Positions 1-36,666 of a stretch of DNA of 36,666 nucleotides are shown one piece after another (position 1 is the stretch's first letter; each line of letters starts with the position of its first letter). Location of the stretch: IMG/VR virus record IMGVR_UViG_3300005077_000057, positions 1 through 36,666 of that record. One strand, given 5' to 3'. The stretch is from a virus. The notes beneath the pieces were generated by a model that was not told the DNA's origin, did not search any database, and was given only the letters and a program-made list of their open reading frames with translations. Both the position numbers and the translations under genes were made by a program.

Positions 1-99
1 TATCTATATCTATATCTATATCTTTGTTATCGGGTATAGATAGGGTATGTATAGGGTATATCTTTTTTAGTATTTTGGCTGGAATTAGCGATTTTTCCT
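1..99. repeat. Terminal overlap, copy 1 of 2. Identical to 36568..36666, indicating a circular or terminally redundant contig.
   Basis: Base-by-base comparison: tatctatatctatatctatatctttgttatcgggtatagatagggtatgtatagggtatatcttttttagtattttggctggaattagcgatttttcct occurs at both ends in direct orientation. Confidence 0.95.
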
Positions 100-409
100 T
101 ATTCATCGCAATTTCCAATTTTTCACCTTTGTATCGCTGGTTTTTAGTAAAGTTTTTTATAAATACCCACCCATCAAAATAATATACTCTGCCAGCGTCT
201 TGAAATCTTTTAAGTATTTTACAAATCATTTCCTTGTCAAACCCTGTATCAAAAGCTATACGGCGATAACTTATTTCATACACCCCTATTAAATTAGTGA
301 GTGGATTAGAGAGAAAATATAAAAATAATAATTTCTCACTTGGGTCAAGCTCTTGAATAAAGCTATCATCCCAAAACTTTGTATTGATATAACGATAATT
401 TTCTTTCAT
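1..409 (-). CDS. Replisome organizer / DnaD-like replication initiator, N-terminal part. The gene crosses the junction and continues at 36314..36567.
   Basis: ATG at 409 is ATGA-coupled to the upstream small ORF. Hand translation MKENYRYINTKFWDDSFIQELDPSEKLLFLYFLSNPLTNLIGVYEISYRRIAFDTGFDKEMICKILKRFQDAGRVYYFDGWVFIKNF... fits the winged-helix N-domain pattern of phage replisome organizers. The frame runs off base 1 and, through the overlap, is in frame with ORF 36314..36514. Confidence 0.6.
   Translation of the reverse strand, partial: MKENYRYINTKFWDDSFIQELDPSEKLLFLYFLSNPLTNLIGVYEISYRRIAFDTGFDKEMICKILKRFQDAGRVYYFDGWVFIKNFTKNQRYKGEKLEIAMNKEKSLIPAKILKKIYPIHTLSIPDNKDIDIDID
32..64. repeat. Three direct GGGTAT-core repeats at exact 11-bp spacing; candidate iterons / origin of replication.
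   Basis: GGGTATAGATA / GGGTATGTATA / GGGTATATCTT start at 32, 43 and 54. They are flanked by (CTATAT)n and (CTTTAT)n AT-rich microrepeats and lie inside the linker of the replisome organizer gene. The same sequence is also present at 36599..36631. Confidence 0.45.
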
Positions 410-534
410 AGGATAATAATTAAAAAAACCGAGAGGTTCAGTAAGTGCCAACACCCCATTACAGGTGCTACGGGTTGTTTACCGTATCTTACCGAACCTT
501 TCGGTTCTTTGAATTGCGTAATGGTTTTAGGCAT
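406..534 (-). CDS. Small hypothetical protein (42 aa), first ORF after the early promoter.
   Basis: Hand-translated MPKTITQFKEPKGSVRYGKQPVAPVMGCWHLLNLSVFLIIIL. Its TGA overlaps the ATG of the replisome organizer (ATGA at 406-409). Too short for the ORF track. Confidence 0.3.
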   Translation of the reverse strand: MPKTITQFKEPKGSVRYGKQPVAPVMGCWHLLNLSVFLIIIL

Positions 535-553
535 ATAATTTAATTACCCTTTC

Positions 554-582
554 ATTGTATCCTATTAAATGGCTTTTGTCAA
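554..582 (-). promoter_or_regulatory. Sigma70-type promoter for the early/replication operon.
   Basis: Minus strand reads TTGACA (582-577), a 17-nt spacer, then TACAAT (559-554). It sits directly downstream of the late-operon terminator and 20 nt upstream of the ATG at 534. Confidence 0.65.
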
Positions 583-585
583 TAC

Positions 586-611
586 CAAAAAACCCCCGTA
601 AATACGAGGGT
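586..611 (-). terminator. Rho-independent terminator closing the late/lysis operon.
   Basis: Minus strand reads CCCUCGU-AUUU-ACGGGGG (7-bp stem with one G-U pair) followed by UUUUUU. It lies about 20 nt after the stop of the holin-like gene. Confidence 0.75.
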
Positions 612-630
612 TTAGAGAGTTATCCACAAT

Positions 631-828
631 TTATTTACCGGAGAAAAACTTTACACCAGCGTTCAGTAATACCGATACCAGCGTGGCGATTAAAAGCGTC
701 TGCGGTCCAAAATCCATATTAGGAAGCACGGTCAAGAGATAGGCGCATATCGCACCACCTCCGGCAAAACCAGCACCCTTTAAGATTTTAAGCCCATCTA
801 CCTTGTTGAGAGTCAATTTTTTACTCAT
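631..828 (-). CDS. Holin-like small membrane protein.
   Basis: 65 aa with two hydrophobic segments (GAGFAGGGAICAYLLTVL; LLIATLVSVLLNAGV). ATGA-coupled to the M23 peptidase gene and the last gene before the terminator. Confidence 0.55.
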   Translation of the reverse strand: MSKKLTLNKVDGLKILKGAGFAGGGAICAYLLTVLPNMDFGPQTLLIATLVSVLLNAGVKFFSGK

Positions 829-1460
829 AGGTATTGTTTAGGAATTAAAGCATCTACTTGATTTCTTGATATTTGATTTCCATTATAATAAAACTTTCGG
901 CTGAATATGTTTGAGCCATTTTGATATACATAATCGTCTATCAGATATGGCATCGGGTCTACCGCGCCGGCATAGCCATTGTTGGTCTTGGCTTTGTATG
1001 TGCCGTCTTTTTGTTTCCACAAGATATACATACCAAAGTGTAAGTGCGGACCGGAAGTAAAGCCACCAGTATTGTCGGATACACCTATTAGCTGCCCTTT
1101 TTGGACCAGCGTGCCAATATCGTGCTTACAGGACTTCAAGTGAAAATATACGGTCTGAACCTTACATTTTTTGTCGTCAATTTCAACTTCTTGCGATTCT
1201 AACTTTACATATCTGCCAGCCGTGTCGGATTGTTTGTTTTTGTCCGAGACAACAATTCCCTCGTGAGAAGCGACCACCCAAGCGTGGCCTTTATCGCAAT
1301 GAATAGTCCGGAAATCAAGCCCATTGTGTGCATCAAGACCGAGCAACTTATAATCCATCAGGTTTTCGCCAAACATTTGCGTTAGATAAATCAAACCCCT
1401 GTCCGTGCCGTAGTCCTTTGGCTTTATCGGGCTTTGAAGCGTGAAGTTATTTTGTCCCAT
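825..1460 (-). CDS. M23/LytM-family peptidoglycan endopeptidase (probable endolysin).
   Basis: HNGLDF (HxxxD) and GVSDNTGGFTSGPHLHFGMY (HxH) motifs, in a lysis-cassette context. Confidence 0.85.
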   Translation of the reverse strand: MGQNNFTLQSPIKPKDYGTDRGLIYLTQMFGENLMDYKLLGLDAHNGLDFRTIHCDKGHAWVVASHEGIVVSDKNKQSDTAGRYVKLESQEVEIDDKKCKVQTVYFHLKSCKHDIGTLVQKGQLIGVSDNTGGFTSGPHLHFGMYILWKQKDGTYKAKTNNGYAGAVDPMPYLIDDYVYQNGSNIFSRKFYYNGNQISRNQVDALIPKQYL

Positions 1461-1596
1461 AGGCGAAAATTATTAAGAATATGAGTAAAGTTATTAACAG
1501 CAATAGGTTCAGATAGAGGCCGGCTCTTTTAGCGTCTTTGGCACGCCTCAATTCAAGTTCTCTTCTTTTAACTATCTTGCGAAAATGATTAACCAT
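1447..1596 (-). CDS. Small basic protein with a C-terminal TM segment (49 aa); possible lysis accessory.
   Basis: Hand-translated MVNHFRKIVKRRELELRRAKDAKRAGLYLNLLLLITLLIFLIIFAYGTK. It overlaps both neighbours by a few codons. Not in the ORF track (<60 aa). Confidence 0.3.
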   Translation of the reverse strand: MVNHFRKIVKRRELELRRAKDAKRAGLYLNLLLLITLLIFLIIFAYGTK

Positions 1597-1891
1597 ATTT
1601 GATAAAGTTATCGGGGCTTACCGCCTTATCATCAACATAAAAATCTGCCCATAGCTTATTGTTGTTAAGCGAATGATATTTGACTCCATGTTTTTTGAGC
1701 CAATATCTTGTGGCAGGAATTACTGAATCACCCCGACAAGTGTATAAAATTATAACATTCCTTTTATAATAAAGAGCGTTTATTTTATCTATGAGTTTTT
1801 TATTTGGTTTAGCCCGAAGAACTTGCTTATCAGTCCAAGCATTGCTCTTGGTAATTGTGCCGTCTATGTCCACAGCGTATATTTTTCTCAT
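1589..1891 (-). CDS. HAD-superfamily phosphatase-like protein.
   Basis: N-terminal DxDGT motif (IYAVDIDGTIT), a later TCRG motif and a YVDDKA acidic motif. Small capless HAD architecture. Confidence 0.7.
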   Translation of the reverse strand: MRKIYAVDIDGTITKSNAWTDKQVLRAKPNKKLIDKINALYYKRNVIILYTCRGDSVIPATRYWLKKHGVKYHSLNNNKLWADFYVDDKAVSPDNFIKYG

Positions 1892-1944
1892 AGTTTATTG
1901 TTAGAATTGGCAGTTTTAGAATGGTCTGCCAACCATTGTGAGGG

Positions 1945-2106
1945 CTACGCCTCATCAAGAAGTGAGAGCAGGCAAGAGATGCAGATTTCCATAGCGACCA
2001 TTTCGCCGTTGGGCATCTTGAAAACAATCCGCAGAAATTGGCTCAACCCAGTGCATTTTCTGCACACGCCAAGCGTCTTTTCAATTCTCACCAGTGCCAG
2101 TTTCAC
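1945..2106 (-). CDS. Zinc-ribbon protein (53 aa; CxxC...CxxC).
   Basis: GTG start at 2106 overlaps the TGA of the upstream gene (GTGA), with an AAGGGAG Shine-Dalgarno upstream. Contains CRKC ... CISC. Confidence 0.5.
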   Translation of the reverse strand: MKLALVRIEKTLGVCRKCTGLSQFLRIVFKMPNGEMVAMEICISCLLSLLDEA

Positions 2107-2363
2107 GGCAAACTCCCTTTCCCGAAAAGAACTTTCCCGCCGCAGTTTCGGCAAGTGAACTCCCAGTGGTCTCTGAACTCATCAATAAAGTGCTTGCCTT
2201 CACGCCCGCAGATGAAGCAATACAATTCCATAGAAAGCAAGTCCTCCTTTGGATAATATCTGCGAAAGCAATTAGGGCAAACATCTTGCACAATATGGTT
2301 GAGCAGAAACCGAGAGCCGCGCTCGCCGATTTTCCTTCGGCAAAAACAGCATTCTACTTTCAC
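2103..2363 (-). CDS. Double zinc-ribbon protein (86 aa; four CxxC pairs).
   Basis: GTG start at 2363 in a GTGA overlap with the upstream stop, with an AGGAGA Shine-Dalgarno upstream. Contains CCFC, CPNC, CFIC and CRNC. Confidence 0.55.
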   Translation of the reverse strand: MKVECCFCRRKIGERGSRFLLNHIVQDVCPNCFRRYYPKEDLLSMELYCFICGREGKHFIDEFRDHWEFTCRNCGGKVLFGKGSLP

Positions 2364-2548
2364 GGCCGTCTCTCCTGAACAATGCGACCGCAACGGATAC
2401 ACGCCCAAACACTGGCCACCACTTTGCCGTTCTTGATGTAGTTGCCGTGTTCGTGCATCATCTTTGCTCCGCATTTGGCACAGAACTTTTTGACCATCTC
2501 ATAAAAAATGGTCAGTTCGTCATCGTCTGCTCGGAGTGTCCTCTCCAT
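2360..2548 (-). CDS. Zinc-ribbon protein (62 aa).
   Basis: ATG at 2548 is preceded by AAAGGAGGG plus 4 nt. Translation MERTLRADDDELTIFYEMVKKFCAKCG...ACIRCG. The longer track ORF (to 2611) lacks a ribosome-binding site. Confidence 0.6.
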   Translation of the reverse strand: MERTLRADDDELTIFYEMVKKFCAKCGAKMMHEHGNYIKNGKVVASVWACIRCGRIVQERRP

Positions 2549-2702
2549 TGTCCCTCCTTTCAAACTTGAAACCGCAACCAGAACAAACGAACACCGCTCG
2601 TTCCACCTCACCCTCCCAGTAGTAAAGTGTGACCTTGAAAGTTTGCCGTTTCTTGCACTTCCAACAGAACATCAGTCGGTGCGTGTAGAGAATAGAAGTC
2701 AT
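2520..2702 (-). CDS. Zinc-ribbon protein (60 aa).
   Basis: ATG at 2702 is preceded by GAGGTG plus 4 nt. Contains CWKC ... CSGC. The track start at 2714 is a TTG codon. Confidence 0.55.
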   Translation of the reverse strand: MTSILYTHRLMFCWKCKKRQTFKVTLYYWEGEVERAVFVCSGCGFKFERRDNGEDTPSRR

Positions 2703-2710
2703 TTTACACC

Positions 2711-3514
2711 TCAATAGTAGGCGATGTATTCGGACTTGATGGACTTGATGGTGTGGAAGCGGTCATCTGCCACTTCCAGCTCCACAATCCACCCGCCGAC
2801 TGTGTTGGGAAGGCCGTAGCGAACCGAGAGGTCGTTGGGCTTTTGGAAACAGCCCGGCAGGAAAGCGTGAATGTTGCGATAAAATATCTGGAGAGTGGCG
2901 TGGTAGTGGCCCAAGATGTAAATCTGGGGCTTCTGACCAGCGCCGATTTTCTCCAAATACTTCTGCAACTTATAAGAAAGAGCGTAAGAAGTTCCACCGC
3001 CTCCGTGATGGAGTCCGATTTTCACCCCGTTGAGAATGACCGTAGCGTCATAATCGCCGAGATAAATCATATCCTTGCGGAGTTTGGACAAGGCCGACCC
3101 GAAGTTTGCGCCGGAGTCCGTCTTGTAAGAAAGGCAGTGATTGCCATTGATGAAATATGTCTTACCCTTGAACTTCGGGTAATTTTCTCTGACATATTCC
3201 AACTGGTCATCAAACCCGAACACCGTCAAGTCATTCACCTGTCCGGCGTAAATCCTGCCGGAACCGGCGACAATATCCCCAGCGTTCACGACTTCCTTGA
3301 TGCCCTCCTTCTCGCACCGTTTGTAGAAGTCGTGCAGTTCGGAAAGAGCGCACGATTTGTCGCACAAGTGGGTATCCGAAACGATGCCGAACTTGTATCG
3401 TGCTGTCTTTCTTGGCTCTTTGACCCTCACTTTGACCGCTTTGGGCTGGAGCAACCGCTCCAAGTCCTTCGCCGTCAAGCCCTTGCTTTTCAGCAACTCT
3501 TGGAGCTTGTCCAC
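2711..3514 (-). CDS. Calcineurin-like metallophosphoesterase.
   Basis: Ordered motifs VSDTHL (DxH), NAGDIV (GD), INGNHC (GNH), GLHHGGG and ILGHYH (GHxH). GTG start with a GAGGAGG Shine-Dalgarno 6 nt upstream. Confidence 0.85.
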   Translation of the reverse strand: MDKLQELLKSKGLTAKDLERLLQPKAVKVRVKEPRKTARYKFGIVSDTHLCDKSCALSELHDFYKRCEKEGIKEVVNAGDIVAGSGRIYAGQVNDLTVFGFDDQLEYVRENYPKFKGKTYFINGNHCLSYKTDSGANFGSALSKLRKDMIYLGDYDATVILNGVKIGLHHGGGGTSYALSYKLQKYLEKIGAGQKPQIYILGHYHATLQIFYRNIHAFLPGCFQKPNDLSVRYGLPNTVGGWIVELEVADDRFHTIKSIKSEYIAYY

Positions 3515-3535
3515 AGAAACCTCCTCTTTTCGCTT

Positions 3536-3775
3536 TTATAGATTTTTTTCTATAAGCGAAATAATCAGCGATACCCCAACGGGGATAACCACTGATGTTA
3601 TTATTAAACCGAAAATCCAAAGAACTGTCTTCACTTGTATTTTCCATTTAACAAGTTCAGCAACAGTGCCGTTTGTGTGTTCGGCGTGTCTTTTGATTTC
3701 AGCGTGGTCTTCTTTGTTCTCTTTACGGAACAAATCAATCTCCCTGATAATAGATGAAACCTCCTCTTGAGACAT
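3536..3775 (-). CDS. Hypothetical tail-anchored membrane protein.
   Basis: 79 aa. Charged helical N-terminus and a long C-terminal hydrophobic stretch (VLWIFGLIITSVVIPVGVSLIISLI). Confidence 0.5.
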   Translation of the reverse strand: MSQEEVSSIIREIDLFRKENKEDHAEIKRHAEHTNGTVAELVKWKIQVKTVLWIFGLIITSVVIPVGVSLIISLIEKNL

Positions 3776-3805
3776 ATTTGGCTAAATTAAGATATTTTAT
3801 TGCTC

Positions 3806-3834
3806 TTGACAAGCTGGTTGAAATGTGATATGAT
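3806..3834 (+). promoter_or_regulatory. Consensus extended -10 sigma70 promoter on the plus strand.
   Basis: TTGACA (3806-3811), a 17-nt spacer, then TGaTATGAT (3826-3834). It points away from all other genes toward the small ORF at 3864. Confidence 0.6.
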
Positions 3835-3863
3835 ATGAATATCTAATAATTTAATTAAATTAT

Positions 3864-3992
3864 ATGAAAGGATGTATATCAATTATAGCAATAGCTGTCG
3901 GCGGTTTTATTATGTTCGGTGGTCCATTTTGTGTCATAATCGGGCTTTTTATTATACTGGCGAGTTTGGGCTATATAGAACACGGAACATAA
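3864..3992 (+). CDS. Small hydrophobic peptide (42 aa, two predicted TM segments); the only plausible plus-strand gene.
   Basis: Hand-translated MKGCISIIAIAVGGFIMFGGPFCVIIGLFIILASLGYIEHGT. The ATG is 30 nt downstream of the consensus promoter. Its stop is 8 nt from the convergent stop of the 913-aa gene. Confidence 0.4.
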   Translation: MKGCISIIAIAVGGFIMFGGPFCVIIGLFIILASLGYIEHGT

Positions 3993-3999
3993 AGCATAA

Positions 4000-6741
4000 T
4001 TATTTTTTATTTGCTTTTTTCCAGATGTCAGTTAGTTGGGATTTGGTTTTAATATTTTTGGCATCAAATATATTAACTACCTCAAAATCTTTTATACCAA
4101 CAAAACCTTTCTCTTTTAATATCTCTACTGCCATCGCATATTTCTTTCCTACCATCGCACCTTGTTTTTTTGCCAATTCTAACGCTTTTTCAAAATCATT
4201 AACATTTGCTAATTTCCCAGGAGCATAAGCCTCAACTACATTGCCATAAGAACTCGCCATTTCTTTAGCATTTACACTTATTTTAGGTAATGGATTGTCG
4301 GAATAAAAATAGATTCCCTTACCATAAACACCCGTATTCTCGGCATCCCTAAACTCATTAAAATCTGCTTTTGTCCCGTGATACAAAGGTTCTCCCTGTC
4401 CTTTTACAAACTCCTCCGCACTCTTATACTTCTTGGCTTCCGAAAGGAGGTCATCTGTTTTATCAATGACAGTTCGTTTATATTTTTGCAAATCAACCCA
4501 TTTTCCGTTTATTTTAATTTCTAACATTTCCGGTGGAATATTTTGCCCGGTAACATAAGTCCCCTCTCCGCCAGCCAACAAATCCACATCTAAATCTTTG
4601 GGTTTATAGCTTGTTTTAGTTCTCAACATCACATCGTTGTTGCCACCATAATATTTTGCCCCCTCTTCATTAGCAGAAAAAGACAGCTTATTGTTAGACG
4701 AAACTCCTTCAAACCGAGCTTTTTTACCGGTGACCAATCCTTCTTTTGCTATGCTTTCTAAATTATCTACCGGCGTTGTATGGTATAGATTTCTTGATTT
4801 TTTAGTTACCAAGTCATTCCGCTCTAATTTAATTCTTCTATTTAATTCTTTATAATACGGGCTTTCTAATTTTTCCACCAGATTTTTATAAGAACCCTCT
4901 TGCCACATTTTTTTAAGCTCTTCATTGTTCATCTTGCTCAATTCACCTGATTTACCAGCAATAGTTTTCTTTGAAACTTTATCAATCTTTATACCAGTTT
5001 TTGCTAATTCATCGGGGTTCATTGTGGTAACATCTTTTATTGACAGGCCCGCCGGAATATTTTTTGCTTTGGTTTCAAGTTTTTGGGCCATTTCATCTAT
5101 GGCTTGATTCAGCACAGCTAATTCTGCTTTGGTAAGTTTAATACCACGCTTCATTTTACTAGTAAGATTATTCAAAAATGGCTGTAAAGCTCTTTTAAGA
5201 AGCCCGTATTGGCGCAGAATTGCGATAGCAAGCTGTGGAGATGTAAGCACTTGACCTATTAAAGCGCCGACTAAACCACCGGCGGCAAAACCACCGCCAA
5301 CACCGATTAGTGTTCTCCCATAAGAACCGACTTTTTGTCCTTGTGCGTAACCTATGTCTTCAATAGCTCGTAATATCCTTAAATCTTCTTCAATATCTGG
5401 GATTATTTTCTTTAAGCGTTCTAAAACCGGCTGTCTCCCTTCCTTTGTAAGATTAGCTATTTTTGATAATGCGTTGTCTTTTAACTCACCGGTCAAGGGG
5501 TTCAGATATTCTTTCTTTATTTGCTTCAACATTTTAACTTCGGGAGCGTATTTAGCATCTAATTCAGCCAACCCTTTAATTTTAGGGCGAAAAAATTTAT
5601 TAAACTCTTCCCGGATAGTTTCTCCGACCAACTGCGAAGCTGATGATTTTCCCGATGCAACTTCATATTTTGCCATTTGTGCCAACGCCTCTCTTGTATT
5701 CAAAAACTCATCTGCCGTATAAATACCGCCAGTTCCATATTCTCTCATAAACTTCTCAATGGCAGTGGCATCAGATGTTGTAATTGGTTTTGAAGCCTTT
5801 GAAGTTATCACTTTTCCAGTATCATCTAGAAAAATCTTAAATCTATTTTCCAATATGTCTTTGAAAAAATTATCCGGCACTTCAACTTTTTGTGCCGATG
5901 TTCTTAATGTGTTATACCCAGTCCCAATATCAGACAAATCATCCAGTCTTTTGACAATTCCTTGATAGACACGAGAACCGATGGCCTCACGACTAACCGC
6001 CTTCATTTCAGATTGGGTAAAGGCTTTGGGGTTCAAGATTACTTCTTTAATAGTTTTTGGACTTAATCCTGTCGCTTGTGCAACAGCGAACTCCGTTGTC
6101 TTGGCGACACCAGTCCCAAGTTTTTTAGCACCCTTTAACGCCAATTCGCCACCTTCTTTAAGAGCTGGCTGCACTATATCTTTGGCAACAGAACCAGCCA
6201 CTTTTGCGCCTCTACCTATTGGAATAACCGAAGCGATATTTCCAGCGGCACGAATATTTGCTTGCGTTCTTGGACTTAATCCACCGTAAACATCCATTCC
6301 AGATTCAATAGTCTTGCCTATTGTTTGGCCAACAGGAGTTTTTGCTATCTCGCCAATTCCATATTTTGCCACCTCACCGATACCTTTTTCAATAAAATCT
6401 GGCGTTACAGCTTTTGCGCCTTCAAACAAAATATCCCCAGCCAACCCAATAGTTTCGCCAACTGTTTGCCCAACAGATTCTCCGAGAGTTTGCTCACCAG
6501 CAGACTGACGGGCATAACCCTGCGACAGGCTTTCAGCGCGCTTTCCAAAAGACTCTTTGATATTTTGAAAAAATCCCTTTTTTTCTGTTTGTGTAGTTTC
6601 GGGTGTCTTAAAAGAACCATCAAGAACTCTTTGGTATTCCGGATATTTTTCCATTGTCATACGCCCCAAATCAGCATCATTGATGCTGTCATATTGAGGA
6701 TATTTTTTTTTAACTGCTCTACCAAACTCTTCTATTGTCAT
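4000..6741 (-). CDS. Large virion-associated (internal/ejection-type) multidomain protein with a C-terminal tandem ADP-ribosyltransferase-like region.
   Basis: 913 aa. Contains a glycine-zipper TM-like segment (IGVGGGFAAGGLVGALIGQVL). C-terminal motifs are NLYHTTPVDNLESIAKEGL...LSFS...EGTYV and PLYHGTKADFNEF...GVYGKGIYFYSD...VVEAY (H-Y-E pattern). Located in the tail/internal-protein block. Confidence 0.55.
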   Translation of the reverse strand: MTIEEFGRAVKKKYPQYDSINDADLGRMTMEKYPEYQRVLDGSFKTPETTQTEKKGFFQNIKESFGKRAESLSQGYARQSAGEQTLGESVGQTVGETIGLAGDILFEGAKAVTPDFIEKGIGEVAKYGIGEIAKTPVGQTIGKTIESGMDVYGGLSPRTQANIRAAGNIASVIPIGRGAKVAGSVAKDIVQPALKEGGELALKGAKKLGTGVAKTTEFAVAQATGLSPKTIKEVILNPKAFTQSEMKAVSREAIGSRVYQGIVKRLDDLSDIGTGYNTLRTSAQKVEVPDNFFKDILENRFKIFLDDTGKVITSKASKPITTSDATAIEKFMREYGTGGIYTADEFLNTREALAQMAKYEVASGKSSASQLVGETIREEFNKFFRPKIKGLAELDAKYAPEVKMLKQIKKEYLNPLTGELKDNALSKIANLTKEGRQPVLERLKKIIPDIEEDLRILRAIEDIGYAQGQKVGSYGRTLIGVGGGFAAGGLVGALIGQVLTSPQLAIAILRQYGLLKRALQPFLNNLTSKMKRGIKLTKAELAVLNQAIDEMAQKLETKAKNIPAGLSIKDVTTMNPDELAKTGIKIDKVSKKTIAGKSGELSKMNNEELKKMWQEGSYKNLVEKLESPYYKELNRRIKLERNDLVTKKSRNLYHTTPVDNLESIAKEGLVTGKKARFEGVSSNNKLSFSANEEGAKYYGGNNDVMLRTKTSYKPKDLDVDLLAGGEGTYVTGQNIPPEMLEIKINGKWVDLQKYKRTVIDKTDDLLSEAKKYKSAEEFVKGQGEPLYHGTKADFNEFRDAENTGVYGKGIYFYSDNPLPKISVNAKEMASSYGNVVEAYAPGKLANVNDFEKALELAKKQGAMVGKKYAMAVEILKEKGFVGIKDFEVVNIFDAKNIKTKSQLTDIWKKANKK

Positions 6742-6750
6742 ATTTTAATA

Positions 6751-8760
6751 TTAAACTCTGGCTAAACCAGTAATTTTTGATATCGGTATTGTTCTTGTTC
6801 TAATTTTCTCATCAAGCCCATAATTGCTATCTCGGACAACTACTGTTCCATCATTATTTACAGCCACGACAAACCCAGTATGCCCAGTGTCTTTATATGG
6901 AGTCACAAATACCATTCCGGGTTCTGGGTATTTAATAGTTTTATCCATTTTAGATATTTTGCTTTGGTAGCTATCACCAAGCGATAACTTATATCCTGTT
7001 AGCTTATTCACAAACTGACCACATTGGCCACCTTTTTCTCCATCCTTAAATGATAAAACTTTATTTAATGTAGCTGTAGGTGTTCCGCTACCACCTTGAT
7101 TAAAACCGAGATTTATCGGGTCCTGGTTAGATGGATTATATGCAGGACCAGCTTCGTTAATAAAGTTTCTCTTTACCAAATCTCTATTTGCTTTTTTTGT
7201 TTCCAAAACTTCCGCTGAATCACCGGGTTGTGAGAAATATTGCTGACGAGCATTAGCAAACTCTTCCGGACTAATCACCGCACCAGATTCACGCCTTAAT
7301 ACTGCATTGATAAAGTTTCGTTGAGCCTGTTCAAATCTTTGCCTGTCTGAACTTTTCATAATGTTTGGCAACTTTTCACCAATATAACTTGCCGCACCGA
7401 TAAACTGATTTTCCAACTCATCAATTATTTTAGTAGATTGGTCAAGACGAGAAGCATAATTCGCTACTGTATATTGAGCTTGCGTAAGGGGTTTCCCAGA
7501 GGAAGAACTAATCCAATCAGCGTAAGTTTTACCCGTTCCTTGTTCTCCGCCAGCAAGCGACCATTCTTGGAACGAAGATGGTGTATCAGACAAACCACCC
7601 ATTTCAGAAGATAAGTATGGAGTTGAATATTCAAGCGCCAGCTCCATATTTCCAGAAGCAACTATTTGTCTAACTAAATCAGATGGCGCACCGTTTTGTG
7701 CGGCCTGTGTAGCAAGGCTCATTATAGATGCTCTTTCGTCTTTTCTGGCATCTATTTCTCGTTGCCTTTCTTCCAGTTGTATGCTTATTTGGTCAGCCTT
7801 CAATTTATCTGCCCGACTTAAATTGTCGTATTCATATTTTATTAAAGAATCCAATTTCTTTAACTCTTGTTCTTGAGCATAAAACTCCAAGTTAATTGTT
7901 TGTTCAGCAGTTTGTTGAGCAAGAGCAATATTGCCTTGAAGTGCCTGTTGAACCGAAGTCAAAGCACCTATTTCAGCGGCCTTTTGCATTCTCATTTGTG
8001 CTTGCTGACCGGTGATAAACTGCATTGGAATTGGTTTGCCGGAAATATCAGTAATACCCTTATCGTAAGCACCTGAAAGTTGGGCGATTTGCAGATTTAA
8101 GTCTTGTAATTGTTTTTGTTGCTCTGGTATTCCGAGTCCTTGTTGAACCTCACTTAATCTTTGTCCGGCTGTTCCCATTTTATCAGAGGTCGCTGAATAC
8201 TGGTCTATCAAGGAGTTTAATTTACCGGTTGACGGGTCAACCGTTGTAGGTAATGCCGGAGTAGCATTACGCAATCCAGTAACAAACTCATCGGGATTTA
8301 CATTTGGATAAGATTCAATAGACTGTGGTGTTCTCGCCCCGTTGCCTAAACTATCAGCAGGGATTGAATCCGGAACATTAAATTGTGGCTGCGGTTGCGC
8401 AACATTAACAGATGATTTTTTCTCTAATAATCCAGTATTCGGGTTTAACACATACGAACCAGAGCCAACAACGGCTGGGGTTACAGCTTGGGTTGCTGTG
8501 GCATTTTGTGGTAAAGACAAAGCCGTCCCACTAACAACGGCCTGCGCCTTTTGTTGCGTAGAAGTTGGATTGGTAGTGAAAGCCGGAGGTGGTGCGGTGT
8601 TATAAGTTAATGGTGAAGCCTGTGATTTCGGCTGTTGACTACTCATAACAGAATTATAAGTATTCAAGGTATTTGAAACAGCCTGTGATTGTGGAAATAC
8701 AGCTTGAAATGCGGTTTTCGCAAAATTAAGTCCTTTGGACATCCAAGATGGGAGTGCCAT
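6751..8760 (-). CDS. Virion-associated peptidoglycan hydrolase with a C-terminal CHAP domain.
   Basis: 669 aa. P/Q/T-rich N-terminus, Q-rich coiled-coil middle, and a C-terminal GGQCGQFVNKL (Cys) ... DTGHTGFVVAV (His) ... DSNY signature typical of CHAP. Confidence 0.7.
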   Translation of the reverse strand: MALPSWMSKGLNFAKTAFQAVFPQSQAVSNTLNTYNSVMSSQQPKSQASPLTYNTAPPPAFTTNPTSTQQKAQAVVSGTALSLPQNATATQAVTPAVVGSGSYVLNPNTGLLEKKSSVNVAQPQPQFNVPDSIPADSLGNGARTPQSIESYPNVNPDEFVTGLRNATPALPTTVDPSTGKLNSLIDQYSATSDKMGTAGQRLSEVQQGLGIPEQQKQLQDLNLQIAQLSGAYDKGITDISGKPIPMQFITGQQAQMRMQKAAEIGALTSVQQALQGNIALAQQTAEQTINLEFYAQEQELKKLDSLIKYEYDNLSRADKLKADQISIQLEERQREIDARKDERASIMSLATQAAQNGAPSDLVRQIVASGNMELALEYSTPYLSSEMGGLSDTPSSFQEWSLAGGEQGTGKTYADWISSSSGKPLTQAQYTVANYASRLDQSTKIIDELENQFIGAASYIGEKLPNIMKSSDRQRFEQAQRNFINAVLRRESGAVISPEEFANARQQYFSQPGDSAEVLETKKANRDLVKRNFINEAGPAYNPSNQDPINLGFNQGGSGTPTATLNKVLSFKDGEKGGQCGQFVNKLTGYKLSLGDSYQSKISKMDKTIKYPEPGMVFVTPYKDTGHTGFVVAVNNDGTVVVRDSNYGLDEKIRTRTIPISKITGLARV

Positions 8761-8770
8761 AAAAAAGTTA

Positions 8771-8995
8771 TTAAGAGGCGATTGATGTTAATTCTGTTTC
8801 TCGCCATACTCCGTCTAAATAGACGGCTAAATAATAAGTGTTATCGTCTGGGTTTTTTCTAATCAGCATAGTTCCCTGTATGGCTTTGTGGTTTAAGCCA
8901 TCGGATTCAAAAACAGGAAAACCGAGCAAATCTTTCGGGTTTATTCTGGGAGCGTCTGTTCCCGTATGTCTATGATTTTCTACTTCAGTAAACAT
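8771..8995 (-). CDS. Hypothetical small structural protein.
   Basis: 74 aa ORF, co-oriented and overlapping the upstream tail gene by 11 nt. No recognisable motif beyond HRHTGTD. Confidence 0.5.
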   Translation of the reverse strand: MFTEVENHRHTGTDAPRINPKDLLGFPVFESDGLNHKAIQGTMLIRKNPDDNTYYLAVYLDGVWRETELTSIAS

Positions 8996-10787
8996 AAATT
9001 GCTTTTATCTCCGGCCCGACTGTGGCGGTAGCGCCGACAGTTACAGCGACTTTGAATTGTATCTGGTCGCCATTTACGGAGGAGTTTTCTATTATTTTTG
9101 TAGCTATCGCACCGTCAGAAGCATAACTCATTGTGCCGATAGTGGTGTATGTATCAGTCAAATTATTGCGGTAATAGAGCGTAATAACATCTCCGCTGGC
9201 CATTTCCTTGCCAAGATTTATCTCAAAGTAGCGGAATGTTTTAGGTTGATATTTGTCAGCTATTGTCCATAAACCTGTCTCAAAATATGAGGTCGTTACC
9301 AAGCGATAGCTGGCGTGGAAAGTTTGAATAGTGTAAAGGTCTGCCGTGTAGGTGCTTTCAAAACAACTGGCATAAAAAAGCTCGTCATCCGGTAAGAATG
9401 CTCCATAAGTCACTGTTTCCACCCCAGATACGCCCTCGTTAAGCGAAGCCAACCGATAAGGCACGGTAATTTTCCCTGTTGAGGGGTCAAACTCGTAAAT
9501 ACCAGCACCAAGCACCGTAGATGACGGGTTAGAGCAACCGATATAAAACTTATCTCGCCACTCCATAAACGAGTTCGGGCCAACCAAGAAAGATGTGGTG
9601 CTTCTCGCCTGTTGCGAGTTGTTTGTTGATTTAGGAAGTTGCCCAACCTTTTGAACAGCATAACCGTTGGTAGCGTAAATAGTCCCGTCAGTTTCACCAC
9701 TCGCAGAGTTTGAAGTTATAAAATACAAAGTCCCGTTATATGCTTTCATTATTTGAACCCAGCTTCCTTTAATTTCCAAGATACTATCAAATGATGGGCT
9801 TACTGTATCCCACAGGTAGATTTTGGCGTTATTCTCACCAGCAATACCAGTTCCTATCGCCAAACGCATATTATATTCCTCTAAAAATGTCGGATTTGAA
9901 CCGCCTTTTGGCAAAGTAAGTGCTTTTTGTGAATAGGTGAAAGTTGCGCCAGTTCCCGGAGCAAATGTTTCGCCTGTATTTTCTTCCAAAGAGTCAACAT
10001 ACCCTTGTCCGGTTGATGTCGCTTGCGAAGTCCCGATATACAATATGTTATTGCTCATCACTTTCATCGGGTTTGTGCCATAACTGGTGGATGTTTCAGC
10101 AAAGTTTTCTGTCCACGCCGCCGTTCCTAAATTAGCGATAGAACCAAAAGCCGACAATTTATTCGTGCCGACTTTTACTATCAAATAATTATTCCAAACT
10201 TCCATATCCACAGCGTCTTCTGAACGGCGAATACAAGTCCAAACATCTTTGTAAGATGATGATTTGAGCCAGACATTCATTCCGCCAGTTCCCTTGTCCA
10301 AAGCATAATAATTTCCACCATAATTAAAGAACTTTTTAACTACTTTTATTGATTTTGCGGTGATAGTGTGCGTGCCTGTGCCAGTATCGGTAATATCAAT
10401 CGGTGTATCCGCCGCCATATTAGCGAGAGATGAAGCCAATTTAAGCGTATTGCCCGAAAAGCTGATAACATAATAAATCGTATTGACCGCCAAAGGTGTG
10501 GGTAGCGTGTCGGTAGTGGTTAGCTCCACCGCCATACCCTCTTCCCAAATTGATGATGGCGTAGTCCCTATATCAAGCGTGTTATTCGCCGTTGAGACCG
10601 TGAAAGTCCTTGCCGTGTAAGCGGTTTCACCCCAGTATGGAAAATCAGCCGTTAATCTCGGCAATGGAAAAACAGCACCCACCGCACTGTCGGTATCAAG
10701 TCCAGTAATTCGGGTGAAGTTTCCAAGATAACTCGGAGACATCCCCTTTTCTATATTTTCCAATAGATTTATTTTTTTATCAGCCAT
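8985..10787 (-). CDS. Tail protein (nozzle / tail tubular B-like or receptor-binding), probably beta-rich.
   Basis: 600 aa, S/T/G/Y-rich with repeated strand-like segments, located between the fibre genes and the internal-protein genes. Assignment is by position and composition only. Confidence 0.4.
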   Translation of the reverse strand: MADKKINLLENIEKGMSPSYLGNFTRITGLDTDSAVGAVFPLPRLTADFPYWGETAYTARTFTVSTANNTLDIGTTPSSIWEEGMAVELTTTDTLPTPLAVNTIYYVISFSGNTLKLASSLANMAADTPIDITDTGTGTHTITAKSIKVVKKFFNYGGNYYALDKGTGGMNVWLKSSSYKDVWTCIRRSEDAVDMEVWNNYLIVKVGTNKLSAFGSIANLGTAAWTENFAETSTSYGTNPMKVMSNNILYIGTSQATSTGQGYVDSLEENTGETFAPGTGATFTYSQKALTLPKGGSNPTFLEEYNMRLAIGTGIAGENNAKIYLWDTVSPSFDSILEIKGSWVQIMKAYNGTLYFITSNSASGETDGTIYATNGYAVQKVGQLPKSTNNSQQARSTTSFLVGPNSFMEWRDKFYIGCSNPSSTVLGAGIYEFDPSTGKITVPYRLASLNEGVSGVETVTYGAFLPDDELFYASCFESTYTADLYTIQTFHASYRLVTTSYFETGLWTIADKYQPKTFRYFEINLGKEMASGDVITLYYRNNLTDTYTTIGTMSYASDGAIATKIIENSSVNGDQIQFKVAVTVGATATVGPEIKAIYVY

Positions 10788-10789
10788 AT

Positions 10790-11578
10790 TTAAGCAATTC
10801 CGTTAATTTTCTTAATATTTGCTATCGCTATCCCATTTACTTTTTTAAGATTAGCGTATGCTACACCATTGAACTTTTTAATGTGGGTAGTAGTGAAAGG
10901 GTATTGAAGTCCTGAACCGCTATTGTAGAGAGCAGAGATTTCATCAGTAGTAAGTTTTTTAGACCAAGCACCAAACTCATCTATAATAGCAGAAAGAAAA
11001 CTATCACTCGCTCCGCTTTGTCTGTCGGCAAAAAGCCCGAAACCACCAGCCGCAGAACTACTGGAATAGTTCATCGCTCTGGATTGCGATAATACCTCTG
11101 AATTGTTAGCGTAGCATCTCAAAGTAGAACCATCATAAGTTAAAACTATATGATACCAAGTTGCCGTGCTAAATGTATGAGATGTGGTATATGAACTGGC
11201 TGACCCATCATAAACAACAACTTTCAGTGTTCCATTATCGTTCATTAAACCACAATTTCTACGCCTATTTGCTCCACTTTGGACTTGCCAAAGACATATC
11301 CATTTACTTGCTGCGTTTGTGTTTATATTTACCCAACCAGACCAACTCCATCCAGTAGCAAACTGGTCATAAGTTAGTCCAAGCGGAGAATTGCTATCTT
11401 GATAAAGCGTTTTATTTGTATTGCTTGAACCAGTATCAGCCGCATAACCAATTTTTCCACTTGCGTTTTCTCCGACAGAATTGGCGTTTGTCAAAGTTTG
11501 CCCATTGCCAGTAGCATCGGTAGTCAAAGCTCCGCTATCAAACTTATAATACGCTAAAATTGAGTCAGTCAAAGCCAT
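10790..11578 (-). CDS. LamG / concanavalin-A-like lectin-domain tail fibre protein.
   Basis: LAYYKFDSGALTTDATGNGQTLTN ... WYHIVLTYDGSTLRCYANN ... IDEFGAWSKKLTTDEISALYN fits the Laminin_G_3 pattern. The C-terminus has three 10-aa repeats (KKxNGxAxAN). Confidence 0.75.
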   Translation of the reverse strand: MALTDSILAYYKFDSGALTTDATGNGQTLTNANSVGENASGKIGYAADTGSSNTNKTLYQDSNSPLGLTYDQFATGWSWSGWVNINTNAASKWICLWQVQSGANRRRNCGLMNDNGTLKVVVYDGSASSYTTSHTFSTATWYHIVLTYDGSTLRCYANNSEVLSQSRAMNYSSSSAAGGFGLFADRQSGASDSFLSAIIDEFGAWSKKLTTDEISALYNSGSGLQYPFTTTHIKKFNGVAYANLKKVNGIAIANIKKINGIA

Positions 11579-11581
11579 AAC

Positions 11582-11779
11582 TTATTTTATTTTAGCCATT
11601 TCCGTAGCCACTTCTGCTTTATCCTCTACTGTATAATCGCCTTCATCAATGGTTTTTTTCAAATCATTTAAGCGATTAACCAAACTTGTTTTTGTAGTTT
11701 CAAGGTTCTCTAATTGTTTGAGAACGCTTAAAATCTCTTGTGCGATTTCGTTTTTTGCTACATCAGTTAAAATTGCCAT
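11582..11779 (-). CDS. Small coiled-coil protein (possible fibre assembly factor).
   Basis: 65 aa with a heptad-like acidic helix. Sits between the collagen-like and LamG fibre genes. Confidence 0.45.
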   Translation of the reverse strand: MAILTDVAKNEIAQEILSVLKQLENLETTKTSLVNRLNDLKKTIDEGDYTVEDKAEVATEMAKIK

Positions 11780-11798
11780 ATAATATTAAATTAAATTA

Positions 11799-12917
11799 TT
11801 AAGCTTTATATTCTACTCTTGCGTTGTCGGGACAAAAATACATTCTGTCTGCGTGTGTAGCCACTCCCGCAATAGCCACTACATCATCTTCGCCACTTGG
11901 AGCTGTTTGAGTTAAAGCTCCACCTGTTGTTGAGGCGTATATTCTGCCACCAACAGTCCACGCCCAATCATCATCACGAACAAATCCCCTTAAAAGAACC
12001 TTTGTCGCTTCATCTGCCACCTTGCTTTCCAAAGCCAAGCCGAGAAGCAAACACGAAGCAATAGCGTCAGCGTCTGACTTCCACCATTTCCCGTCTGATT
12101 TCAAATAAACCAAGTTAGGAAAGGCAAGTGTTTCGCCAGCCACTATATCATCCACAATATCCCCATTACCGGTATTATCGCTTGAAGGAATAGCGTCATA
12201 AATCAAATTATATTCCGCTAAATCAATATCACCCGTTAAAGAGCCAGATAATACGCCCGTGGGACCTGTCGGACCTTGCGCGCCTGTCGGACCAGTAGCG
12301 CCTTGCGCTCCCGTAGGCCCTGTCGCACCAGTTGGACCCGGCACGGTTGAAGCCGCACCAGTCGGACCTGTGTGTCCGGTAGGCCCAGTTGCTCCTTGCG
12401 GACCAGTGGGACCAGTATGTCCTGTTGCGCCGGTTGTCCCAGCACCTGTTGGACCAGTAGGTCCAGTTGGCCCTATTGAGCCAGTAGGCCCAGTATGCCC
12501 TGTCGTTCCTGCTCCTGTTGGACCGGTTGGACCCGTATGGCCCGTCGGTCCTGTTGGACCGGTTGGCCCTGTTGTGCCAGCTCCGGTAGGGCCTGTATGC
12601 CCAGTCGGGCCTGTTGGTCCTTGCGCTCCGGTTGGGCCGGTAGTTCCAGCACCCGTAGGTCCGGTGTGTCCCGTTGGGCCGGTAGCACCTTGCGCACCGG
12701 TAGCACCAGCCGAGCCAGTCGGACCAGCAGAACCGGTCGGGCCAGTCGGACCGGTAGCTCCGGCACTTCCAGCGCTTCCGGTAGGTCCAGTAGCGCCAGT
12801 AGCTCCTTTGAAGTTGGCTTTTGTAGCTTTATAGGTTGTTCCGCCACTTACAACAGCAACATAATCGTCATCCGCCACAGGGGATAGTGTTGTAAGTTCA
12901 CTAATTTTTGCATCCAT
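11799..12917 (-). CDS. Collagen-like triple-helix repeat fibre protein (G-x-T repeats).
   Basis: About 190 aa of uninterrupted GxY triplets dominated by GPT/GAT/GHT, followed by a globular C-terminal domain. Antisense and shifted frames are open only because of the repeat. Confidence 0.85.
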
Positions 12918-12920
12918 ATT

Positions 12921-13784
12921 TTATCTTATAAATAATACATCTTGATTTTTTGCTAAATTGACAAATTGTTGCCATTTTTTGCTATTTTTAGGTCCTGTTA
13001 ATTTAACCATCATCTCCAACGCTTCCTTGAAGTCAGCGTTTATCAGTATTGCTCTTAAACAATATGCTTTCGCCATATCGTATTTTTTCAGATTACAACA
13101 GCATTTCGCTATTTGTAGGTTGGCTTCAGACATTTCAGGTGGCCACCACGCCTTTTTCAAGTAATCTTCATACCAGAACATTGCCGTCTCCCAGTCCTTT
13201 CTATACCAATACTCGCGTGCCAGATAAAACTTTTCTCTTATACAATTCGGGTCTTTAATCACTTCCTTGCCCAGTATTCTTAACGCTCTATCAGGGTCTT
13301 TTTTGTGAGCATCGCTATATCCGTATTTGATAACTATTTCACTTGTTGTTTTGGCGACCATTGTCAGATAATTGTGTATTGCTCCTTTCCAGTAAATCTT
13401 TGGTGTCCGCCTAAATACTCTGGGAAATAAAAAGTGTTCTTTCGCTCCGTTTTTTGGTTTTAATATACAATGTAATAATTGCTCGTCAGAATACTTTGCT
13501 ATTTCGGCTTTCAGCACATCCACGCTCTCCAAAACTTCGTCAGCATCTATTGATAATATCCAATCGCCAGTAGCTTTGCTCAAAGCGTGATTACGAGCTT
13601 CGCACATACTGTCGTTCCACTTGTAGTCGGTATAAATCTTGTCGGTATAGCGTTTTGCTATTTCAATCGTATTGTCTTCGCTTCCTGTATCACAAATAAT
13701 AATCTCATCAAGTCCTTTAATGCTTTCCAAACATTCTTCAAGACAACTCTCTTCATTTTTTACGATTAAAACCGCACTTATCAT
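12921..13784 (-). CDS. Family-2 glycosyltransferase fused to a TPR-like C-terminal domain.
   Basis: ISAVLIVKNEESCLEECLESI ... ICDTGSEDNT ... SIDADEVL (DxD). The C-terminus has repeated helical W/Y-rich TPR-like units. Confidence 0.8.
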   Translation of the reverse strand: MISAVLIVKNEESCLEECLESIKGLDEIIICDTGSEDNTIEIAKRYTDKIYTDYKWNDSMCEARNHALSKATGDWILSIDADEVLESVDVLKAEIAKYSDEQLLHCILKPKNGAKEHFLFPRVFRRTPKIYWKGAIHNYLTMVAKTTSEIVIKYGYSDAHKKDPDRALRILGKEVIKDPNCIREKFYLAREYWYRKDWETAMFWYEDYLKKAWWPPEMSEANLQIAKCCCNLKKYDMAKAYCLRAILINADFKEALEMMVKLTGPKNSKKWQQFVNLAKNQDVLFIR

Positions 13785-13786
13785 AA

Positions 13787-13960
13787 TTACGATGGTTTAG
13801 TTGCGTTAGACCAAGTTGATGTTGGTTTAGTTGCGTTAGACCAGTCAGAAGCCCGTGATAAAACTATCTTGTCGCCGTTCTCCAATAACAGATAGTAGGC
13901 ATCTTCCTTTAACAGAAAGGAATTGGTCAATGATGGTTTTGTCTCGTTTGTCCAACTCAT
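13787..13960 (-). CDS. Small repeat protein (57 aa) with W-x-N-x-TKP-S/T repeats.
   Basis: Hand-translated MSWTNETKPSLTNSFLLKEDAYYLLLENGDKIVLSRASDWSNATKPTSTWSNATKPS. ATGA-coupled to the upstream gene. A 20-bp exact DNA repeat (ggtttagttgcgttagacca) lies at a 30-bp period. Confidence 0.45.
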   Translation of the reverse strand: MSWTNETKPSLTNSFLLKEDAYYLLLENGDKIVLSRASDWSNATKPTSTWSNATKPS

Positions 13961-14685
13961 ATGTTTTCTTTTAGATAATCTTTAACCGTCATTCTTGGCG
14001 GGAACATCTCTTGAAACTTCTTGGCGTAATATGTTTTGATGTTCTGTTTCATTTTTTCATACTCTTTTTCCAGTTTGGCGTAAGCGTCATTGCCTTGCGG
14101 TTTAGAAAACCAATAACGGATAGACGCTCCAACTGGGATAACTCCGTGAAACTCGGCGATAAATCCGGGTGTAGCGGTGGTATCGGTTGAAACAAAGTCG
14201 TGAGAACCCCTATCAAAATACACTCGTAAAGATGAGGCCTGTGTGTAATCGGATGCCGGATAAATCGTCATAGTGTCGCCAATAAGCGTGTAATATCTCG
14301 GTTGTCCGTCAGTAGTGTAGAACTCGCTAATCGCTCCGGGTATTTTCTCGGTCGGTAGTGGCTCTAACTTATGCCAAATGCTGTCCTCGTTCATAACCTC
14401 TACTCGCCTGACCGTGTATGTTCCTGTTGGCAGAGCATAGGTGCTTTGTGCCGAAGTTATAGTCGCTGTGGCGATAGGCAAATCTGTTTGGTTGCTGTCT
14501 TCATACTGCCAACCACCATAAGCGTCAAAAATCACGCTCCAAATCTCTCTGTTCACATCATTGGCATAAGCGGTGAACTTTTTAAGCAATGTTGAGTTGC
14601 CACTAATTCCCGTATTGCCTAAATTACAGTAATCTTCGCAGAGCTGTATAATTCCATTTAATCCTGAAGTGTCTGAAAAAACCAT
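13957..14685 (-). CDS. Structural protein, possible head-tail adaptor / tail tubular A-like.
   Basis: ATG at 14685 lies 4 nt after the HNH stop. The alternative ATG at 14739 would overlap the HNH gene by 50 nt. Assignment by position between the head and tail blocks only. Confidence 0.4.
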   Translation of the reverse strand: MVFSDTSGLNGIIQLCEDYCNLGNTGISGNSTLLKKFTAYANDVNREIWSVIFDAYGGWQYEDSNQTDLPIATATITSAQSTYALPTGTYTVRRVEVMNEDSIWHKLEPLPTEKIPGAISEFYTTDGQPRYYTLIGDTMTIYPASDYTQASSLRVYFDRGSHDFVSTDTTATPGFIAEFHGVIPVGASIRYWFSKPQGNDAYAKLEKEYEKMKQNIKTYYAKKFQEMFPPRMTVKDYLKENI

Positions 14686-14689
14686 ATAG

Positions 14690-15256
14690 TTATTTTTTAT
14701 GTATTTTAATATGGCAGTTCTTGCACAAAGTAATGCCATTATTTATATCAAATCTTAATTCTTTATATTTAGCCCAGTGTTTTATGTGATGAGCGTTTAA
14801 ATTGTGTCCTTTATTATCTCCGCATAACTGACAAGCATAGTCATCTCTTTCAAAAACTGATTTTCTCCACTCAATCGCTTCTTTTCTGTTTCTCTCAAGT
14901 AAATTTATTTCTGTTAATCCACCCTTCCATTTATAAGCATTTTCTTGACGATAGTGTTTTGGCCAACAATTTTTACAATAAGTAATTTCTTTTCTAAAAT
15001 TATACCTATACTTTAATTGTTTTCCACAATCAGCACATACGCTTTTTCCTCCTCTATAATTTGGGTTTTCTTTTCCTGAAATAGCAGAAGATTGAAAAAT
15101 TCCTCTACATTTTCTAGAACAAAACTTACTCTTCTTATACTGTTCTGGACTAATCCTTTTACTATTAGCAACAGTATTTCTAATAATTTCATTACCACAA
15201 ATTATACAAAATCTTCTTTCCAATTCTATTTTTCTTTTACTTCTACCGTCCCGCAT
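14690..15256 (-). CDS. Free-standing HNH homing endonuclease.
   Basis: C-terminal CQLCG...NLNAHHIKHW...NNGITLCKNCHIKIH (HNH with a zinc-binding CxxC pair). N-terminal CxxC-rich region. Markedly AT-rich relative to its flanks. Confidence 0.85.
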   Translation of the reverse strand: MRDGRSKRKIELERRFCIICGNEIIRNTVANSKRISPEQYKKSKFCSRKCRGIFQSSAISGKENPNYRGGKSVCADCGKQLKYRYNFRKEITYCKNCWPKHYRQENAYKWKGGLTEINLLERNRKEAIEWRKSVFERDDYACQLCGDNKGHNLNAHHIKHWAKYKELRFDINNGITLCKNCHIKIHKK

Positions 15257-15266
15257 AAAGTCATAT

Positions 15267-15947
15267 TTAGTGTTTAGCTTGATATTTATTTATATCCTTT
15301 GTTGTTTTGCTGTTGAATAGTTTAGTGTTGTTCGCTACGCAATGACCGCCTATCTTGCCTTCCGTATATTTCAATACTGGTCTTACTACTTCGGGTCGGC
15401 CAAGTTTTATGTATCCCTCGTTATAGGTTTGGTTGGCATCTGTATAAACCAAGTCAAAATCTACTTTGTGTTTCTTACACCAATTAAATATCTCCTTGTT
15501 GAGCAGTATCATTGCGCCGTATTGCGTGGTGGACCATAGTTTAAGTGCTTCCGTATCGTTAGAGCTTTTGGTTGTTTTGGTTTTAATTCCAAATGTCTCA
15601 AAGTATTTCGCCGCTTCCCTTGCCTGTTCGCCACCAAAGTATTTTACAAATGTTCTTATCCCTTCTTCCAAGTGAGGGTGAACGCCCCTAACTGGGGAGT
15701 GAACCACGCCAAGTTTCTTACAAGTCCCAACTGGAACTGTGGAATGGACTATCGTAATTTTTGGCGTAAATCTTTTAATGTATCCCTTTACCGTGCTATT
15801 AAAATAATTTGAATACGGAATGCAGATATGAATAATATCGTAATGTTTTTCTTCATATTTGCCTTCCAAGCGGTCAATGTAATCACCGCCAACTACATTA
15901 TGAATGCCCTTACCAATTTCACCGTAGCCAATAATTAAATTAGTCAT
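15267..15947 (-). CDS. NAD(P)-binding nucleotide-sugar dehydrogenase-like protein (short form).
   Basis: N-terminal Rossmann motif LIIGYGEIGKG. TEALKLWSTTQYGAMILLNKEIFNWCKKHKVD and GKIGGHCVANNTK resemble the central and catalytic-Cys segments of UDP-glucose/GDP-mannose dehydrogenases. Confidence 0.5.
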   Translation of the reverse strand: MTNLIIGYGEIGKGIHNVVGGDYIDRLEGKYEEKHYDIIHICIPYSNYFNSTVKGYIKRFTPKITIVHSTVPVGTCKKLGVVHSPVRGVHPHLEEGIRTFVKYFGGEQAREAAKYFETFGIKTKTTKSSNDTEALKLWSTTQYGAMILLNKEIFNWCKKHKVDFDLVYTDANQTYNEGYIKLGRPEVVRPVLKYTEGKIGGHCVANNTKLFNSKTTKDINKYQAKH

Positions 15948-16974
15948 AGAACGCTTTTATTTTAGTAATAATAAAATCTTGTTCTTCTTCGGTTAATTTA
16001 ATTCCGCAAGGCAAGCATACTGTCGTTTTATAAATCGCATCACTACTCCAAGTTCCATATTGCTTATACATTTTTTGCGTATGAATTGGCACAAAGCCCG
16101 GTCTTGTCTCTATATCAAATCTCGCTAAATAATCCATCAAAGTTTTGGCGTTAGGCGTGTTATACGGATACATCCAAAACGAACCTGCTCGCTTGATATA
16201 AGATGAATTGCCATAATTTGATAATTCTTTCGTATATTTATCCGCTATTCTCTTTTTAATAAGGTTATGCTCATCAAGTTTTTTAAGTTGTGAAGCTCCA
16301 AGTGCGCACTGCATAGCCCCCATACTCATACCGTAGCCGACTTTATTGTGCATATACTGCCCAGTTCGGTATTGGTCTTTTAATAATTTAATCTCTTTGG
16401 CAATGTCTTCATAATTCGTCACCACCATACCGCCCTCGCCTGTGGTTATAACCTTGTTGGCAAAGAACGAGAAACAACCAATATCGCCCTGTGAGCCAGC
16501 CATAAACCCTTCAACTTCTGCTCCAATAGCTTCCGCCGCATCTTCTATCACCGGAACACCATAGGATTTCAGTGTCGCCATATCGCAAGGTATCCCGTAT
16601 GTATGAACCGCTATAATTGCCTTTGTTTTTGGCGTTATTTTAATCTTATCGGCCATTATATTCAGCGTGTATGGTTCACTATCAACCAGAATTGGCGTTG
16701 CGCCTGTGTGCGATACCGCATTAGCTACCGCAATAAATGAAAAATCTGGCACTATAACCTCGTCTCCCGGCCCTATTCCTAACGCTTTTAGTGCGATAAA
16801 CAGCGCAGAAGTGCCTGAATTGACCGCTATGGCGAACTTCACGCCCATTTTCTCGGCAAATGCTCTCTCAAAATCATCACAAACGGCTGTTCTGCCCGAT
16901 AATTCGTTATTTTCAAGGCATTTAACCACCGCTTCAATGTCTTCTTTGTCTATATTTGGCTCGCAAATGTTCAT
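15940..16974 (-). CDS. DegT/DnrJ/EryC1/StrS-family PLP-dependent sugar aminotransferase.
   Basis: AVNSGTSALFIALKALGIGPGDEVIVP ... DAAEAIGA ... FSFFANKVITTGEGGMVVT (Schiff-base Lys). Length 344 aa. Confidence 0.9.
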   Translation of the reverse strand: MNICEPNIDKEDIEAVVKCLENNELSGRTAVCDDFERAFAEKMGVKFAIAVNSGTSALFIALKALGIGPGDEVIVPDFSFIAVANAVSHTGATPILVDSEPYTLNIMADKIKITPKTKAIIAVHTYGIPCDMATLKSYGVPVIEDAAEAIGAEVEGFMAGSQGDIGCFSFFANKVITTGEGGMVVTNYEDIAKEIKLLKDQYRTGQYMHNKVGYGMSMGAMQCALGASQLKKLDEHNLIKKRIADKYTKELSNYGNSSYIKRAGSFWMYPYNTPNAKTLMDYLARFDIETRPGFVPIHTQKMYKQYGTWSSDAIYKTTVCLPCGIKLTEEEQDFIITKIKAFYD

Positions 16975-17495
16975 AAATCGTAGTGTGCTATTAAATAACT
17001 TCTTCCTATAAATCGTTTAGAATGTATTGTCTTGACCGTGCCGTTAGGCAGTAAATCAAGCAAATCCTGCTCGCTAAACTCCCATAAATGCTCCGGGTCA
17101 TCAAACTCCAAGTGCGGTGTAGATAATATAATTCGCTTCCTTGCCAGTCGCACCATCTCTTTTATTAAAAGTTCGGGTTTTTCTAAATGCTCAATCACTT
17201 CCCCAGCCACCACCGTATCAAATGATTTATCTTTGAAAGGTGTCCGTAGAATATCAGCGCAAACAAACTTCGTTTCAGGATATAGTTGTTCGCATTTTGA
17301 TATTGTGCGTGGTGAATAATCCACTCCGACACCGCCTATCACATCAGCAAATGGCGATAAACCACATCCCAAGTCAAGCACCGTGCCGATTACTCTTTTA
17401 GCGTATTCTCTCTGCCGTAGTCCGAAGTCCATAGCGGTCTGGTGTTCATCCCAGTAATTCGGCGTGTTTATATTGGCAGTAGTTAATCGCTTCAT
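16971..17495 (-). CDS. Class I SAM-dependent methyltransferase.
   Basis: Motif I VLDLGCGLSPF, then FDTVVAGEVIEHLEKP. ATGA overlaps on both sides. Confidence 0.8.
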   Translation of the reverse strand: MKRLTTANINTPNYWDEHQTAMDFGLRQREYAKRVIGTVLDLGCGLSPFADVIGGVGVDYSPRTISKCEQLYPETKFVCADILRTPFKDKSFDTVVAGEVIEHLEKPELLIKEMVRLARKRIILSTPHLEFDDPEHLWEFSEQDLLDLLPNGTVKTIHSKRFIGRSYLIAHYDL

Positions 17496-18577
17496 ATACC
17501 CACAACTATTGGTTTATCTCGCCAATTTATTACCTTTGTTTCATAACCGACCTCTTCAAGCATCTGTTTCATATCCTCTACCGCAATGCCGTAAAATCTA
17601 TCGTGATAAGCCATTTTGCGTAAATTGCCCTGCATCACTACCGACTTACAACTCTTTCTTATTTGTCTCAAAATCTCTTTTTTGTTTTTTAGGTGATAGA
17701 TAACATTTAGCAATAAACAGGTATCGTATTTGTCAATTATTTTATAAGTATTCAAGTCAGCCACTTCAAATGTTATCGGTAAATCTCTTTTGTTTAGTTT
17801 TTCAAATATCAGTTTGTTAGTCCAAGCTCCCTCTACGAACTTGTAATCTACGCCGTGAGCGATACTGCCCTGTAATGCCGACTTAATTGACATCAGCCCT
17901 TCATTACATCCCAAGTCCAACACTTTTTTACCGATTAAATCTTTTATCACCGGCCACCTATCGTCAGCGTTTTCTCTATAAATAAAAGGCACATTTTGCT
18001 CCAAGTTTTTGAACTCGCCGTAATCTATCAAGTAGTAGTTCGGGCCAAGTCCTATCTCACGGGCTTTTGTTTTTCTTTTCAGCCACTCCCAAGATACTCC
18101 CTCCCAATGAAACGCAAACTCTTTAACTTCAATTTCAGGTATCTGTAAGTAGTGAGCAACTAAGCTCCTGTGTGAGCCATCAAACTTCTCGCCTGTCCGC
18201 TCTACACATACTCCGCCATAGTGTCCCAAGTTCTTGTTAAATCCTGTTCGCATTGAGGTCAGTATCTCTTTTAATGAACGGATTTTAACATCAACATAAT
18301 TATCACCTTTTATTTTCCCCCAAAAGCTGTAATATCTCGTATCTTGGAACTTTATATCGGGGTTTTTGTCTATCTGCTCTATTGTTTCTAAAACTGGGTG
18401 ATAATCTATCTCATAAAACTTTTCTGTGTTTTCTTCCCACACTATCGGCTTACTGCGGTCTTCCTCTGGCTCTAACTGGACAAAATCTGTCGGTTTAATT
18501 GACTTCCAAACGAACTTATCAGCACTCATTAAGTCGTGCCTTTGTTGCCAAGTTGTCGTGTGAAAATCAAATGTCAT
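17492..18577 (-). CDS. Two-domain protein: ParB/Srx-like N-domain plus a class I SAM methyltransferase.
   Basis: N-half has VCVERTGEKFDGSHRSLVAHYLQIPEIEV (DGxHR-type motif). C-half has KVLDLGCNEGLMS ... YDTCLLLNVIYHLKN. Confidence 0.6.
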   Translation of the reverse strand: MTFDFHTTTWQQRHDLMSADKFVWKSIKPTDFVQLEPEEDRSKPIVWEENTEKFYEIDYHPVLETIEQIDKNPDIKFQDTRYYSFWGKIKGDNYVDVKIRSLKEILTSMRTGFNKNLGHYGGVCVERTGEKFDGSHRSLVAHYLQIPEIEVKEFAFHWEGVSWEWLKRKTKAREIGLGPNYYLIDYGEFKNLEQNVPFIYRENADDRWPVIKDLIGKKVLDLGCNEGLMSIKSALQGSIAHGVDYKFVEGAWTNKLIFEKLNKRDLPITFEVADLNTYKIIDKYDTCLLLNVIYHLKNKKEILRQIRKSCKSVVMQGNLRKMAYHDRFYGIAVEDMKQMLEEVGYETKVINWRDKPIVVGI

Positions 18578-19509
18578 AATGATAGATATTTTGGTTTTAA
18601 TGTTTTCCAGCTATTTTGTTTAGCCCACTCTTTGCCCATTAAAGAGTATTTTGATATGTCTTTGCCATACCACTCGTCTATTTTCTGGGCTATTTTTTTA
18701 GGGTTAATTATGGCGCAATCAAACTCTGCTCCAATACGCTTTTTTACATATCCATCGTGGTCTATCAATAATTCTTTTGGCAACCAAGTATTTGTCGGAA
18801 ATCTGTCGCTGGCCATTACCGGAATACCACTCGCATACGCTTCTTGCATCGGCAAAAATGAACCACCAAACTTTTCAGGAAATATCAGTATGTCGCCGTC
18901 TTTCCATAAATCCTCATAGGGCATATCACCTCTAAATATCTCTACTCTTGTGTCATCGCTTTTCAAATCAAGGTTTTGGGAACGCACTTTTAATTTAATC
19001 GGGCTTTTAACATACTTCATCGCTTCCAATAGTTCCTTTGTGCCGTTTCTACCGCCCAGTCCGCCGTGTCCGGCATTGTGTATAAACACTTCGGCTCGCT
19101 TTCTTAACTTCCATTTCATATCCACCGGAACATTTATGTATTGGCAAGGTATCTGGCATCCTAATCTTTTGTAATGCTCAACCTCAATTTCGCTTCCACC
19201 CACCAATACATCGGGATAATAAGGAAAAGGATACTGCGTGCATTCATACATCGCTAATAATATTGTTTTAATCCCCTTTAATTTTGCTTCTGGTATTACC
19301 TTCCAATTAAAAGGAGTTTCAAAGAACATTAACTTGTCGCATTCGTATAAATCCTCTATCCGATTAACCCTCTCCTTGCCATACCAATTCTCTGTCTTAT
19401 AAGAGGAGTGCGGATATACGAATATTTTGTCTATTATGCCGTGGTCAATAAAGGATTTTGCTTGTATCCCCAGTCCGCTTTGTGTGGCATAGCAAATCGT
19501 GCCTATCAT
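18574..19509 (-). CDS. GT-B fold glycosyltransferase (GT1/GT4-like).
   Basis: DILIFPEKFGGSFLPMQEAYASGIPVMASD matches the E-x7-E / GT4 C-terminal donor-binding signature. Confidence 0.7.
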   Translation of the reverse strand: MIGTICYATQSGLGIQAKSFIDHGIIDKIFVYPHSSYKTENWYGKERVNRIEDLYECDKLMFFETPFNWKVIPEAKLKGIKTILLAMYECTQYPFPYYPDVLVGGSEIEVEHYKRLGCQIPCQYINVPVDMKWKLRKRAEVFIHNAGHGGLGGRNGTKELLEAMKYVKSPIKLKVRSQNLDLKSDDTRVEIFRGDMPYEDLWKDGDILIFPEKFGGSFLPMQEAYASGIPVMASDRFPTNTWLPKELLIDHDGYVKKRIGAEFDCAIINPKKIAQKIDEWYGKDISKYSLMGKEWAKQNSWKTLKPKYLSL

Positions 19510-20447
19510 ATGTTCGGGTTATTGTGAGCCGTTTTATATTCATTTATTCTTTCAACTAACTCTTTACATCTTATTGTATAGGTATGATTGGCCCTGCAAT
19601 GCTCAAATCCAGCCATTCTTATATCATCTCGTTCTTTATCGTGGAATATGAAGTAGTCAATTTTCTCTTTTAACCCTTCAAAATCGCCAATTTTGTATGG
19701 AATGTAGTGCTTATACTTTTCAAAGTCGTTCATTCCCTCAATTTCAGGGAAAATCAGGAAACCACCTCGCCCTAATGTTTCATAAATACGATTGCTCCAA
19801 TACTTTGGTCTTACCACGCTATCGCCCACCACCACTTTTGCCGAAGCATACAGGTCATTCAGTTCTTGGTTGCGTATTTCCTTTCCTTTGCCGAAGTGCT
19901 TAAATCTTGGACCATAGGTATTTTTCAAAAAGGTCAGTAATGTTCCCCGATAACTCCAATTAAATGCGTTGCTGTGAACATCTGTGCCGACAAATATCAC
20001 ATCATAGCGGTATTCTTGCCGGACATTCCCTAACACCGCTTCCGGCTCATAAATGCCTTGTCTTAATACCGAATGATTTACCCCTATTCTGGCAAAACTC
20101 TCTTGATTACCACCGTCAGTAGTAAATACCAAGTCAGCGTCAAATAATGGATGGTCAAAGACAAGGTGTTCTCTGTTCGTTCCCCAGCATAAGTCCCAGA
20201 ACCACCCTACTCGCAAAGTCGGACATTGTTTAAGAGCAAATTTACATCTTGTCGTGTCGCCTTGAAACCAACTTTTACTCAATAAGATAAAATCGTATTT
20301 TTCTTTTAATAGCGCTTCAAGCTGTGTCGGATTAACCTCATTAACTTGTTTTCTAATAACCGTATGCCCCATACTTTCAAGCGTATTTGAAACATAAACT
20401 TCGGTATCAAATGGCTTCTCAAACACGCCAAAGTAAAGGATAGTCAT
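19506..20447 (-). CDS. CgeB-like glycosyltransferase (Glyco_trans_1_2 type).
   Basis: Start taken at ATG 20447 (MTILYFGVFEKPF), 2 nt after the upstream stop. C-terminal SNRIYETLGRGGFLIFPE...YIPYKIGDFEGLKEKIDYFIFHDKERDDIRMAGFEHCRANHTYTIR resembles CgeB-family proteins. Confidence 0.55.
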   Translation of the reverse strand: MTILYFGVFEKPFDTEVYVSNTLESMGHTVIRKQVNEVNPTQLEALLKEKYDFILLSKSWFQGDTTRCKFALKQCPTLRVGWFWDLCWGTNREHLVFDHPLFDADLVFTTDGGNQESFARIGVNHSVLRQGIYEPEAVLGNVRQEYRYDVIFVGTDVHSNAFNWSYRGTLLTFLKNTYGPRFKHFGKGKEIRNQELNDLYASAKVVVGDSVVRPKYWSNRIYETLGRGGFLIFPEIEGMNDFEKYKHYIPYKIGDFEGLKEKIDYFIFHDKERDDIRMAGFEHCRANHTYTIRCKELVERINEYKTAHNNPNI

Positions 20448-20449
20448 AG

Positions 20450-20701
20450 TTAGTGTTTTTTCATTTTGTGCATCCGCAGTGATTTCTCGTTCTTGGCGAC
20501 AAACCCGCAAATCGGACACTCTATTATATCTTTGGCTTCTATTGGCGTTTCTGCCGGTTCGCTACCAACCTCGCCCAAATCTTTCCACAAAGGGTTATTC
20601 TTTAATGTTTCGGCAACCATCTCTTCGGGTATATCCACTATCCCCATATCTACGGCGCAACCGCCGTCTAACTTAAATCGTCTTAAATAATGAAATGTCA
20701 T
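20450..20701 (-). CDS. Small protein with a C-terminal C2H2-type zinc finger.
   Basis: CPICGFVAKNEKSLRMHKMKKH fits C-x2-C-x12-H-x4-H exactly. ATGA-coupled to the upstream glycosyltransferase. Confidence 0.5.
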   Translation of the reverse strand: MTFHYLRRFKLDGGCAVDMGIVDIPEEMVAETLKNNPLWKDLGEVGSEPAETPIEAKDIIECPICGFVAKNEKSLRMHKMKKH

Positions 20702-21414
20702 AATCTTGGTTTAGTTTCACTTGACTCTCTCAATTTTTTTAGCAACCCCTCCCTATTAAAAACTATTGGCTCTAAATCTTTTGTTAAATCATCATAATAC
20801 ACTTTGCTTTTGAACCTTGCGCCAGCATCATACTTGGCGTATCTCTCCGCTTTCCTTAACCGGTCATCTTTTAGCATTAAGCCGTAATGTTCAAGGTAAA
20901 ATGGTGCGTGCCAACCCCTATGGTAATAAATTGGCGGTGCTAATCCGCAATGCAGGCGTTTATTCTGATATTTGGTGTTATCGGGCAAATACTTGAAGTA
21001 TCTTACATTCCAAAACCTTTGTATGCCTGCTCCGTGATAAAAATGTTCAGGGTCGTTATAAAGGTTCACCACCAGAAAATAATATGCTATCTCTTTGCCA
21101 CCTGCCAGCCGTTCCGCTTCGGCACGGGTGAACTCTGGGGCAAATATCTCATCCATATCAAGGGCTACTATCCAGTCGGGTTTTAATCCGCCTGCCTTAC
21201 GCAGTAAATCGCCCTTAATCTCTGGTTGGTGTATTCCCCATTCTCTATTGTCTTCGTATTGCCAAAATCCGTATTTTTTAATCAGCTTTTTGGTTTTAGT
21301 ATCAGCGTTATTGGTGGCGATAATCACATCATCACACAAGCGTTTGAACTCTTTAAGCGTTTGCTCTATGTATTTTTCATTCGGGCCGGCCACACCCATC
21401 CCCACTATTTTCAT
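20698..21414 (-). CDS. Glycosyltransferase, GT-A/GT2-like.
   Basis: DDVIIATNNADTKT ... DWIVALDMDEIF (DxD). About 240 aa single-domain architecture. Confidence 0.5.
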   Translation of the reverse strand: MKIVGMGVAGPNEKYIEQTLKEFKRLCDDVIIATNNADTKTKKLIKKYGFWQYEDNREWGIHQPEIKGDLLRKAGGLKPDWIVALDMDEIFAPEFTRAEAERLAGGKEIAYYFLVVNLYNDPEHFYHGAGIQRFWNVRYFKYLPDNTKYQNKRLHCGLAPPIYYHRGWHAPFYLEHYGLMLKDDRLRKAERYAKYDAGARFKSKVYYDDLTKDLEPIVFNREGLLKKLRESSETKPRL

Positions 21415-21422
21415 ATTCTATA

Positions 21423-21644
21423 CTAACCCTGCCTGATTAACTCCTTATTTAGCCATTCAAGCATCTTTTCAGCGTGGTCTATCTGCATTATGGAGGCGTT
21501 TAGCTCCTTTTTGGCTTCGGCATTGCCCTTTAATTCCTCATCATTCTCGTAAATAAACTGTTTATAGTTCTTTAACACTTCATAATAGGGCATTTTTTCC
21601 TCAATCTCGCCTATCATTTTGCTTATTTGCTCTTTGTATGTCAT
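21423..21644 (-). CDS. Hypothetical small helical protein.
   Basis: 73-aa ORF. An internal ATG at 21593 preceded by GAGGA is an alternative start that would avoid the 44-nt overlap with the upstream gene. Confidence 0.4.
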   Translation of the reverse strand: MTYKEQISKMIGEIEEKMPYYEVLKNYKQFIYENDEELKGNAEAKKELNASIMQIDHAEKMLEWLNKELIRQG

Positions 21645-21957
21645 AAAGTTCTTTTTTATTTGGTAATCTGCCTGCTTTAATAGATTTTTTAATCTCCTTT
21701 TCCACCCAAGCGTTGATACGCTCTGCGGCTCGCTTGTTTTCTACTGTCTCCGTATAATCAAGGTCGCCACTTTCCAATAGTTCCCGATACTTTTGTTTCT
21801 TTTTCTCGGGTATATCCGGTTCTTTTAGGGCAAGCTCCATAACTCTTTTAACTGTGAGCGATACTTTCCTTTGTCGCAATAATCCTTTGAAGTAAGAACG
21901 GGGAATAGAGGCCTGTATTCTCTTTAACTCCTCTGTTATTTGGTCTTGTGTTATCAT
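21601..21957 (-). CDS. Hypothetical protein (head-proximal).
   Basis: 118-aa ORF, ATGA-coupled to the upstream gene. Basic and helical, with no recognisable motif. Confidence 0.5.
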   Translation of the reverse strand: MITQDQITEELKRIQASIPRSYFKGLLRQRKVSLTVKRVMELALKEPDIPEKKKQKYRELLESGDLDYTETVENKRAAERINAWVEKEIKKSIKAGRLPNKKELYDIQRANKQNDRRD

Positions 21958-22319
21958 ACTCGTCTTTGGTTAAACTCTCTGACACCATTGCCGAACACAT
22001 CATTGTTTGGCGGTGTCTCAAAGTTTCCTTTGGCACTCTCCAGCTCTTCTTCGTAGCCCTGTCGCAATCGTTCTTGGGACTTTTCAATTCCCTCTGTCTT
22101 AAATAGTTCTCTTGACTCCATTATAGCTTGGGCGTATTTACTCCCGTCTGATACTCCGATTTGTTTGTGTTTTTTCTTATGTAGCTCCCACGCCTCTCTC
22201 GCTTCGGCTGGAACTATATTTCCATTAACCTCATAGAAATAGGTTTTTTTAGTTTGTAGTTCGGCAGATTTACCGTTCAAACTAACTGTTGCGACTTTTG
22301 GTGGTTCTGTAAATTGCAT
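21954..22319 (-). CDS. Hypothetical protein downstream of the capsid gene.
   Basis: 121-aa ORF, co-oriented. No recognisable motif. Confidence 0.5.
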   Translation of the reverse strand: MQFTEPPKVATVSLNGKSAELQTKKTYFYEVNGNIVPAEAREAWELHKKKHKQIGVSDGSKYAQAIMESRELFKTEGIEKSQERLRQGYEEELESAKGNFETPPNNDVFGNGVREFNQRRV

Positions 22320-22343
22320 AAGATTATTTGCTTTTTGTCCTCC

Positions 22344-22367
22344 CCCCTCTCAAAAAGCCAAGAGGGG
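22344..22367 (-). promoter_or_regulatory. Stem-loop immediately after the major capsid gene (possible attenuator or RNA-stability element).
   Basis: Minus strand CCCCUCU-(10 nt)-AGAGGGG, a 7-bp G/C-rich stem about 28 nt after the capsid stop. No U-tract follows, so it is not a classical intrinsic terminator. Confidence 0.3.
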
Positions 22368-22394
22368 CGAGAAACAATCTTAATCCCTTACGGG

Positions 22395-23324
22395 TTATGA
22401 AGCTATGTAAGCGTTTGATGCGTTAATCAACACAGCGCCGGGTTCACGCAAAACGGCTACGCCATACATAATGTCAACGACAGTAAGTAAAGCGATGTTT
22501 TCCAGCCAGTTCTGTGATTGAACACGAACTCGGTTAGAACCCATAGTGCGTAAAGCCATACCGAATGCGCTTTTGTGTAAAAGCATATTGCGGTAAGTTT
22601 GCAAACCGGAAACGATATTGGTGGATGTATAAATGGGGATACCGTATAACATACCTTTGTAGTTTCCTTTTGCGGTGCTGGAATTGAAATTACCAGTCAT
22701 TACTGGACCTGCTTGGTTAGCGTTGCCAAGTGTAGCGGAAGTATAGAACTTCGCAATGGCGAAAATCTGATTCCAATACACATAAGGGTGGAAAAAGAAC
22801 GCACACTCATTCAGGTCATAATTCAAGCTATCAAGTTTCTCAATAGATTGACGAACTTCGGCATCAGAAATGTAGGTAGCTGTATCACCAACGGTGTTGG
22901 TAGTTATAGAACTCCACAAGGCAGCAATAGAACCTTCCAAAGCTGTGGCGAGAACGCCAGCGGCTTCTTTGGCATATTTGCTGTTGATGTCGTATTTCTG
23001 GGCTACTAATTGAAGGTCTAAATCTCCAATTAAGAAAGCCACATACTTGTGGGTGTTGATGGTCAAATAAACATCAACTTGCGCGGGGGCTTGGGTAGTA
23101 ACCTCAACTGCCTGCGTGGTCTGCGTTGAAGCAGAGAATGTGTTGGTGAACAACTCCGGAACATGGAAAATATCTCCGCCTTGAGTAGCATAAGCGCTCA
23201 AATCGGTGATAAAGTCCGCAAGGACAGTTTTGTCAAAGAATGCTTCGTTGACGATTGGAGTCCAAACTTCCGGAATTGATGCTGCCAACTCTGTTGAATC
23301 AAACGGGTCACTGTCAAGTGCCAT
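22395..23324 (-). CDS. Major capsid protein.
   Basis: 309 aa, directly after an acidic coiled-coil scaffold-like gene and the portal. The N-terminal pattern ...IPEVWTPIVNEAFFDKTVLADFITDLS...GGDIFHVP is typical of phage major capsid proteins. Confidence 0.75.
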   Translation of the reverse strand: MALDSDPFDSTELAASIPEVWTPIVNEAFFDKTVLADFITDLSAYATQGGDIFHVPELFTNTFSASTQTTQAVEVTTQAPAQVDVYLTINTHKYVAFLIGDLDLQLVAQKYDINSKYAKEAAGVLATALEGSIAALWSSITTNTVGDTATYISDAEVRQSIEKLDSLNYDLNECAFFFHPYVYWNQIFAIAKFYTSATLGNANQAGPVMTGNFNSSTAKGNYKGMLYGIPIYTSTNIVSGLQTYRNMLLHKSAFGMALRTMGSNRVRVQSQNWLENIALLTVVDIMYGVAVLREPGAVLINASNAYIAS

Positions 23325-23333
23325 ATTTAATTA

Positions 23334-23912
23334 TTATCCCCGTCTCTTCATCATTTTGTGAAAGTTTTTGGCTCGTTCTTGGTCGTTCATTTCTGACCAA
23401 GTTTTACCATTAACAACCGTGGAATGTGAAGAAGTAGGAGGGACAGCGTTTGCTATCTTTGCTTTGGCCTGTTTAACTTTCAGATAAGATTTTATCACAT
23501 TAGCGTTTAACGCTTCCTCGTAAGAGATATTTTTACCTTTGGCATAAGCGATAACTTCGTCTATGTCTTCGGCATCTAAATCTCTGCCTTTGGAAGTGAT
23601 AAACTCTATCTTCCGTTTCCAATCCAAATCTCCATCGGGTTGTTGTGAGTTAGTCGGCTTCTTTTCAACTTTATCGGATTTTTTAATTCTCGCATAAAGC
23701 TGTTTGTTTTTTGCCTCTGATTCAGCCAATCTGGCTTTTAGGGCATCTACATCTTCCGATTTGTCTTCGGCCTTTGACTCTTCGGAAGTGTCTTGATTTT
23801 CCTCGTCTAATTCAAGGTCAAGGTCAAGTTCCTCGTCAGGATTTTCAGAGGTGTCCTGCTCCTCGTTTGGGACTTTCGTCTCGTCTATCATAGCGATAGT
23901 GCTTATGGGCAT
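23334..23912 (-). CDS. Scaffolding protein.
   Basis: 192 aa. Very acidic N-terminus (EEQDTSENPDEELDLDLELDEENQD), a coiled-coil middle, and a position between the portal and capsid genes. Confidence 0.6.
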   Translation of the reverse strand: MPISTIAMIDETKVPNEEQDTSENPDEELDLDLELDEENQDTSEESKAEDKSEDVDALKARLAESEAKNKQLYARIKKSDKVEKKPTNSQQPDGDLDWKRKIEFITSKGRDLDAEDIDEVIAYAKGKNISYEEALNANVIKSYLKVKQAKAKIANAVPPTSSHSTVVNGKTWSEMNDQERAKNFHKMMKRRG

Positions 23913-23939
23913 TTTAGAGAGTTGCCACTAAACTCGGTT

Positions 23940-24167
23940 TTATTGCCAATTATCATCTGCCTTTTCTTGCGTATCATTCGCAGTTTTGAGCCGTTGGATA
24001 ACTAAATCGTCTATCACTTCGCATACGGCTTTTCTCACTTCAATCTCTATTTCGGGTTTTACATTTATTGGTTTGCGTATATCCGCTACTTTCAGTTTCA
24101 CTTCTTCCAGAAAATCATATAGCTGGGTGTTCTCCATTCCGGCGGATAATGCTTTGTAATCTATCAT
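23940..24167 (-). CDS. Hypothetical small protein.
   Basis: 75-aa ORF, ATGA-coupled to the portal gene. Confidence 0.45.
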   Translation of the reverse strand: MIDYKALSAGMENTQLYDFLEEVKLKVADIRKPINVKPEIEIEVRKAVCEVIDDLVIQRLKTANDTQEKADDNWQ

Positions 24168-25948
24168 ACTTCTTGCATTAAAGCGTCTTGTTTAGGCGCT
24201 GGGGCCATTTGCCCGCCACCCTGTGGCATACCAGTTCCTTGTAGCATTGGGTTTTCTTGTCCTTGTTTAACACCGGCCAGAGTATCGTAATTCTCTCCGG
24301 TCAAAGCAAGTATCTTGCCTAACACCTTTTCAGCAGCTTGCGGGTTGGTCTGGGATAGCGTGTTATACAGGTTGGTTAATGTTTCTAATCTCTTTTCAAG
24401 GTTCACGCTCTCGCCAGTAATCACTAATTGCGTGGATACTTTCAAATTATCCCAAAACTTTTCAGGTAAATTAACCGCTTGGAACTTTCGGTTTTTAATC
24501 TTTTCTTCTACGGCCATTTTAATCGCTTCCGCATCCGGCAGTTTGCCTTTCAATAACTCGTCTTTATACATCTGCCAAACATACACTTTTTCCACTTCTT
24601 CCATTAACGCCTCTACACCCTCTTCTCCCATTGGTATCATCATCGTCTCGGCTTTGTTGTTTTCTTTTTTGAATATCGGGAATAGTTGCTCATATACCAC
24701 ACTCTCAAAGAATAAGCCCAAGTTCTCTCGTTTCAAGGCAAAGTGAGCGTTCACGGCGTTGCTCATCACCACACCTAATCGGAACGGAGTGCCGGAAGGC
24801 ATAGCTTCACCAGTCGCCACTTCAAAGGTAAATGATTTCTGGTTGCTGTTCTCGTCAATCTCATTGGTAGCGGCTTGAAACTCGGCCAAGCTCTGTGTAG
24901 CGGTATTAACCTGTGTAATGTTGCCGTTAGGCATTATCTTCAATACTTGCCCGTCTTTTACATCTCTGACCAAGTTCTTGGCTATCTCGGTGTCGGTGCT
25001 TTGGAATATCTTTTTTCCAGCCCAGAGCAAACCTCGTCTTCGCAAGTTAGTAATCATATTGCGGAAGATTTGGTTTTCAAACTGATTTTCTATCTCACCC
25101 ACACCAAGCCATCGGCCATCCACTCTTGCCCAATGAACTTCCTCGTATGGTCGTTCATCTATCTCTTCCAAGAATAATATCGTACCACCCTCAAACTCGT
25201 CTTTATCGTTCTTTAACGGAGCAAGGATAGCCATTACATCAATGCTTTTCTTGTCATCACCGTCTTCAACCTTTTGGTCTTTTCGTCTTTTATACCAATC
25301 AAGCGGAACTCTGCCGTATCTCTCATAAATAGTAATCTTTTCATCCCAGTCAATTTTCAAATCTTCCAAGTCCCAGTTTTTCATTTTCTCCAAGTCAGCA
25401 TAAGTCCAGTCCTTGTGTTCCTCAATTACATATCGGGCTTCTTGTAGGTTTTTAGCGTCTTGTTGGCAACGGAGTGTCATCAAGGGAACACGCTGTAATT
25501 CCTTGCCCACTTTTTTCATTACTGATGAGCCGTATTTCGGATAGTCAGCCACTACTTCGTTTATCAGTTTGCCAAAATAGTTCTTTTTAGCCCACTGCTT
25601 GAACTTGCGATTAAGAAAGAATGAACCCCACTCGCTGTTCGGCTCATCCGGCACAAACAGGAAATCCTTTACATCAATATCTACCTGTTTTGAAGCTACA
25701 TCTGCTTTGAACTTTGATATGTTTAGGAATACTTTGCGTTGTCCTTCGCTGTCTTTGTTGCCACTCTCAAACTGCGAATTGTAGTAAAGCTCAATCAGGT
25801 TAAGTGTTTCCCATTGAGAAAACTCAAAACCGCTTCCAGTTGTTCGTGGATTGTCTGATTGGACACCAGCTATCTTTACTTTCTCTTGAAAGAAGTCCTT
25901 TAATTCCTTTTGTAGCTGTCCGAATATGTTAAATCCTGTTTTATTCAT
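24164..25948 (-). CDS. Portal protein.
   Basis: 594 aa, immediately downstream of and overlapping TerL by 8 nt. Size and position are typical of portals. No independent motif check was possible. Confidence 0.7.
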   Translation of the reverse strand: MNKTGFNIFGQLQKELKDFFQEKVKIAGVQSDNPRTTGSGFEFSQWETLNLIELYYNSQFESGNKDSEGQRKVFLNISKFKADVASKQVDIDVKDFLFVPDEPNSEWGSFFLNRKFKQWAKKNYFGKLINEVVADYPKYGSSVMKKVGKELQRVPLMTLRCQQDAKNLQEARYVIEEHKDWTYADLEKMKNWDLEDLKIDWDEKITIYERYGRVPLDWYKRRKDQKVEDGDDKKSIDVMAILAPLKNDKDEFEGGTILFLEEIDERPYEEVHWARVDGRWLGVGEIENQFENQIFRNMITNLRRRGLLWAGKKIFQSTDTEIAKNLVRDVKDGQVLKIMPNGNITQVNTATQSLAEFQAATNEIDENSNQKSFTFEVATGEAMPSGTPFRLGVVMSNAVNAHFALKRENLGLFFESVVYEQLFPIFKKENNKAETMMIPMGEEGVEALMEEVEKVYVWQMYKDELLKGKLPDAEAIKMAVEEKIKNRKFQAVNLPEKFWDNLKVSTQLVITGESVNLEKRLETLTNLYNTLSQTNPQAAEKVLGKILALTGENYDTLAGVKQGQENPMLQGTGMPQGGGQMAPAPKQDALMQEV

Positions 25949-27227
25949 AAGAAGTTATTTCTATATTATTTCCCTTGTTATCTACTAACATTTTTTGAAC
26001 TCCGCTTAATTTTGCGGTTGATTTTGATGGTATATTCCATACAGACAGGGCCAGAGAGAACACGCAGTCATCGTGAAGCCCATCAGGCACTTCTATTCTC
26101 GTTCTGCCTCTATCGGTTATGTTGTATCTAAAACTTTGTAATTCGTTTAATAAAATATCATCGTTGGGTATTTTTATTCTGCTTTGTTCCAGTAGTATTT
26201 GTAAATTAACCAATAAATCTCGTCTGCTATTTTCGGTAAATCTATAAGCATTTACTCGTATGCCGCGCTGGTATAAGTCATCGTATATCGGCTCTCCAAC
26301 GCCAGTGCTGTCCATATTAACAAGGCCATTAAAGTATCTGCGGTATGAGGCCTCTATCTTTGTTTTCTGTAAATTGTAATCTATTTGGTTAAAGCGGTCT
26401 TGTTTCAATACTTTAAATTGTGTCATATCAAACGGCGTAATCACCGTGTAGTCCATTGTCTTGGCCAAGTCCACGCCTAATTGATACAGGTGGCCGTGTT
26501 CCTCTTTATCGTTAGCTTCGTAAGTGTTCTCCATTACTCGCTTAAAGAATGCACCAGCTCCCTCTATGAACTTACAAAAGTATTCTTGCTCTATAATATC
26601 CTGTGGGTTTGTTTTGCGTTCCTCTTCAAGGTCTTCATCGGATAATACTTTGGTCTCTTTAAGCGTCAGTATCTCCCAAAACCATTTGGTATTCTCTTTT
26701 GCTTGCTGTAATAGCTTCCAAGCGTGATTTTGTCCTCGTGGCGTGAAATTGAATACTGCCCATCCGCCATTAACCGCTAAAATCGGAGCTAAATACTTCC
26801 ACGCTTCAGGGTCAGTTATTGAATACTCGCTAAACACCACACCAACAGGATTTGTTCCGACACCGGACTTCTTGAACTCATCAGCGCCGATAAGCTGTAT
26901 AATTGAACCATTAACCAGTTCCACTTTTAGTTCGGTAGCGTTGGTGTTTTTCACCAGTTCCTTCGGTATATGGTCAAGCATTCTAAACCCGTCATTATCT
27001 ATATTGTCCCAAATCACTTTCTTTCCTTGAGAATAAGTTGGGAGAAAATAGTAATAAGTTCCGATTCTCTCAAATGCTTTCTTAACCGTGTAGTTGAAAC
27101 ATACTTTATCCTTTCCGCTTCGTCTGTTCCACACCAAGATAGCTCTTTTACAGCCGGAGTCCATAGCTCTTAAAAATGGTAGTTGATACGCTCTGGGCTT
27201 GAAATTGTAAGGCACTTCTATGTTCAT
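25941..27227 (-). CDS. terL: Terminase large subunit.
   Basis: Walker A-like VWNRRSGKDKV. C-terminal nuclease-type acidic motifs (GVDLAKTMDYTVI, DGLHDDCVFSLALSVW). 428 aa. Confidence 0.85.
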   Translation of the reverse strand: MNIEVPYNFKPRAYQLPFLRAMDSGCKRAILVWNRRSGKDKVCFNYTVKKAFERIGTYYYFLPTYSQGKKVIWDNIDNDGFRMLDHIPKELVKNTNATELKVELVNGSIIQLIGADEFKKSGVGTNPVGVVFSEYSITDPEAWKYLAPILAVNGGWAVFNFTPRGQNHAWKLLQQAKENTKWFWEILTLKETKVLSDEDLEEERKTNPQDIIEQEYFCKFIEGAGAFFKRVMENTYEANDKEEHGHLYQLGVDLAKTMDYTVITPFDMTQFKVLKQDRFNQIDYNLQKTKIEASYRRYFNGLVNMDSTGVGEPIYDDLYQRGIRVNAYRFTENSRRDLLVNLQILLEQSRIKIPNDDILLNELQSFRYNITDRGRTRIEVPDGLHDDCVFSLALSVWNIPSKSTAKLSGVQKMLVDNKGNNIEITSYE

Positions 27228-27250
27228 AATAGCTTGCTGTCCATATTTTC

Positions 27251-27832
27251 TTAGGCTTTGTTTATTCTGGCTTCGGCTATTTTTATGTAATCGGCTTCTC
27301 TTTCAATACCGATAAAGTTTCTTTTAAGATTTACACACGCTACACCGGTGCTTCCACTTCCCATAAACGGGTCTAATACTGTTGCTCCTTCACGGCTTAC
27401 AAGTTTTACTAGGTATTCCATTAGTGCGATGGGTTTTACCGTAGGATGAAAATTAGATTGTGGTTTATTTATACATTCTTTCCAATTTGGCTGCTCACAT
27501 TCACACACACCATTACCTCTATCGTATTTTGATTTATTACACAATAAACATATTGGATTAGTATTACCTCTAACAGTTAATTCATTTGCTTCTCCGCCAA
27601 CTTTCTCCAACCCCTCACACCCTCTATTCCTTTCACTCTTACTAGCTTTGGGTATGTATGCGAATCTCTTTGGTGCGGTCTTTTCTATTTCTTGGATGTA
27701 GTTTGTGATGACACGATTCGCAGAGCCAAACAATTTCAAAAGGTTTTTCGTAGTCGGGGTGGTGTCTATGCTGTTCTCTTCTAATTCTTGTAGTGATGTT
27801 AAGCAGTCATTAAGTTTTATTGTCGTCGTCAT
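27251..27832 (-). CDS. N6/N4 DNA-methyltransferase-like protein with no detectable catalytic (D/N/S)PP(Y/F) motif.
   Basis: C-terminal half HPTVKPIALMEYLVKLVS..GATVLDPFMGSGSTGVACVNLKRNFIGIE is the classic beta-class AdoMet-binding region. The N-terminus NDCLTSLQELEENSID is followed by TTPTT where DPPY is expected. There is also a Cys-rich insert (CLLCN...CECEQPNWKEC). Confidence 0.6.
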   Translation of the reverse strand: MTTTIKLNDCLTSLQELEENSIDTTPTTKNLLKLFGSANRVITNYIQEIEKTAPKRFAYIPKASKSERNRGCEGLEKVGGEANELTVRGNTNPICLLCNKSKYDRGNGVCECEQPNWKECINKPQSNFHPTVKPIALMEYLVKLVSREGATVLDPFMGSGSTGVACVNLKRNFIGIEREADYIKIAEARINKA

Positions 27833-28208
27833 TGTATTTTACTACATTGATAGTTAATTCTCTCCCGTCTTTTCCAGTATGTTCTACTCTATCGCTATAA
27901 ATATCCTTTCCTAATCTGCTGGCTACGAACTTTGTAGCGTCTAATGCTCTCTGTCCTATCTCTTTATCGTCTATGGGAATATCAAGCGCTCTCTCCAGAT
28001 TTCTTTCAGATTTCTCTATCATTCTTGCTCTACGAGGCGTAGCGATAATTTCCGATAGCCATTTAGGCATTAGTGATAATATGTTGTCTGCGTATTCTGG
28101 GGCAAAACCAGCTTTAAGAGCTGATTGCTTGGCGTTGCTAAATGTCTCACTATTAGGGTCTAAATAGAATAGTTTGAACTTTTGTTGTCTTGGGTCAAGT
28201 TCTTCCAT
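27810..28208 (-). CDS. terS: Terminase small subunit.
   Basis: N-terminal QQKFKLFYLDPNSETFSNAKQSALKAGFAPEYADN fits the TerS helix-turn-helix pattern. Lies upstream of TerL. Confidence 0.65.
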   Translation of the reverse strand: MEELDPRQQKFKLFYLDPNSETFSNAKQSALKAGFAPEYADNILSLMPKWLSEIIATPRRARMIEKSERNLERALDIPIDDKEIGQRALDATKFVASRLGKDIYSDRVEHTGKDGRELTINVVKYNDDDNKT

Positions 28209-28234
28209 AAGTTATTTTATACATATTATCACGC

Positions 28235-28465
28235 TCATACTTTCCAATCATCAGGTTTGAAACCTATTAACCTATTAAGCAATGGGCTTAAAACTCTAAA
28301 CATTACTTTATTATACCAAAATCTTCTGAATCCTACGGGGAACTTATCAAGTATTTTTTTAGGTATTAAATGAAAACAATAACCATCATCGGTGCTTCCG
28401 TGTATTCCTAAAAATAATCTTAATTTATGCTTCTTTGACAATATTATTTTACCCATTTCTTCCAT
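28235..28465 (-). CDS. Hypothetical protein.
   Basis: 76-aa ORF, co-oriented. No motif recognised. Confidence 0.4.
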   Translation of the reverse strand: MEEMGKIILSKKHKLRLFLGIHGSTDDGYCFHLIPKKILDKFPVGFRRFWYNKVMFRVLSPLLNRLIGFKPDDWKV

Positions 28466-28467
28466 AG

Positions 28468-28590
28468 TTATTTTCCTTTATAGCCACTTGCGTATATTGC
28501 TCTGGCTTGTTTTTCGGCTTGTTTCTTTGTTTTGTATATTTTACCGCTCTTTCCCCAGCGATAACCACCTTTTACTTTATGAACCGGCAT
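28468..28590 (-). CDS. Small basic protein (40 aa).
   Basis: Hand-translated MPVHKVKGGYRWGKSGKIYKTKKQAEKQARAIYASGYKGK. The ATG is 1 nt after the upstream stop. The KGGYRWG...QA.AI.ASG pattern recalls small proteins I have seen in other phages (from memory, unverified). Confidence 0.4.
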   Translation of the reverse strand: MPVHKVKGGYRWGKSGKIYKTKKQAEKQARAIYASGYKGK

Positions 28591-28591
28591 A

Positions 28592-28972
28592 TTATTTTTC
28601 TTCTAATATTTTTGGGCTGTCTAATACGATTCTGCTGATATGCTCTGCTAATCTCTCCCAAGCAGAGTTTATTTCATCTTGGTTGGTAAATCTCTTAAAG
28701 GCAAGCTCTTTTAATTCGTTAGTCAGTATGTGGGATAGTTCGTGATAAACACTCTGTCTTATTGATTCTATTCCAAAGCGTTTTATCTCTTGTTGGGCGG
28801 TCTTTTCATATACGGTTATAATAGCCTGTAAGTATTCGCCGTCAGCTCCAACCGTCATTAAGGTTTCTTTGTCGTCTTCGGCTTCTATTTTCAGATTTAG
28901 GGTCCAATGTTCAAGTCGCATTCGTTTCTGCGCCTCTTTTATGAATTGTCGCACTTCATTTCGTAAGGTCAT
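28592..28972 (-). CDS. Putative HExxH zinc metallopeptidase-like protein.
   Basis: 126 aa with YHELSHIL (HExxH) in a helical context. Confidence 0.45.
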   Translation of the reverse strand: MTLRNEVRQFIKEAQKRMRLEHWTLNLKIEAEDDKETLMTVGADGEYLQAIITVYEKTAQQEIKRFGIESIRQSVYHELSHILTNELKELAFKRFTNQDEINSAWERLAEHISRIVLDSPKILEEK

Positions 28973-29105
28973 AAATCTTAAAATAAATCTGTATATGGCA
29001 TCTTTTGCAACGCCATTGCTTGTCTAATTCTCGTTTGCATCTCGGGCATTTGATATAATTCAGAGCTTCCTTTGGATGTTTTATTGTTATCGGGTATTCC
29101 TCCAT
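28956..29105 (-). CDS. Small zinc-ribbon protein (49 aa).
   Basis: Hand-translated MEEYPITIKHPKEALNYIKCPRCKRELDKQWRCKRCHIQIYFKIYDLTK (CxxC...CxxC). It starts just after the U-tract that ends the candidate ncRNA. Confidence 0.35.
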   Translation of the reverse strand: MEEYPITIKHPKEALNYIKCPRCKRELDKQWRCKRCHIQIYFKIYDLTK

Positions 29106-29110
29106 AACGC

Positions 29111-29496
29111 AAAAAAGACCGAGTTATTTTCGGCGACCTGATTTTTTTCCCCCACATTTATTCATACACAAGCCAATGAATGAGTAAGTGCTATCGGGTA
29201 GGGTATCTTGCCAACCAACCGAAGTTGATTGCCATGCTTGTTGATACCCGGCCCCATAGAACTTACCACAGTTCAGCCGAGAAGTCGCTGACAAAGCAAG
29301 CGTCTTGCGATAATCCCAGCTAAATTGTATTAACTTCACCCCCTATGAACAGAGGACAATCCCGCTGTAATGTAATTTGCTTACCACAATGAATACAGTT
29401 TTAGATAGCCATAGCCATCCAATCGTATGAACAAGTGGCGCAGGAACTTACTAAAATGACTTGTCCGGGTTGCACCCTGGTGAAAAGGAACGAACT
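29111..29496 (-). ncRNA. Candidate structured non-coding RNA of unknown class (about 385 nt).
   Basis: A perfect extended -10 promoter lies directly upstream and a U6 tract at the 3' end. There is a 69-nt extended hairpin (29191-29259) capped by a UUCG tetraloop, with a G-U pair that only works on the minus strand. Additional hairpins lie at 29273-29291, 29296-29308 and 29429-29466. The only ORF here (29124..29339) has a GTG start, no ribosome-binding site and an odd composition. Confidence 0.5.
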
Positions 29497-29502
29497 GTAT
29501 AT

Positions 29503-29531
29503 ATTATACCACATTTAAGAAACTTTGTCAA
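29503..29531 (-). promoter_or_regulatory. Consensus extended -10 sigma70 promoter driving the candidate ncRNA.
   Basis: Minus strand reads TTGACA (29531-29526), a 17-nt spacer, then TGgTATAAT (29511-29503). The -35 element sits in the last codons of the NinG-like gene. Confidence 0.65.
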
Positions 29532-29874
29532 GTAATTTTTCGTATTTTTCTGTTATGCTTTTGTAATAACCGACACTTGGTTTTACATAATCAGATTTTT
29601 TCGCCAAAAGTGCGTTGCTCCATTTTACCCCCCGTTTTGCTATGATTATTGAAGCAAAAAAGGCCACCCTGTTAGAGTGAAACCCCAAATGACACTTTGA
29701 ACAGACCGCAACCATATTATTTTCCTCAAAGCGGAGCGCTGATGAGCTTGCTTTTGTGTGAAAATGGTGGTGGCAAGATGCTGGTTGTCCACAGATTTCG
29801 CACAACGGATGTAGTTTTATCAGATATTTTTGAAACGCTTTATCAGCTTTTGTCCGGTATAAGGCGATTGCCAT
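29515..29874 (-). CDS. NinG/Rap-like protein (putative structure-specific endonuclease / resolvase).
   Basis: KADKAFQKYLIKLHPLCEICG...CHHHFHTKASSSALRFEENNMVAVCSKCH matches the NinG-family arrangement (ADxxFSxYIR, CxxCG, HH, LRF, CxxCH). Confidence 0.5.
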   Translation of the reverse strand: MAIALYRTKADKAFQKYLIKLHPLCEICGQPASCHHHFHTKASSSALRFEENNMVAVCSKCHLGFHSNRVAFFASIIIAKRGVKWSNALLAKKSDYVKPSVGYYKSITEKYEKLLDKVS

Positions 29875-30046
29875 AAGATTTTAGGTTATATTCCGCTTTG
29901 TAAATGTTGTAGTTGATATAAGCGTCTTTGGCTTCGGTAGCGCTTAACTTCTTTTCGGATAAAAACGCTATCATCTTAAAGTCGTTTTCTTTGGCTACTC
30001 CACTTTGCCGGATTTCGTCATAAATTAGAAACTTCTTTTTTGTCAT
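29843..30046 (-). CDS. Hypothetical protein.
   Basis: 67-aa ORF, co-oriented. Confidence 0.4.
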   Translation of the reverse strand: MTKKKFLIYDEIRQSGVAKENDFKMIAFLSEKKLSATEAKDAYINYNIYKAEYNLKSYGNRLIPDKS

Positions 30047-30218
30047 ATTTCCTTCTCAATAATAAATACATTAAAAGGTCAATTATTTCGCCATACATTT
30101 CATCATCATAGGCGATTTTCTCAAAATCTTGTCCGTGTTCTTTGCGCCCCTTTTCAAACTTGGATATGGCATCCGCTTTGAATTGGTCTAAAAGGTTGGA
30201 TAGTTCGTTTATTTCCAT
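30018..30218 (-). CDS. Hypothetical protein.
   Basis: 66-aa helical ORF, co-oriented. Confidence 0.4.
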   Translation of the reverse strand: MEINELSNLLDQFKADAISKFEKGRKEHGQDFEKIAYDDEMYGEIIDLLMYLLLRRKYDKKEVSNL

Positions 30219-30220
30219 AT

Positions 30221-30358
30221 TTAATCAACAGTAGTTTTCAAATGTTTTATAACTTTTTTTATTATATTTTCAGCAGTTGAAGCATAACAAACACCATATT
30301 CTTTTGCTATAATTCTTGCTATTTCTTTAACCAATTTATCAGGATTTTTTATCTCCAT
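30221..30358 (-). CDS. Small hypothetical protein (45 aa).
   Basis: Hand-translated MEIKNPDKLVKEIARIIAKEYGVCYASTAENIIKKVIKHLKTTVD. It fills the gap exactly between the methyltransferase stop and the next start. Confidence 0.3.
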   Translation of the reverse strand: MEIKNPDKLVKEIARIIAKEYGVCYASTAENIIKKVIKHLKTTVD

Positions 30359-31611
30359 ATTTCACCGATTATGTGCTTTATAACTTCACAATTAAATGCG
30401 TTTCCAAGCGCTTTATAGCGTTGCGTATTACTCACCCCCTCTGTGTAATTATCAGATAGGGATTGTAGACGCTCACACTCTATTGAGGTGAGTTTGCGGA
30501 TTATTGAATTTTCTAATATTAAACTTTCTTTTGTTTGGCCTGTAGTTATGGTGTTTGCTTTTTCATCTTCTCTCGGTTTTAGTTCTTTTTCTCTGCGTGG
30601 TGAATAATCTTTGCCTGTTTTTTTCCTATATTCTCTGCGTATTTTTTTAGCTTTATCTGTTCGTGTTTCTGTTAGTGCCACTGCATACAACCCAGTCTTT
30701 GCACCTCTGCCACCACCATTGGCTGATAGATTTACTGACTTACCGTCTGGTGAGTAGATTCTATCGCCTTGACCACCTGAATTAAGCGAACCAACACGAA
30801 TAGCTGTTTGTGTTTGATTTCGGTTTAAACCCCTATAATCGGAAGCACTCAAGGTATGAGCCTTATCTATTTCTTTGCCGATGCCTTCTTTGCGATTATA
30901 ATTTACTCCAACTTTCGTATATACACCATTTCCACCACCGCCACCCATTGAAAAAGTTAGAATGTTTGTTTTTCCCTCTGGTTCTGCGATATGCCCTTTT
31001 GCTCCATAGGAAGTTCTGTTAAGAGTTTTTAACGCACTTTCGTTTAGAATGTATTTCTCATCCACATTCTCCTCCAAAATATCTTTCAATAAAATCCCCC
31101 TATCTTCTGGTTGCGGTATTTCTAATGTTCTATATGTTGTGCCAGCATAATCAACCCTTCGCCCCACCCAAAACAACCTTTTCCTGTTCTGCGCTGATAC
31201 TAATGCGGCATTTATCATTATCGGTTCTACCCCAAGAGCTTCGGTAATCGTGTCCTTAGCTTCCTTTGGCATACTAGCCACATTCTCTAATACAAAGTAT
31301 TTTGGTTTAACTTCTTTTAAGATACGAACATACTCCCAGAATAAACCGCTCCGACTTCCTTTTAATCCCTCTCGGTTTTTCTTGGCAATACTCAAATCTT
31401 GGCAAGGGCTTCCGCCTATGAGCAAATCGGGTTGAAAATCTACTTTTAATCCGACCACACTTCCAAGTTGTATAGTGTTTGGGTGGTTTTTCTGCGTGAT
31501 TTGAATGGCGTATTTATCAATTTCAGAAGCATAATATTCCACATCAACGCCCAACTCTTTGAGCGCCTGTTGCGCTACCGATATTCCGTCAAACAATGAG
31601 AGTATTTTCAT
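30349..31611 (-). CDS. dcm: DNA (cytosine-5)-methyltransferase.
   Basis: Motif I ILSLFDGIS, motif IV GGSPCQDLS, motif VI FVLENV, motif VIII QNRKR and motif X KALGNAFN. A long glycine-rich target-recognition region lies between VIII and IX. Confidence 0.9.
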   Translation of the reverse strand: MKILSLFDGISVAQQALKELGVDVEYYASEIDKYAIQITQKNHPNTIQLGSVVGLKVDFQPDLLIGGSPCQDLSIAKKNREGLKGSRSGLFWEYVRILKEVKPKYFVLENVASMPKEAKDTITEALGVEPIMINAALVSAQNRKRLFWVGRRVDYAGTTYRTLEIPQPEDRGILLKDILEENVDEKYILNESALKTLNRTSYGAKGHIAEPEGKTNILTFSMGGGGGNGVYTKVGVNYNRKEGIGKEIDKAHTLSASDYRGLNRNQTQTAIRVGSLNSGGQGDRIYSPDGKSVNLSANGGGRGAKTGLYAVALTETRTDKAKKIRREYRKKTGKDYSPRREKELKPREDEKANTITTGQTKESLILENSIIRKLTSIECERLQSLSDNYTEGVSNTQRYKALGNAFNCEVIKHIIGEIWR

Positions 31612-31614
31612 ATT

Positions 31615-31809
31615 TTATTCCCAAATAGCGTTTATTATCTGATTACAATTCTCCATTTTGCCGTCTATCAGTTGGCATTTAATCGTTTCGCCTGTTCTTT
31701 GTGTAATGTAGATAAAGGTATTTTCTTTTTGTGGTGTCGGGATAAGCAAGAGAATAAGAAGTATTATCGGTAGTGAAAATCCTATTGTGATGAGAGTGTG
31801 GTCTGACAT
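31615..31809 (-). CDS. Small membrane protein.
   Basis: 64 aa with an N-terminal TM segment (LITIGFSLPIILLILLLIP). Preceded by the conserved 20-nt leader. Confidence 0.45.
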   Translation of the reverse strand: MSDHTLITIGFSLPIILLILLLIPTPQKENTFIYITQRTGETIKCQLIDGKMENCNQIINAIWE

Positions 31810-31862
31810 ATATTATTTAAGTGAGTTAATTTGCTAATGACGACAGCCAAATGCTGGGTTAT

Positions 31863-32450
31863 TTAATAAATTATTATTTGTTTAGTTTGCTTTCCCCAGT
31901 TAATAGCATCTTCGTAGCTTTCAAAATAGATGTCAAAGCGGTTATCGTATTTTATGTTCAGGCGGTCTTCACAAGTGTAAATTATGCCGTCAATTTCTAC
32001 TTTTGTGCCAAAAGGATATTTTCTTGGGCAAGCTATTGCACCAACATACACATTTTTACCGGATGCCATTATATTCGGTGTAGCGTCTGTTTGTCCGACT
32101 TCCGCATTATATCCGGTAATTGTAGCGGTAATTGTGGTATGGTTGGGCAATTCTTTGGCGCTGACTTCCGGCGCAATTATACGCTTAATGGTCGGGCATT
32201 CGTAAAATGAGCATTGGTAGGTGGTAATTGAGACAATTTGCGTGGCGATAAGAATAACAGTTGCTACCATTATGCCAAAAGCTATTAAGCAAGCGAGTGG
32301 AATAATATCGGTGTTGCGTTTCCACGCTTTCCATTTTCTTGGATTTCGCCAAGTTATCCGGCCGTGTTTATTCCAGTTCTTTATCCGGAGCTTCAAGTCC
32401 GATAAAGCGGTTTTGAGTCCAAACTTACAAGCCAAGTTTAGGAACTTCAT
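31863..32450 (-). CDS. Membrane-anchored 3D-domain (RlpA/MltA-like double-psi beta-barrel) cell-wall protein.
   Basis: One TM segment (IIPLACLIAFGIMVATVILIA). C-terminal ATITGYNAEVGQTDATPNIMASGKNVYVGAIACPRKYPFGTKVEIDGIIYTCEDRLN...FDIYFESYEDAINWG fits the 3D-domain pattern. Confidence 0.75.
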   Translation of the reverse strand: MKFLNLACKFGLKTALSDLKLRIKNWNKHGRITWRNPRKWKAWKRNTDIIPLACLIAFGIMVATVILIATQIVSITTYQCSFYECPTIKRIIAPEVSAKELPNHTTITATITGYNAEVGQTDATPNIMASGKNVYVGAIACPRKYPFGTKVEIDGIIYTCEDRLNIKYDNRFDIYFESYEDAINWGKQTKQIIIY

Positions 32451-32478
32451 ATTGTTTGTGTTAGTGAGTTATACTTAT

Positions 32479-32507
32479 ATTATACCACAATCAGCTCGTT
32501 TTGTCAA
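32479..32507 (-). promoter_or_regulatory. Consensus extended -10 sigma70 promoter upstream of the 3D-domain gene.
   Basis: Minus strand reads TTGACA (32507-32502), a 17-nt spacer, then TGgTATAAT (32487-32479). It shares the 14-mer TGTGGTATAATATA with the ncRNA promoter. Confidence 0.65.
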
Positions 32508-32655
32508 TAGGTATGCCTGTGGATAATTTTCTGCGGTTTTCTTCCCTTTGTTTAGCCATTTTCTTAAAGTATTCTACGCCATACTTCTCTTTGGTGGCAT
32601 TTCCCCCTCTTCTGCCGAACTCTTGCATTAGTTTTTTGATGTCTTCTTGTTTCAT
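32491..32655 (-). CDS. Small basic protein (54 aa).
   Basis: Start taken at ATG 32655 (MKQEDIKKLMQEFGRRGGNATKEKYGVEYFKKMAKQ...), 4 nt after the upstream stop. The GG..T..KYG..YF pattern is loosely KGG-repeat-like. Confidence 0.4.
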   Translation of the reverse strand: MKQEDIKKLMQEFGRRGGNATKEKYGVEYFKKMAKQREENRRKLSTGIPIDKTS

Positions 32656-32659
32656 ATTA

Positions 32660-32911
32660 TTAAGTAAATATTTCTTCACATTCTTTTATTTTTTCTAATA
32701 TCTTTGCCTCAACTTGACGAACACGCTCTCTGGTCACGCCAAACTCTTTTCCAACTTCTGCCAAACTATGAGTAATACCATCTTTTAAGCCAAAACGCAT
32801 TTCTAATACTGCCCTTTCTCGGATAGACAACAAACTTATGGCGGTTTCTATTTTTGTTTTTTTTTCTTCGCTAAAAGAAATACTATTCCAAATCTTATCT
32901 ATGTTTTTCAT
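32660..32911 (-). CDS. Stand-alone sigma70 region-4 (4.1-4.2) domain protein.
   Basis: [49 protein letters not shown] aligns by eye almost position-for-position with the primary-sigma region 4 consensus (L..RE..VL.MRFGL......TLEEVG..F.VTRERIRQIEAKALRKLR). Only 83 aa, with no regions 1-3. Confidence 0.75.
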
Positions 32912-32912
32912 A

Positions 32913-33017
32913 TTATTTAATTATTTTACCGCTTTCATCTACTTCAAAGGTTTTGTAATAAGTTTTTTCCCAACCATAATCAACTTTATCCTTTTTTATT
33001 TCTTTTTTGTTGAACAT
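32913..33017 (-). CDS. Small hypothetical protein (34 aa).
   Basis: Hand-translated [34 protein letters not shown]. It fills the gap between neighbouring genes. Confidence 0.25.
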
Positions 33018-33018
33018 A

Positions 33019-33369
33019 TTATTTATTAGGTAAGTAATCTTTTATTTCCGCTATCTTTTTTTCAATCCACCCCTTATAAAACTCGTCAAAAGTTTGTTTC
33101 TTGTTAGTATTCTCGCTCCAATAAACATACAGCGTGCTTCTTAATCTCTGTGACGGGCTTTTATCCCCCTTGAACTCTGGTGCTGGCTCGTTCGGTATCT
33201 CTACATTTTCATCGGGATTGGTTGAGAACGCAAACCAACCGAAGTTTTGGTGTAAGTCCATTAGTTGTGATGCTTGGGCTGTGGTAAGTTCTTGAGTGTC
33301 TATCTGTATTCGCCAACTCTTATCGGCAAGAGTGCGCAGGTTTTGGATTGTGGCTGGAAGTAGAAGCAT
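33019..33369 (-). CDS. Hypothetical replication-module protein.
   Basis: Start taken at ATG 33369, 1 nt after the SSB stop. Contains ...KSPSQRLRSTLYVYWSEN...FDEFYKGWIEKKIAEIKDYL. Family not identified. Confidence 0.45.
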   Translation of the reverse strand: MLLLPATIQNLRTLADKSWRIQIDTQELTTAQASQLMDLHQNFGWFAFSTNPDENVEIPNEPAPEFKGDKSPSQRLRSTLYVYWSENTNKKQTFDEFYKGWIEKKIAEIKDYLPNK

Positions 33370-33370
33370 A

Positions 33371-33811
33371 TTAAAAAGGTATCTCATCAACGGAAACTTG
33401 TTCATTTACAATATCACCCGCAGCCGATGGTTTCTTGAAATCTTGGCTGATTGGCATATAGATAGGATTTATCCAGTATCGTATCTCTTTTCCTGTTTGT
33501 CCGTTGGTTTTTACTTGAAAATCTATCTCGGTATAGGGTTTTCCTAAATCAAATGCTGATAATAGGCATTGTGAAAACTGGTTTGAGGATAATTGGAGCA
33601 TTCTCGGCTGTCCGGATACTTCTGGCCCGAATTGTTGCGAACTGATAACTGACACCTCAAAGGTATATACTGGGCTTAATCCGGCCATAGGCGTATCTGA
33701 ATTGATATACTTCTTTTGCTCGTCATCCCACTTTTGGTATTTTTTGCTGGCGAACTTTGATATTCTGAACGCCTGAACCTCTTTTAATTTAATGTATTCC
33801 ATATTATACAT
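33371..33811 (-). CDS. ssb: Putative single-stranded DNA-binding protein.
   Basis: 146 aa ending in ...NEQVSVDEIPF, which mimics the bacterial SSB acidic tip (DDDIPF). Lies in the replication module. Confidence 0.5.
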   Translation of the reverse strand: MYNMEYIKLKEVQAFRISKFASKKYQKWDDEQKKYINSDTPMAGLSPVYTFEVSVISSQQFGPEVSGQPRMLQLSSNQFSQCLLSAFDLGKPYTEIDFQVKTNGQTGKEIRYWINPIYMPISQDFKKPSAAGDIVNEQVSVDEIPF

Positions 33812-33920
33812 TTATGGTTTTATTAACTCTGATTATGTTGCGCGCAAGTTCAAGGGTTTGCTCTTTATGGAGTTCCCATTGCTCTTTGGACAAGGCCAAG
33901 CTATCGTTTTTGTCCATCAT
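33804..33920 (-). CDS. Small hypothetical protein (38 aa).
   Basis: Hand-translated MMDKNDSLALSKEQWELHKEQTLELARNIIRVNKTINV. It overlaps the SSB start by 8 nt. Confidence 0.25.
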   Translation of the reverse strand: MMDKNDSLALSKEQWELHKEQTLELARNIIRVNKTINV

Positions 33921-33924
33921 TGCC

Positions 33925-34140
33925 TTATACACTACTTGGCTTAATATCTCTATGGTTCTCTGGTCCATATAATAAAAAGTTATCTAACCAAATACAATGT
34001 GGATTTTCCGCGTCTATTTTTTTGTATTGGTCAATTAAATAAGTAAATATTTTTTTGAAATCACCATCGTTTGCCCGGATAAGCATAAATATCTCCGCCA
34101 AAGCATCTCTTTTGCCCAGATTGTAAGATGTGGTATCCAT
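33925..34140 (-). CDS. Hypothetical protein.
   Basis: 71-aa ORF, co-oriented. Confidence 0.4.
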   Translation of the reverse strand: MDTTSYNLGKRDALAEIFMLIRANDGDFKKIFTYLIDQYKKIDAENPHCIWLDNFLLYGPENHRDIKPSSV

Positions 34141-34150
34141 ATTTAATGGA

Positions 34151-34399
34151 TTATTGATTTATATTGATATTCTGATATTTATCAAGCGGTTGAAACTTAT
34201 CATCAATCTTTATCATACAACCAGTCAAAAACTCATAACGGCTCTCTAATCCCATTACATTTGCCATTCTTCCACAACTGCGTTTATCAAGAAAATAGAA
34301 AGGAATTAAAACTGACAACATAATCATAAATAAAGCCACTATTCCAACTAATACTATTTTAAACAATTCAATGTAATCGTCTTTATCAAACATACTCAT
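34151..34399 (-). CDS. Membrane protein.
   Basis: 82 aa with one strong TM segment (IVLVGIVALFMIMLSVLIPFYF). Confidence 0.45.
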   Translation of the reverse strand: MSMFDKDDYIELFKIVLVGIVALFMIMLSVLIPFYFLDKRSCGRMANVMGLESRYEFLTGCMIKIDDKFQPLDKYQNININQ

Positions 34400-34403
34400 A
34401 TAT

Positions 34404-34565
34404 TTATTGATTATTGATTATTCGTCTTAAACTTTTAACAAATCGTTTTTGTAAATCACTTCTGCTGTGCCAAAGATAATAGTCCATTTCTTTTTCTGCT
34501 ATTTTGCATAAACGATACGCAATTTGCTTTATTCTTTTGTCTTTATTTTTATCTTTTTTGGTCAT
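34404..34565 (-). CDS. Small basic protein (53 aa).
   Basis: Hand-translated MTKKDKNKDKRIKQIAYRLCKIAEKEMDYYLWHSRSDLQKRFVKSLRRIINNQ. ATGA-coupled to the upstream gene. Confidence 0.35.
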   Translation of the reverse strand: MTKKDKNKDKRIKQIAYRLCKIAEKEMDYYLWHSRSDLQKRFVKSLRRIINNQ

Positions 34566-34789
34566 ATGATTATTGATTTAGGTTTTCCTGTTATATCTCG
34601 CAACTCCTCTTTCCAAAAGCTACACTCGCAACCGCTATCCTGTGAGGCGTGGCAGTCGTGATTTGCTATCATATCTTGAAGTTCTGCAACCCTGTCTTTT
34701 AGTAAATCGTATTCTATATCTGGGTCGCAAGTTGCTACGCCTTTTGCTACTGCGGATAATGTTTCCGCCATATAGGTATTATAGTCCAT
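34562..34789 (-). CDS. Hypothetical acidic Cys/His-containing protein.
   Basis: 75-aa ORF (…HDCHASQDSGCECSFW…). Confidence 0.4.
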   Translation of the reverse strand: MDYNTYMAETLSAVAKGVATCDPDIEYDLLKDRVAELQDMIANHDCHASQDSGCECSFWKEELRDITGKPKSIII

Positions 34790-35029
34790 ATTATTTATTG
34801 GTTAATATTGAAAGTAATTTAAGAATAGAAAATAATAATAGAATTATACCGACACTTATTAAAAACCCAACCATCGTGGAAAAAAAATGTATTTTCAAAA
34901 AATCAATAGTTCTAATAAAGTTAACGATGTCACATTGACATATTTGTTGTGAACCAACTTGCTCACATATATATTCATAACATCCACCAGAACCTTACCC
35001 GAGAAAAAACCCACCAAAATTTGTCATAA

Positions 35030-35197
35030 TTATTTATTTAATTCAATTTTTTTCCACGAAAATTCTCTACTATTCCAACCCCCCAAGAGATAAGAATCTC
35101 CATTATCATCTACGGCGATTGTTTGGGCGACTTCTTCATCTCCGCTTATATTACCTCTGGTCTTGATTTTTATTTGATAAATATCTTTTATTTTCAT
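35030..35197 (-). CDS. Small hypothetical protein (55 aa).
   Basis: Hand-translated MKIKDIYQIKIKTRGNISGDEEVAQTIAVDDNGDSYLLGGWNSREFSWKKIELNK. Preceded by the conserved 20-nt leader. Confidence 0.35.
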   Translation of the reverse strand: MKIKDIYQIKIKTRGNISGDEEVAQTIAVDDNGDSYLLGGWNSREFSWKKIELNK

Positions 35198-35301
35198 ATA
35201 TTATTTAAGTGAGTATTAAATTATCCCTTCCGGGAGGGCGGTTTTAAGTGTCGCCCAGCACTCTCGCTTTCCAGCAGTTCCGTTGAAAAGCGTGGAACTG
35301 C

Positions 35302-35691
35302 TTATTCACCGTATTCTTTTACAATTCGCTCACACAAGGCAAGCAGTTTTGCTCTTGCCTCCGCTTCATCCTTTGAAAGATATTCTTGGGCTTCATCAAT
35401 ATCTTCTTCGTCTTCTGGTTCTTCACCATAATTTTCCCAGTTTTCATAACAATCTTCCAAATCTTGAAGTGTATTATGAAACCTACAATAACTCATATTC
35501 ATATTATTTACATTAAATAAGTAATTGAGTTCACCGCTTCCACCAATGTTTCGGGTTTTCATTACTTGTGTATAGTCCGAAAGTTGAAAGGTTGTAGTGA
35601 ACTCTGATATTACTATATCATATTGCGAGCAGGTTGTCAATAGTGAACTGGGGATAACTTTTACAGCAGTTTTGCTTGATTTGGTTGCCAC
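35302..35691 (-). CDS. Hypothetical acidic protein; start uncertain.
   Basis: 129-aa track ORF. A promoter-like element at 35612-35640 lies inside it, so the ATG at 35562 (MKTRNIGGSGE..., 86 aa) is an alternative start. The C-terminus is very acidic (EEPEDEEDIDEAQE). Confidence 0.45.
   Translation of the reverse strand: MATKSSKTAVKVIPSSLLTTCSQYDIVISEFTTTFQLSDYTQVMKTRNIGGSGELNYLFNVNNMNMSYCRFHNTLQDLEDCYENWENYGEEPEDEEDIDEAQEYLSKDEAEARAKLLALCERIVKEYGE
35612..35640 (-). promoter_or_regulatory. Candidate extended -10 sigma70 promoter.
   Basis: Minus strand reads TTGACA (35640-35635), a 17-nt spacer, then TGaTATAGT (35620-35612). Confidence 0.4.
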
Positions 35692-35906
35692 TTGTAGTAG
35701 ATAAGCCGGTAATCGTCTCCGCCGTTTCTGTCTTGATAGGGGCCGGTAATCTGCTCAATCTGGGTTTCTAAAAAGTGCGGGGTTAAAACCATTTTTTGTT
35801 TGCGGTGTTCAATAACCAACTCCTCTTTGTTGCGCAAACATTCAAGCACAAACTTCTCGGCTACTGCTATTTGTCCTTGCCATAGGGTTTTAACTTGTTT
35901 GTTCAT
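35661..35906 (-). CDS. Hypothetical protein.
   Basis: 81-aa ORF, co-oriented. Confidence 0.45.
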   Translation of the reverse strand: MNKQVKTLWQGQIAVAEKFVLECLRNKEELVIEHRKQKMVLTPHFLETQIEQITGPYQDRNGGDDYRLIYYKWQPNQAKLL

Positions 35907-35907
35907 A

Positions 35908-36312
35908 TTATCTGTATCTACTTATTTTGCTAATACGATAATCCACGCCAGCTTTCATAAGCTCTTCCCATTTTTTTTGCGCCTCGTCTGTTGTTCTGCC
36001 CTGTTCGTGGCGGTATCGGAAAAACCCTTCTTTCGTCTGCTCTTTGGCTTTTTCAGTTGGCTTTCTTATTTGCTCGCTTCCTTTGTCGCCATAAATATCT
36101 TCAAACTGATTATAACTATCGGCTGGTTTGCGGTCTGGATATTGTTCATAATAATCTTTTTCTGTCAGCACCTTTGAGATAGACGAAAAATTGTATTTTG
36201 TGCCGTTGATTTCTACGCCCTTTAATCCTTCACAGGATTTATCCCAAATTATCTGCGCTGTTTTGTCATCAACGGAATTATATGATTTGTCGTGATAAAT
36301 TATGTAGTGCAT
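35908..36312 (-). CDS. Hypothetical protein.
   Basis: 134-aa ORF directly downstream of the replisome organizer. Confidence 0.5.
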   Translation of the reverse strand: MHYIIYHDKSYNSVDDKTAQIIWDKSCEGLKGVEINGTKYNFSSISKVLTEKDYYEQYPDRKPADSYNQFEDIYGDKGSEQIRKPTEKAKEQTKEGFFRYRHEQGRTTDEAQKKWEELMKAGVDYRISKISRYR

Positions 36313-36313
36313 A

Positions 36314-36666
36314 TTAAATAGTTATTTTCTCATAAAGAGATTTGTTAGGTTTGTTCCAATTTTTTGAGGCCCAAGTAATCAGCCGCTTCTTTACATCAAA
36401 CACCCGTTGCATTTGCCAGAGTTCTTTTTTGCCGTTGTGATTCTTCTGTGTCCAGTAATTGAGAAAGGCATTTATCAGTTCATCATCATACTGTTCCTTA
36501 AATGGAATTATCAACTCTTCAAGGGATGGCGAGCTTGCCTCGCCCTCTTTCTCTTTATCTTTATCTTTATCTATATCTATATCTATATCTTTGTTATCGG
36601 GTATAGATAGGGTATGTATAGGGTATATCTTTTTTAGTATTTTGGCTGGAATTAGCGATTTTTCCT
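36314..36666 (-). CDS. Replisome organizer, C-terminal part (continuation of 1..409 across the junction).
   Basis: The track ORF 36314..36514 begins at a TTG that is in frame with the upstream reading frame: ...DIDIDIDKDKDKEKEGEASSPSLEELIIPFKEQYDDELINAFLNYWTQKNHNGKKELWQMQRVFDVKKRLITWASKNW... No stop occurs between 36514 and the window end. Confidence 0.6.
   Translation of the reverse strand, partial: EKSLIPAKILKKIYPIHTLSIPDNKDIDIDIDKDKDKEKEGEASSPSLEELIIPFKEQYDDELINAFLNYWTQKNHNGKKELWQMQRVFDVKKRLITWASKNWNKPNKSLYEKITI
36568..36666. repeat. Terminal overlap, copy 2 of 2 (identical to 1..99).
   Basis: Exact 99-nt identity with the window start. Confidence 0.95.

Follow-up and report, generated by a model that had tools for sequence, protein, structure and literature searches.

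Enzymes that phages inject with their DNA act ahead of any phage gene expression. T4 Alt and the N4 vRNAP are the classic cases, and to our knowledge very few injected phage enzymes have been studied experimentally. ADP-ribosyltransferases (ARTs) are the commonest modifying domains of the polyvalent proteins, which are themselves predicted to be injected, and T4 Alt provides an experimental precedent for them (PMC5512222, PMC9503650). One group of these domains, ART-PolyVal (PF18760; the N4-ART / Tox-ART-HYD2 clade), occurs in polyvalent proteins of phages and conjugative elements and is described as carrying an H-Y-D active site (Iyer et al. 2017, PMC5512222). Podoviruses have no tape measure, and internal proteins are used by them for crossing the envelope (PMC12002296).

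The window analysed here, 36,666 nucleotides in all, is the complete 36.6-kb genome of a short-tailed phage whose longest ORF encodes a protein of 913 aa. We consider this protein, at a probability of roughly 0.55, to be a virion-associated, probably ejected, podovirus effector carrier with two enzymatic cassettes of the ART type. Proteins of this kind have been predicted before; the novelty lies in this carrier, in one domain of the pair and in the mode of domain swapping. With its conserved carrier, a well-preserved H-Y-E ART and an uncharacterised Tpt1-like ART module, it offers a compact and testable example.

Genomic setting

The ORF and the neighbours that bear on its interpretation are as follows.

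4000..6741 (-): whole 913-aa ORF, a helical carrier followed by two ART-fold cassettes (P0044 is identical to this protein)
6751..8760 (-): upstream neighbour, 669 aa, with a C-terminal CHAP peptidoglycan hydrolase domain (context)
13957..14739 (-): SU10-type adaptor protein, a marker of podovirus-type tails (context)
2711..3514: calcineurin-type metallophosphoesterase, less than 2.5 kb downstream of the 913-aa gene
1589..1891: small HAD_PNKP-like ORF (E 2.2e-5, below threshold), also less than 2.5 kb downstream

The tail and structural block runs from the adaptor, by way of genes for proteins of 600 aa and 74 aa and the 669-aa CHAP protein, to the carrier gene, which is the last; beyond it the tail genes give way to a block with the metallophosphoesterase, a peptidase of the M23 type and a small membrane protein that resembles a holin. 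Both statements of the initial annotation about this setting, that a CHAP protein adjoins the gene and that the genome is without a tape measure, agree with the ORF list of the window, in which no ORF of tape-measure size is present and the SU10-type adaptor is. A similar gene order surrounds the carrier in two related contigs, L002 and L084, and in L002 the position equivalent to that of the CHAP protein is taken by a 775-aa protein with a faint glucosaminidase match. The neighbours of the carrier gene in these related loci show no mutual sequence similarity by BLAST or phmmer, so that the synteny argument is one of order, size and domain type only. When the whole 913-aa protein was compared by tblastn with 50,697 phage records no match was obtained, and the portal protein of the phage gave a single distant match only, which left no annotated relative for comparison. 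Genes for an ADP-ribose hydrolase or an immunity protein (Macro, NADAR, Nudix) were not found in the window, which for a lytic phage is a neutral point.

A conserved helical carrier

The N-terminal two-thirds of the protein belong to a conserved family.

4942..6741 (-): N-terminal carrier, aa 1 to about 600, alpha-helical
5254..5304 (-): glycine-zipper, transmembrane-like segment GVGGGFAAGGLVGALIG (aa 480-496)

About 37 homologues of the carrier were detected, to which P0104, P0143 and P0203 may be added, mostly in phage contigs of 30-43 kb. The 37 listed range from 486 to 1064 aa, and most share 28-43% identity with it (20-22% for the weakest three). The glycine-zipper segment recognised in the initial annotation was recovered at aa 478-496, where the glycine-rich hydrophobic stretch LIGVGGGFAAGGLVGALIG has the highest Kyte-Doolittle score (1.78), and the flanking residues G468, G472, Y474 and P502 are nearly invariant across the family. 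Searches of Pfam, PHROG and PDB with the carrier yielded no relative, and no known virion, ejection, MuF or portal family was matched; PHROGs gave nothing useful for either the 913-aa protein or the carrier family. The only PDB matches were to designed helical proteins, which we rejected as homologues and regard as a compositional, helical resemblance. By hhalign, no relationship was seen with gp26, gp27 or gp28 of cyanophage A-4L.

Homologues of the carrier differ at their C-terminal ends: some stop without cargo, some continue into unit 1, into one or two copies of unit 2, or into unit 1 and unit 2 together (the units being the cassettes described below); others have Zeta-toxin, GNAT or ParB domains at the same position. 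Carriers devoid of any cargo are common, which argues that the cargo is not needed for structure. The carrier represents a new helical family.

Two cassettes and their linkers

The last ~270 residues comprise two separate homology modules with different relatives, each opening with Y-H-x-T.

4483..4812 (-): unit 1, aa 644-753, a minimal ART fold resembling the C-lobe of Tpt1/KptA
4774..4785 (-): Y-H-T-T, the opening motif of unit 1, aa 653-656, carried by beta-strand 1
4003..4488 (-): unit 2, aa 752-913, an ART-PolyVal-type domain, including the bracketing linkers
4405..4431 (-): linker A, KYKSAEEFV, aa 771-779, conserved across loci at the peptide and codon level
4372..4383 (-): Y-H-G-T of unit 2, aa 787-790; H788 is His in 24/27 relatives
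4303..4323 (-): GKGIYFY, aa 807-813; Y811 is Tyr in 16/27 relatives, otherwise S/F/W/H
4225..4242 (-): NVVEAY, aa 834-839; E837 is acidic in 24/27 relatives (19 E, 5 D)
4021..4047 (-): linker B, TKSQLTDIW, aa 899-907, like linker A conserved across loci in peptide and codons

Tandem ART-like units had been proposed earlier for positions 4003-4791, corresponding to aa 651-913. The two units do lie there, and every motif quoted for them (YHTT, LSFS, GGEGTY, YHGT, GKGIYFY, NVVEAY) is present in the protein; the start of unit 1 has to be moved, to about aa 644 (nt 4812). Profile and fold searches placed each unit in the ART superfamily. Since the sets of relatives are different and the ART assignments, by profile and by fold, were independent, the units are more than chance motifs. 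Judging from the comparison of their family profiles by hhalign (prob 92%, E 7e-7), they are also homologous to each other. The conservation of both bracketing linkers at the codon level suggests that cassettes have been shuffled by recombination.

Unit 2, a divergent ART-PolyVal domain

Pfam PF18760 aligns with unit 2 at profile positions 3-62 of 140 (23.6-27.6 bits, E 5.7e-6 to 1e-4), short of the gathering threshold of 31.2 bits. The same model is matched by 15 of 27 close relatives (best 1.2e-17), while six match DUF3990 and four PARP. With a score below threshold and relatives that match strongly, unit 2 is best filed as a divergent relative, not as a formal Pfam member. An AF2 model (pLDDT 91.2, pTM 0.84) has the ART fold, with H788, Y811 and E837 on strands in the H-Y-D/E active-site configuration. 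Searching BFVD with this model gave 13 matches at E<=1e-3, of which the named ones are mostly ART-PolyVal or PARP domain proteins (E 7e-6 to 3e-4), including entries named "PolyVal ADP-ribosyltransferase"; fold matches to solved PARPs and tankyrase are weak (E 0.1-0.5, TM 0.33-0.39). In a search of the PDB by sequence profile only ribosomal protein L18 appeared, and was dismissed as chance. The earlier view of the second unit as an H-Y-E enzyme resembling the ARTs of phage polyvalent proteins is thus well supported by its PF18760-matching relatives, the BFVD names and the three residues themselves, and profile and model alike make it a divergent member of the ART-PolyVal kind in which the H788-Y811-E837 triad is intact.

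Unit 2 resembles described ART-PolyVal domains in having the strand-1 His, the strand-2 Tyr and, further along, a strand with an acidic residue, in being part of a multi-domain protein whose gene lies among those of the virion, and in the possibility of tandem copies. It differs from them in that the acidic residue is Glu, in its sub-threshold score with only the first ~60 profile positions aligned, in the two highly conserved linkers that bracket it, and in riding on the new helical carrier family in place of MuF, a portal or the N4 vRNAP. Related sequences lie within ORFs of 600-2,991 aa in phage contigs, mostly of 20-46 kb.

In the PDB, unit 2 finds its best fold match in the pre-ejectosome of cyanophage A4, at chain B (9k3a; Foldseek E 9e-5), although the superposition is poor (rmsd 17.6 A over 240 columns). 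This chain is most likely gp27, from the sequence match and from its length (1071 residues, more than gp28); gp26 fits by length too. A-4L gp27 is a large podovirus internal protein (PMC12002296), of which a C-terminal segment, about aa 1420-1600, has a unit 2-like fold and the motifs LYHGT (aa 1424), GSGTYFS, IHEV and VGVDAL...LVINPDAV, the rest being without detectable similarity. The sequence match between the two is weak (hhalign E 2.3e-3, prob 13%), and Pfam finds no families in gp27 at E<=0.01, so that the link to A4 consists of the Foldseek match and a short hhalign match only. The segment is not annotated as an ART by the structure authors or by Pfam, and the searched text of the A4 pre-ejectosome paper makes no mention of ADP-ribosylation (PMC12002296).

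Unit 1, related to the C-lobe of Tpt1

The model of unit 1, built from 8 sequences, is of moderate quality (pLDDT 70.5). When it was compared with the PDB by Foldseek, the best 19 matches were all Tpt1/KptA, and the later ones were other ARTs. A broad profile of the unit 1 family ranks PDB entries in similar order (KptA 1.3e-6, DarT1 5e-4, PARPs 0.04-0.2), and individual members match the Pfam families PARP, PTS_2-RNA and DUF7002. The family comprises at least 149 sequence clusters in public data, which no Pfam model captures, and the unit is also embedded in giant multi-domain proteins of 1,000-5,241 aa, four of which showed no Pfam families at E<=0.01. His654, the strand-1 His in an H-x-T context that together with the fold places unit 1 in the ART superfamily, is invariant (40/40 diverse members), and T656, I664, G668, L669, R707, E741 and W748 are nearly so. 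The LSFS and GGEGTY motifs fall at aa 686-689 and 724-729; Ser687 occupies the position of the triad Tyr, and the wider family conserves neither E726, the candidate acid of this protein, nor any other acid on beta-5.

With Tpt1/KptA (PF01885; 9ld3, 8tfz, 1wfx, 6e3a) unit 1 shares the pattern LYH(G/T)T...NL.SI...GL, the later strands and a terminal IPPE.LE strand. The alignment reaches the C-lobe only: residues 84-151 of the PDB chain, all at C-lobe positions, align to the unit 1 profile, and NCBIfam NF002013 matches at positions 87-119 of 183 with 16.5 bits against a cut-off of 231. The ~45 residues upstream of unit 1 are part of a helical linker. Tpt1 is two-lobed, and of its essential Arg-His-Arg-Arg set three residues (Arg16, His17, Arg64 in RslTpt1) lie in the N-terminal lobe (PMC6097658), and unit 1, which lacks this winged-helix, RNA-binding lobe and hence the Arg-His-Arg set, is not a Tpt1; we therefore rejected its membership in Tpt1/KptA. 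It differs further in its own nearly invariant Arg707, Glu741 and Trp748 and in being a ~110-aa cassette of large phage proteins. DarT (PF14487; 8baq, 7omx), an ADP-ribosyltransferase of thymidine in ssDNA, is nucleic-acid-directed and belongs to the same branch, and shares with unit 1 the N-terminal YH.T..NL.SI..G, as reflected in the profile match to E. coli DarT1. Only about 35 residues align, however, and unit 1 is much smaller. Membership in DarT was likewise rejected, since only the first motif aligns (Pfam DarT against the unit 1 family: E 0.093, profile positions 1-26 of 201 only) and no macrodomain gene for a DarG-like partner is present in the window.

The initial annotation had called the first unit DarT/Tpt1-like. 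As a statement of kinship this stands, Tpt1/KptA being nearest and DarT next by both Foldseek and profiles; as to kind it has to be amended, the unit being a Tpt1-like NAD+ module and not a Tpt1, in view of the missing N-lobe with its catalytic residues and of Ser687. By profiles and model it has a minimal ART fold, closest to the NAD+-binding C-lobe of Tpt1/KptA and then to DarT.

Proposed role and alternatives

In the reading that we prefer, that of a packaged effector carrier, the carrier part would see to it that the protein is built into the particle and leaves by way of the tail, with the CHAP cell-wall hydrolase protein as its neighbour. As the protein enters the host, either domain, or both, would use host NAD+ and ADP-ribosylate host macromolecules before phage genes are expressed. 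The target of unit 2 would more probably be protein, as proposed for its clade, and that of unit 1 a nucleic-acid phosphate or base, as with its nearest relatives. An internal or ejected role is backed, as a matter of context, by the gene order, the swappable cargo, the glycine zipper and the A4 pre-ejectosome fold match. Folds and family ties of the domains, their conserved key residues, the exchange of cargo and the gene order are shown by the analysis, whereas packaging, ejection, catalysis and targets are inferred.

The A4 match can also be read in another way, with the ART-like domains as structural or ligand-binding pseudoenzymes of an internal core or ejectosome, devoid of transferase chemistry. 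The best solved-structure match of unit 2 is, after all, a structural component, for which ADP-ribosylation goes unmentioned in the searched text; unit 2 is below the Pfam threshold, the Tyr position is S/F/W/H in 11/27 of its relatives and a few are without the His, and unit 1 has Ser for Tyr and no conserved beta-5 acid. Yet the full H-Y-E triad is kept in unit 2 of this protein, the invariant His with nearly invariant Arg707 and Glu741 in 40 unit 1 members is the kind of pattern seen where an active or ligand site is maintained, bona fide toxin and enzyme domains (Zeta toxin, GNAT, ParB) are found at the same carrier position, and the many cargo-free carriers argue that the domains are not structurally required. 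Pseudoenzymes seem unlikely to us.

The location of the gene at the border with the metallophosphoesterase, M23 peptidase and holin-like block, and the absence of homology to any known internal or ejection protein, would suit a protein made late and never packaged, either cytoplasmic in the producing cell or external and associated with the tail or lysis, whose ARTs modify host or phage components late in infection. Against such a role speak the conserved position after a large peptidoglycan-hydrolase-bearing protein, the combination of a carrier and variable cargo, which is the architecture of delivered effectors, the presence of the same cassettes in giant polyvalent-type proteins, and the use of internal proteins by podoviruses for envelope crossing (PMC12002296); we think it improbable.

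A still less probable reading accepts delivery and makes one or both domains NAD+ glycohydrolases or processors of NAD+-derived molecules that, for example, blunt host NAD+/ADPr immunity signals at entry. ART folds do include NADases, phage enzymes of NAD+/ADPr are often predicted to be packaged and to counter host signalling (PMC9503650), and unit 1 consists of the NAD+-binding lobe only, with no second lobe that would obviously bind a substrate; on the other hand, sequence offers nothing that separates hydrolase from transferase, and transferases make up the families nearest to the two units (ART-PolyVal/PARP, Tpt1/DarT). That unit 1 is a working RNA 2'-phosphotransferase of the Tpt1/KptA type, serving phage RNA repair with the downstream phosphoesterases, is very improbable, for although Tpt1/KptA is nearest in sequence and fold and the metallophosphoesterase and HAD_PNKP-like ORFs lie close by, the lobe with three of four essential residues is absent (PMC6097658), the NF002013 alignment is partial and far below its cut-off, neither an RNA ligase nor a kinase turned up in the window, and the downstream genes are not conserved beside homologues of the carrier.

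The packaged effector carrier shares its proposed logic with T4 Alt, a particle-carried ART that is delivered with the DNA and modifies host proteins at time zero; Alt, of the R-S-E clade, comes from a myovirus, where it stands on its own as an internal head protein, and no sequence relationship to it was detected. With polymorphic toxins (CdiA, Rhs, MuF-fused effectors) it has in common a conserved delivery part, interchangeable C-terminal enzymatic cargo and short junction motifs, and differs in being phage-borne, in cassettes that are bracketed on both sides, in the lack of visible immunity genes and in its junction motifs (KYKSAEEFV, KSQLTDIW). Like polyvalent proteins, it combines several effector domains, here two ART cassettes, in one polypeptide encoded among virion genes, as the last gene of the tail block; both belong to one superfamily, so that the 'disparate activities' associated with such proteins are only partly represented. 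If the domains are active, they would reveal the time-zero targets of a podovirus among the molecules of its host. The boundary between carrier and cargo, together with the codon-conserved linkers, suggests natural payload swapping on a virion protein, which is of relevance to the diversification of phage counter-defence and, as a possible practical use, to the engineering of phage-delivered proteins in laboratory hosts.

More speculatively, the cassettes (two ART types, ParB and others) could move from carriers to giant polyvalent proteins and back by homologous recombination. Unit 1 would then typify a new 'half-Tpt1' ART family with an H...R...E signature that ADP-ribosylates nucleic-acid ends or bases. 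KptA/TRPT1 is able to cap 5'-phosphate ends, and by analogy unit 1 might cap such ends and so protect the incoming genome or disable host RNA. The combined proposition, of phages of CPR/Patescibacteria with a linker-bracketed cassette system of injected effectors in which unit 1 serves as a stand-alone 'half-Tpt1' ART at DNA entry, is rather doubtful when its parts are taken jointly. The clue to a CPR/Patescibacteria host range comes from where the contigs of these phages are binned and from one relative that reads TGA as sense.

Two ART-like modules at the C-terminus

The motif strings cited in the initial annotation, which had proposed tandem ADP-ribosyltransferase (ART)-like units at the end of the 913-aa protein, were all found in that ORF:

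aa 653-656: YHTT, unit 1
aa 686-689: LSFS, unit 1
aa 724-729: GGEGTY, unit 1
aa 787-790: YHGT, unit 2
aa 807-813: GKGIYFY, unit 2
aa 834-839: NVVEAY, unit 2

The last 299 residues, used as a query, retrieved two non-overlapping sets of relatives, one (P0001-P0007) aligning to aa ~620-760 at 48-74% identity, with P0001 extending over unit 2 as well, and the other (P0008-P0040) aligning to aa ~760-913 at 25-43% identity and carrying in many cases a precomputed PF18760 assignment. Profiles of the two families align to each other (probability 92%, E 7e-7), and the units are almost certainly both homologues of the ART fold.

Unit 2 of the window, spanning aa 752-913, matches Pfam ART-PolyVal at 23.6-27.6 bits, below the gathering threshold of 31.2 bits and over profile positions 3-62 of 140 only. 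Among 27 aligned relatives, 15 match this family (best 1.2e-17), six match DUF3990 and four the PARP catalytic domain. A confident AF2 model (pLDDT 91.2, pTM 0.84) places LYHGT, IYFY and NVVEAY on strands; it gave 13 BFVD matches at E<=1e-3, those with names being mostly "PolyVal ADP-ribosyltransferase", "ART-PolyVal-like" or "PARP catalytic domain" proteins, and weak PDB matches to PARPs and tankyrases (E 0.1-0.5). The triad columns hold His in 24/27 relatives, Tyr in 16/27 and Glu/Asp in 24/27. With H788, Y811 and E837 in place, and with ART-PolyVal relatives and fold matches besides, the H-Y-E reading proposed for this unit is borne out, although the ART-PolyVal family is described as H-Y-D (Iyer et al., PMC5512222), whereas the acid here is Glu837.

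The best PDB fold match of unit 2 is 9k3a_B, chain B of the cyanophage A4 pre-ejectosome (Foldseek E 9e-5, probability 1.0; superposition poor). From the sequence match and the length of the chain we take it to be gp27, which belongs to a set of four proteins demonstrated to lie inside the A4 capsid (PMC12002296). The unit 2 profile aligns to aa 1424-1458 of A-4L gp27 (LYHGT...GSGTYFS; hhalign E 2.3e-3), and the downstream IHEV and VGVDAL..LVINPDAV parallel NVVEAY and GFVGIK..VVNIFDAKNI of unit 2. An unannotated ART-PolyVal-like domain is apparently present at aa about 1420-1600 of gp27 (L001, the Anabaena phage A-4L locus, 20116-25269), as judged by Foldseek and hhalign; because a Pfam search of gp27 returned no family, we treat the link as a lead.

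Unit 1 spans aa 644-753. Searched alone, it gave a borderline match to archaeal KptA over SRNLYHTTPVDNLESIAKEGL (E 0.18), improving to E 0.013 with a profile from eight close relatives. AF2 modelled it with moderate confidence (pLDDT 70.5, pTM 0.69), and all 19 best PDB matches of the model are Tpt1/KptA (E 1.5e-3 to 5e-2, TM 0.47-0.58), with ARTD13, CC0527, pertussis and cholera toxins, PARPs and DarT ranking after them. Searched exhaustively with HMMER, 1.84 billion representatives yielded 149 clusters at E<=1e-3, 49 of them at <=1e-30 and many within proteins of 1,000-5,241 aa. With a 40-sequence profile of this family, E values are 1.3e-6 for KptA, 5e-4 for E. coli DarT1 and 0.04-0.2 for PARP16/14/1/15; the family members match DUF7002 (15/40), PARP (11/40, best 8.9e-6), PTS_2-RNA (9/40, best 2.8e-4) and ART-PolyVal (2/40). 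H654 is invariant across the family, and T656, I664, G668, L669, R707, E741 and W748 nearly so; where the triad has Tyr, the window has Ser687 and the family as a whole S/Y/F, and conservation of E726 (in GGEGTY) is limited to close relatives.

By model and sequence comparison, unit 1 matches the NAD+-binding C-lobe of Tpt1 only, and NCBIfam NF002013 matches it over positions 87-119 of 183 (16.5 bits; cut-off 231). The N-lobe of Tpt1 bears three of its four essential residues (PMC6097658). The suggestion that this unit is Tpt1/DarT-like holds for profile and fold, and identity as an actual Tpt1 is ruled out by the missing N-lobe: unit 1 has the descent and predicted working mode of the Tpt1/DarT branch, yet is no Tpt1.

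A conserved carrier with exchangeable cargo

The carrier region runs from aa 1 to about aa 600. We listed 37 homologues of it (486-1064 aa), mostly at 28-43% identity, the three weakest at 20-22%, many of them from contigs of 30-43 kb. Pfam and PHROG searches assigned the carrier to no family, and its profile matched only designed helical repeats in the PDB. Its most hydrophobic segment is the membrane-like glycine zipper noted initially, now located at aa 478-496 between nearly invariant flanking residues. Conservation continues to about aa 560-600, where many homologues terminate without cargo; beyond it the cargo varies:

P0046, P0054: unit 1 alone
P0048, P0055, P0067, P0070, among others: unit 2 alone
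P0059, P0063: unit 2 twice
P0104, P0203: unit 1 then unit 2, as in the window
other carrier homologues: Zeta-toxin, GNAT or ParB-type domains

P0001, with 381 aa and encoded on a short contig of 2,080 bp, lacks a carrier region but has unit 1 then unit 2. The alternative cargo, seen either on this carrier or between the linkers described below, consists of a Zeta-toxin kinase, a GNAT acetyltransferase and domains of ParB-like (DGHHR) type (P0058/L003 10001-13195; P0030; members of alignment A4).

Cassettes of the unit 2 type are bounded by two short linkers:

4405-4431: linker A, KYKSAEEFV, upstream of the cassette
4021-4047: linker B, (T)KSQLTDIW, downstream of the cassette

These are almost invariant, as against cassette cores at only ~27-35% identity; they alternate A...B, A...B in multi-cassette proteins, bracket a ParB-like (DGHHR) core in P0030, and form confident helices closing the domain in the unit 2 model. 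Their codons are nearly fixed over 78 IMG/VR loci (L004-L085 among the loci concerned): AAG TAT AAG AGT GCN GAG GAG TTT GTG for linker A and AAA TCC CAA CTM ACN GAY ATH TGG for linker B, with TCC in 31/31 occurrences, against background frequencies in the same ORFs of 0.36 (AAG), 0.33 (GAG), 0.21 (AGT) and 0.08 (TCC). In a check set of the window and six loci retrieved by protein identity rather than DNA pattern, the four motif-bearing loci and the window share the same linker codons. Since the nucleotides are conserved against codon bias, the sequences suggest that the linkers are recombination joints for cassette shuffling, working much as the demarcation motifs of polymorphic toxins do.

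Genomic setting

A perfect 99-bp direct repeat at both ends (1-99 = 36568-36666) indicates that the window is a complete phage genome, closing into a circle of ~36.57 kb (36,567 bp). Nearly all genes lie on the minus strand and are listed in the direction of transcription, followed by two further features:

25941..27227: terminase, start of the order
grouped with terminase: 594-aa ORF in the portal-gene position, without family match
12921-21414: sugar-modification cluster (~8.5 kb) within the structural region
13957..14739: SU10-type adaptor, after the sugar cluster
after adaptor: collagen-like fibre and Laminin_G_3 protein
between these and the CHAP gene: 600-aa and 74-aa proteins
6751..8760: 669-aa protein with a CHAP domain at its end, directly before the 913-aa gene
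4000..6741, minus: 913-aa protein, longest ORF of the window
after the 913-aa gene: metallophosphoesterase, M23 peptidase, small membrane protein
14690-15256: HNH endonuclease, overlapping the adaptor gene start
27251-27832 and 30349-31611: DNA methyltransferases of N6/N4 and C5 type, presumably serving anti-restriction

Among the products of the sugar cluster are glycosyltransferases of the GT2 and GT1 types, a DegT/DnrJ aminotransferase and several SAM methyltransferases, and the cluster may serve to glycosylate virion proteins or the host surface; the related phage locus L084 has a comparable set (epimerase, aminotransferase, methyltransferase). Just downstream of the carrier gene lie the calcineurin-type metallophosphoesterase (2711-3514) and a 100-aa HAD_PNKP-like ORF (1589-1891; E 2.2e-5, below threshold), folds both employed in nucleic-acid end healing; their presence next to carrier homologues is not conserved.

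Loci L002 and L084 repeat the order [~500-640 aa]-[73-81 aa]-[460-775 aa]-carrier. The CHAP neighbour claimed earlier does directly precede the carrier gene, and the upstream protein keeps its position and size class (window 6751-8760, L002 7611-9938, L084 6617-7999), its wall-degrading domain being CHAP in the window, a faint glucosaminidase match in L002 and none recorded in L084; outside that domain no similarity was detected. The carrier is conserved far above its neighbours, whose divergence between related loci leaves no sequence matches.

A putative delivered effector

Judged from sequence, the 913-aa protein is built like a delivered effector, with interchangeable enzymatic cargo joined to a conserved part for delivery. 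Its gene ends the tail/internal-protein block of a podovirus-type genome, in which no ORF is of tape-measure size and which must employ internal proteins for envelope crossing. ARTs are the commonest modifying domains of polyvalent proteins, which are predicted to be injected, and T4 Alt is an experimental precedent for an injected ART (PMC5512222, PMC9503650). Because of this architecture, gene position, fit to the polyvalent-protein concept and precedent, we favor a protein that on entry would ADP-ribosylate host targets in an NAD+-dependent manner. Virion association is probable, and catalytic activity of at least one unit only slightly less so; for the combined picture, a virion-associated protein with ART units acting on host targets at entry, we estimate a probability of roughly 0.55.

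The units could instead be structural pseudoenzyme domains, a reading to which Ser687 of unit 1 might be fitted but which the invariant H654 and the complete triad of unit 2 make improbable. Equally improbable is a late, unpackaged enzyme, considering the recurring position of the gene and the variable cargo of the carrier. NADase activity of one or both units, to which the bare NAD+-binding lobe of unit 1 would lend itself, is less probable still, given that the families nearest to the two units, ART-PolyVal/PARP and Tpt1/DarT, consist of transferases. Genuine Tpt1-type RNA repair, despite the KptA matches, is very improbable with a C-lobe only.

The general idea of ARTs in injected polyvalent proteins is already published and was referred to in the initial annotation. 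What is new is the carrier family, unit 1 as a stand-alone Tpt1-like ART cassette family, the recurring pair of unit 1 then unit 2, and the codon-conserved linkers.

Possible hosts

Within a collection holding one genome per species, cassettes were confirmed at 26 loci (L086-L111), every one of them in a MAG and about half labelled CPR/Patescibacteria or DPANN archaea; the labels include Saccharibacteria (seven), Parcubacteria/Paceibacterota, Gracilibacteria, Peribacteria, Dojkabacteria and DPANN archaea. Several lie on contigs of 34-45 kb resembling binned phage genomes. In a related phage contig, L082 (Logan SRR27710291, 37,402 bp), TGA occurs in frame 40 times across 10 genes and only TAA or TAG serve as stops, which implies that TGA is a sense codon there (code 4 or 25). 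Together, the MAG labels and this TGA usage suggest hosts among CPR bacteria.

Follow-up and report, generated by a model that had tools for sequence, protein, structure and literature searches.

We have analysed a 36,666-nt stretch of viral DNA (IMG/VR record IMGVR_UViG_3300005077_000057, positions 1 to 36,666), hereafter called the window. Two adjacent genes on its minus strand encode a collagen-like fibre of 372 aa (11799..12917 including the stop codon; ORF list and Pfam Collagen) and a predicted fibre O-glycosyltransferase of 287 aa (12921..13784; Pfam, PDB sequence search, AF2 model and Foldseek). In the latter, a GT2 catalytic domain is fused to TPR-like repeats, and we refer to it as GT2-TPR. 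Based on the ORF coordinates, the enzyme gene lies upstream in transcription and the fibre ATG is located 3 nt past the TAA stop codon of GT2-TPR. The original prediction had named these two open reading frames and placed a GT2 and TPR-like fusion immediately upstream of the fibre. Both genes are real, with exact coordinates and an exact fibre size, and Pfam and the 3-nt gap bear out the fusion and its position. A plus-strand ORF with GPV repeats (12259-12834) and other overlapping ORFs were rejected as reading-frame artefacts of the collagen codons.

The neighbouring genes are on the same strand. Directly upstream of the pair lies an adaptor (head-to-tail) protein gene (13957..14739, minus strand; Pfam SU10_adaptor, E 1.6e-7), and the order adaptor, GT2-TPR, fibre is kept in two related loci (L302, L312). 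Downstream of the fibre are an unassigned 65-aa ORF (11582..11779, minus strand; ORF list, weak PHROG matches), with a small ORF at the matching position in L312, and a gene for a LamG/concanavalin-like protein of 262 aa (10790..11578, minus strand; Pfam Laminin_G_3, E 4.4e-15). LamG homologues are also found downstream of genes carrying the C-terminal domain of the fibre in four loci (L203, L049, L312, L355). By analogy with the gp82C-gp81-gp80 assembly of the Anabaena phage A-1(L), the LamG protein is probably the distal partner of the fibre knob. Promoter and terminator scans of the window gave no signal above the shuffled expectation, and a search of the window for tRNA genes found none. 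DNA and protein searches against 50,697 phage records showed no close cultured relative for the pair or the capsid protein; the matches were compositional collagen, distant GT2 proteins, the A-4L capsid (24% identity) and a Flavobacterium phage fibre C-domain.

The collagen-like fibre

The fibre is composed of a short N-terminal segment, a collagen-like stalk and a C-terminal beta domain. The N-terminal 37 aa (12807..12917, minus strand) carry a motif that also starts the fibres encoded after the adaptor gene in five related loci (L301, L302, L312, L322, L355), where the stalks and C-termini differ. Accordingly, this segment is probably a virion-attachment module.

The stalk, detected as Pfam Collagen (PF01391, E 2.9e-21), spans aa 38-223 (12249..12806, minus strand; delimited by triplet count) and is the predicted target of O-glycosylation. 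Its 58 G-x-y triplets fall into 6 segments; the 5 interruptions between them are GAG-TT register shifts in four cases and a GAASTVP insert in the other, and its DNA shows repeat periods of 9, 18, 27 and 69 bp. G-x-T makes up 42 of the 58 triplets (72%; GPT 27, GAT 9, GHT 6), and 51 of the 186 residues are threonine. The stalk had been described as about 190 aa of uninterrupted G-x-T triplets with a threonine at every third residue. The length agrees with the 186 aa counted here, whereas the continuity does not; considering the G-x-T count and the interruptions, threonine is very frequent, yet it does not occupy each third position.

The C-terminal beta domain, a bead or knob, spans aa 224-372 (11802..12248, minus strand) and was assigned from its match to A-1(L) gp82, Pfam, AF2 and Foldseek. 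It matches the C-domain of the A-1(L) neck fibre gp82 with E 2e-7 (1e-8 with a profile), and a Flavobacterium phage tail fiber protein shares the same C-terminus. Its match to Pfam Phage_cement_2 (PF09956) reaches 20.7 bits (E 5.6e-4), below the 24-bit cut-off; the family was found in 12 of 31 knob homologues, with a best E of 9e-10. The AF2 model of the knob, a monomer, has a pLDDT of 88.5. When this model was compared using Foldseek, the top folds in the PDB were capsid decoration proteins (E 9e-4 and weaker), and those in BFVD were the C-termini of long phage fibre proteins. The monomer model has the fold of decoration proteins that are trimers, and of gp82C, whose bead is likewise trimeric; the knob probably nucleates trimer formation. 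Pfam gave only Collagen in the fibre and did not find BclA_C, which the same tool detects in collagen neighbours of bacterial enzyme homologues. The fibre is thus outside the BclA family, and its knob is probably a phage fibre/decoration-type domain.

The decoration-protein fold of the C-domain brought up the reading of a head fibre, in which the C-domain would be the capsid anchor. We rank this below a neck or tail fibre because it is the N-terminal end, with its motif, that is conserved among the fibres, the fibre gene comes after that of the adaptor, and the BFVD fold is found at fibre C-termini.

Domains and relatives of the glycosyltransferase

GT2-TPR contains a Pfam Glycos_transf_2 domain (PF00535) with E 1.4e-19, above the cut-off. 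Based on the AF2 secondary structure and alignments with GmaR and SunS, the GT-A catalytic domain comprises aa 1-155 (13320..13784, minus strand). It includes a DxD motif, D80-A-D82 (13539..13547, minus strand; from the alignment, with the translation checked), which is predicted to bind a metal and the nucleotide sugar and which aligns with DADE of GmaR and DADN of SunS. The C-terminal part, aa 159-277 (12954..13310, minus strand), forms seven helices of TPR-like repeats in the AF2 model and is a predicted acceptor-binding module. Pfam TPR_14, TPR_2 and TPR_1 match weakly at aa 185-251, and only TPR_14 (24.5 bits) is just over its curated cut-off. The AF2 model of the whole enzyme has a pLDDT of 95.3.

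The nearest characterised relatives of GT2-TPR all glycosylate proteins or peptides, as judged from sequence kinship. A PDB sequence search gave GmaR (E 2e-27), SunS (3e-12) and ThuS (9e-12), and the top Foldseek matches were SunS and ThuS (E 4e-18, TM 0.65-0.70), aligned over about 300 columns that cover the GT-A and helical domains. The next Foldseek matches were polysaccharide and teichoic-acid GT2 enzymes, with E 2e-9 and TM of at most 0.48. The top NCBIfam match is the SunS peptide S-glycosyltransferase family; however, its 58.6 bits against a 350-bit cut-off indicate that GT2-TPR is not a SunS orthologue. Homologues are numerous (2094 at E of 1e-10 or below), and many are fused to a methyltransferase.

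We consider it very improbable that GT2-TPR is mainly a non-catalytic assembly chaperone, with TPR repeats that bind unfolded collagen chains and a transferase function that has been lost or plays no part. In favour of this reading, TPR modules act as scaffolds for protein binding, dedicated chaperones are often encoded beside fibres, and the enzyme gene does lie immediately upstream of the fibre. On the other hand, D80 and D82, together with many other GT-A residues, are invariant in an alignment of 24 homologues with 50-70% identity, the AF2 model has pLDDT values above 90 in the GT-A domain, and SgtA, a homologue, is an active enzyme towards collagen peptides.

Inheritance of the enzyme, the collagen stalk and the sugar island

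A phylogenetic profile of GT2-TPR against G-x-T fibres, which the original prediction had put forward as a check, was strongly positive, and the enzyme-collagen pairing is far beyond chance. In the forward direction, IMG/VR loci were selected only for the enzyme and clustered at 80% identity into 45 clusters. A same-strand Thr-rich collagen gene was present within 4 kb in 21 of the 29 non-redundant loci whose flanks reach 4 kb or more on both sides, and in 16 of 20 loci when at least 7 kb of flank was available. In 13 loci the collagen gene ends 9-14 nt before the enzyme gene. These phages are unrelated to that of the window, whose capsid protein matches none of them, and the lengths of their contigs lie between about 4 kb and 527 kb. 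In the reverse direction, 120 loci were picked only by a DNA pattern for a peptide of the GPTGPTGPT type. Sixteen of them carry a homologue spanning the enzyme from aa 2 to about 200-280, always on the collagen strand, compared with 0 of 94 collagen-free loci (Fisher p 8e-5, a value that, like the other p-values given here, overstates the evidence because the loci are not evolutionarily independent). The GPT collagens associated with the enzyme have a higher G-x-T fraction than the others (0.71 vs 0.62, p 0.005), and collagen length does not differ between the two groups (p 0.31).

The same association was observed within the lineage of the window. Among 80 loci around homologues of the adaptor, collagen fibres occur in four (L302, L312, L322, L355), and GT2-TPR is present in 4/4 of these and in 0/76 of the others (p 6e-7). 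In three loci that appeared to be exceptions (L311, L326, L353), the match is confined to aa 2 to about 100; these are TPR-less, island-type GT2 genes, and they were therefore left out of the GT2-TPR count. In the 19 loci with the closest relatives of the fibre C-domain, 18 lack collagen and none has the enzyme. The 19 include the closely related phage L201, in which a collagen-free 233-aa homologue comes after the adaptor gene and the enzyme is absent. C-domain homologues adjoin the enzyme in seven other loci (L060, L049, L038, L056, L009, L006, L001); a Thr-rich collagen stalk is fused to the C-domain in six of them, and in L001 the collagen ORF is separate and lies upstream of the enzyme.

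The pairing extends to bacteria. Bacterial homologues of the enzyme (30-39% identity) come mostly from spore-forming Bacillota, and a Thr-rich collagen ORF is present in 31 of 80 such loci, within 600 bp in 22 of them. The two bacterial collagen neighbours that were checked (L241, L295) contain BclA_C above threshold, and homologues from Clostridia (33% identity, E about 1e-28 to 2e-31) are found upstream of genes containing BclA_C. Our literature search on collagen-like proteins, phages and glycosyltransferases, which was incomplete in its coverage, found no paper on such a pairing.

The pairing has exceptions in both directions. No collagen was found within 6-10 kb of the enzyme in seven long-flank loci (L007, L023, L065, L064, L012, L073, L057), indicating that the enzyme family has other acceptors or that the acceptor genes are far off. 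Conversely, the enzyme was not found within the limited flanks sampled in 104 of the 120 GPT-rich collagen loci. Accordingly, glycosylation by the GT2-TPR family is no general requirement of phage collagens.

The loci without a nearby collagen gene bear on whether GT2-TPR modifies something other than the fibre, such as another virion protein, a host flagellin, pilin or S-layer protein, or an envelope glycan for superinfection exclusion. In this case, its position beside the fibre would reflect a hot spot of accessory genes in the fibre region. The characterised relatives are indeed diverse in their acceptors, from flagellin (GmaR) to bacteriocin peptides (SunS), the PHROG label of the enzyme family is "moron/AMG, beta-1,4-glycosyltransferase", and phage glycosyltransferases adjacent to fibres are usually read as modifiers of LPS or DNA (PMC7029224, PMC10202952). 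However, presence of the enzyme goes with the collagen stalk rather than with the phage lineage, the fibre locus or the C-domain: no enzyme accompanies the fibres of L201 and L301, which occupy the same position and have no long collagen. In addition, same-strand adjacency with gaps of 3-14 nt is recurrent, and the pairing also occurs in bacteria beside BclA-type genes, a setting that lacks phage fibre hot spots. Considering these results, we regard another acceptor as improbable. The kinship with GmaR, SunS and ThuS, the SgtA-BclA3 precedent and the phylogenetic profile support GT2-TPR as a protein-directed glycosyltransferase tied to the G-x-T fibre.

Further upstream, a sugar-biosynthesis and glycosyltransferase island (15267..21414, minus strand; Pfam, PDB sequence search) had been placed a few genes away from the pair, and it is indeed present with its DegT- and CgeB-like genes. 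It encodes a GT2-like protein, a CgeB-like protein, a weakly GT1-like protein, two methyltransferases, a perosamine-synthase-like DegT aminotransferase and a 226-aa ORF. The aminotransferase matches the perosamine synthase of PDB entry 3bn1 with E 6e-72, and PDB sequence searches with the 226-aa and CgeB-like proteins were uninformative. The island is set apart from GT2-TPR by the genes for an HNH endonuclease and the adaptor.

The island had been considered part of the fibre system, in a single large pathway. In its full form, the methylated amino-deoxy sugar of the island, its additional transferases and GT2-TPR would together build a complex BclA- or anthrose-like glycan on the fibre. The content of the island, with a perosamine-synthase-like aminotransferase, two methyltransferases and three further glycosyltransferase-like proteins, would suit such a pathway, as would the frequent fusion of GT2-TPR homologues elsewhere to a methyltransferase. 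Also, all of these genes lie on one strand within the structural module with terminator signals not above chance, and in the closest relative (L302) the island, GT2-TPR and the fibre are all present. Across the lineage, however, the island and the pair segregate apart. About 17 of the 80 related loci (L300, L303, L310, L313, L323, L330, L331, L335 and others) hold the island in the interval from the capsid to the adaptor gene and contain neither a collagen fibre nor GT2-TPR, and in L300 the next tail gene comes straight after that of the adaptor. Three loci (L312, L322, L355) have the fibre and GT2-TPR without the island, and homologues of the DegT or CgeB-like genes of the window were found in 0 of 80 enzyme-selected loci. 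We therefore treat the island as a separate module; given its separate inheritance it must have its own acceptor, and we consider a single pathway unlikely.

Proposed mechanism and comparison with known systems

From the paired genes, their homologies, the fold predictions and the co-occurrence across genomes, we infer that a sugar is transferred to the fibre. The reading that we favour as probable is that GT2-TPR acts on the fibre stalk as a soluble protein O-glycosyltransferase encoded by the phage, similar in kind to SgtA, GmaR and SunS. GT2-TPR would be made alongside the structural proteins and translated immediately before the fibre. Its GT-A domain, through the DxD motif, would use a nucleotide sugar out of the pool of the host; among the characterised relatives, the donors are UDP-GlcNAc or UDP-Glc. 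During substrate recognition, the TPR-like domain may hold the repetitive G-x-T chain while sugars are placed on the threonine hydroxyls of the stalk, with up to about 42-51 predicted sites per chain and about three times as many per trimer. The glycosylated chains would then trimerise starting at the C-terminal beta knob. Through its N-terminal 37 aa, the fibre would be anchored close to the adaptor or the neck, with the neighbouring LamG lectin-like protein probably borne on the knob. The sugar coat may stabilise the hydroxyproline-free G-P-T triple helix, and it may also shield or hydrate the fibre.

If this is true, it would be a broader and mechanistically different case of virion glycosylation by phage enzymes, which has so far been shown for capsid and tail-tube proteins of mycobacteriophages, and a GT2-TPR/collagen pair of the spore-coat type would have been reused on phage fibres. 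It would extend to over 500 viral contigs, whose genomes go from podophage size up to jumbo phages, and these sequences predict a widespread class of sugar-coated phage fibres. The annotation of glycosyltransferase genes adjoining fibre genes would change, and a G-x-T collagen gene beside a GT2-TPR gene would serve as a rule for recognising glycosylated virion proteins. There would also be a bearing on fibre stability, on host recognition and on the immune recognition of therapeutic phages, and the compact enzyme/substrate pairs could be used for glycosylated, hydroxyproline-free designer collagens.

A more far-reaching version of this reading is put forward here only tentatively, and we think it is rather unlikely as a whole. 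In this version, SgtA-like GT2-TPRs would be obligate partners of Thr-rich collagen fibres in hundreds of unrelated phages, with O-glycosylated threonine replacing hydroxyproline so that G-P-T helices fold and survive extracellularly. Glyco-collagen fibres would then be a common and overlooked class of appendage, and many fibre-adjacent glycosyltransferases annotated as LPS or DNA modifiers would be virion glycosylation enzymes. The separate island would put a perosamine-type sugar on another virion component, giving a doubly glycosylated particle.

Comparison with known systems places the pair between phage fibres and bacterial surface filaments. In Bacillus anthracis, BclA is a G-x-T collagen-like filament that is O-glycosylated on threonine, with methylated amino-deoxy sugars made through a DegT-type aminotransferase. 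The original prediction had drawn this parallel, and it holds as a functional analogy, with a stalk that is similarly rich in G-x-T. It does not extend to the fibre as a whole, which has a phage-type knob in place of BclA_C, nor to the island, which is perosamine-like rather than anthrose-like and segregates independently of the fibre. GmaR of Listeria monocytogenes, a flagellin O-GlcNAc transferase and MogR anti-repressor, is the best solved relative of the catalytic domain, with about 50% identity over the first 90 residues. It shows the same layout of GT2 followed by TPR and O-glycosylates serine and threonine of a filament protein. At 637 aa, however, GmaR has extra linker and anti-repressor domains and acts on flagellin, and the protein of the window is without the anti-repressor part. 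SunS and ThuS are the best whole-protein structural matches; their substrate peptide is encoded by an adjacent gene, and SunS comes from the SP-beta prophage. On the other hand, they form an S-linkage on cysteine of a small bacteriocin precursor, are about 420 aa long and share only 17-19% identity with GT2-TPR.

Among phages, the knob is homologous to the C-domain bead of gp82 in the Anabaena myophage A-1(L). There, the gp82 bead is joined to additional beads and to a carbohydrate-binding module at the distal end (gp82-gp81-gp80), which parallels the knob and the LamG gene in the window. In contrast to the fibre described here, gp82 has no collagen stalk or associated glycosyltransferase, and its 125-aa N-domain sits on a pentadecameric neck protein. 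In mycobacteriophages, phage-encoded glycosyltransferases modify virion proteins (Freeman et al. 2023, as summarised in PMC12619734); the acceptors given in that summary are the C-termini of capsid and tail-tube subunits, not collagen repeats. For the role of the sugar, the cuticle collagen of Riftia pachyptila provides a physical-chemical parallel only, in which glycosylated threonine of Gly-X-Thr, and not hydroxyproline, stabilises the helix (Mann et al. 1996, as summarised in PMC6953826). This is an animal extracellular collagen that receives galactose in the secretory pathway, and the enzymes are not homologous.

The closest precedent is SgtA of Clostridioides difficile, which has a GT-A domain with 4 TPR repeats, is encoded immediately upstream of bclA3, and puts beta-O-GlcNAc on threonine of collagen-repeat peptides in vitro (PMC7157674). 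SgtA is longer than the enzyme of the window (358 aa vs 287 aa), which has about 3.5 helical repeats, and BclA3 is a spore surface protein of the exosporium. The protein of the window is a phage virion fibre; it ends in a knob where BclA has its C-terminal domain, and an N-terminus for exosporium targeting is absent. In terms of described architecture and gene order, the two systems are alike: a GT2 domain is followed by TPR repeats, and the enzyme gene lies upstream of a G-x-T-rich collagen gene.

Gene pair and relatives of the enzyme

The window carries a tailed-phage structural module on the minus strand (all ORFs of at least 100 aa with detectable homologues). In transcription order, the large terminase (25941-27227) comes first, followed by a 594-aa portal-like protein, the major capsid protein (22395-23324), a sugar island (15267-21414), an HNH endonuclease (14690-15256), and an SU10-type adaptor (13957-14739), whose ORF overlaps that of the endonuclease by 50 nt. 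Directly after the adaptor are the 287-aa GT2-TPR glycosyltransferase (12921-13784) and the 372-aa collagen-like fibre (11799-12917), then a 65-aa ORF, a LamG/concanavalin-like protein (10790-11578), a 600-aa protein, a 669-aa protein with a CHAP domain (6751-8760), and lastly a 913-aa protein (4000-6741). All of these genes are on the minus strand. The gene pair and its tight spacing are established: both ORFs lie exactly at the coordinates of the original prediction, and 3 nt separate the TAA stop codon of GT2-TPR from the ATG of the fibre.

Three other genes of this module showed features of their own. Over ~150 bp, the HNH gene shares 69-72% DNA identity with HNH genes from phages of Staphylococcus and Bacillus; collagen matches aside, no other similarity to cultured phages was found at the nucleotide level. 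The 669-aa protein, encoded inside the tail module, carries its CHAP peptidoglycan-hydrolase domain at the C-terminus (aa 574-646) and probably acts as a lysin or ejection protein associated with the virion. The 913-aa protein had no match in Pfam or PHROG, and two similar segments in its C-terminal third ('LYHTTPVDNLESIAKEGL...' and 'LYHGTKADFNEF...GIYFYSD') are reminiscent of ADP-ribosyltransferase-like toxin domains.

We established the family and the predicted fold of the enzyme. Pfam identified a GT2 domain (E 1.4e-19) and, weakly, TPR repeats. A PDB sequence search ranked Listeria GmaR first among solved relatives, through its glycosyltransferase domain (E 2e-27); the glycocin S-glycosyltransferases SunS and ThuS came next (~1e-12), and ordinary polysaccharide GT2 enzymes appeared only at 1e-5 and weaker. 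The top NCBIfam match was the SunS family, with a score far under the equivalog cut-off; accordingly, the enzyme is a relative of SunS and not an orthologue. An AlphaFold model built on an alignment of 24 homologues (pLDDT 95.3) showed a GT-A domain (aa 1-155) and seven helices (aa 159-277). Foldseek against the PDB placed SunS and ThuS first (E 4e-18 to 5e-17, TM 0.65-0.70, ~300 columns), the runners-up being nine orders of magnitude weaker with a TM of at most 0.48. The DxD motif is conserved: no homologue in the family alignment varies at D80 or D82, and both residues match the 'DAD' motif of GmaR and SunS. These matches indicate that the nearest characterised relatives without exception modify proteins or peptides. 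In GmaR, which O-GlcNAcylates flagellin, the TPR domain has been proposed as the substrate recogniser (PMC9638930).

The enzyme family comprises 2094 proteins at E<=1e-10, with more than 510 confirmed places in IMG/VR. About half of the closest homologues are 460-490 aa long and have a SAM methyltransferase fused C-terminally (P0003, P0007, P0015, and many others). In L355, a related viral locus, a 972-aa protein (3311-6226) consists of an N-terminal methyltransferase, a GT2 domain split by a second methyltransferase, and a TPR domain. From their domain content, these fusions suggest that the transferred sugar may often be methylated.

Co-occurrence of the enzyme with threonine-rich collagen

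The linkage of the enzyme to Thr-rich collagen across genomes is likewise established. In the forward direction, we surveyed the best 80 of more than 510 viral enzyme loci (43-56% identity), which are not a random sample. They belong to unrelated phages on contigs of ~4 kb to 527 kb, and the capsid protein of the window matched 0/80. Grouping the enzymes at 80% identity gave 45 clusters. Of those flanked by 4 kb or more on each side, 21/29 had a Thr-rich collagen ORF on the same strand no further than 4 kb away, and of those flanked by 7 kb or more, 16/20 did. In 13 loci, a gap of 9-14 nt separates the end of the collagen gene from the start of the enzyme gene behind it; in others, the collagen gene lies just downstream of the enzyme, and around a minority of the enzyme loci no collagen gene was seen within 6-10 kb. 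In the reverse direction, 120 IMG/VR loci were chosen by a G-P-T-repeat DNA pattern alone, with flanks around the collagen ORFs totalling a median of ~7 kb. An enzyme homologue (aa 2 to ~200-280) was present in 16 of these loci, always on the collagen strand, versus 0/94 collagen-free loci (p 8e-5, the loci not being independent).

The lineage profile covered the top 80 loci around adaptor homologues, again not a random sample. A collagen fibre occurs in four of them (L302, L312, L322, and L355), all four with GT2-TPR, which is found in none of the 76 loci without a collagen fibre (p 6e-7, again for loci that are not independent). The enzyme is upstream of the fibre in three of the four pairs, and directly so in L302 and L312. 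L302, whose capsid is 85% identical to that of the window, keeps the order of adaptor, GT2-TPR, and fibre. L312, with a capsid only 31% and an enzyme only 28% identical, nevertheless has, in this order, the adaptor, GT2-TPR, a collagen fibre with the same C-domain, a small ORF, and LamG. Three tblastn matches among the 76 loci were rejected as GT2-TPR, being confined to the first 100 residues and lying in TPR-less GT2 genes. In L322, the GT2 and TPR parts occupy two overlapping ORFs (17592-18203 and 18182-19444), located ~4 kb downstream of a collagen fibre of 1055 aa; a frameshift, an error in the assembly, and a true split of the enzyme are all conceivable causes.

The C-terminal domain of the fibre (aa 224-372) was profiled separately. 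Among 19 loci with its closest relatives, 18 have no collagen and none has the enzyme. In one related phage (L201), the adaptor is followed by a 233-aa collagen-free homologue whose C-domain is 64% identical, and a cultured Flavobacterium phage tail fibre fits the same pattern. Beside the enzyme, C-domain homologues are fused to Thr-rich collagen in 6/7 loci; the exception is L001, where collagen and C-domain are encoded by separate genes. Taken together, the forward, reverse, lineage, and domain profiles indicate that the presence of the enzyme follows that of the collagen stalk rather than the locus, the knob, or the lineage; such a phylogenetic profile is the test that the original prediction had proposed. 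Collagen ORFs with an enzyme neighbour had a modestly higher G-x-T fraction than those without (0.71 vs 0.62, p 0.005) and were not longer.

Fibre architecture and the sugar island

The stalk (aa 38-223) is 186 aa long and contains 58 G-x-y triplets in six segments, separated by four 'GAG-TT' register shifts and one 'GAASTVP' insert. G-x-T accounts for 42 of the 58 triplets, and the stalk holds 51 Thr. Therefore, the earlier description of ~190 aa of uninterrupted G-x-T triplets with a threonine at every third residue was right in length and Thr-rich substance but overstated in both continuity and regularity. At the sequence level, a chance origin of the collagen match is ruled out by its Pfam E value (2.9e-21). 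Plus-strand and alternative-frame ORFs within the repeat were rejected as artefacts of repetitive codons. Within the stalk (12249-12806, minus strand), six GHT triplets place His at the X position as a His ladder, and the four identical 'GAG-TT' breaks recur with a 23-residue period, equal to a 69-bp DNA repeat at 12558-12701, forming regular kinks or hinges.

The N-terminal 37 residues recur at the start of post-adaptor fibres with very different stalks and C-termini, and we accordingly read them as the putative virion-attachment end, of which such sharing is the usual signature. The last 149 residues, the C-domain, were predicted to be all-beta (pLDDT 88.5). Its single sequence relative of known structure is the 'bead' formed by the C-domain of gp82, the neck fibre of A-1(L); this bead docks further beads and a distal carbohydrate-binding module. 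In BFVD, many long fibre proteins end in this fold. Genes that encode the C-domain are repeatedly followed by a LamG-like gene (L203 274-1035, L312 14917-15699, L355 8702-9892), which suggests that the LamG-like protein docks on the knob as a lectin-like tip. The LamG/concanavalin-like protein of the window ends in short repeats (KK[FVI]NG[VI]A.AN[LI]). We read the whole as a neck or tail fibre with an N-terminal anchor, a putative glycosylated collagen stalk, a probably trimeric knob, and a putative LamG lectin-like tip. The predicted C-domain also resembles trimeric capsid decoration and cement proteins in structure searches, Pfam Phage_cement_2 is present in 12/31 C-domain homologues, and the collagen-like protein may, less probably, be arranged as a head fibre.

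The sugar island was expected to serve this fibre. It is real, comprising a GT2-like 238-aa ORF (20698-21414), a CgeB-like Glyco_trans_1_2 protein, a weak GT1-like protein, two SAM methyltransferases, a 226-aa ORF, and an aminotransferase closest to GDP-perosamine synthase (3bn1, E 6e-72), but the idea that it belongs to the same system as the fibre and GT2-TPR is not supported, since island and pair occur separately. Homologous islands without GT2-TPR lie between capsid and adaptor in L300 (4789-12992) and L301 (8992-15900), whose capsids are 48-51% identical to that of the window. L300 has the next tail gene immediately behind the adaptor; at this place, L301 has a fibre that shares the N-terminal motif but contains no more collagen than three short snippets. 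The island occurs in ~17/80 lineage loci, with the pair in L302 alone among these, and the pair occurs without the island in L312, L322, and L355. Homologues of the DegT or CgeB-like genes were found in 0/80 enzyme-selected loci, where methyltransferase homologues, often fused to the enzyme, are the sole recurring island-type genes. Judged from its distribution, the island is a module separate from the pair. As it is present in relatives without the pair, it must have another acceptor, possibly, from its position, a head or capsid protein; in this phage, it may additionally extend the fibre glycan. L301 has two further genes in its island, for a Gmd-like 4,6-dehydratase and a GNAT acetyltransferase, and their presence points to a putative N-acyl-perosamine-type sugar. 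The TPR-less GT2 of the island is extended or followed by a short C2H2-zinc-finger-like tail (C..C...H...H) in L301 (8992-10008) and L302 (3859-4856).

Proposed role and comparison with spore systems

We consider it reasonably probable that GT2-TPR O-glycosylates the collagen stalk. Transfer to the stalk Thr would take place in the cytoplasm, while the chains trimerise or earlier, with a hexose or HexNAc from a host UDP-sugar as the first sugar; the glycan would stabilise the hydroxyproline-free triple helix and shield the fibre. A parallel for this role is Riftia cuticle collagen, whose triple helix is stabilised by glycosylated Thr (Mann et al. 1996, as cited in PMC6953826). Virion glycosylation by phage enzymes is described for mycobacteriophage capsid and tail-tube proteins (summarised in PMC12619734). 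Glycosyltransferases near phage fibre genes are interpreted as LPS or DNA modifiers in the papers noting them (PMC7029224, PMC10202952), and within an incomplete literature coverage, we found no paper linking phage collagen-like fibres to GT2-TPR enzymes.

Bacterial homologues of the enzyme (30-39% identity, one genome per species) come mostly from spore-forming Bacillota. A 354-aa Peptostreptococcaceae homologue shows 35% identity over aa 2-228 of the enzyme, reaching the first helices of the C-terminal helical domain. Thr-rich collagen ORFs were found in 31/80 bacterial loci, within 600 bp in 22 of these, usually just downstream on the same strand. The proposed parallel with the spore protein BclA is a functional one. 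It does not extend to the fibre as a BclA family member, because BclA_C was absent in Pfam; as a positive control, this domain was detected above threshold in two of seven collagen neighbours of bacterial homologues (L241 and L295).

By domain architecture and gene order, C. difficile SgtA and BclA3 are a closer precedent for the pair than BclA and anthrose. In SgtA, a GT-A domain (aa 3-225) precedes four TPR repeats (aa 262-358). The sgtA gene is found directly upstream of bclA3, and in vitro SgtA moves beta-O-GlcNAc from UDP-GlcNAc to Thr of BclA3 collagen-repeat peptides (PMC7157674). The logic of enzyme and substrate is thus already known from spores, and this spore-type enzyme/collagen pair has apparently been reused widely on phage virions.

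Follow-up and report, generated by a model that had tools for sequence, protein, structure and literature searches.

The window, the whole stretch of 36,666 nt analysed here, is a complete 36.6-kb podovirus-like genome with a unique length of 36,567 nt. An island of eight co-oriented genes occupies positions 15267-21414 (6148 nt) of its minus strand, which represents 16.8% of the unique genome, or 19.2% with the gene of a further glycosyltransferase, GT2-TPR; this small complete phage genome devotes almost a fifth of its DNA to soluble enzymes that modify or transfer sugars. The upstream boundary is the major capsid gene (22395..23324, minus strand; phrog_267, 1.3e-16), and the downstream boundary is the gene of an SU10-type head-to-tail adaptor (13957..14739, minus strand; PF24175, 1.6e-7), which also follows the island in the related phage loci L005, L008, L012, L116 and L117. 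The eight ORFs of the initial annotation are all present on this strand, embedded in the morphogenesis block as it had described, and its six stop/start overlaps are real on sequence check: five are of the ATGA type (16971-74, 17492-95, 18574-77, 19506-09 and 20698-701) and the sixth is 8 nt long (15940-47). Across the whole run of genes from the capsid side to the fibre, those that do not overlap are separated by 2-10 nt, and no promoter or terminator signal above shuffled sequence was found in this interval. The soluble glycan enzymes of the island are encoded in tight coupling within the head-neck-fibre gene block, together with late structural and not with early genes.

The first island gene (20698..21414, minus strand) encodes a putative GT-A (GT2-like) glycosyltransferase of 238 aa with DMDE at residues 86-89. 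The proposed GT2-like DxD assignment is upheld by this motif and by PF00535 in a few homologues, although the window protein itself stays below the Pfam cut-off (PF13704, E 6e-4, 20.7 bits); the best solved relative of the family profile is GmaR (6e-5). It is the most conserved island protein within the phage family, with 58-73% identity to relatives, comparable to the capsid (58-86%), and its homologues form 610 clusters, every one on contigs of at most 38.6 kb. The second gene (20450..20701, minus strand) encodes a protein of 83 aa whose C-terminal part carries a C2H2 zinc finger (CPICGFVAKNEKSLRMHKMKKH); the ORF is conserved, with orthologues at the matching position in L008, L012 and L117, but its zf-C2H2 match is weak (6e-4 to 5e-3, under the Pfam cut-off). 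The third gene (19506..20447, minus strand) encodes the expected CgeB-like glycosyltransferase (Glyco_trans_1_2; PF13524, 1.1e-16, above cut-off; phrog_28745 glycosyltransferase, 3.4e-31), with 36-42% identity across relatives. Its start is most likely ATG 20447, 2 nt past the stop of the zinc-finger ORF; the ORF finder's choice, GTG 20519, is probably wrong. The fourth (18574..19509, minus strand) encodes a probable GT-B (GT1/GT4-type) glycosyltransferase of 311 aa with the motif FPEKFGGSFLPMQEAYASGIPVM. Here the GT4-like label draws on the orthologues, four of five matching Glyco_trans_1_4 (best 7.6e-6) and two Glycos_transf_1, but the window protein matches weakly (Glyco_trans_1_4, E 0.0098, below cut-off; phrog_2170, 8.7e-6) and sequence search gave no solved relative.

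The remaining four genes encode putative sugar-tailoring enzymes. MT361 (17492..18577, minus strand) joins an orphan N-terminal domain of ~205 aa, with no Pfam match or detectable family, to a class I SAM methyltransferase; its orthologue in L012 shares 35% identity, and about 16 full-length representatives occur among 1.84 billion sequences. MT174 (16971..17495, minus strand; 174 aa) is a small class I SAM methyltransferase (PF08241, 1.5e-16; LDLGCG at 40), whose best NCBIfam match, a weak one, is the mycofactocin oligosaccharide methyltransferase MftM (3e-9). Two such methyltransferases had been annotated; in MT361 the SAM fold is confined to residues ~210-311 (motif I LDLGCN at 220; Pfam methyltransferase families 6e-6 to 4e-4, near or below cut-offs except Methyltransf_11). 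The DegT/DnrJ/EryC1 PLP-dependent sugar aminotransferase (15940..16974, minus strand; 344 aa) is confirmed by PF01041 (1.8e-97), with the PLP lysine located at Lys174 within SFFANKVITTGEGG. Its closest solved relative is the Caulobacter perosamine synthetase 3BN1 (6.4e-72), the NCBIfam LegC and PseC models match under cut-off, and identity to DegT proteins of relatives is only 35-37%.

The last gene (15267..15947, minus strand; 226 aa) encodes the "GGHC" protein, with GYGEIG, K136 and a catalytic-type Cys203 in GGHC. TIGR03026 matches far under cut-off (9e-5), and more than 1100 homologues include none with a Pfam match and none among 50,697 GenBank phage records; the island GT-A protein likewise shows no sequence relationship to GenBank phages. 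An AF2 model built with an MSA (pLDDT 95.4) has UDP-Glc and UDP-ManNAc (6-)dehydrogenases as Foldseek top matches (E ~1e-9; TM(query) 0.7-0.78, TM(target) 0.4-0.46). Judged from this model, the protein is a truncated UDP-sugar 6-dehydrogenase homologue, as the fold predicted in the initial annotation implied, but it covers the NAD-binding and central domains only, and the C-terminal nucleotide-sugar-binding domain is absent. On these matches, the identities of the CgeB-like protein, DegT and the two SAM methyltransferases appear solid, and those of the island GT-A and GT-B transferases weaker. Each enzyme that could be assigned belongs to a family acting on sugars or glycans.

Homologous islands occupy the corresponding position in L004, L005, L007, L008, L010, L012, L115, L116 and L117, and are thus not limited to host O-antigen or teichoic-acid loci. 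The GT-A, zinc-finger, CgeB-like, small methyltransferase and GT-B genes form the conserved core, and the amino-sugar cassette ahead of the adaptor gene is the variable part: MT361, MT174, DegT and the dehydrogenase-like protein in the window; an SDR, DegT and the dehydrogenase-like protein in L012 and others; a methyltransferase, a cytidylyltransferase and DegT in L116; and an SDR, a sugar C-methyltransferase, a cupin and DegT in L117. A GNAT is found elsewhere within the island in L005, L007 and L008. The island had been considered unusual for a 36.6-kb phage; judged from these sequences, it is the norm within a large uncultivated phage family, with the core kept and the cassette varying. 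The pathway was also called self-contained, which does not hold, because two enzymes that relatives keep beside DegT, the SDR dehydratase/decarboxylase-like enzyme and the GNAT acetyltransferase, are missing from the window; no nucleotidyltransferase and no enzyme making the keto-sugar substrate of DegT were found in it, and its dehydrogenase-like protein is truncated.

Beyond the adaptor gene, GT2-TPR (12921..13784, minus strand; 287 aa) is indeed a fourth glycosyltransferase beside the fibre, with PF00535 (1.4e-19), TPR repeats and DADE at residues 80-83. Its solved relatives are GmaR (2e-27), SunS (3e-12) and ThuS (9e-12); the SunS family model TIGR04195 matches at 4.8e-16, with 58.6 bits against a cut-off of 350 bits. 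GmaR is the Listeria flagellin O-GlcNAc transferase, and SunS and ThuS are glycocin S/O-glycosyltransferases; both GT-A enzymes have their closest solved relatives among glycosyltransferases that act on proteins or peptides. A collagen-like tail fibre gene (11799..12917, minus strand; 372 aa; tail-fibre PHROGs, 1e-35) starts 3 nt downstream of the GT2-TPR gene. Of the 58 G-X-Y triplets in the fibre, 42 carry Thr at Y and 28 carry Pro at X; the C-terminal domain of the fibre is homologous to fibres adjoining GT2-TPR in L015 and L019.

This linkage recurs: in non-independent loci drawn from different collections, a collagen-like ORF was present in 16 of the 21 viral loci picked via GT2-TPR (about 10 directly abutting) and in 1 of 13 control loci, and, in the reverse test, the 120 loci (1.02 Mb) picked solely for a (GPT)4-coding stretch included 18 with a GT2-TPR homologue, which in 17 cases shares its strand with a Thr-rich collagen-like ORF, the 18th being not evaluable. 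For comparison, 2.3 Gb of GenBank phages gave only 12 weak GT2-TPR matches. GT2-TPR homologues were found beside Thr-rich collagen-like genes in many unrelated phages. In L019, GT2-TPR is fused to a methyltransferase and directly followed by the homologous fibre; L022 has the order collagen, GT2-TPR, PIG-L-methyltransferase, DUF6625 and C-methyltransferase; MT174 homologues lie directly after GT2-TPR, or are fused to it, in L016, L019, L025 and L029; and one island of L013 holds both GT2-TPR and the dehydrogenase-like protein. We propose the fibre as a candidate glycan acceptor and GT2-TPR as its candidate priming enzyme. The main island cannot depend on a Thr-rich fibre, since L012 keeps it with GT2-TPR absent and a collagen-like protein that is charged and not Thr-rich.

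The best-supported reading, which we hold to be somewhat favoured overall, is that the island is a late module building a glycan for the phage's own virion proteins. Such a role had been suggested from the location, and kinship to GmaR, SunS and ThuS and the fibre linkage now add to it; virion proteins as the acceptors are what we infer from the sequences. The glycan would be built in the host cytoplasm and then attached. Host nucleotide sugars would be tailored by DegT, the truncated oxidoreductase and the two SAM methyltransferases, the 4-keto intermediate being probably host-supplied in this phage; the three soluble transferases (GT-A, CgeB-like and GT-B) would assemble the glycan; and GT2-TPR would prime threonines of the (G-P/A-T)n fibre, probably with HexNAc, as SgtA does on BclA3. 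The main island would either extend the fibre glycan or decorate another virion protein, with the capsid and a small protein made of repeats among the candidates. Two points count against the virion reading: the capsid has no Ser/Thr-rich C-terminal extension like those of the mycobacteriophage acceptors, and the keto-sugar step ahead of DegT is missing from the window. Because related phages do not share one tailoring cassette, the glycan would vary from phage to phage, and it would coat the particle surface as a variable methylated amino-sugar glycan, foremost on the Thr-rich collagen-like fibre.

The main rival, which we regard as possible but rather unlikely, is that the infecting phage modifies the host envelope, the target being O-antigen, teichoic acid, capsule or an S-layer glycan; superinfection would then be blocked or progeny kept off lysed cells, and cassette variability would track host serotypes. 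Amino sugars of the perosamine type are characteristic of O-antigens, and the kinship of DegT to perosamine synthetase counts for this rival, as do a Patescibacteria MAG in which a dehydrogenase-like homologue adjoins a chitin-synthase-like GT2 and polysaccharide deacetylases, and a weak GtrB-like PHROG match of the GT2 domain (1e-4). Where aquatic phages carry glycosyltransferase and deoxy-sugar genes in hypervariable regions close to fibre genes, envelope modification is also the usual reading (PMC7029224, PMC10202952), with host O-chain modification prevailing (PMC7029224). On the other hand, no membrane-anchored transferase, flippase, polymerase or ligase was found, and all island proteins are predicted to be soluble, with no membrane segment. 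Soluble transferases can, however, use lipid-linked intermediates on the inner face of the membrane as well, a point against the virion reading. Gtr-type conversion, in which phage GT2 enzymes likewise alter a surface glycan, employs a GtrA flippase, a membrane GtrB and GtrC, encoded beside an integrase in temperate phages, and the window has none of them. With no integrase among ORFs of at least 190 aa and no lysogeny module found, seroconversion would bring no long-term gain, in line with the earlier judgement against a lysogenic role. The coupling to late genes and the protein- or peptide-modifying relatives of both GT-A enzymes also speak against an envelope target, which leaves the GT2-TPR/collagen-fibre linkage and the fibre-adjoining GT-methyltransferase fusion unexplained.

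It is improbable that GT2-TPR and the island make a glycocin-like glycopeptide or a glycosylated metabolite: SunS and ThuS are significant relatives and a 57-aa ORF lies immediately upstream of GT2-TPR, but the SunS family score is far under its cut-off, GmaR, a protein O-GlcNAc transferase, is a far better match, the small ORF has no cysteines or leader-like features and is kept in relatives lacking GT2-TPR, and no peptide transporter or protease was found. Typical hydroxymethylases or TET/JBP enzymes have roughly 250 aa or more, and all unassigned ORFs outside the structural block are below 150 aa (largest, 146 aa). Glycosylation of modified bases in the phage DNA to evade restriction is very improbable, despite a C5-cytosine methyltransferase (30349-31611), an N6/N4 methyltransferase fragment (27251-27832) and the phage transferases adding diverse glycans to 5-hmC DNA that are cited in PMC12619734, given that the scanned ORFs include no thymidylate-synthase-like hydroxymethylase, TET/JBP dioxygenase, DNA kinase or known DNA glycosyltransferase family, as initially annotated, and that the island is in the structural and not the replication/early block.

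Virion glycosylation, the reading preferred here, has several parallels. GmaR, SunS and ThuS are, like GT2-TPR, soluble GT-A enzymes with a helical-repeat domain, and they modify polypeptides directly from nucleotide sugars, as is proposed for the window; their acceptors are flagellin for GmaR and a small bacteriocin precursor for SunS and ThuS, and a fibre is proposed here, where the anti-repressor role of GmaR has no counterpart. On spores of Clostridioides difficile, SgtA (GT-A plus TPR) adds beta-O-GlcNAc to Thr of the GPT repeats of BclA3, the HexNAc can be capped by further sugars, and sgtA sits immediately upstream of the GPT-rich bclA3 (PMC7157674). The window has the same domain order and a gene directly upstream of a G-P-T collagen-like gene, but its pair is viral, with a tail fibre as the proposed acceptor, BclA3 being a spore-surface filament; GT2-TPR has 287 aa against 358 aa in SgtA, and the likeness lies in domains and gene order, with GmaR standing in as the solved relative. 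BclA of Bacillus anthracis carries anthrose, a 2-O-methylated 4-amino-4,6-dideoxyhexose (PMC9614988), and an anthrose-class sugar could be what the island aminotransferase and methyltransferases make.

The 2-O-methyl-N-acetylviosamine of Mimivirus fibrils is made by viral enzymes, giant-virus dehydratase, aminotransferase and acetyltransferase produce UDP-viosamine derivatives, and L230 glycosylates a collagen-like viral protein (PMC9614988). This autonomous glycosylation, seen on the fibrils of Mimivirus and the capsid of chloroviruses, shares with the window a virus-encoded aminotransferase and a collagen-like protein, here the candidate acceptor. However, giant viruses have eukaryotic hosts and genomes of 0.3-1.2 Mb, their enzymes are not orthologous to those of this 36.6-kb bacteriophage, and L230 targets hydroxylysine where threonine is proposed for the fibre.

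Freeman et al. in 2023 reportedly described virion glycosylation in mycobacteriophages Che8, Rita and relatives. In the proposed reading the window would resemble them, with phage transferases glycosylating their own structural proteins in the cytoplasm. According to PMC12619734 and PMC11256854, these phages bear glycans on their own capsid and tail tube, added by phage-encoded transferases in the cytoplasm to form a glycan shield. Their acceptors are the C-terminal parts of capsid and tail-tube subunits, an extension that the window capsid does not have; the transferases of Maravista (F1 cluster) are near the genome 3' end (PMC11256854) and the window island is inside the head-neck block; and the accounts covered here describe no DegT/dehydrogenase tailoring cassette, which the window has. 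In Streptomyces phages, relatives of the CgeB-like protein adjoin a methyltransferase.

The first 99 bases of the window (1–99) are an exact direct repeat of bases 36568–36666, leaving a unique length of 36,567 bases. The window therefore represents a complete genome, whose repeat is either real and terminal or a product of circular assembly. All genes are on the minus strand. The late block opens, in transcriptional order, with the gene for the large terminase (25941–27227), followed by genes for a 594-aa protein in the portal position and a 192-aa protein in the scaffold position, both placed by position, and by the major capsid protein gene (22395–23324). Three small ORFs separate the capsid gene from the sugar island (21414–15267). 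After the island come an HNH endonuclease gene (14690–15256), the SU10-type head-tail adaptor gene (13957–14739), a 57-aa ORF, the glycosyltransferase gene GT2-TPR (12921–13784), the collagen-like fibre gene (11799–12917) and a gene for a protein with a ConA-like lectin domain. Further on, 6751–8760 encodes 669 aa with a CHAP peptidoglycan hydrolase domain at the C-terminus, and 4000–6741 encodes 913 aa with a below-cut-off match to ART-PolyVal (ADP-ribosyltransferase of polyvalent proteins); both products are probably ejected or internal virion proteins. Other genes encode a C5-cytosine DNA methyltransferase (30349–31611), the C-terminal part of an N6/N4 DNA methyltransferase (27251–27832) and an 83-aa sigma-70 region-4 protein (32660–32911). 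No tape-measure protein, DNA polymerase or primase was recognised in this genome. A megablast search with 12 kb revealed no near DNA relative among 50,697 GenBank phage records, and tblastn with two of the island proteins (GT-A and the dehydrogenase-like protein) against GenBank phages gave no match.

The eight ORFs of the island and the six overlaps between them described in the initial annotation were all present; five of these overlaps are ATGA and one is of 8 nt, and the neighbouring junctions are gaps of 2–10 nt. The gene boundaries also hold, with the single correction that the CgeB-like gene probably starts at the ATG at 20447. The island occupies 6148 nt, which represents 16.8% of the genome (19.2% including GT2-TPR), and its proteins have no hydrophobic segment (maximum KD19 of 1.53). 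A scan of the window for consensus promoters and terminators performed no better than with shuffled sequence, so that it is gene packing alone that points to co-transcription with the structural genes.

GT-A (20698–21414) encodes a protein with a DMDE motif and a Pfam score below cut-off; the only meaningful relative of its family profile among solved structures was GmaR, the Listeria flagellin O-GlcNAc transferase (6e-5). It is followed by a zinc-finger ORF (20450–20701) and by the CgeB-like gene (19506–20447), whose product is a solid prediction as a transferase of this type, matching PF13524 (Glyco_trans_1_2) over residues 194–322 with 61.5 bits against a cut-off of 25; its family profile gave only noise against the PDB. 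The protein encoded by the next gene (18574–19509) is a putative GT-B transferase, a weak assignment that draws on weak matches recurring in orthologues: the window protein scores 16.6 bits with Glycos_transf_1/Glyco_trans_1_4, below the cut-off of 27, and matches phrog_2170 (8.7e-6), and four of five orthologues match those Pfam families, at best with 7.6e-6. The GT-B family profile found no solved relative by sequence in the PDB, and hhalign showed no relationship between the GT-B and CgeB-like families. MT361 (17492–18577) and MT174 (16971–17495) encode class I SAM methyltransferases. The MT361 family is two-domain and rare: 1.84 billion proteins include about 16 representatives. Its N-terminal domain returned nothing in a word-index search and no Pfam match at E up to 1, and the fusion partner found for it, Nal1_C, is uninformative.

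The penultimate gene (15940–16974) encodes a protein that matches PF01041 over its full length (residues 7–339; 1.8e-97; 327.3 bits, cut-off 19.8) and is thus unambiguously predicted to be a sugar aminotransferase of the DegT/DnrJ/EryC1/StrS family. Its K174 lies in CFSFFANKVITTGEGGM (also given as SFFANKVITTGEGG) and is read as the lysine of SFxxxK(x)ITTGEGG, which we take to be the PLP-binding motif of this family. The best solved relative is the Caulobacter perosamine synthetase (6.4e-72). The best NCBIfam matches, LegC (266.7 bits, cut-off 420) and PseC (232.9, cut-off 423.5), are both below cut-off, and no specific equivalog (perosamine synthase, LegC, PseC, ArnB or others) was reached by these cut-offs. 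The nonulosonic-acid pathway that LegC and PseC suggest was rejected, since a NeuB-like synthase and a CMP-transferase are lacking. A peptide-pattern search of IMG/VR for the window DegT protein returned no confirmed relative.

Related phages encode in this locus an SDR and a GNAT of which the window has no trace. The keto-sugar used by DegT must therefore come from the host or from the dehydrogenase-like enzyme. The initial annotation had interpreted the island as a self-contained pathway for glycosylation of virion proteins; the location of the soluble glycan enzymes among the morphogenesis genes supports this in part, and the self-contained pathway is not borne out.

The last gene of the island (15267–15947) encodes a 226-aa protein with GYGEIG at its N-terminus and an invariant C203 in GGHC, which aligns with the GVGGHC catalytic-cysteine motif of the UDP-ManNAc dehydrogenase 4R16. 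It has no Pfam match, scores 21.4 bits with TIGR03026 (cut-off 189.8) and gave only spurious RRM matches in a phmmer search of the PDB. AlphaFold2 from the single sequence reached a pLDDT of 31.7, and the model built with a 48-sequence alignment (pLDDT 95.4) was used instead. The top Foldseek matches of this model were UDP-glucose and UDP-ManNAc 6-dehydrogenases (E ~1e-9; TM(query) 0.70–0.78; TM(target) 0.39–0.46), by which the protein is predicted to consist of the NAD-binding Rossmann and central helical domains of a UDP-sugar 6-dehydrogenase. The C-terminal nucleotide-sugar-binding domain is absent, as the protein has 226 aa against 377–456 aa in the Foldseek targets. With more than 1100 homologues, all of 208–250 aa except one fused to a cytidylyltransferase domain, and no Pfam model, this is an uncharacterised enzyme family worth defining.

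The Patescibacteria MAG GCA_040384225.1 encodes a cellular homologue of the truncated dehydrogenase-like protein with 54% identity (L011, 10001–10747); its neighbours are two polysaccharide deacetylases and a GT2 resembling chitin synthase. Among the phage contigs of this group, several share a bin with MAGs of that project or with Patescibacteria (L035). Together these observations give a weak hint of the host.

Virion glycosylation is known in mycobacteriophages and giant viruses; to our knowledge, among bacteriophages it has so far been documented for mycobacteriophages only. The logic of SgtA and BclA3 is known in spores. The GT2-TPR protein has the architecture of SgtA and GmaR, with a GT2-type catalytic domain containing a DxD motif (DADE at 80–83) followed by TPR repeats. 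It matches PF00535 with 71.1 bits (cut-off 23.3) and TPR_14 with 24.5 bits (cut-off 23.5), and its solved relatives are GmaR (2e-27) and the glycocin transferases SunS and ThuS (~1e-11 to 1e-12); the match to the SunS NCBIfam model is below cut-off. Its position next to the fibre genes, as initially annotated, was confirmed, since the 372-aa fibre begins only 3 nt downstream. This fibre has 58 G-X-Y triplets, with Thr at Y in 42 and Pro at X in 28, and the pair is small and soluble. In C. difficile, SgtA likewise joins a GT-A domain to TPRs, is encoded immediately upstream of bclA3, and transfers beta-O-GlcNAc from UDP-GlcNAc to Thr of GPT repeats; the HexNAc on BclA3 can be capped by other sugars (PMC7157674). 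The B. anthracis BclA carries anthrose, a 2-O-methylated 4-amino-4,6-dideoxyhexose, and Mimivirus fibrils carry 2-O-methyl-N-acetylviosamine, the product of viral enzymes (PMC9614988).

The association of GT2-TPR with collagen-like fibres was examined in both directions. Through GT2-TPR alone, 21 IMG/VR loci (34–70% identity) were retrieved; a collagen-like ORF lies no more than 6 kb away in 16 of them, on the same strand in all but one, and directly abuts GT2-TPR in about 10. By comparison, a collagen-like ORF was present in one of 13 loci retrieved for other reasons, and this one is not Thr-rich. Otherwise the phages of the 21 loci have almost nothing in common with the window, and their capsids are of different types, among them Mu gpT-like and HK97-like with S78 protease. 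In the reverse direction, the sole criterion for selecting 120 viral stretches (1.02 Mb) was that they encode (GPT)4; a GT2-TPR homologue occurs in 18 of them, and in all 17 evaluable cases it is on the same strand as a Thr-rich collagen-like ORF, 6–4800 nt apart. A search of GenBank phages (2.3 Gb) with GT2-TPR found 12 records, mostly partial. The enrichment at (GPT)4 loci is large; it is quantified only roughly, as the loci are non-independent and the collections differ. Among 80 GT2-TPR homologues from bacteria, which are more distant, 8 neighbour Thr-rich collagen-like ORFs, mostly in Firmicutes.

GT2-TPR is also found in a gene fusion and in islands with other enzyme genes. In L019, a Mu gpT-like capsid phage, a 481-aa protein (5995–7440) is GT2-TPR fused to a SAM methyltransferase related to MT174, and directly after it lies a 670-aa collagen fibre (7440–9452) with a C-terminal domain homologous to that of the window fibre. 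Locus L022 has the order collagen, GT2-TPR, PIG-L-methyltransferase fusion, DUF6625 and sugar C-methyltransferase. Locus L013 encodes in one island homologues of GT2-TPR (46%) and of the dehydrogenase-like protein (58%), which links parts that are separated in the window.

Contigs related to the window were recovered by capsid-based and protein-based searches. The island has a common starting point, behind the small genes next to the capsid gene, in L004, L005, L007, L008, L010, L012, L115, L116 and L117, and ends at the adaptor gene in every related contig reaching that far. The coupled soluble glycan enzymes within the morphogenesis block are conserved across the phage family. GT-A shows 58–73% identity across the relatives, comparable to the capsid protein (58–86%), with 50–54% for GT-B, 36–42% for the CgeB-like protein and 35–37% for DegT. 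The GT-A homologues form 610 clusters, all on contigs of at most 38.6 kb.

A constant core is composed of GT-A, the zinc-finger ORF, the CgeB-like gene, a small methyltransferase and GT-B, and the genes before the adaptor vary. This cassette comprises MT361, MT174, DegT and the dehydrogenase-like gene in the window; an SDR and DegT in L005, L007, L008 and L012, with the dehydrogenase-like gene where the contig reaches (L005, L008 and L012); a methyltransferase, a cytidylyltransferase-like gene and DegT in L116; and an SDR, a sugar C-methyltransferase (Methyltransf_13/14), a cupin and DegT in L117. The GNAT lies earlier in the island of L005, L007 and L008, and extra GT4-like and GT-D-like genes are found in some relatives. 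The SDR carries SSAEIYG and YGASK, and its solved relatives in the PDB are a mix of 4-epimerases, 4,6-dehydratases and UXS. Glu at this position of SSAEIYG marks 4,6-dehydratases and decarboxylases, not 4-epimerases, which suggests that the SDR is more likely to be a dehydratase or a decarboxylase than an epimerase. As a hypothesis, the trio of dehydrogenase-like protein, SDR and DegT in the relatives might act as a Ugd-ArnA-ArnB (Ara4N) pathway.

The routine annotation of sugar genes in environmental phages is host O-antigen modification or DNA protection. In aquatic phages such genes are normally taken to modify the host envelope (PMC7029224). This is the main rival reading here, less probable in our judgement: the island has a late-gene context and no membrane, flippase, polymerase or ligase components, in a genome without a lysogeny module. 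Gtr-type seroconversion needs the membrane proteins GtrA/GtrB/GtrC and linkage to an integrase, whereas here no membrane Gtr component was found and, in agreement with the initial annotation, no integrase among ORFs of at least 190 aa. The GT-A enzymes are protein-glycosyltransferase-like in their relatives, and action on the envelope would leave unexplained the recurrent linkage of GT2-TPR to the collagen fibre. DNA hypermodification by the island transferases is unlikely: as had been noted from the sequence, no TS-like hydroxymethylase, TET/JBP enzyme or DNA glycosyltransferase was found among the ORFs scanned (Pfam, PHROGs), and no unassigned ORF of the window outside the structural block is large enough to encode one. 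A glycocin-like peptide product is also unlikely, since the adjacent 57-aa ORF has no cysteines.

Glycosylation of the virion is the reading that we favour, by a modest degree of confidence. Late in infection, GT2-TPR would prime Thr residues of the fibre, probably with HexNAc; DegT, the dehydrogenase-like enzyme and the methyltransferases would make or tailor a methylated amino sugar; and the three core transferases would assemble the glycan. Displayed on the virion, this glycan would differ between relatives because the cassette is exchanged. More tentatively, it is possible that tailed phages of many lineages O-glycosylate Thr-rich collagen-like fibres through a dedicated GT-A/TPR enzyme, and that in this podovirus family a swappable amino-sugar cassette elaborates the glycan into a virion glycan 'serotype' akin to O-antigen diversity. 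As a corollary, the dehydrogenase homologue without its nucleotide-binding domain, and the PIG-L deacetylases that accompany it in other phages, might tailor sugars after attachment to protein and not as nucleotide sugars.

The main island probably has an acceptor of its own, since L012 has the island but no GT2-TPR, and a collagen-like protein that is charged instead of rich in Thr. In mycobacteriophages the acceptors are C-terminal regions of the capsid and tail-tube proteins, whereas the window capsid protein has no Ser/Thr-rich C-terminal extension, and it was rejected as an acceptor by analogy with Che8.

The 57-aa protein (13787–13960), encoded between the adaptor and GT2-TPR, contains three W(S/T)N(A/E)TKP(S/T) repeats, in each of which Ser/Thr flank an N-x-T sequon. 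L005, L008 and L012 have conserved both protein and repeats, the latter in 2–5 copies; neither occurs elsewhere in these genomes, and both are absent from L116 and L117. Speculatively, it could be a glycan acceptor or a small virion protein.

Three features appear to be new: the SgtA/BclA3 logic applied to fibres in several phage lineages; a glycan locus in the head-neck region that combines conserved core transferases with an exchangeable amino-sugar cassette, in a widespread family of uncultivated podoviruses; and a large family of UDP-sugar-dehydrogenase homologues in truncated form, so far undescribed. No published description of them was found in a literature search of incomplete coverage. 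If the proposal is true, glycosylated particles would be common among uncultivated phages, collagen-like fibres would be a major acceptor class, and phages would own hypervariable glycan loci. Our picture of host range, of adsorption and particle stability, and of how phages are recognised by immune systems or predators would be affected, and thousands of sugar genes labelled "auxiliary metabolic" would be annotated differently.

The HNH gene at 14690–15256 runs 50 nt into the annotated start of the adaptor gene, is partly present in L008 and absent from L005 and L012, and looks like a free-standing homing endonuclease insertion. In L007 (6299–6959), L008 (4401–5124) and L010 (7362–8086), the capsid gene is split by an insert of ~0.7 kb, with the flanking exons out of frame with each other. 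The insert of L007 encodes a LAGLIDADG homing endonuclease (5e-9), which suggests a group I intron; an Rfam search for an intron in the split gene of L008 gave none. In the early region of the window, a 32-nt direct repeat, 75% identical between its copies (TATATTATACCACA...TTTGTCAA), may be a regulatory site; the copy at 29500–29531 overlaps the start of a NinG/HNH-like ORF (29515–29874), and that at 32476–32507 is inside the 5′ end of the ORF at 32491–32679. A sugar module is also found in the unrelated Manatee Spring podovirus (MW202713.1, L002), directly upstream of the large terminase (2165–6581), where genes for a TibC-like (autotransporter heptosyltransferase-type) glycosyltransferase, a methyltransferase and a DegT-like protein abut the structural genes.

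Follow-up and report, generated by a model that had tools for sequence, protein, structure and literature searches.

A candidate late-operon leader with a conserved mini-ORF and structured RNA in a circular phage genome

Layout of the locus

The DNA analyzed here is a 36,666-nt viral sequence, the IMG/VR record IMGVR_UViG_3300005077_000057, which we refer to as the window. Its bases 1-99 are an exact direct repeat of bases 36568-36666, so the contig is circular and is a complete genome of 36,567 bp. A short tandem repeat of the TATCTATATC type is found at the window start. Nearly the whole window is transcribed from the minus strand. The closest TerL (large terminase) of a cultured phage is less than 45% identical to that of the window, and TerL-guided scans of metagenome and genome collections, although they retrieved many relatives, identified no host.

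The largest gap in minus-strand coding, contig ends aside, lies between convincing ORFs at 29106-29514. A preliminary description of the locus had singled out this gap correctly but gave its size as 540 bp; the true value is 409 bp. The region is also, as described, richer in G/C than its neighbors, with a G+C content of 0.43-0.45 versus 0.31-0.39 nearby. Upstream of the gap, all on the minus strand, are a C5-methylase-sized ORF, several small ORFs and a NinG/HNH-like gene, which is the final gene of the early or middle block. Downstream, also on the minus strand, follow a zinc-ribbon ORF, small ORFs, a TerS-like gene, an N6/N4 methylase gene, TerL and a portal-sized ORF. The gap thus sits between the early block and the packaging and structural genes, and therefore marks the entry to the late genes. 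The coordinates of its features are collected in Table 1.

Table 1. Coordinates of the features in and around the late-gene entry, and of other promoter sites in the window
Feature	Coordinates	Strand	Remarks
NinG/HNH-like gene, upstream of the gap, 119 aa	29515..29874	-	NinG 1.5e-6; HNH 5.5e-4
Sigma70 promoter TTGACA-N17-TGgTATAAT	29503..29531	-	12/12 match; TG ahead of the -10
Late-leader promoter, -35 and -10	29531..29526 (-35); 29508..29503 (-10)	-	
5' part of leader	29325..29496	-	Small local hairpins, e.g., 29466..29429 and 29422..29401
53-nt hairpin, outer stem UUUAGCUGGGA/UCUCGGCUGAA	29272..29324	-	Stable on the minus strand alone
Rod hairpin of ~90 nt, UUCG tetraloop	29180..29269	-	z -5.75; -41.1 kcal/mol
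Mini-ORF, ATG..TAA, MNKCGGKKSGRRK, 13 aa	29124..29165	-	Relatives in four loci
Intrinsic-terminator-like hairpin GCCGA-AAAUAAC-UCGGU, then C and U6	29111..29134	-	Weak
Terminator stem of 5 bp with 7-nt loop	29134..29118	-	Followed by CTTTTTTG
First late gene, 49-aa CxxC...CxxC zinc-ribbon protein	28956..29105	-	ATG 12 nt past the terminator stem and 5 nt past the T-run
Second perfect promoter, TTGACA-N17-TGTGGTATAAT	32479-32507	-	26 nt ahead of ORF 32450..31863
One-mismatch promoter sites	35612-35640, 554-582, 3806-3834		

The first late gene encodes a zinc-ribbon protein for which a protein database search returned no candidates; its profile matched only generic zinc ribbons in the PDB and PHROGs. 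Farther downstream, the N6/N4 DNA methylase gene (27251-27832, minus strand) is inserted between the TerS-like gene and TerL and overlaps the TerS-like ORF by 23 nt; in relatives, TerS directly abuts TerL. None of the 37 gene starts in the window is preceded by a Shine-Dalgarno motif, and A/T-rich sequence is found there instead. Despite this absence, the promoters of this phage are canonical sigma70 sites.

Promoters

The perfect extended -10 promoter reported in the preliminary description is present on the minus strand, where all 12 consensus positions of sigma70 are matched. It overlaps the stop codon and the last codons of the NinG/HNH-like gene, and transcription is predicted to start near A29496. 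A terminator-like hairpin (7 bp plus T6; 29664-29680, minus strand) lies within the coding sequence of the NinG/HNH-like gene, about 130 nt upstream of this promoter. Perfect sigma70 sites occur twice in the window, and sites with no more than one mismatch occur five times compared to 0.44 expected. The stretch 32507..32476, at the second perfect site, is 75% identical to the late-leader promoter over 32 nt. No promoter matching at least 10 of the 12 positions was found between the terminator and the late genes. When the promoter consensus was tried as a marker of the family, the search pattern retrieved unrelated strong promoters only.

Just upstream of the second perfect promoter is an 83-aa ORF for a stand-alone sigma70 region-4 domain (32660-32911, minus strand; PF04545, E value of 4.7e-14), a candidate phage transcription regulator. 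The DnaA-box-like sequence TTATCCACA is found at 32518-32526 and 35649-35657 on the minus strand and at 620-628 on the plus strand. It lies 9-11 nt upstream of the -35 element in two early promoters of the window. In two related loci (L099 and L102), it precedes the late-leader promoter by about 10 nt, but the late-leader promoter of the window lacks it.

Folding of the leader RNA

The 388-nt minus-strand transcript has a minimum free energy of -121.2 kcal/mol and folds better than its shuffled controls (z = -3.59); the plus strand scores z = -2.20. Since both stable hairpins are also better on the minus strand, the assignment of this strand as the RNA strand, originally argued from a single G-U pair, is borne out. 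The 69-nt hairpin with a UUCG tetraloop that had been seen by eye (29259..29191) is real and forms the core of a rod of about 90 nt (29269..29180), which extends it through GGUAAGU/ACUUAC(U)C. On the plus strand, the rod reaches z = -4.19 and -35.3 kcal/mol, so that the minus strand is better by 5.8 kcal/mol. The 3' end of the rod lies 15 nt ahead of the AUG of a mini-ORF. The second hairpin (29272..29324) is also strand dependent: its minus-strand fold has an energy of -20.7 kcal/mol (z = -2.86) and its plus-strand fold one of -12.4 kcal/mol (z = -0.96).

The 5' portion of about 170 nt (about 29330-29496) folds no better than shuffled sequences, with z values of -0.28 and -0.42. The hairpin previously noted at 29429-29466 is present, but the part of the leader that holds it is not significantly structured. 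The 9-mer UGUGGUAAG does occur twice in the region, as had been observed (29388..29380 and 29270..29262, minus strand), and there are three copies in the whole window compared to 0.17 expected. By eye it matches a DnaA box at only six of nine positions and was rejected as one. The hairpins of the window are supported by thermodynamics and strand asymmetry; covariation was found only in the leader of a sister lineage (see below).

Known RNA families and homologues

The RNA had resisted assignment to known classes by eye, and systematic searches of the window agree. Rfam 15 (4,227 models at gathering thresholds) had no match anywhere in the window, and ARAGORN found neither a tRNA nor a tmRNA in it. 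A permissive Rfam search of 28950-29650 returned chance matches only, such as sR55 (14.6 bits versus a threshold of 35) and alpha_tmRNA (13.7 bits versus a threshold of 50), the latter located outside the RNA. Across nine related loci, Rfam recognized a single RNA, the tRNA of L041.

Homologues of the window RNA were sought by blastn against 50,697 GenBank phages, by the exact pattern of the apical hairpin in IMG/VR, and by nhmmer and blastn over about 115 related loci. The GenBank phages contained no homologue, the pattern was absent from IMG/VR, and nothing in the related loci could be aligned to the window RNA. A conserved structured RNA family, for which the preliminary description had suggested a search for homologues, is therefore not supported.

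Related loci share a layout

Homologues of the window's TerL are abundant in metagenomes, the closest being 81-82% identical. Five loci with TerL identities of 74-82% (L006, L039, L041, L099 and L106) each have a gap of 590-920 nt in the same place. A sixth, L112, was located through its zinc-ribbon gene and has the same module with an unrelated TerL. All six share a near-consensus promoter, a structured leader of 190-520 nt and a mini-ORF of 10-15 codons. The module is rare: it was found in seven loci, window included, and, apart from L112, only those relatives whose TerL is at least about 74% identical carry it. The combination of an unrelated terminase with the same leader module in L112 indicates that the module is mosaic.

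Individual elements recur as well. Promoters equivalent to that of the window, usually with an extended -10, were found in L041, L106, L112, L099 and L102, and zinc-ribbon homologues are the first gene past the leader in L006, L099, L106 and L112. In L112, a 1-nt frameshift near 2498 (within 2440-2600) interrupts this gene; it could be programmed, result from misassembly or mark a pseudogene. Each related leader contains long rod-like helices, and the leaders fold far better than shuffled sequences in L106 (z = -8.6), L041 (-4.7), L112 (-4.4), L039 (-3.65) and L099 (-2.8).

The leader of L041 carries a tRNA-Met gene, detected by both ARAGORN and Rfam. This tRNA-Met (CAT; 584-660) has a 1:72 mismatch and A11 and, as judged by eye from the Rfam alignment, is like a bacterial initiator tRNA. 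LAGLIDADG homing-endonuclease-type ORFs interrupt the structural gene blocks of relatives as insertions (L039, 10728-11962; L107, 6556-7059).

The leaders of L006, L039 and L099 can be aligned with one another. Their shared 26-bp helix, 94.7% paired, encloses a domain of roughly 85 nt ahead of the mini-ORF, and several of its G-U pairs are conserved on the sense strand. Changes on both sides of a pair number eight in these three sequences, versus zero or one in slid controls. This pattern is suggestive of a long leader helix kept by compensatory changes in one sister lineage, as judged from three sequences. A covariance model of the sister-lineage helix did not match the window rod. Its sole match was the rod of L112, and this one, being matched on both strands, is a generic long-hairpin match. 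In L006 (3400-3573) and L039 (5092-5277), a further conserved stretch of about 170 nt lies between the terminator after the mini-ORF and the first late gene; within this stretch are a TCTCTTGACA motif and a long hairpin, GACGGCAA...TTGCCGTC.

A mini-ORF under coding selection

Between the rod and the terminator, the window contains a 13-codon mini-ORF, in whose product Lys and Arg account for 6 of 13 residues. The corresponding products are MNKCGKKKGGKKK in L041, MPCGKKTKKRGKRK in L006, MGCGKKTKKRGKRK in L039 and MGCGKKTKKAGKRK in L099, the last three sharing the pattern M[PG]CGKKTKK[RA]GKRK. Same-position ORFs in L106 (MLTGYKLITG) and L112 (MGKLQLQHNFLIAVF) encode unrelated peptides. A search of IMG/VR with nucleotide patterns of the mini-ORF yielded nothing new.

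Among the mini-ORFs of L006, L039 and L099, only two codons are replaced, and every one of the seven isolated single-base differences is in the third position of its codon, a TAA/TAG exchange included. The chance of this is (1/3)^7, or about 5e-4. The window and L041 differ by two Arg-to-Lys changes, each of which alters all three bases of the codon. The third-position bias and the whole-codon Arg-to-Lys swaps show that the mini-ORF is under selection as a coding sequence. Indirectly, these substitution patterns suggest that it is translated. The lack of a Shine-Dalgarno motif in front of it is no objection, since none of this phage's genes has one. The predicted accessibility of its start region is neither especially high nor especially low, with no switch evident, and no convincing alternative (antiterminator) helix turned up in the leader.

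The stop codon of the mini-ORF lies at a predicted terminator

The short stem followed by U6 that had been noted right before the next ATG is present, its stem ending 12 nt ahead of that ATG (29105). One of its five pairs is G-U, and terminator-like motifs are not enriched in this genome. Given the weak 5-bp stem and this lack of enrichment, termination here may be inefficient.

The stop codon of the mini-ORF (29126..29124) lies inside the predicted terminator loop. The same arrangement is found in L112, and in L006, L039, L099 and L106 the stop codon is either 0-1 nt before the terminator stem or overlaps the stem. L041 has a mini-ORF with no terminator after it. A terminator therefore overlaps or abuts the stop codon of the mini-ORF in 6/7 loci, window included. 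In dinucleotide shuffles of each leader, an ATG ORF of 9-30 codons ended inside an 18-nt window with a chance of 0.07-0.13 per locus; because the loci are partly related by descent, these values do not represent independent trials. The relation between stop codon and terminator persists among leaders that cannot be aligned, and also in a phage whose terminase is different; its retention argues for function. With no promoter of at least 10/12 past the terminator and only 12 nt to the ATG, the late genes must be reached by read-through.

Discussion

The locus contains a promoter, hairpins, a mini-ORF under coding selection and a terminator, and its layout recurs in relatives. With moderate confidence, we read it as a 5' leader, or attenuator, that acts in cis on the late operon of packaging and structural genes, and not as a new noncoding RNA standing on its own. 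Recurrence of the layout in six loci whose leaders are otherwise unalignable points to a late-operon leader that acts in cis. The leader unit abuts the first late gene and leaves no space for a further promoter between them, which speaks against a free-standing RNA, and a translated 13-codon ORF inside the region would make it not purely noncoding. The proposal of an unclassified phage RNA thus survives in part. There is a structured minus-strand unit that belongs to no known family, but the notion of a free-standing, purely noncoding RNA does not hold, given the conserved mini-ORF at its 3' end.

We propose that the host sigma70 RNA polymerase would start at the consensus promoter, near 29496, and would make about 170 nt of loosely folded RNA, followed by the hairpins 29324..29272 and 29269..29180. 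The 13-codon mini-ORF would be transcribed next, and then the weak terminator that holds its stop codon in the loop. Polymerases stopping at 29111-29117 would release an RNA of about 385 nt, the counterpart of the '6S' RNA of lambda PR'-tR', and those reading through would produce the late mRNA. A ribosome on the mini-ORF may cover the 5' arm and the loop of the terminator, so that the hairpin would be blocked and read-through favored. The long hairpins would set the stability of the RNA, its processing (for example, by RNase III) or ribosome access. Termination itself, its relief by translation and the roles of the hairpins are inferred. In E. coli, ribosomes almost fully suppress a terminator that lies a few base pairs past a gene being translated (PMC4824070).

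Several observations count against the attenuator reading. The terminator of the window is weak, the start region of the mini-ORF gives no sign of a switch, and no homologue of the window's own hairpins was found. In L041, the mini-ORF has no terminator, and L106 and L112 encode peptides that bear no relation to the basic one. The remaining five loci conserve the amino acid sequence of the peptide, which a purely regulatory ORF would not need.

The late leader of phage lambda consists of the PR' promoter, the 194-nt '6S' RNA and the tR' terminator and is subject to antitermination by Q; in lambda-type systems, the gene for the Q-family antiterminator is usually located immediately upstream. 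The locus described here is similar in having a constitutive sigma70 promoter directly ahead of the late genes, a terminator at most a few hundred nucleotides farther on, what would be a short terminated leader, late genes accessible only via read-through, and a nin-region gene upstream. It differs from the lambda leader in that no Q homologue was found, in that the leader is about twice as long and shows no sequence similarity, and in that it holds a mini-ORF, apparently translated, that ends in the terminator. Lambda-type leaders also have a Q-binding element and a sigma-dependent pause close to the promoter; where the initially transcribed region is AT-rich, -10-like hexamers are not diagnostic of them.

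Attenuation of pyrBI and pyrE in E. coli is coupled to the translation of a leader ORF. As in these attenuators and in the arrangement studied in PMC4824070, a short ORF here ends in or near an intrinsic terminator that precedes the putatively regulated genes. However, these genes form a phage late operon and not a biosynthetic one, neither obvious regulatory codons nor a UTP-sensitive pause tract are present, the ORF is preceded by a long structured region, and the peptide is a conserved basic sequence in 5/7 loci. By analogy, the locus is most like a lambda PR'-6S-tR' late leader combined with a leader-ORF attenuator of the pyrBI type.

Other leaders share particular features. In the lambda PL/N leader, a large hairpin that RNase III recognizes directly precedes the start codon of N. 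Both it and the leader described here are phage leaders with a strong promoter and a long imperfect hairpin immediately before a start codon; the ORF downstream has 13 codons here, in contrast to a regulator of about 100 aa, and no nut-like boxA or boxB was identified in our leader. Phages P4 (CI RNA) and P1/P7 (c4) have leader-embedded regulatory RNAs that make up the C4 family of Rfam. There too, the leader is structured and transcribed from a constitutive promoter, and its processing could yield a stable RNA ahead of a small ORF, the translation of which matters for the downstream genes; the leader of L041 contains a tRNA, a substrate of RNase P. The window differs from these systems in lacking an Rfam C4 match and in having repeats limited to the 9-mer present twice. 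Finally, HK022 put, EAR and conAn2 of pLS20 (PMC8191782) are also structured, promoter-proximal leader RNAs of long terminator-containing operons. Neither sequence nor structure matched any curated family here, and the hairpins vary between close relatives, unlike a conserved polymerase-binding element.

We regard it as unlikely that the locus produces a free-standing, trans-acting noncoding RNA of about 385 nt, the hairpins of which would act on a host or phage target as a decoy, sponge or processing product, with the mini-ORF being incidental or a second function. A strong promoter and a terminator do delimit a discrete unit, its folding is significant and strand dependent, no known family was matched, and the tRNA-Met in the L041 slot shows that stable RNAs can be expressed from there. 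However, a fixed target would predict conservation, whereas the RNA is without a sequence homologue even in phages with 74-82% identical TerL, where the leaders are entirely different. Its 5' 170 nt are unstructured, and the conserved features are the layout and the mini-ORF, not the RNA.

A late leader of the strictly lambda type, in which a Q- or N-kind antiterminator or a put-like RNA triggers read-through, translation of the mini-ORF is irrelevant and the terminated transcript has no function of its own, seems quite unlikely. None of the 30 early or small proteins matched a Q or N family, and the presence of a mini-ORF ending in or next to the terminator in 6/7 loci is left unexplained. 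This must be set against the good match to the PR'-6S-tR' geometry, with a constitutive consensus promoter before the late genes and then a terminator, and against the NinG-like nature of the upstream gene, which recalls the nin-Q region of lambda. The sigma70 region-4 protein (32911..32660) could also act on promoter-bound polymerase.

As a long shot, the leader may be a minimal peptide-RNA switch, or an abundant terminated RNA of about 385 nt may act in trans. The Lys/Arg-rich peptide of 13-14 residues (CG(G)KK..K/R) is reminiscent of the arginine-rich motifs found in lambda N and Tat. Such a basic peptide could bind the long bulged hairpin just upstream on the same transcript and control termination or translation. 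If either version were true, it would be an undescribed timing device of phages that combines a micro-peptide with a rod RNA evolving at a fast rate.

Very improbably, the inverted repeats are an element of the DNA itself, that is, a cos or pac packaging site or an origin. Lying between an HNH/NinG-like gene and the packaging genes, the site is placed much as in HNH-dependent cos phages such as the HK97-like ones, and the rod folds on the plus strand too (z = -4.19). However, G-U pairs make both hairpins clearly better as minus-strand RNA, and the helix of the sister lineage retains its G-U pairs on the sense strand. The element is bracketed by a promoter and a terminator, relatives with the same layout have no adjoining HNH gene, and the 99-bp terminal overlap reflects circular assembly and gives no end at this site.

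That the region is simply a protein-coding gene is scarcely credible: the frame 29339..29124 (ORF71; 71 aa, GTG start) is open and was annotated by a gene caller on this contig (P0121), but it has no Pfam or PHROG match, its only match among 5.8 billion proteins is itself, in keeping with the earlier view that it is not a conserved protein, it spans both stable hairpins, and relatives conserve no more of it than the last 13 codons, which there form a mini-ORF of their own with an ATG start, so that it was rejected as a full-length protein.

To our knowledge, how uncultured phages that rely entirely on the host sigma70 polymerase delay their late genes is mostly unknown. Read as a cis-acting leader of the late operon, the locus suggests a compact means of doing so, consisting of a consensus promoter, a leader that evolves fast yet folds strongly in every case, a micro-ORF and a terminator overlapping its stop codon, in a slot that can also house a tRNA gene. 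It also cautions that what looks by eye like a structured noncoding RNA can be an mRNA leader with a tiny gene. If the proposed mechanism is true, the locus would be a phage example of translation-coupled attenuation and would add a conserved basic micro-peptide of 13-14 aa that gene callers have missed.
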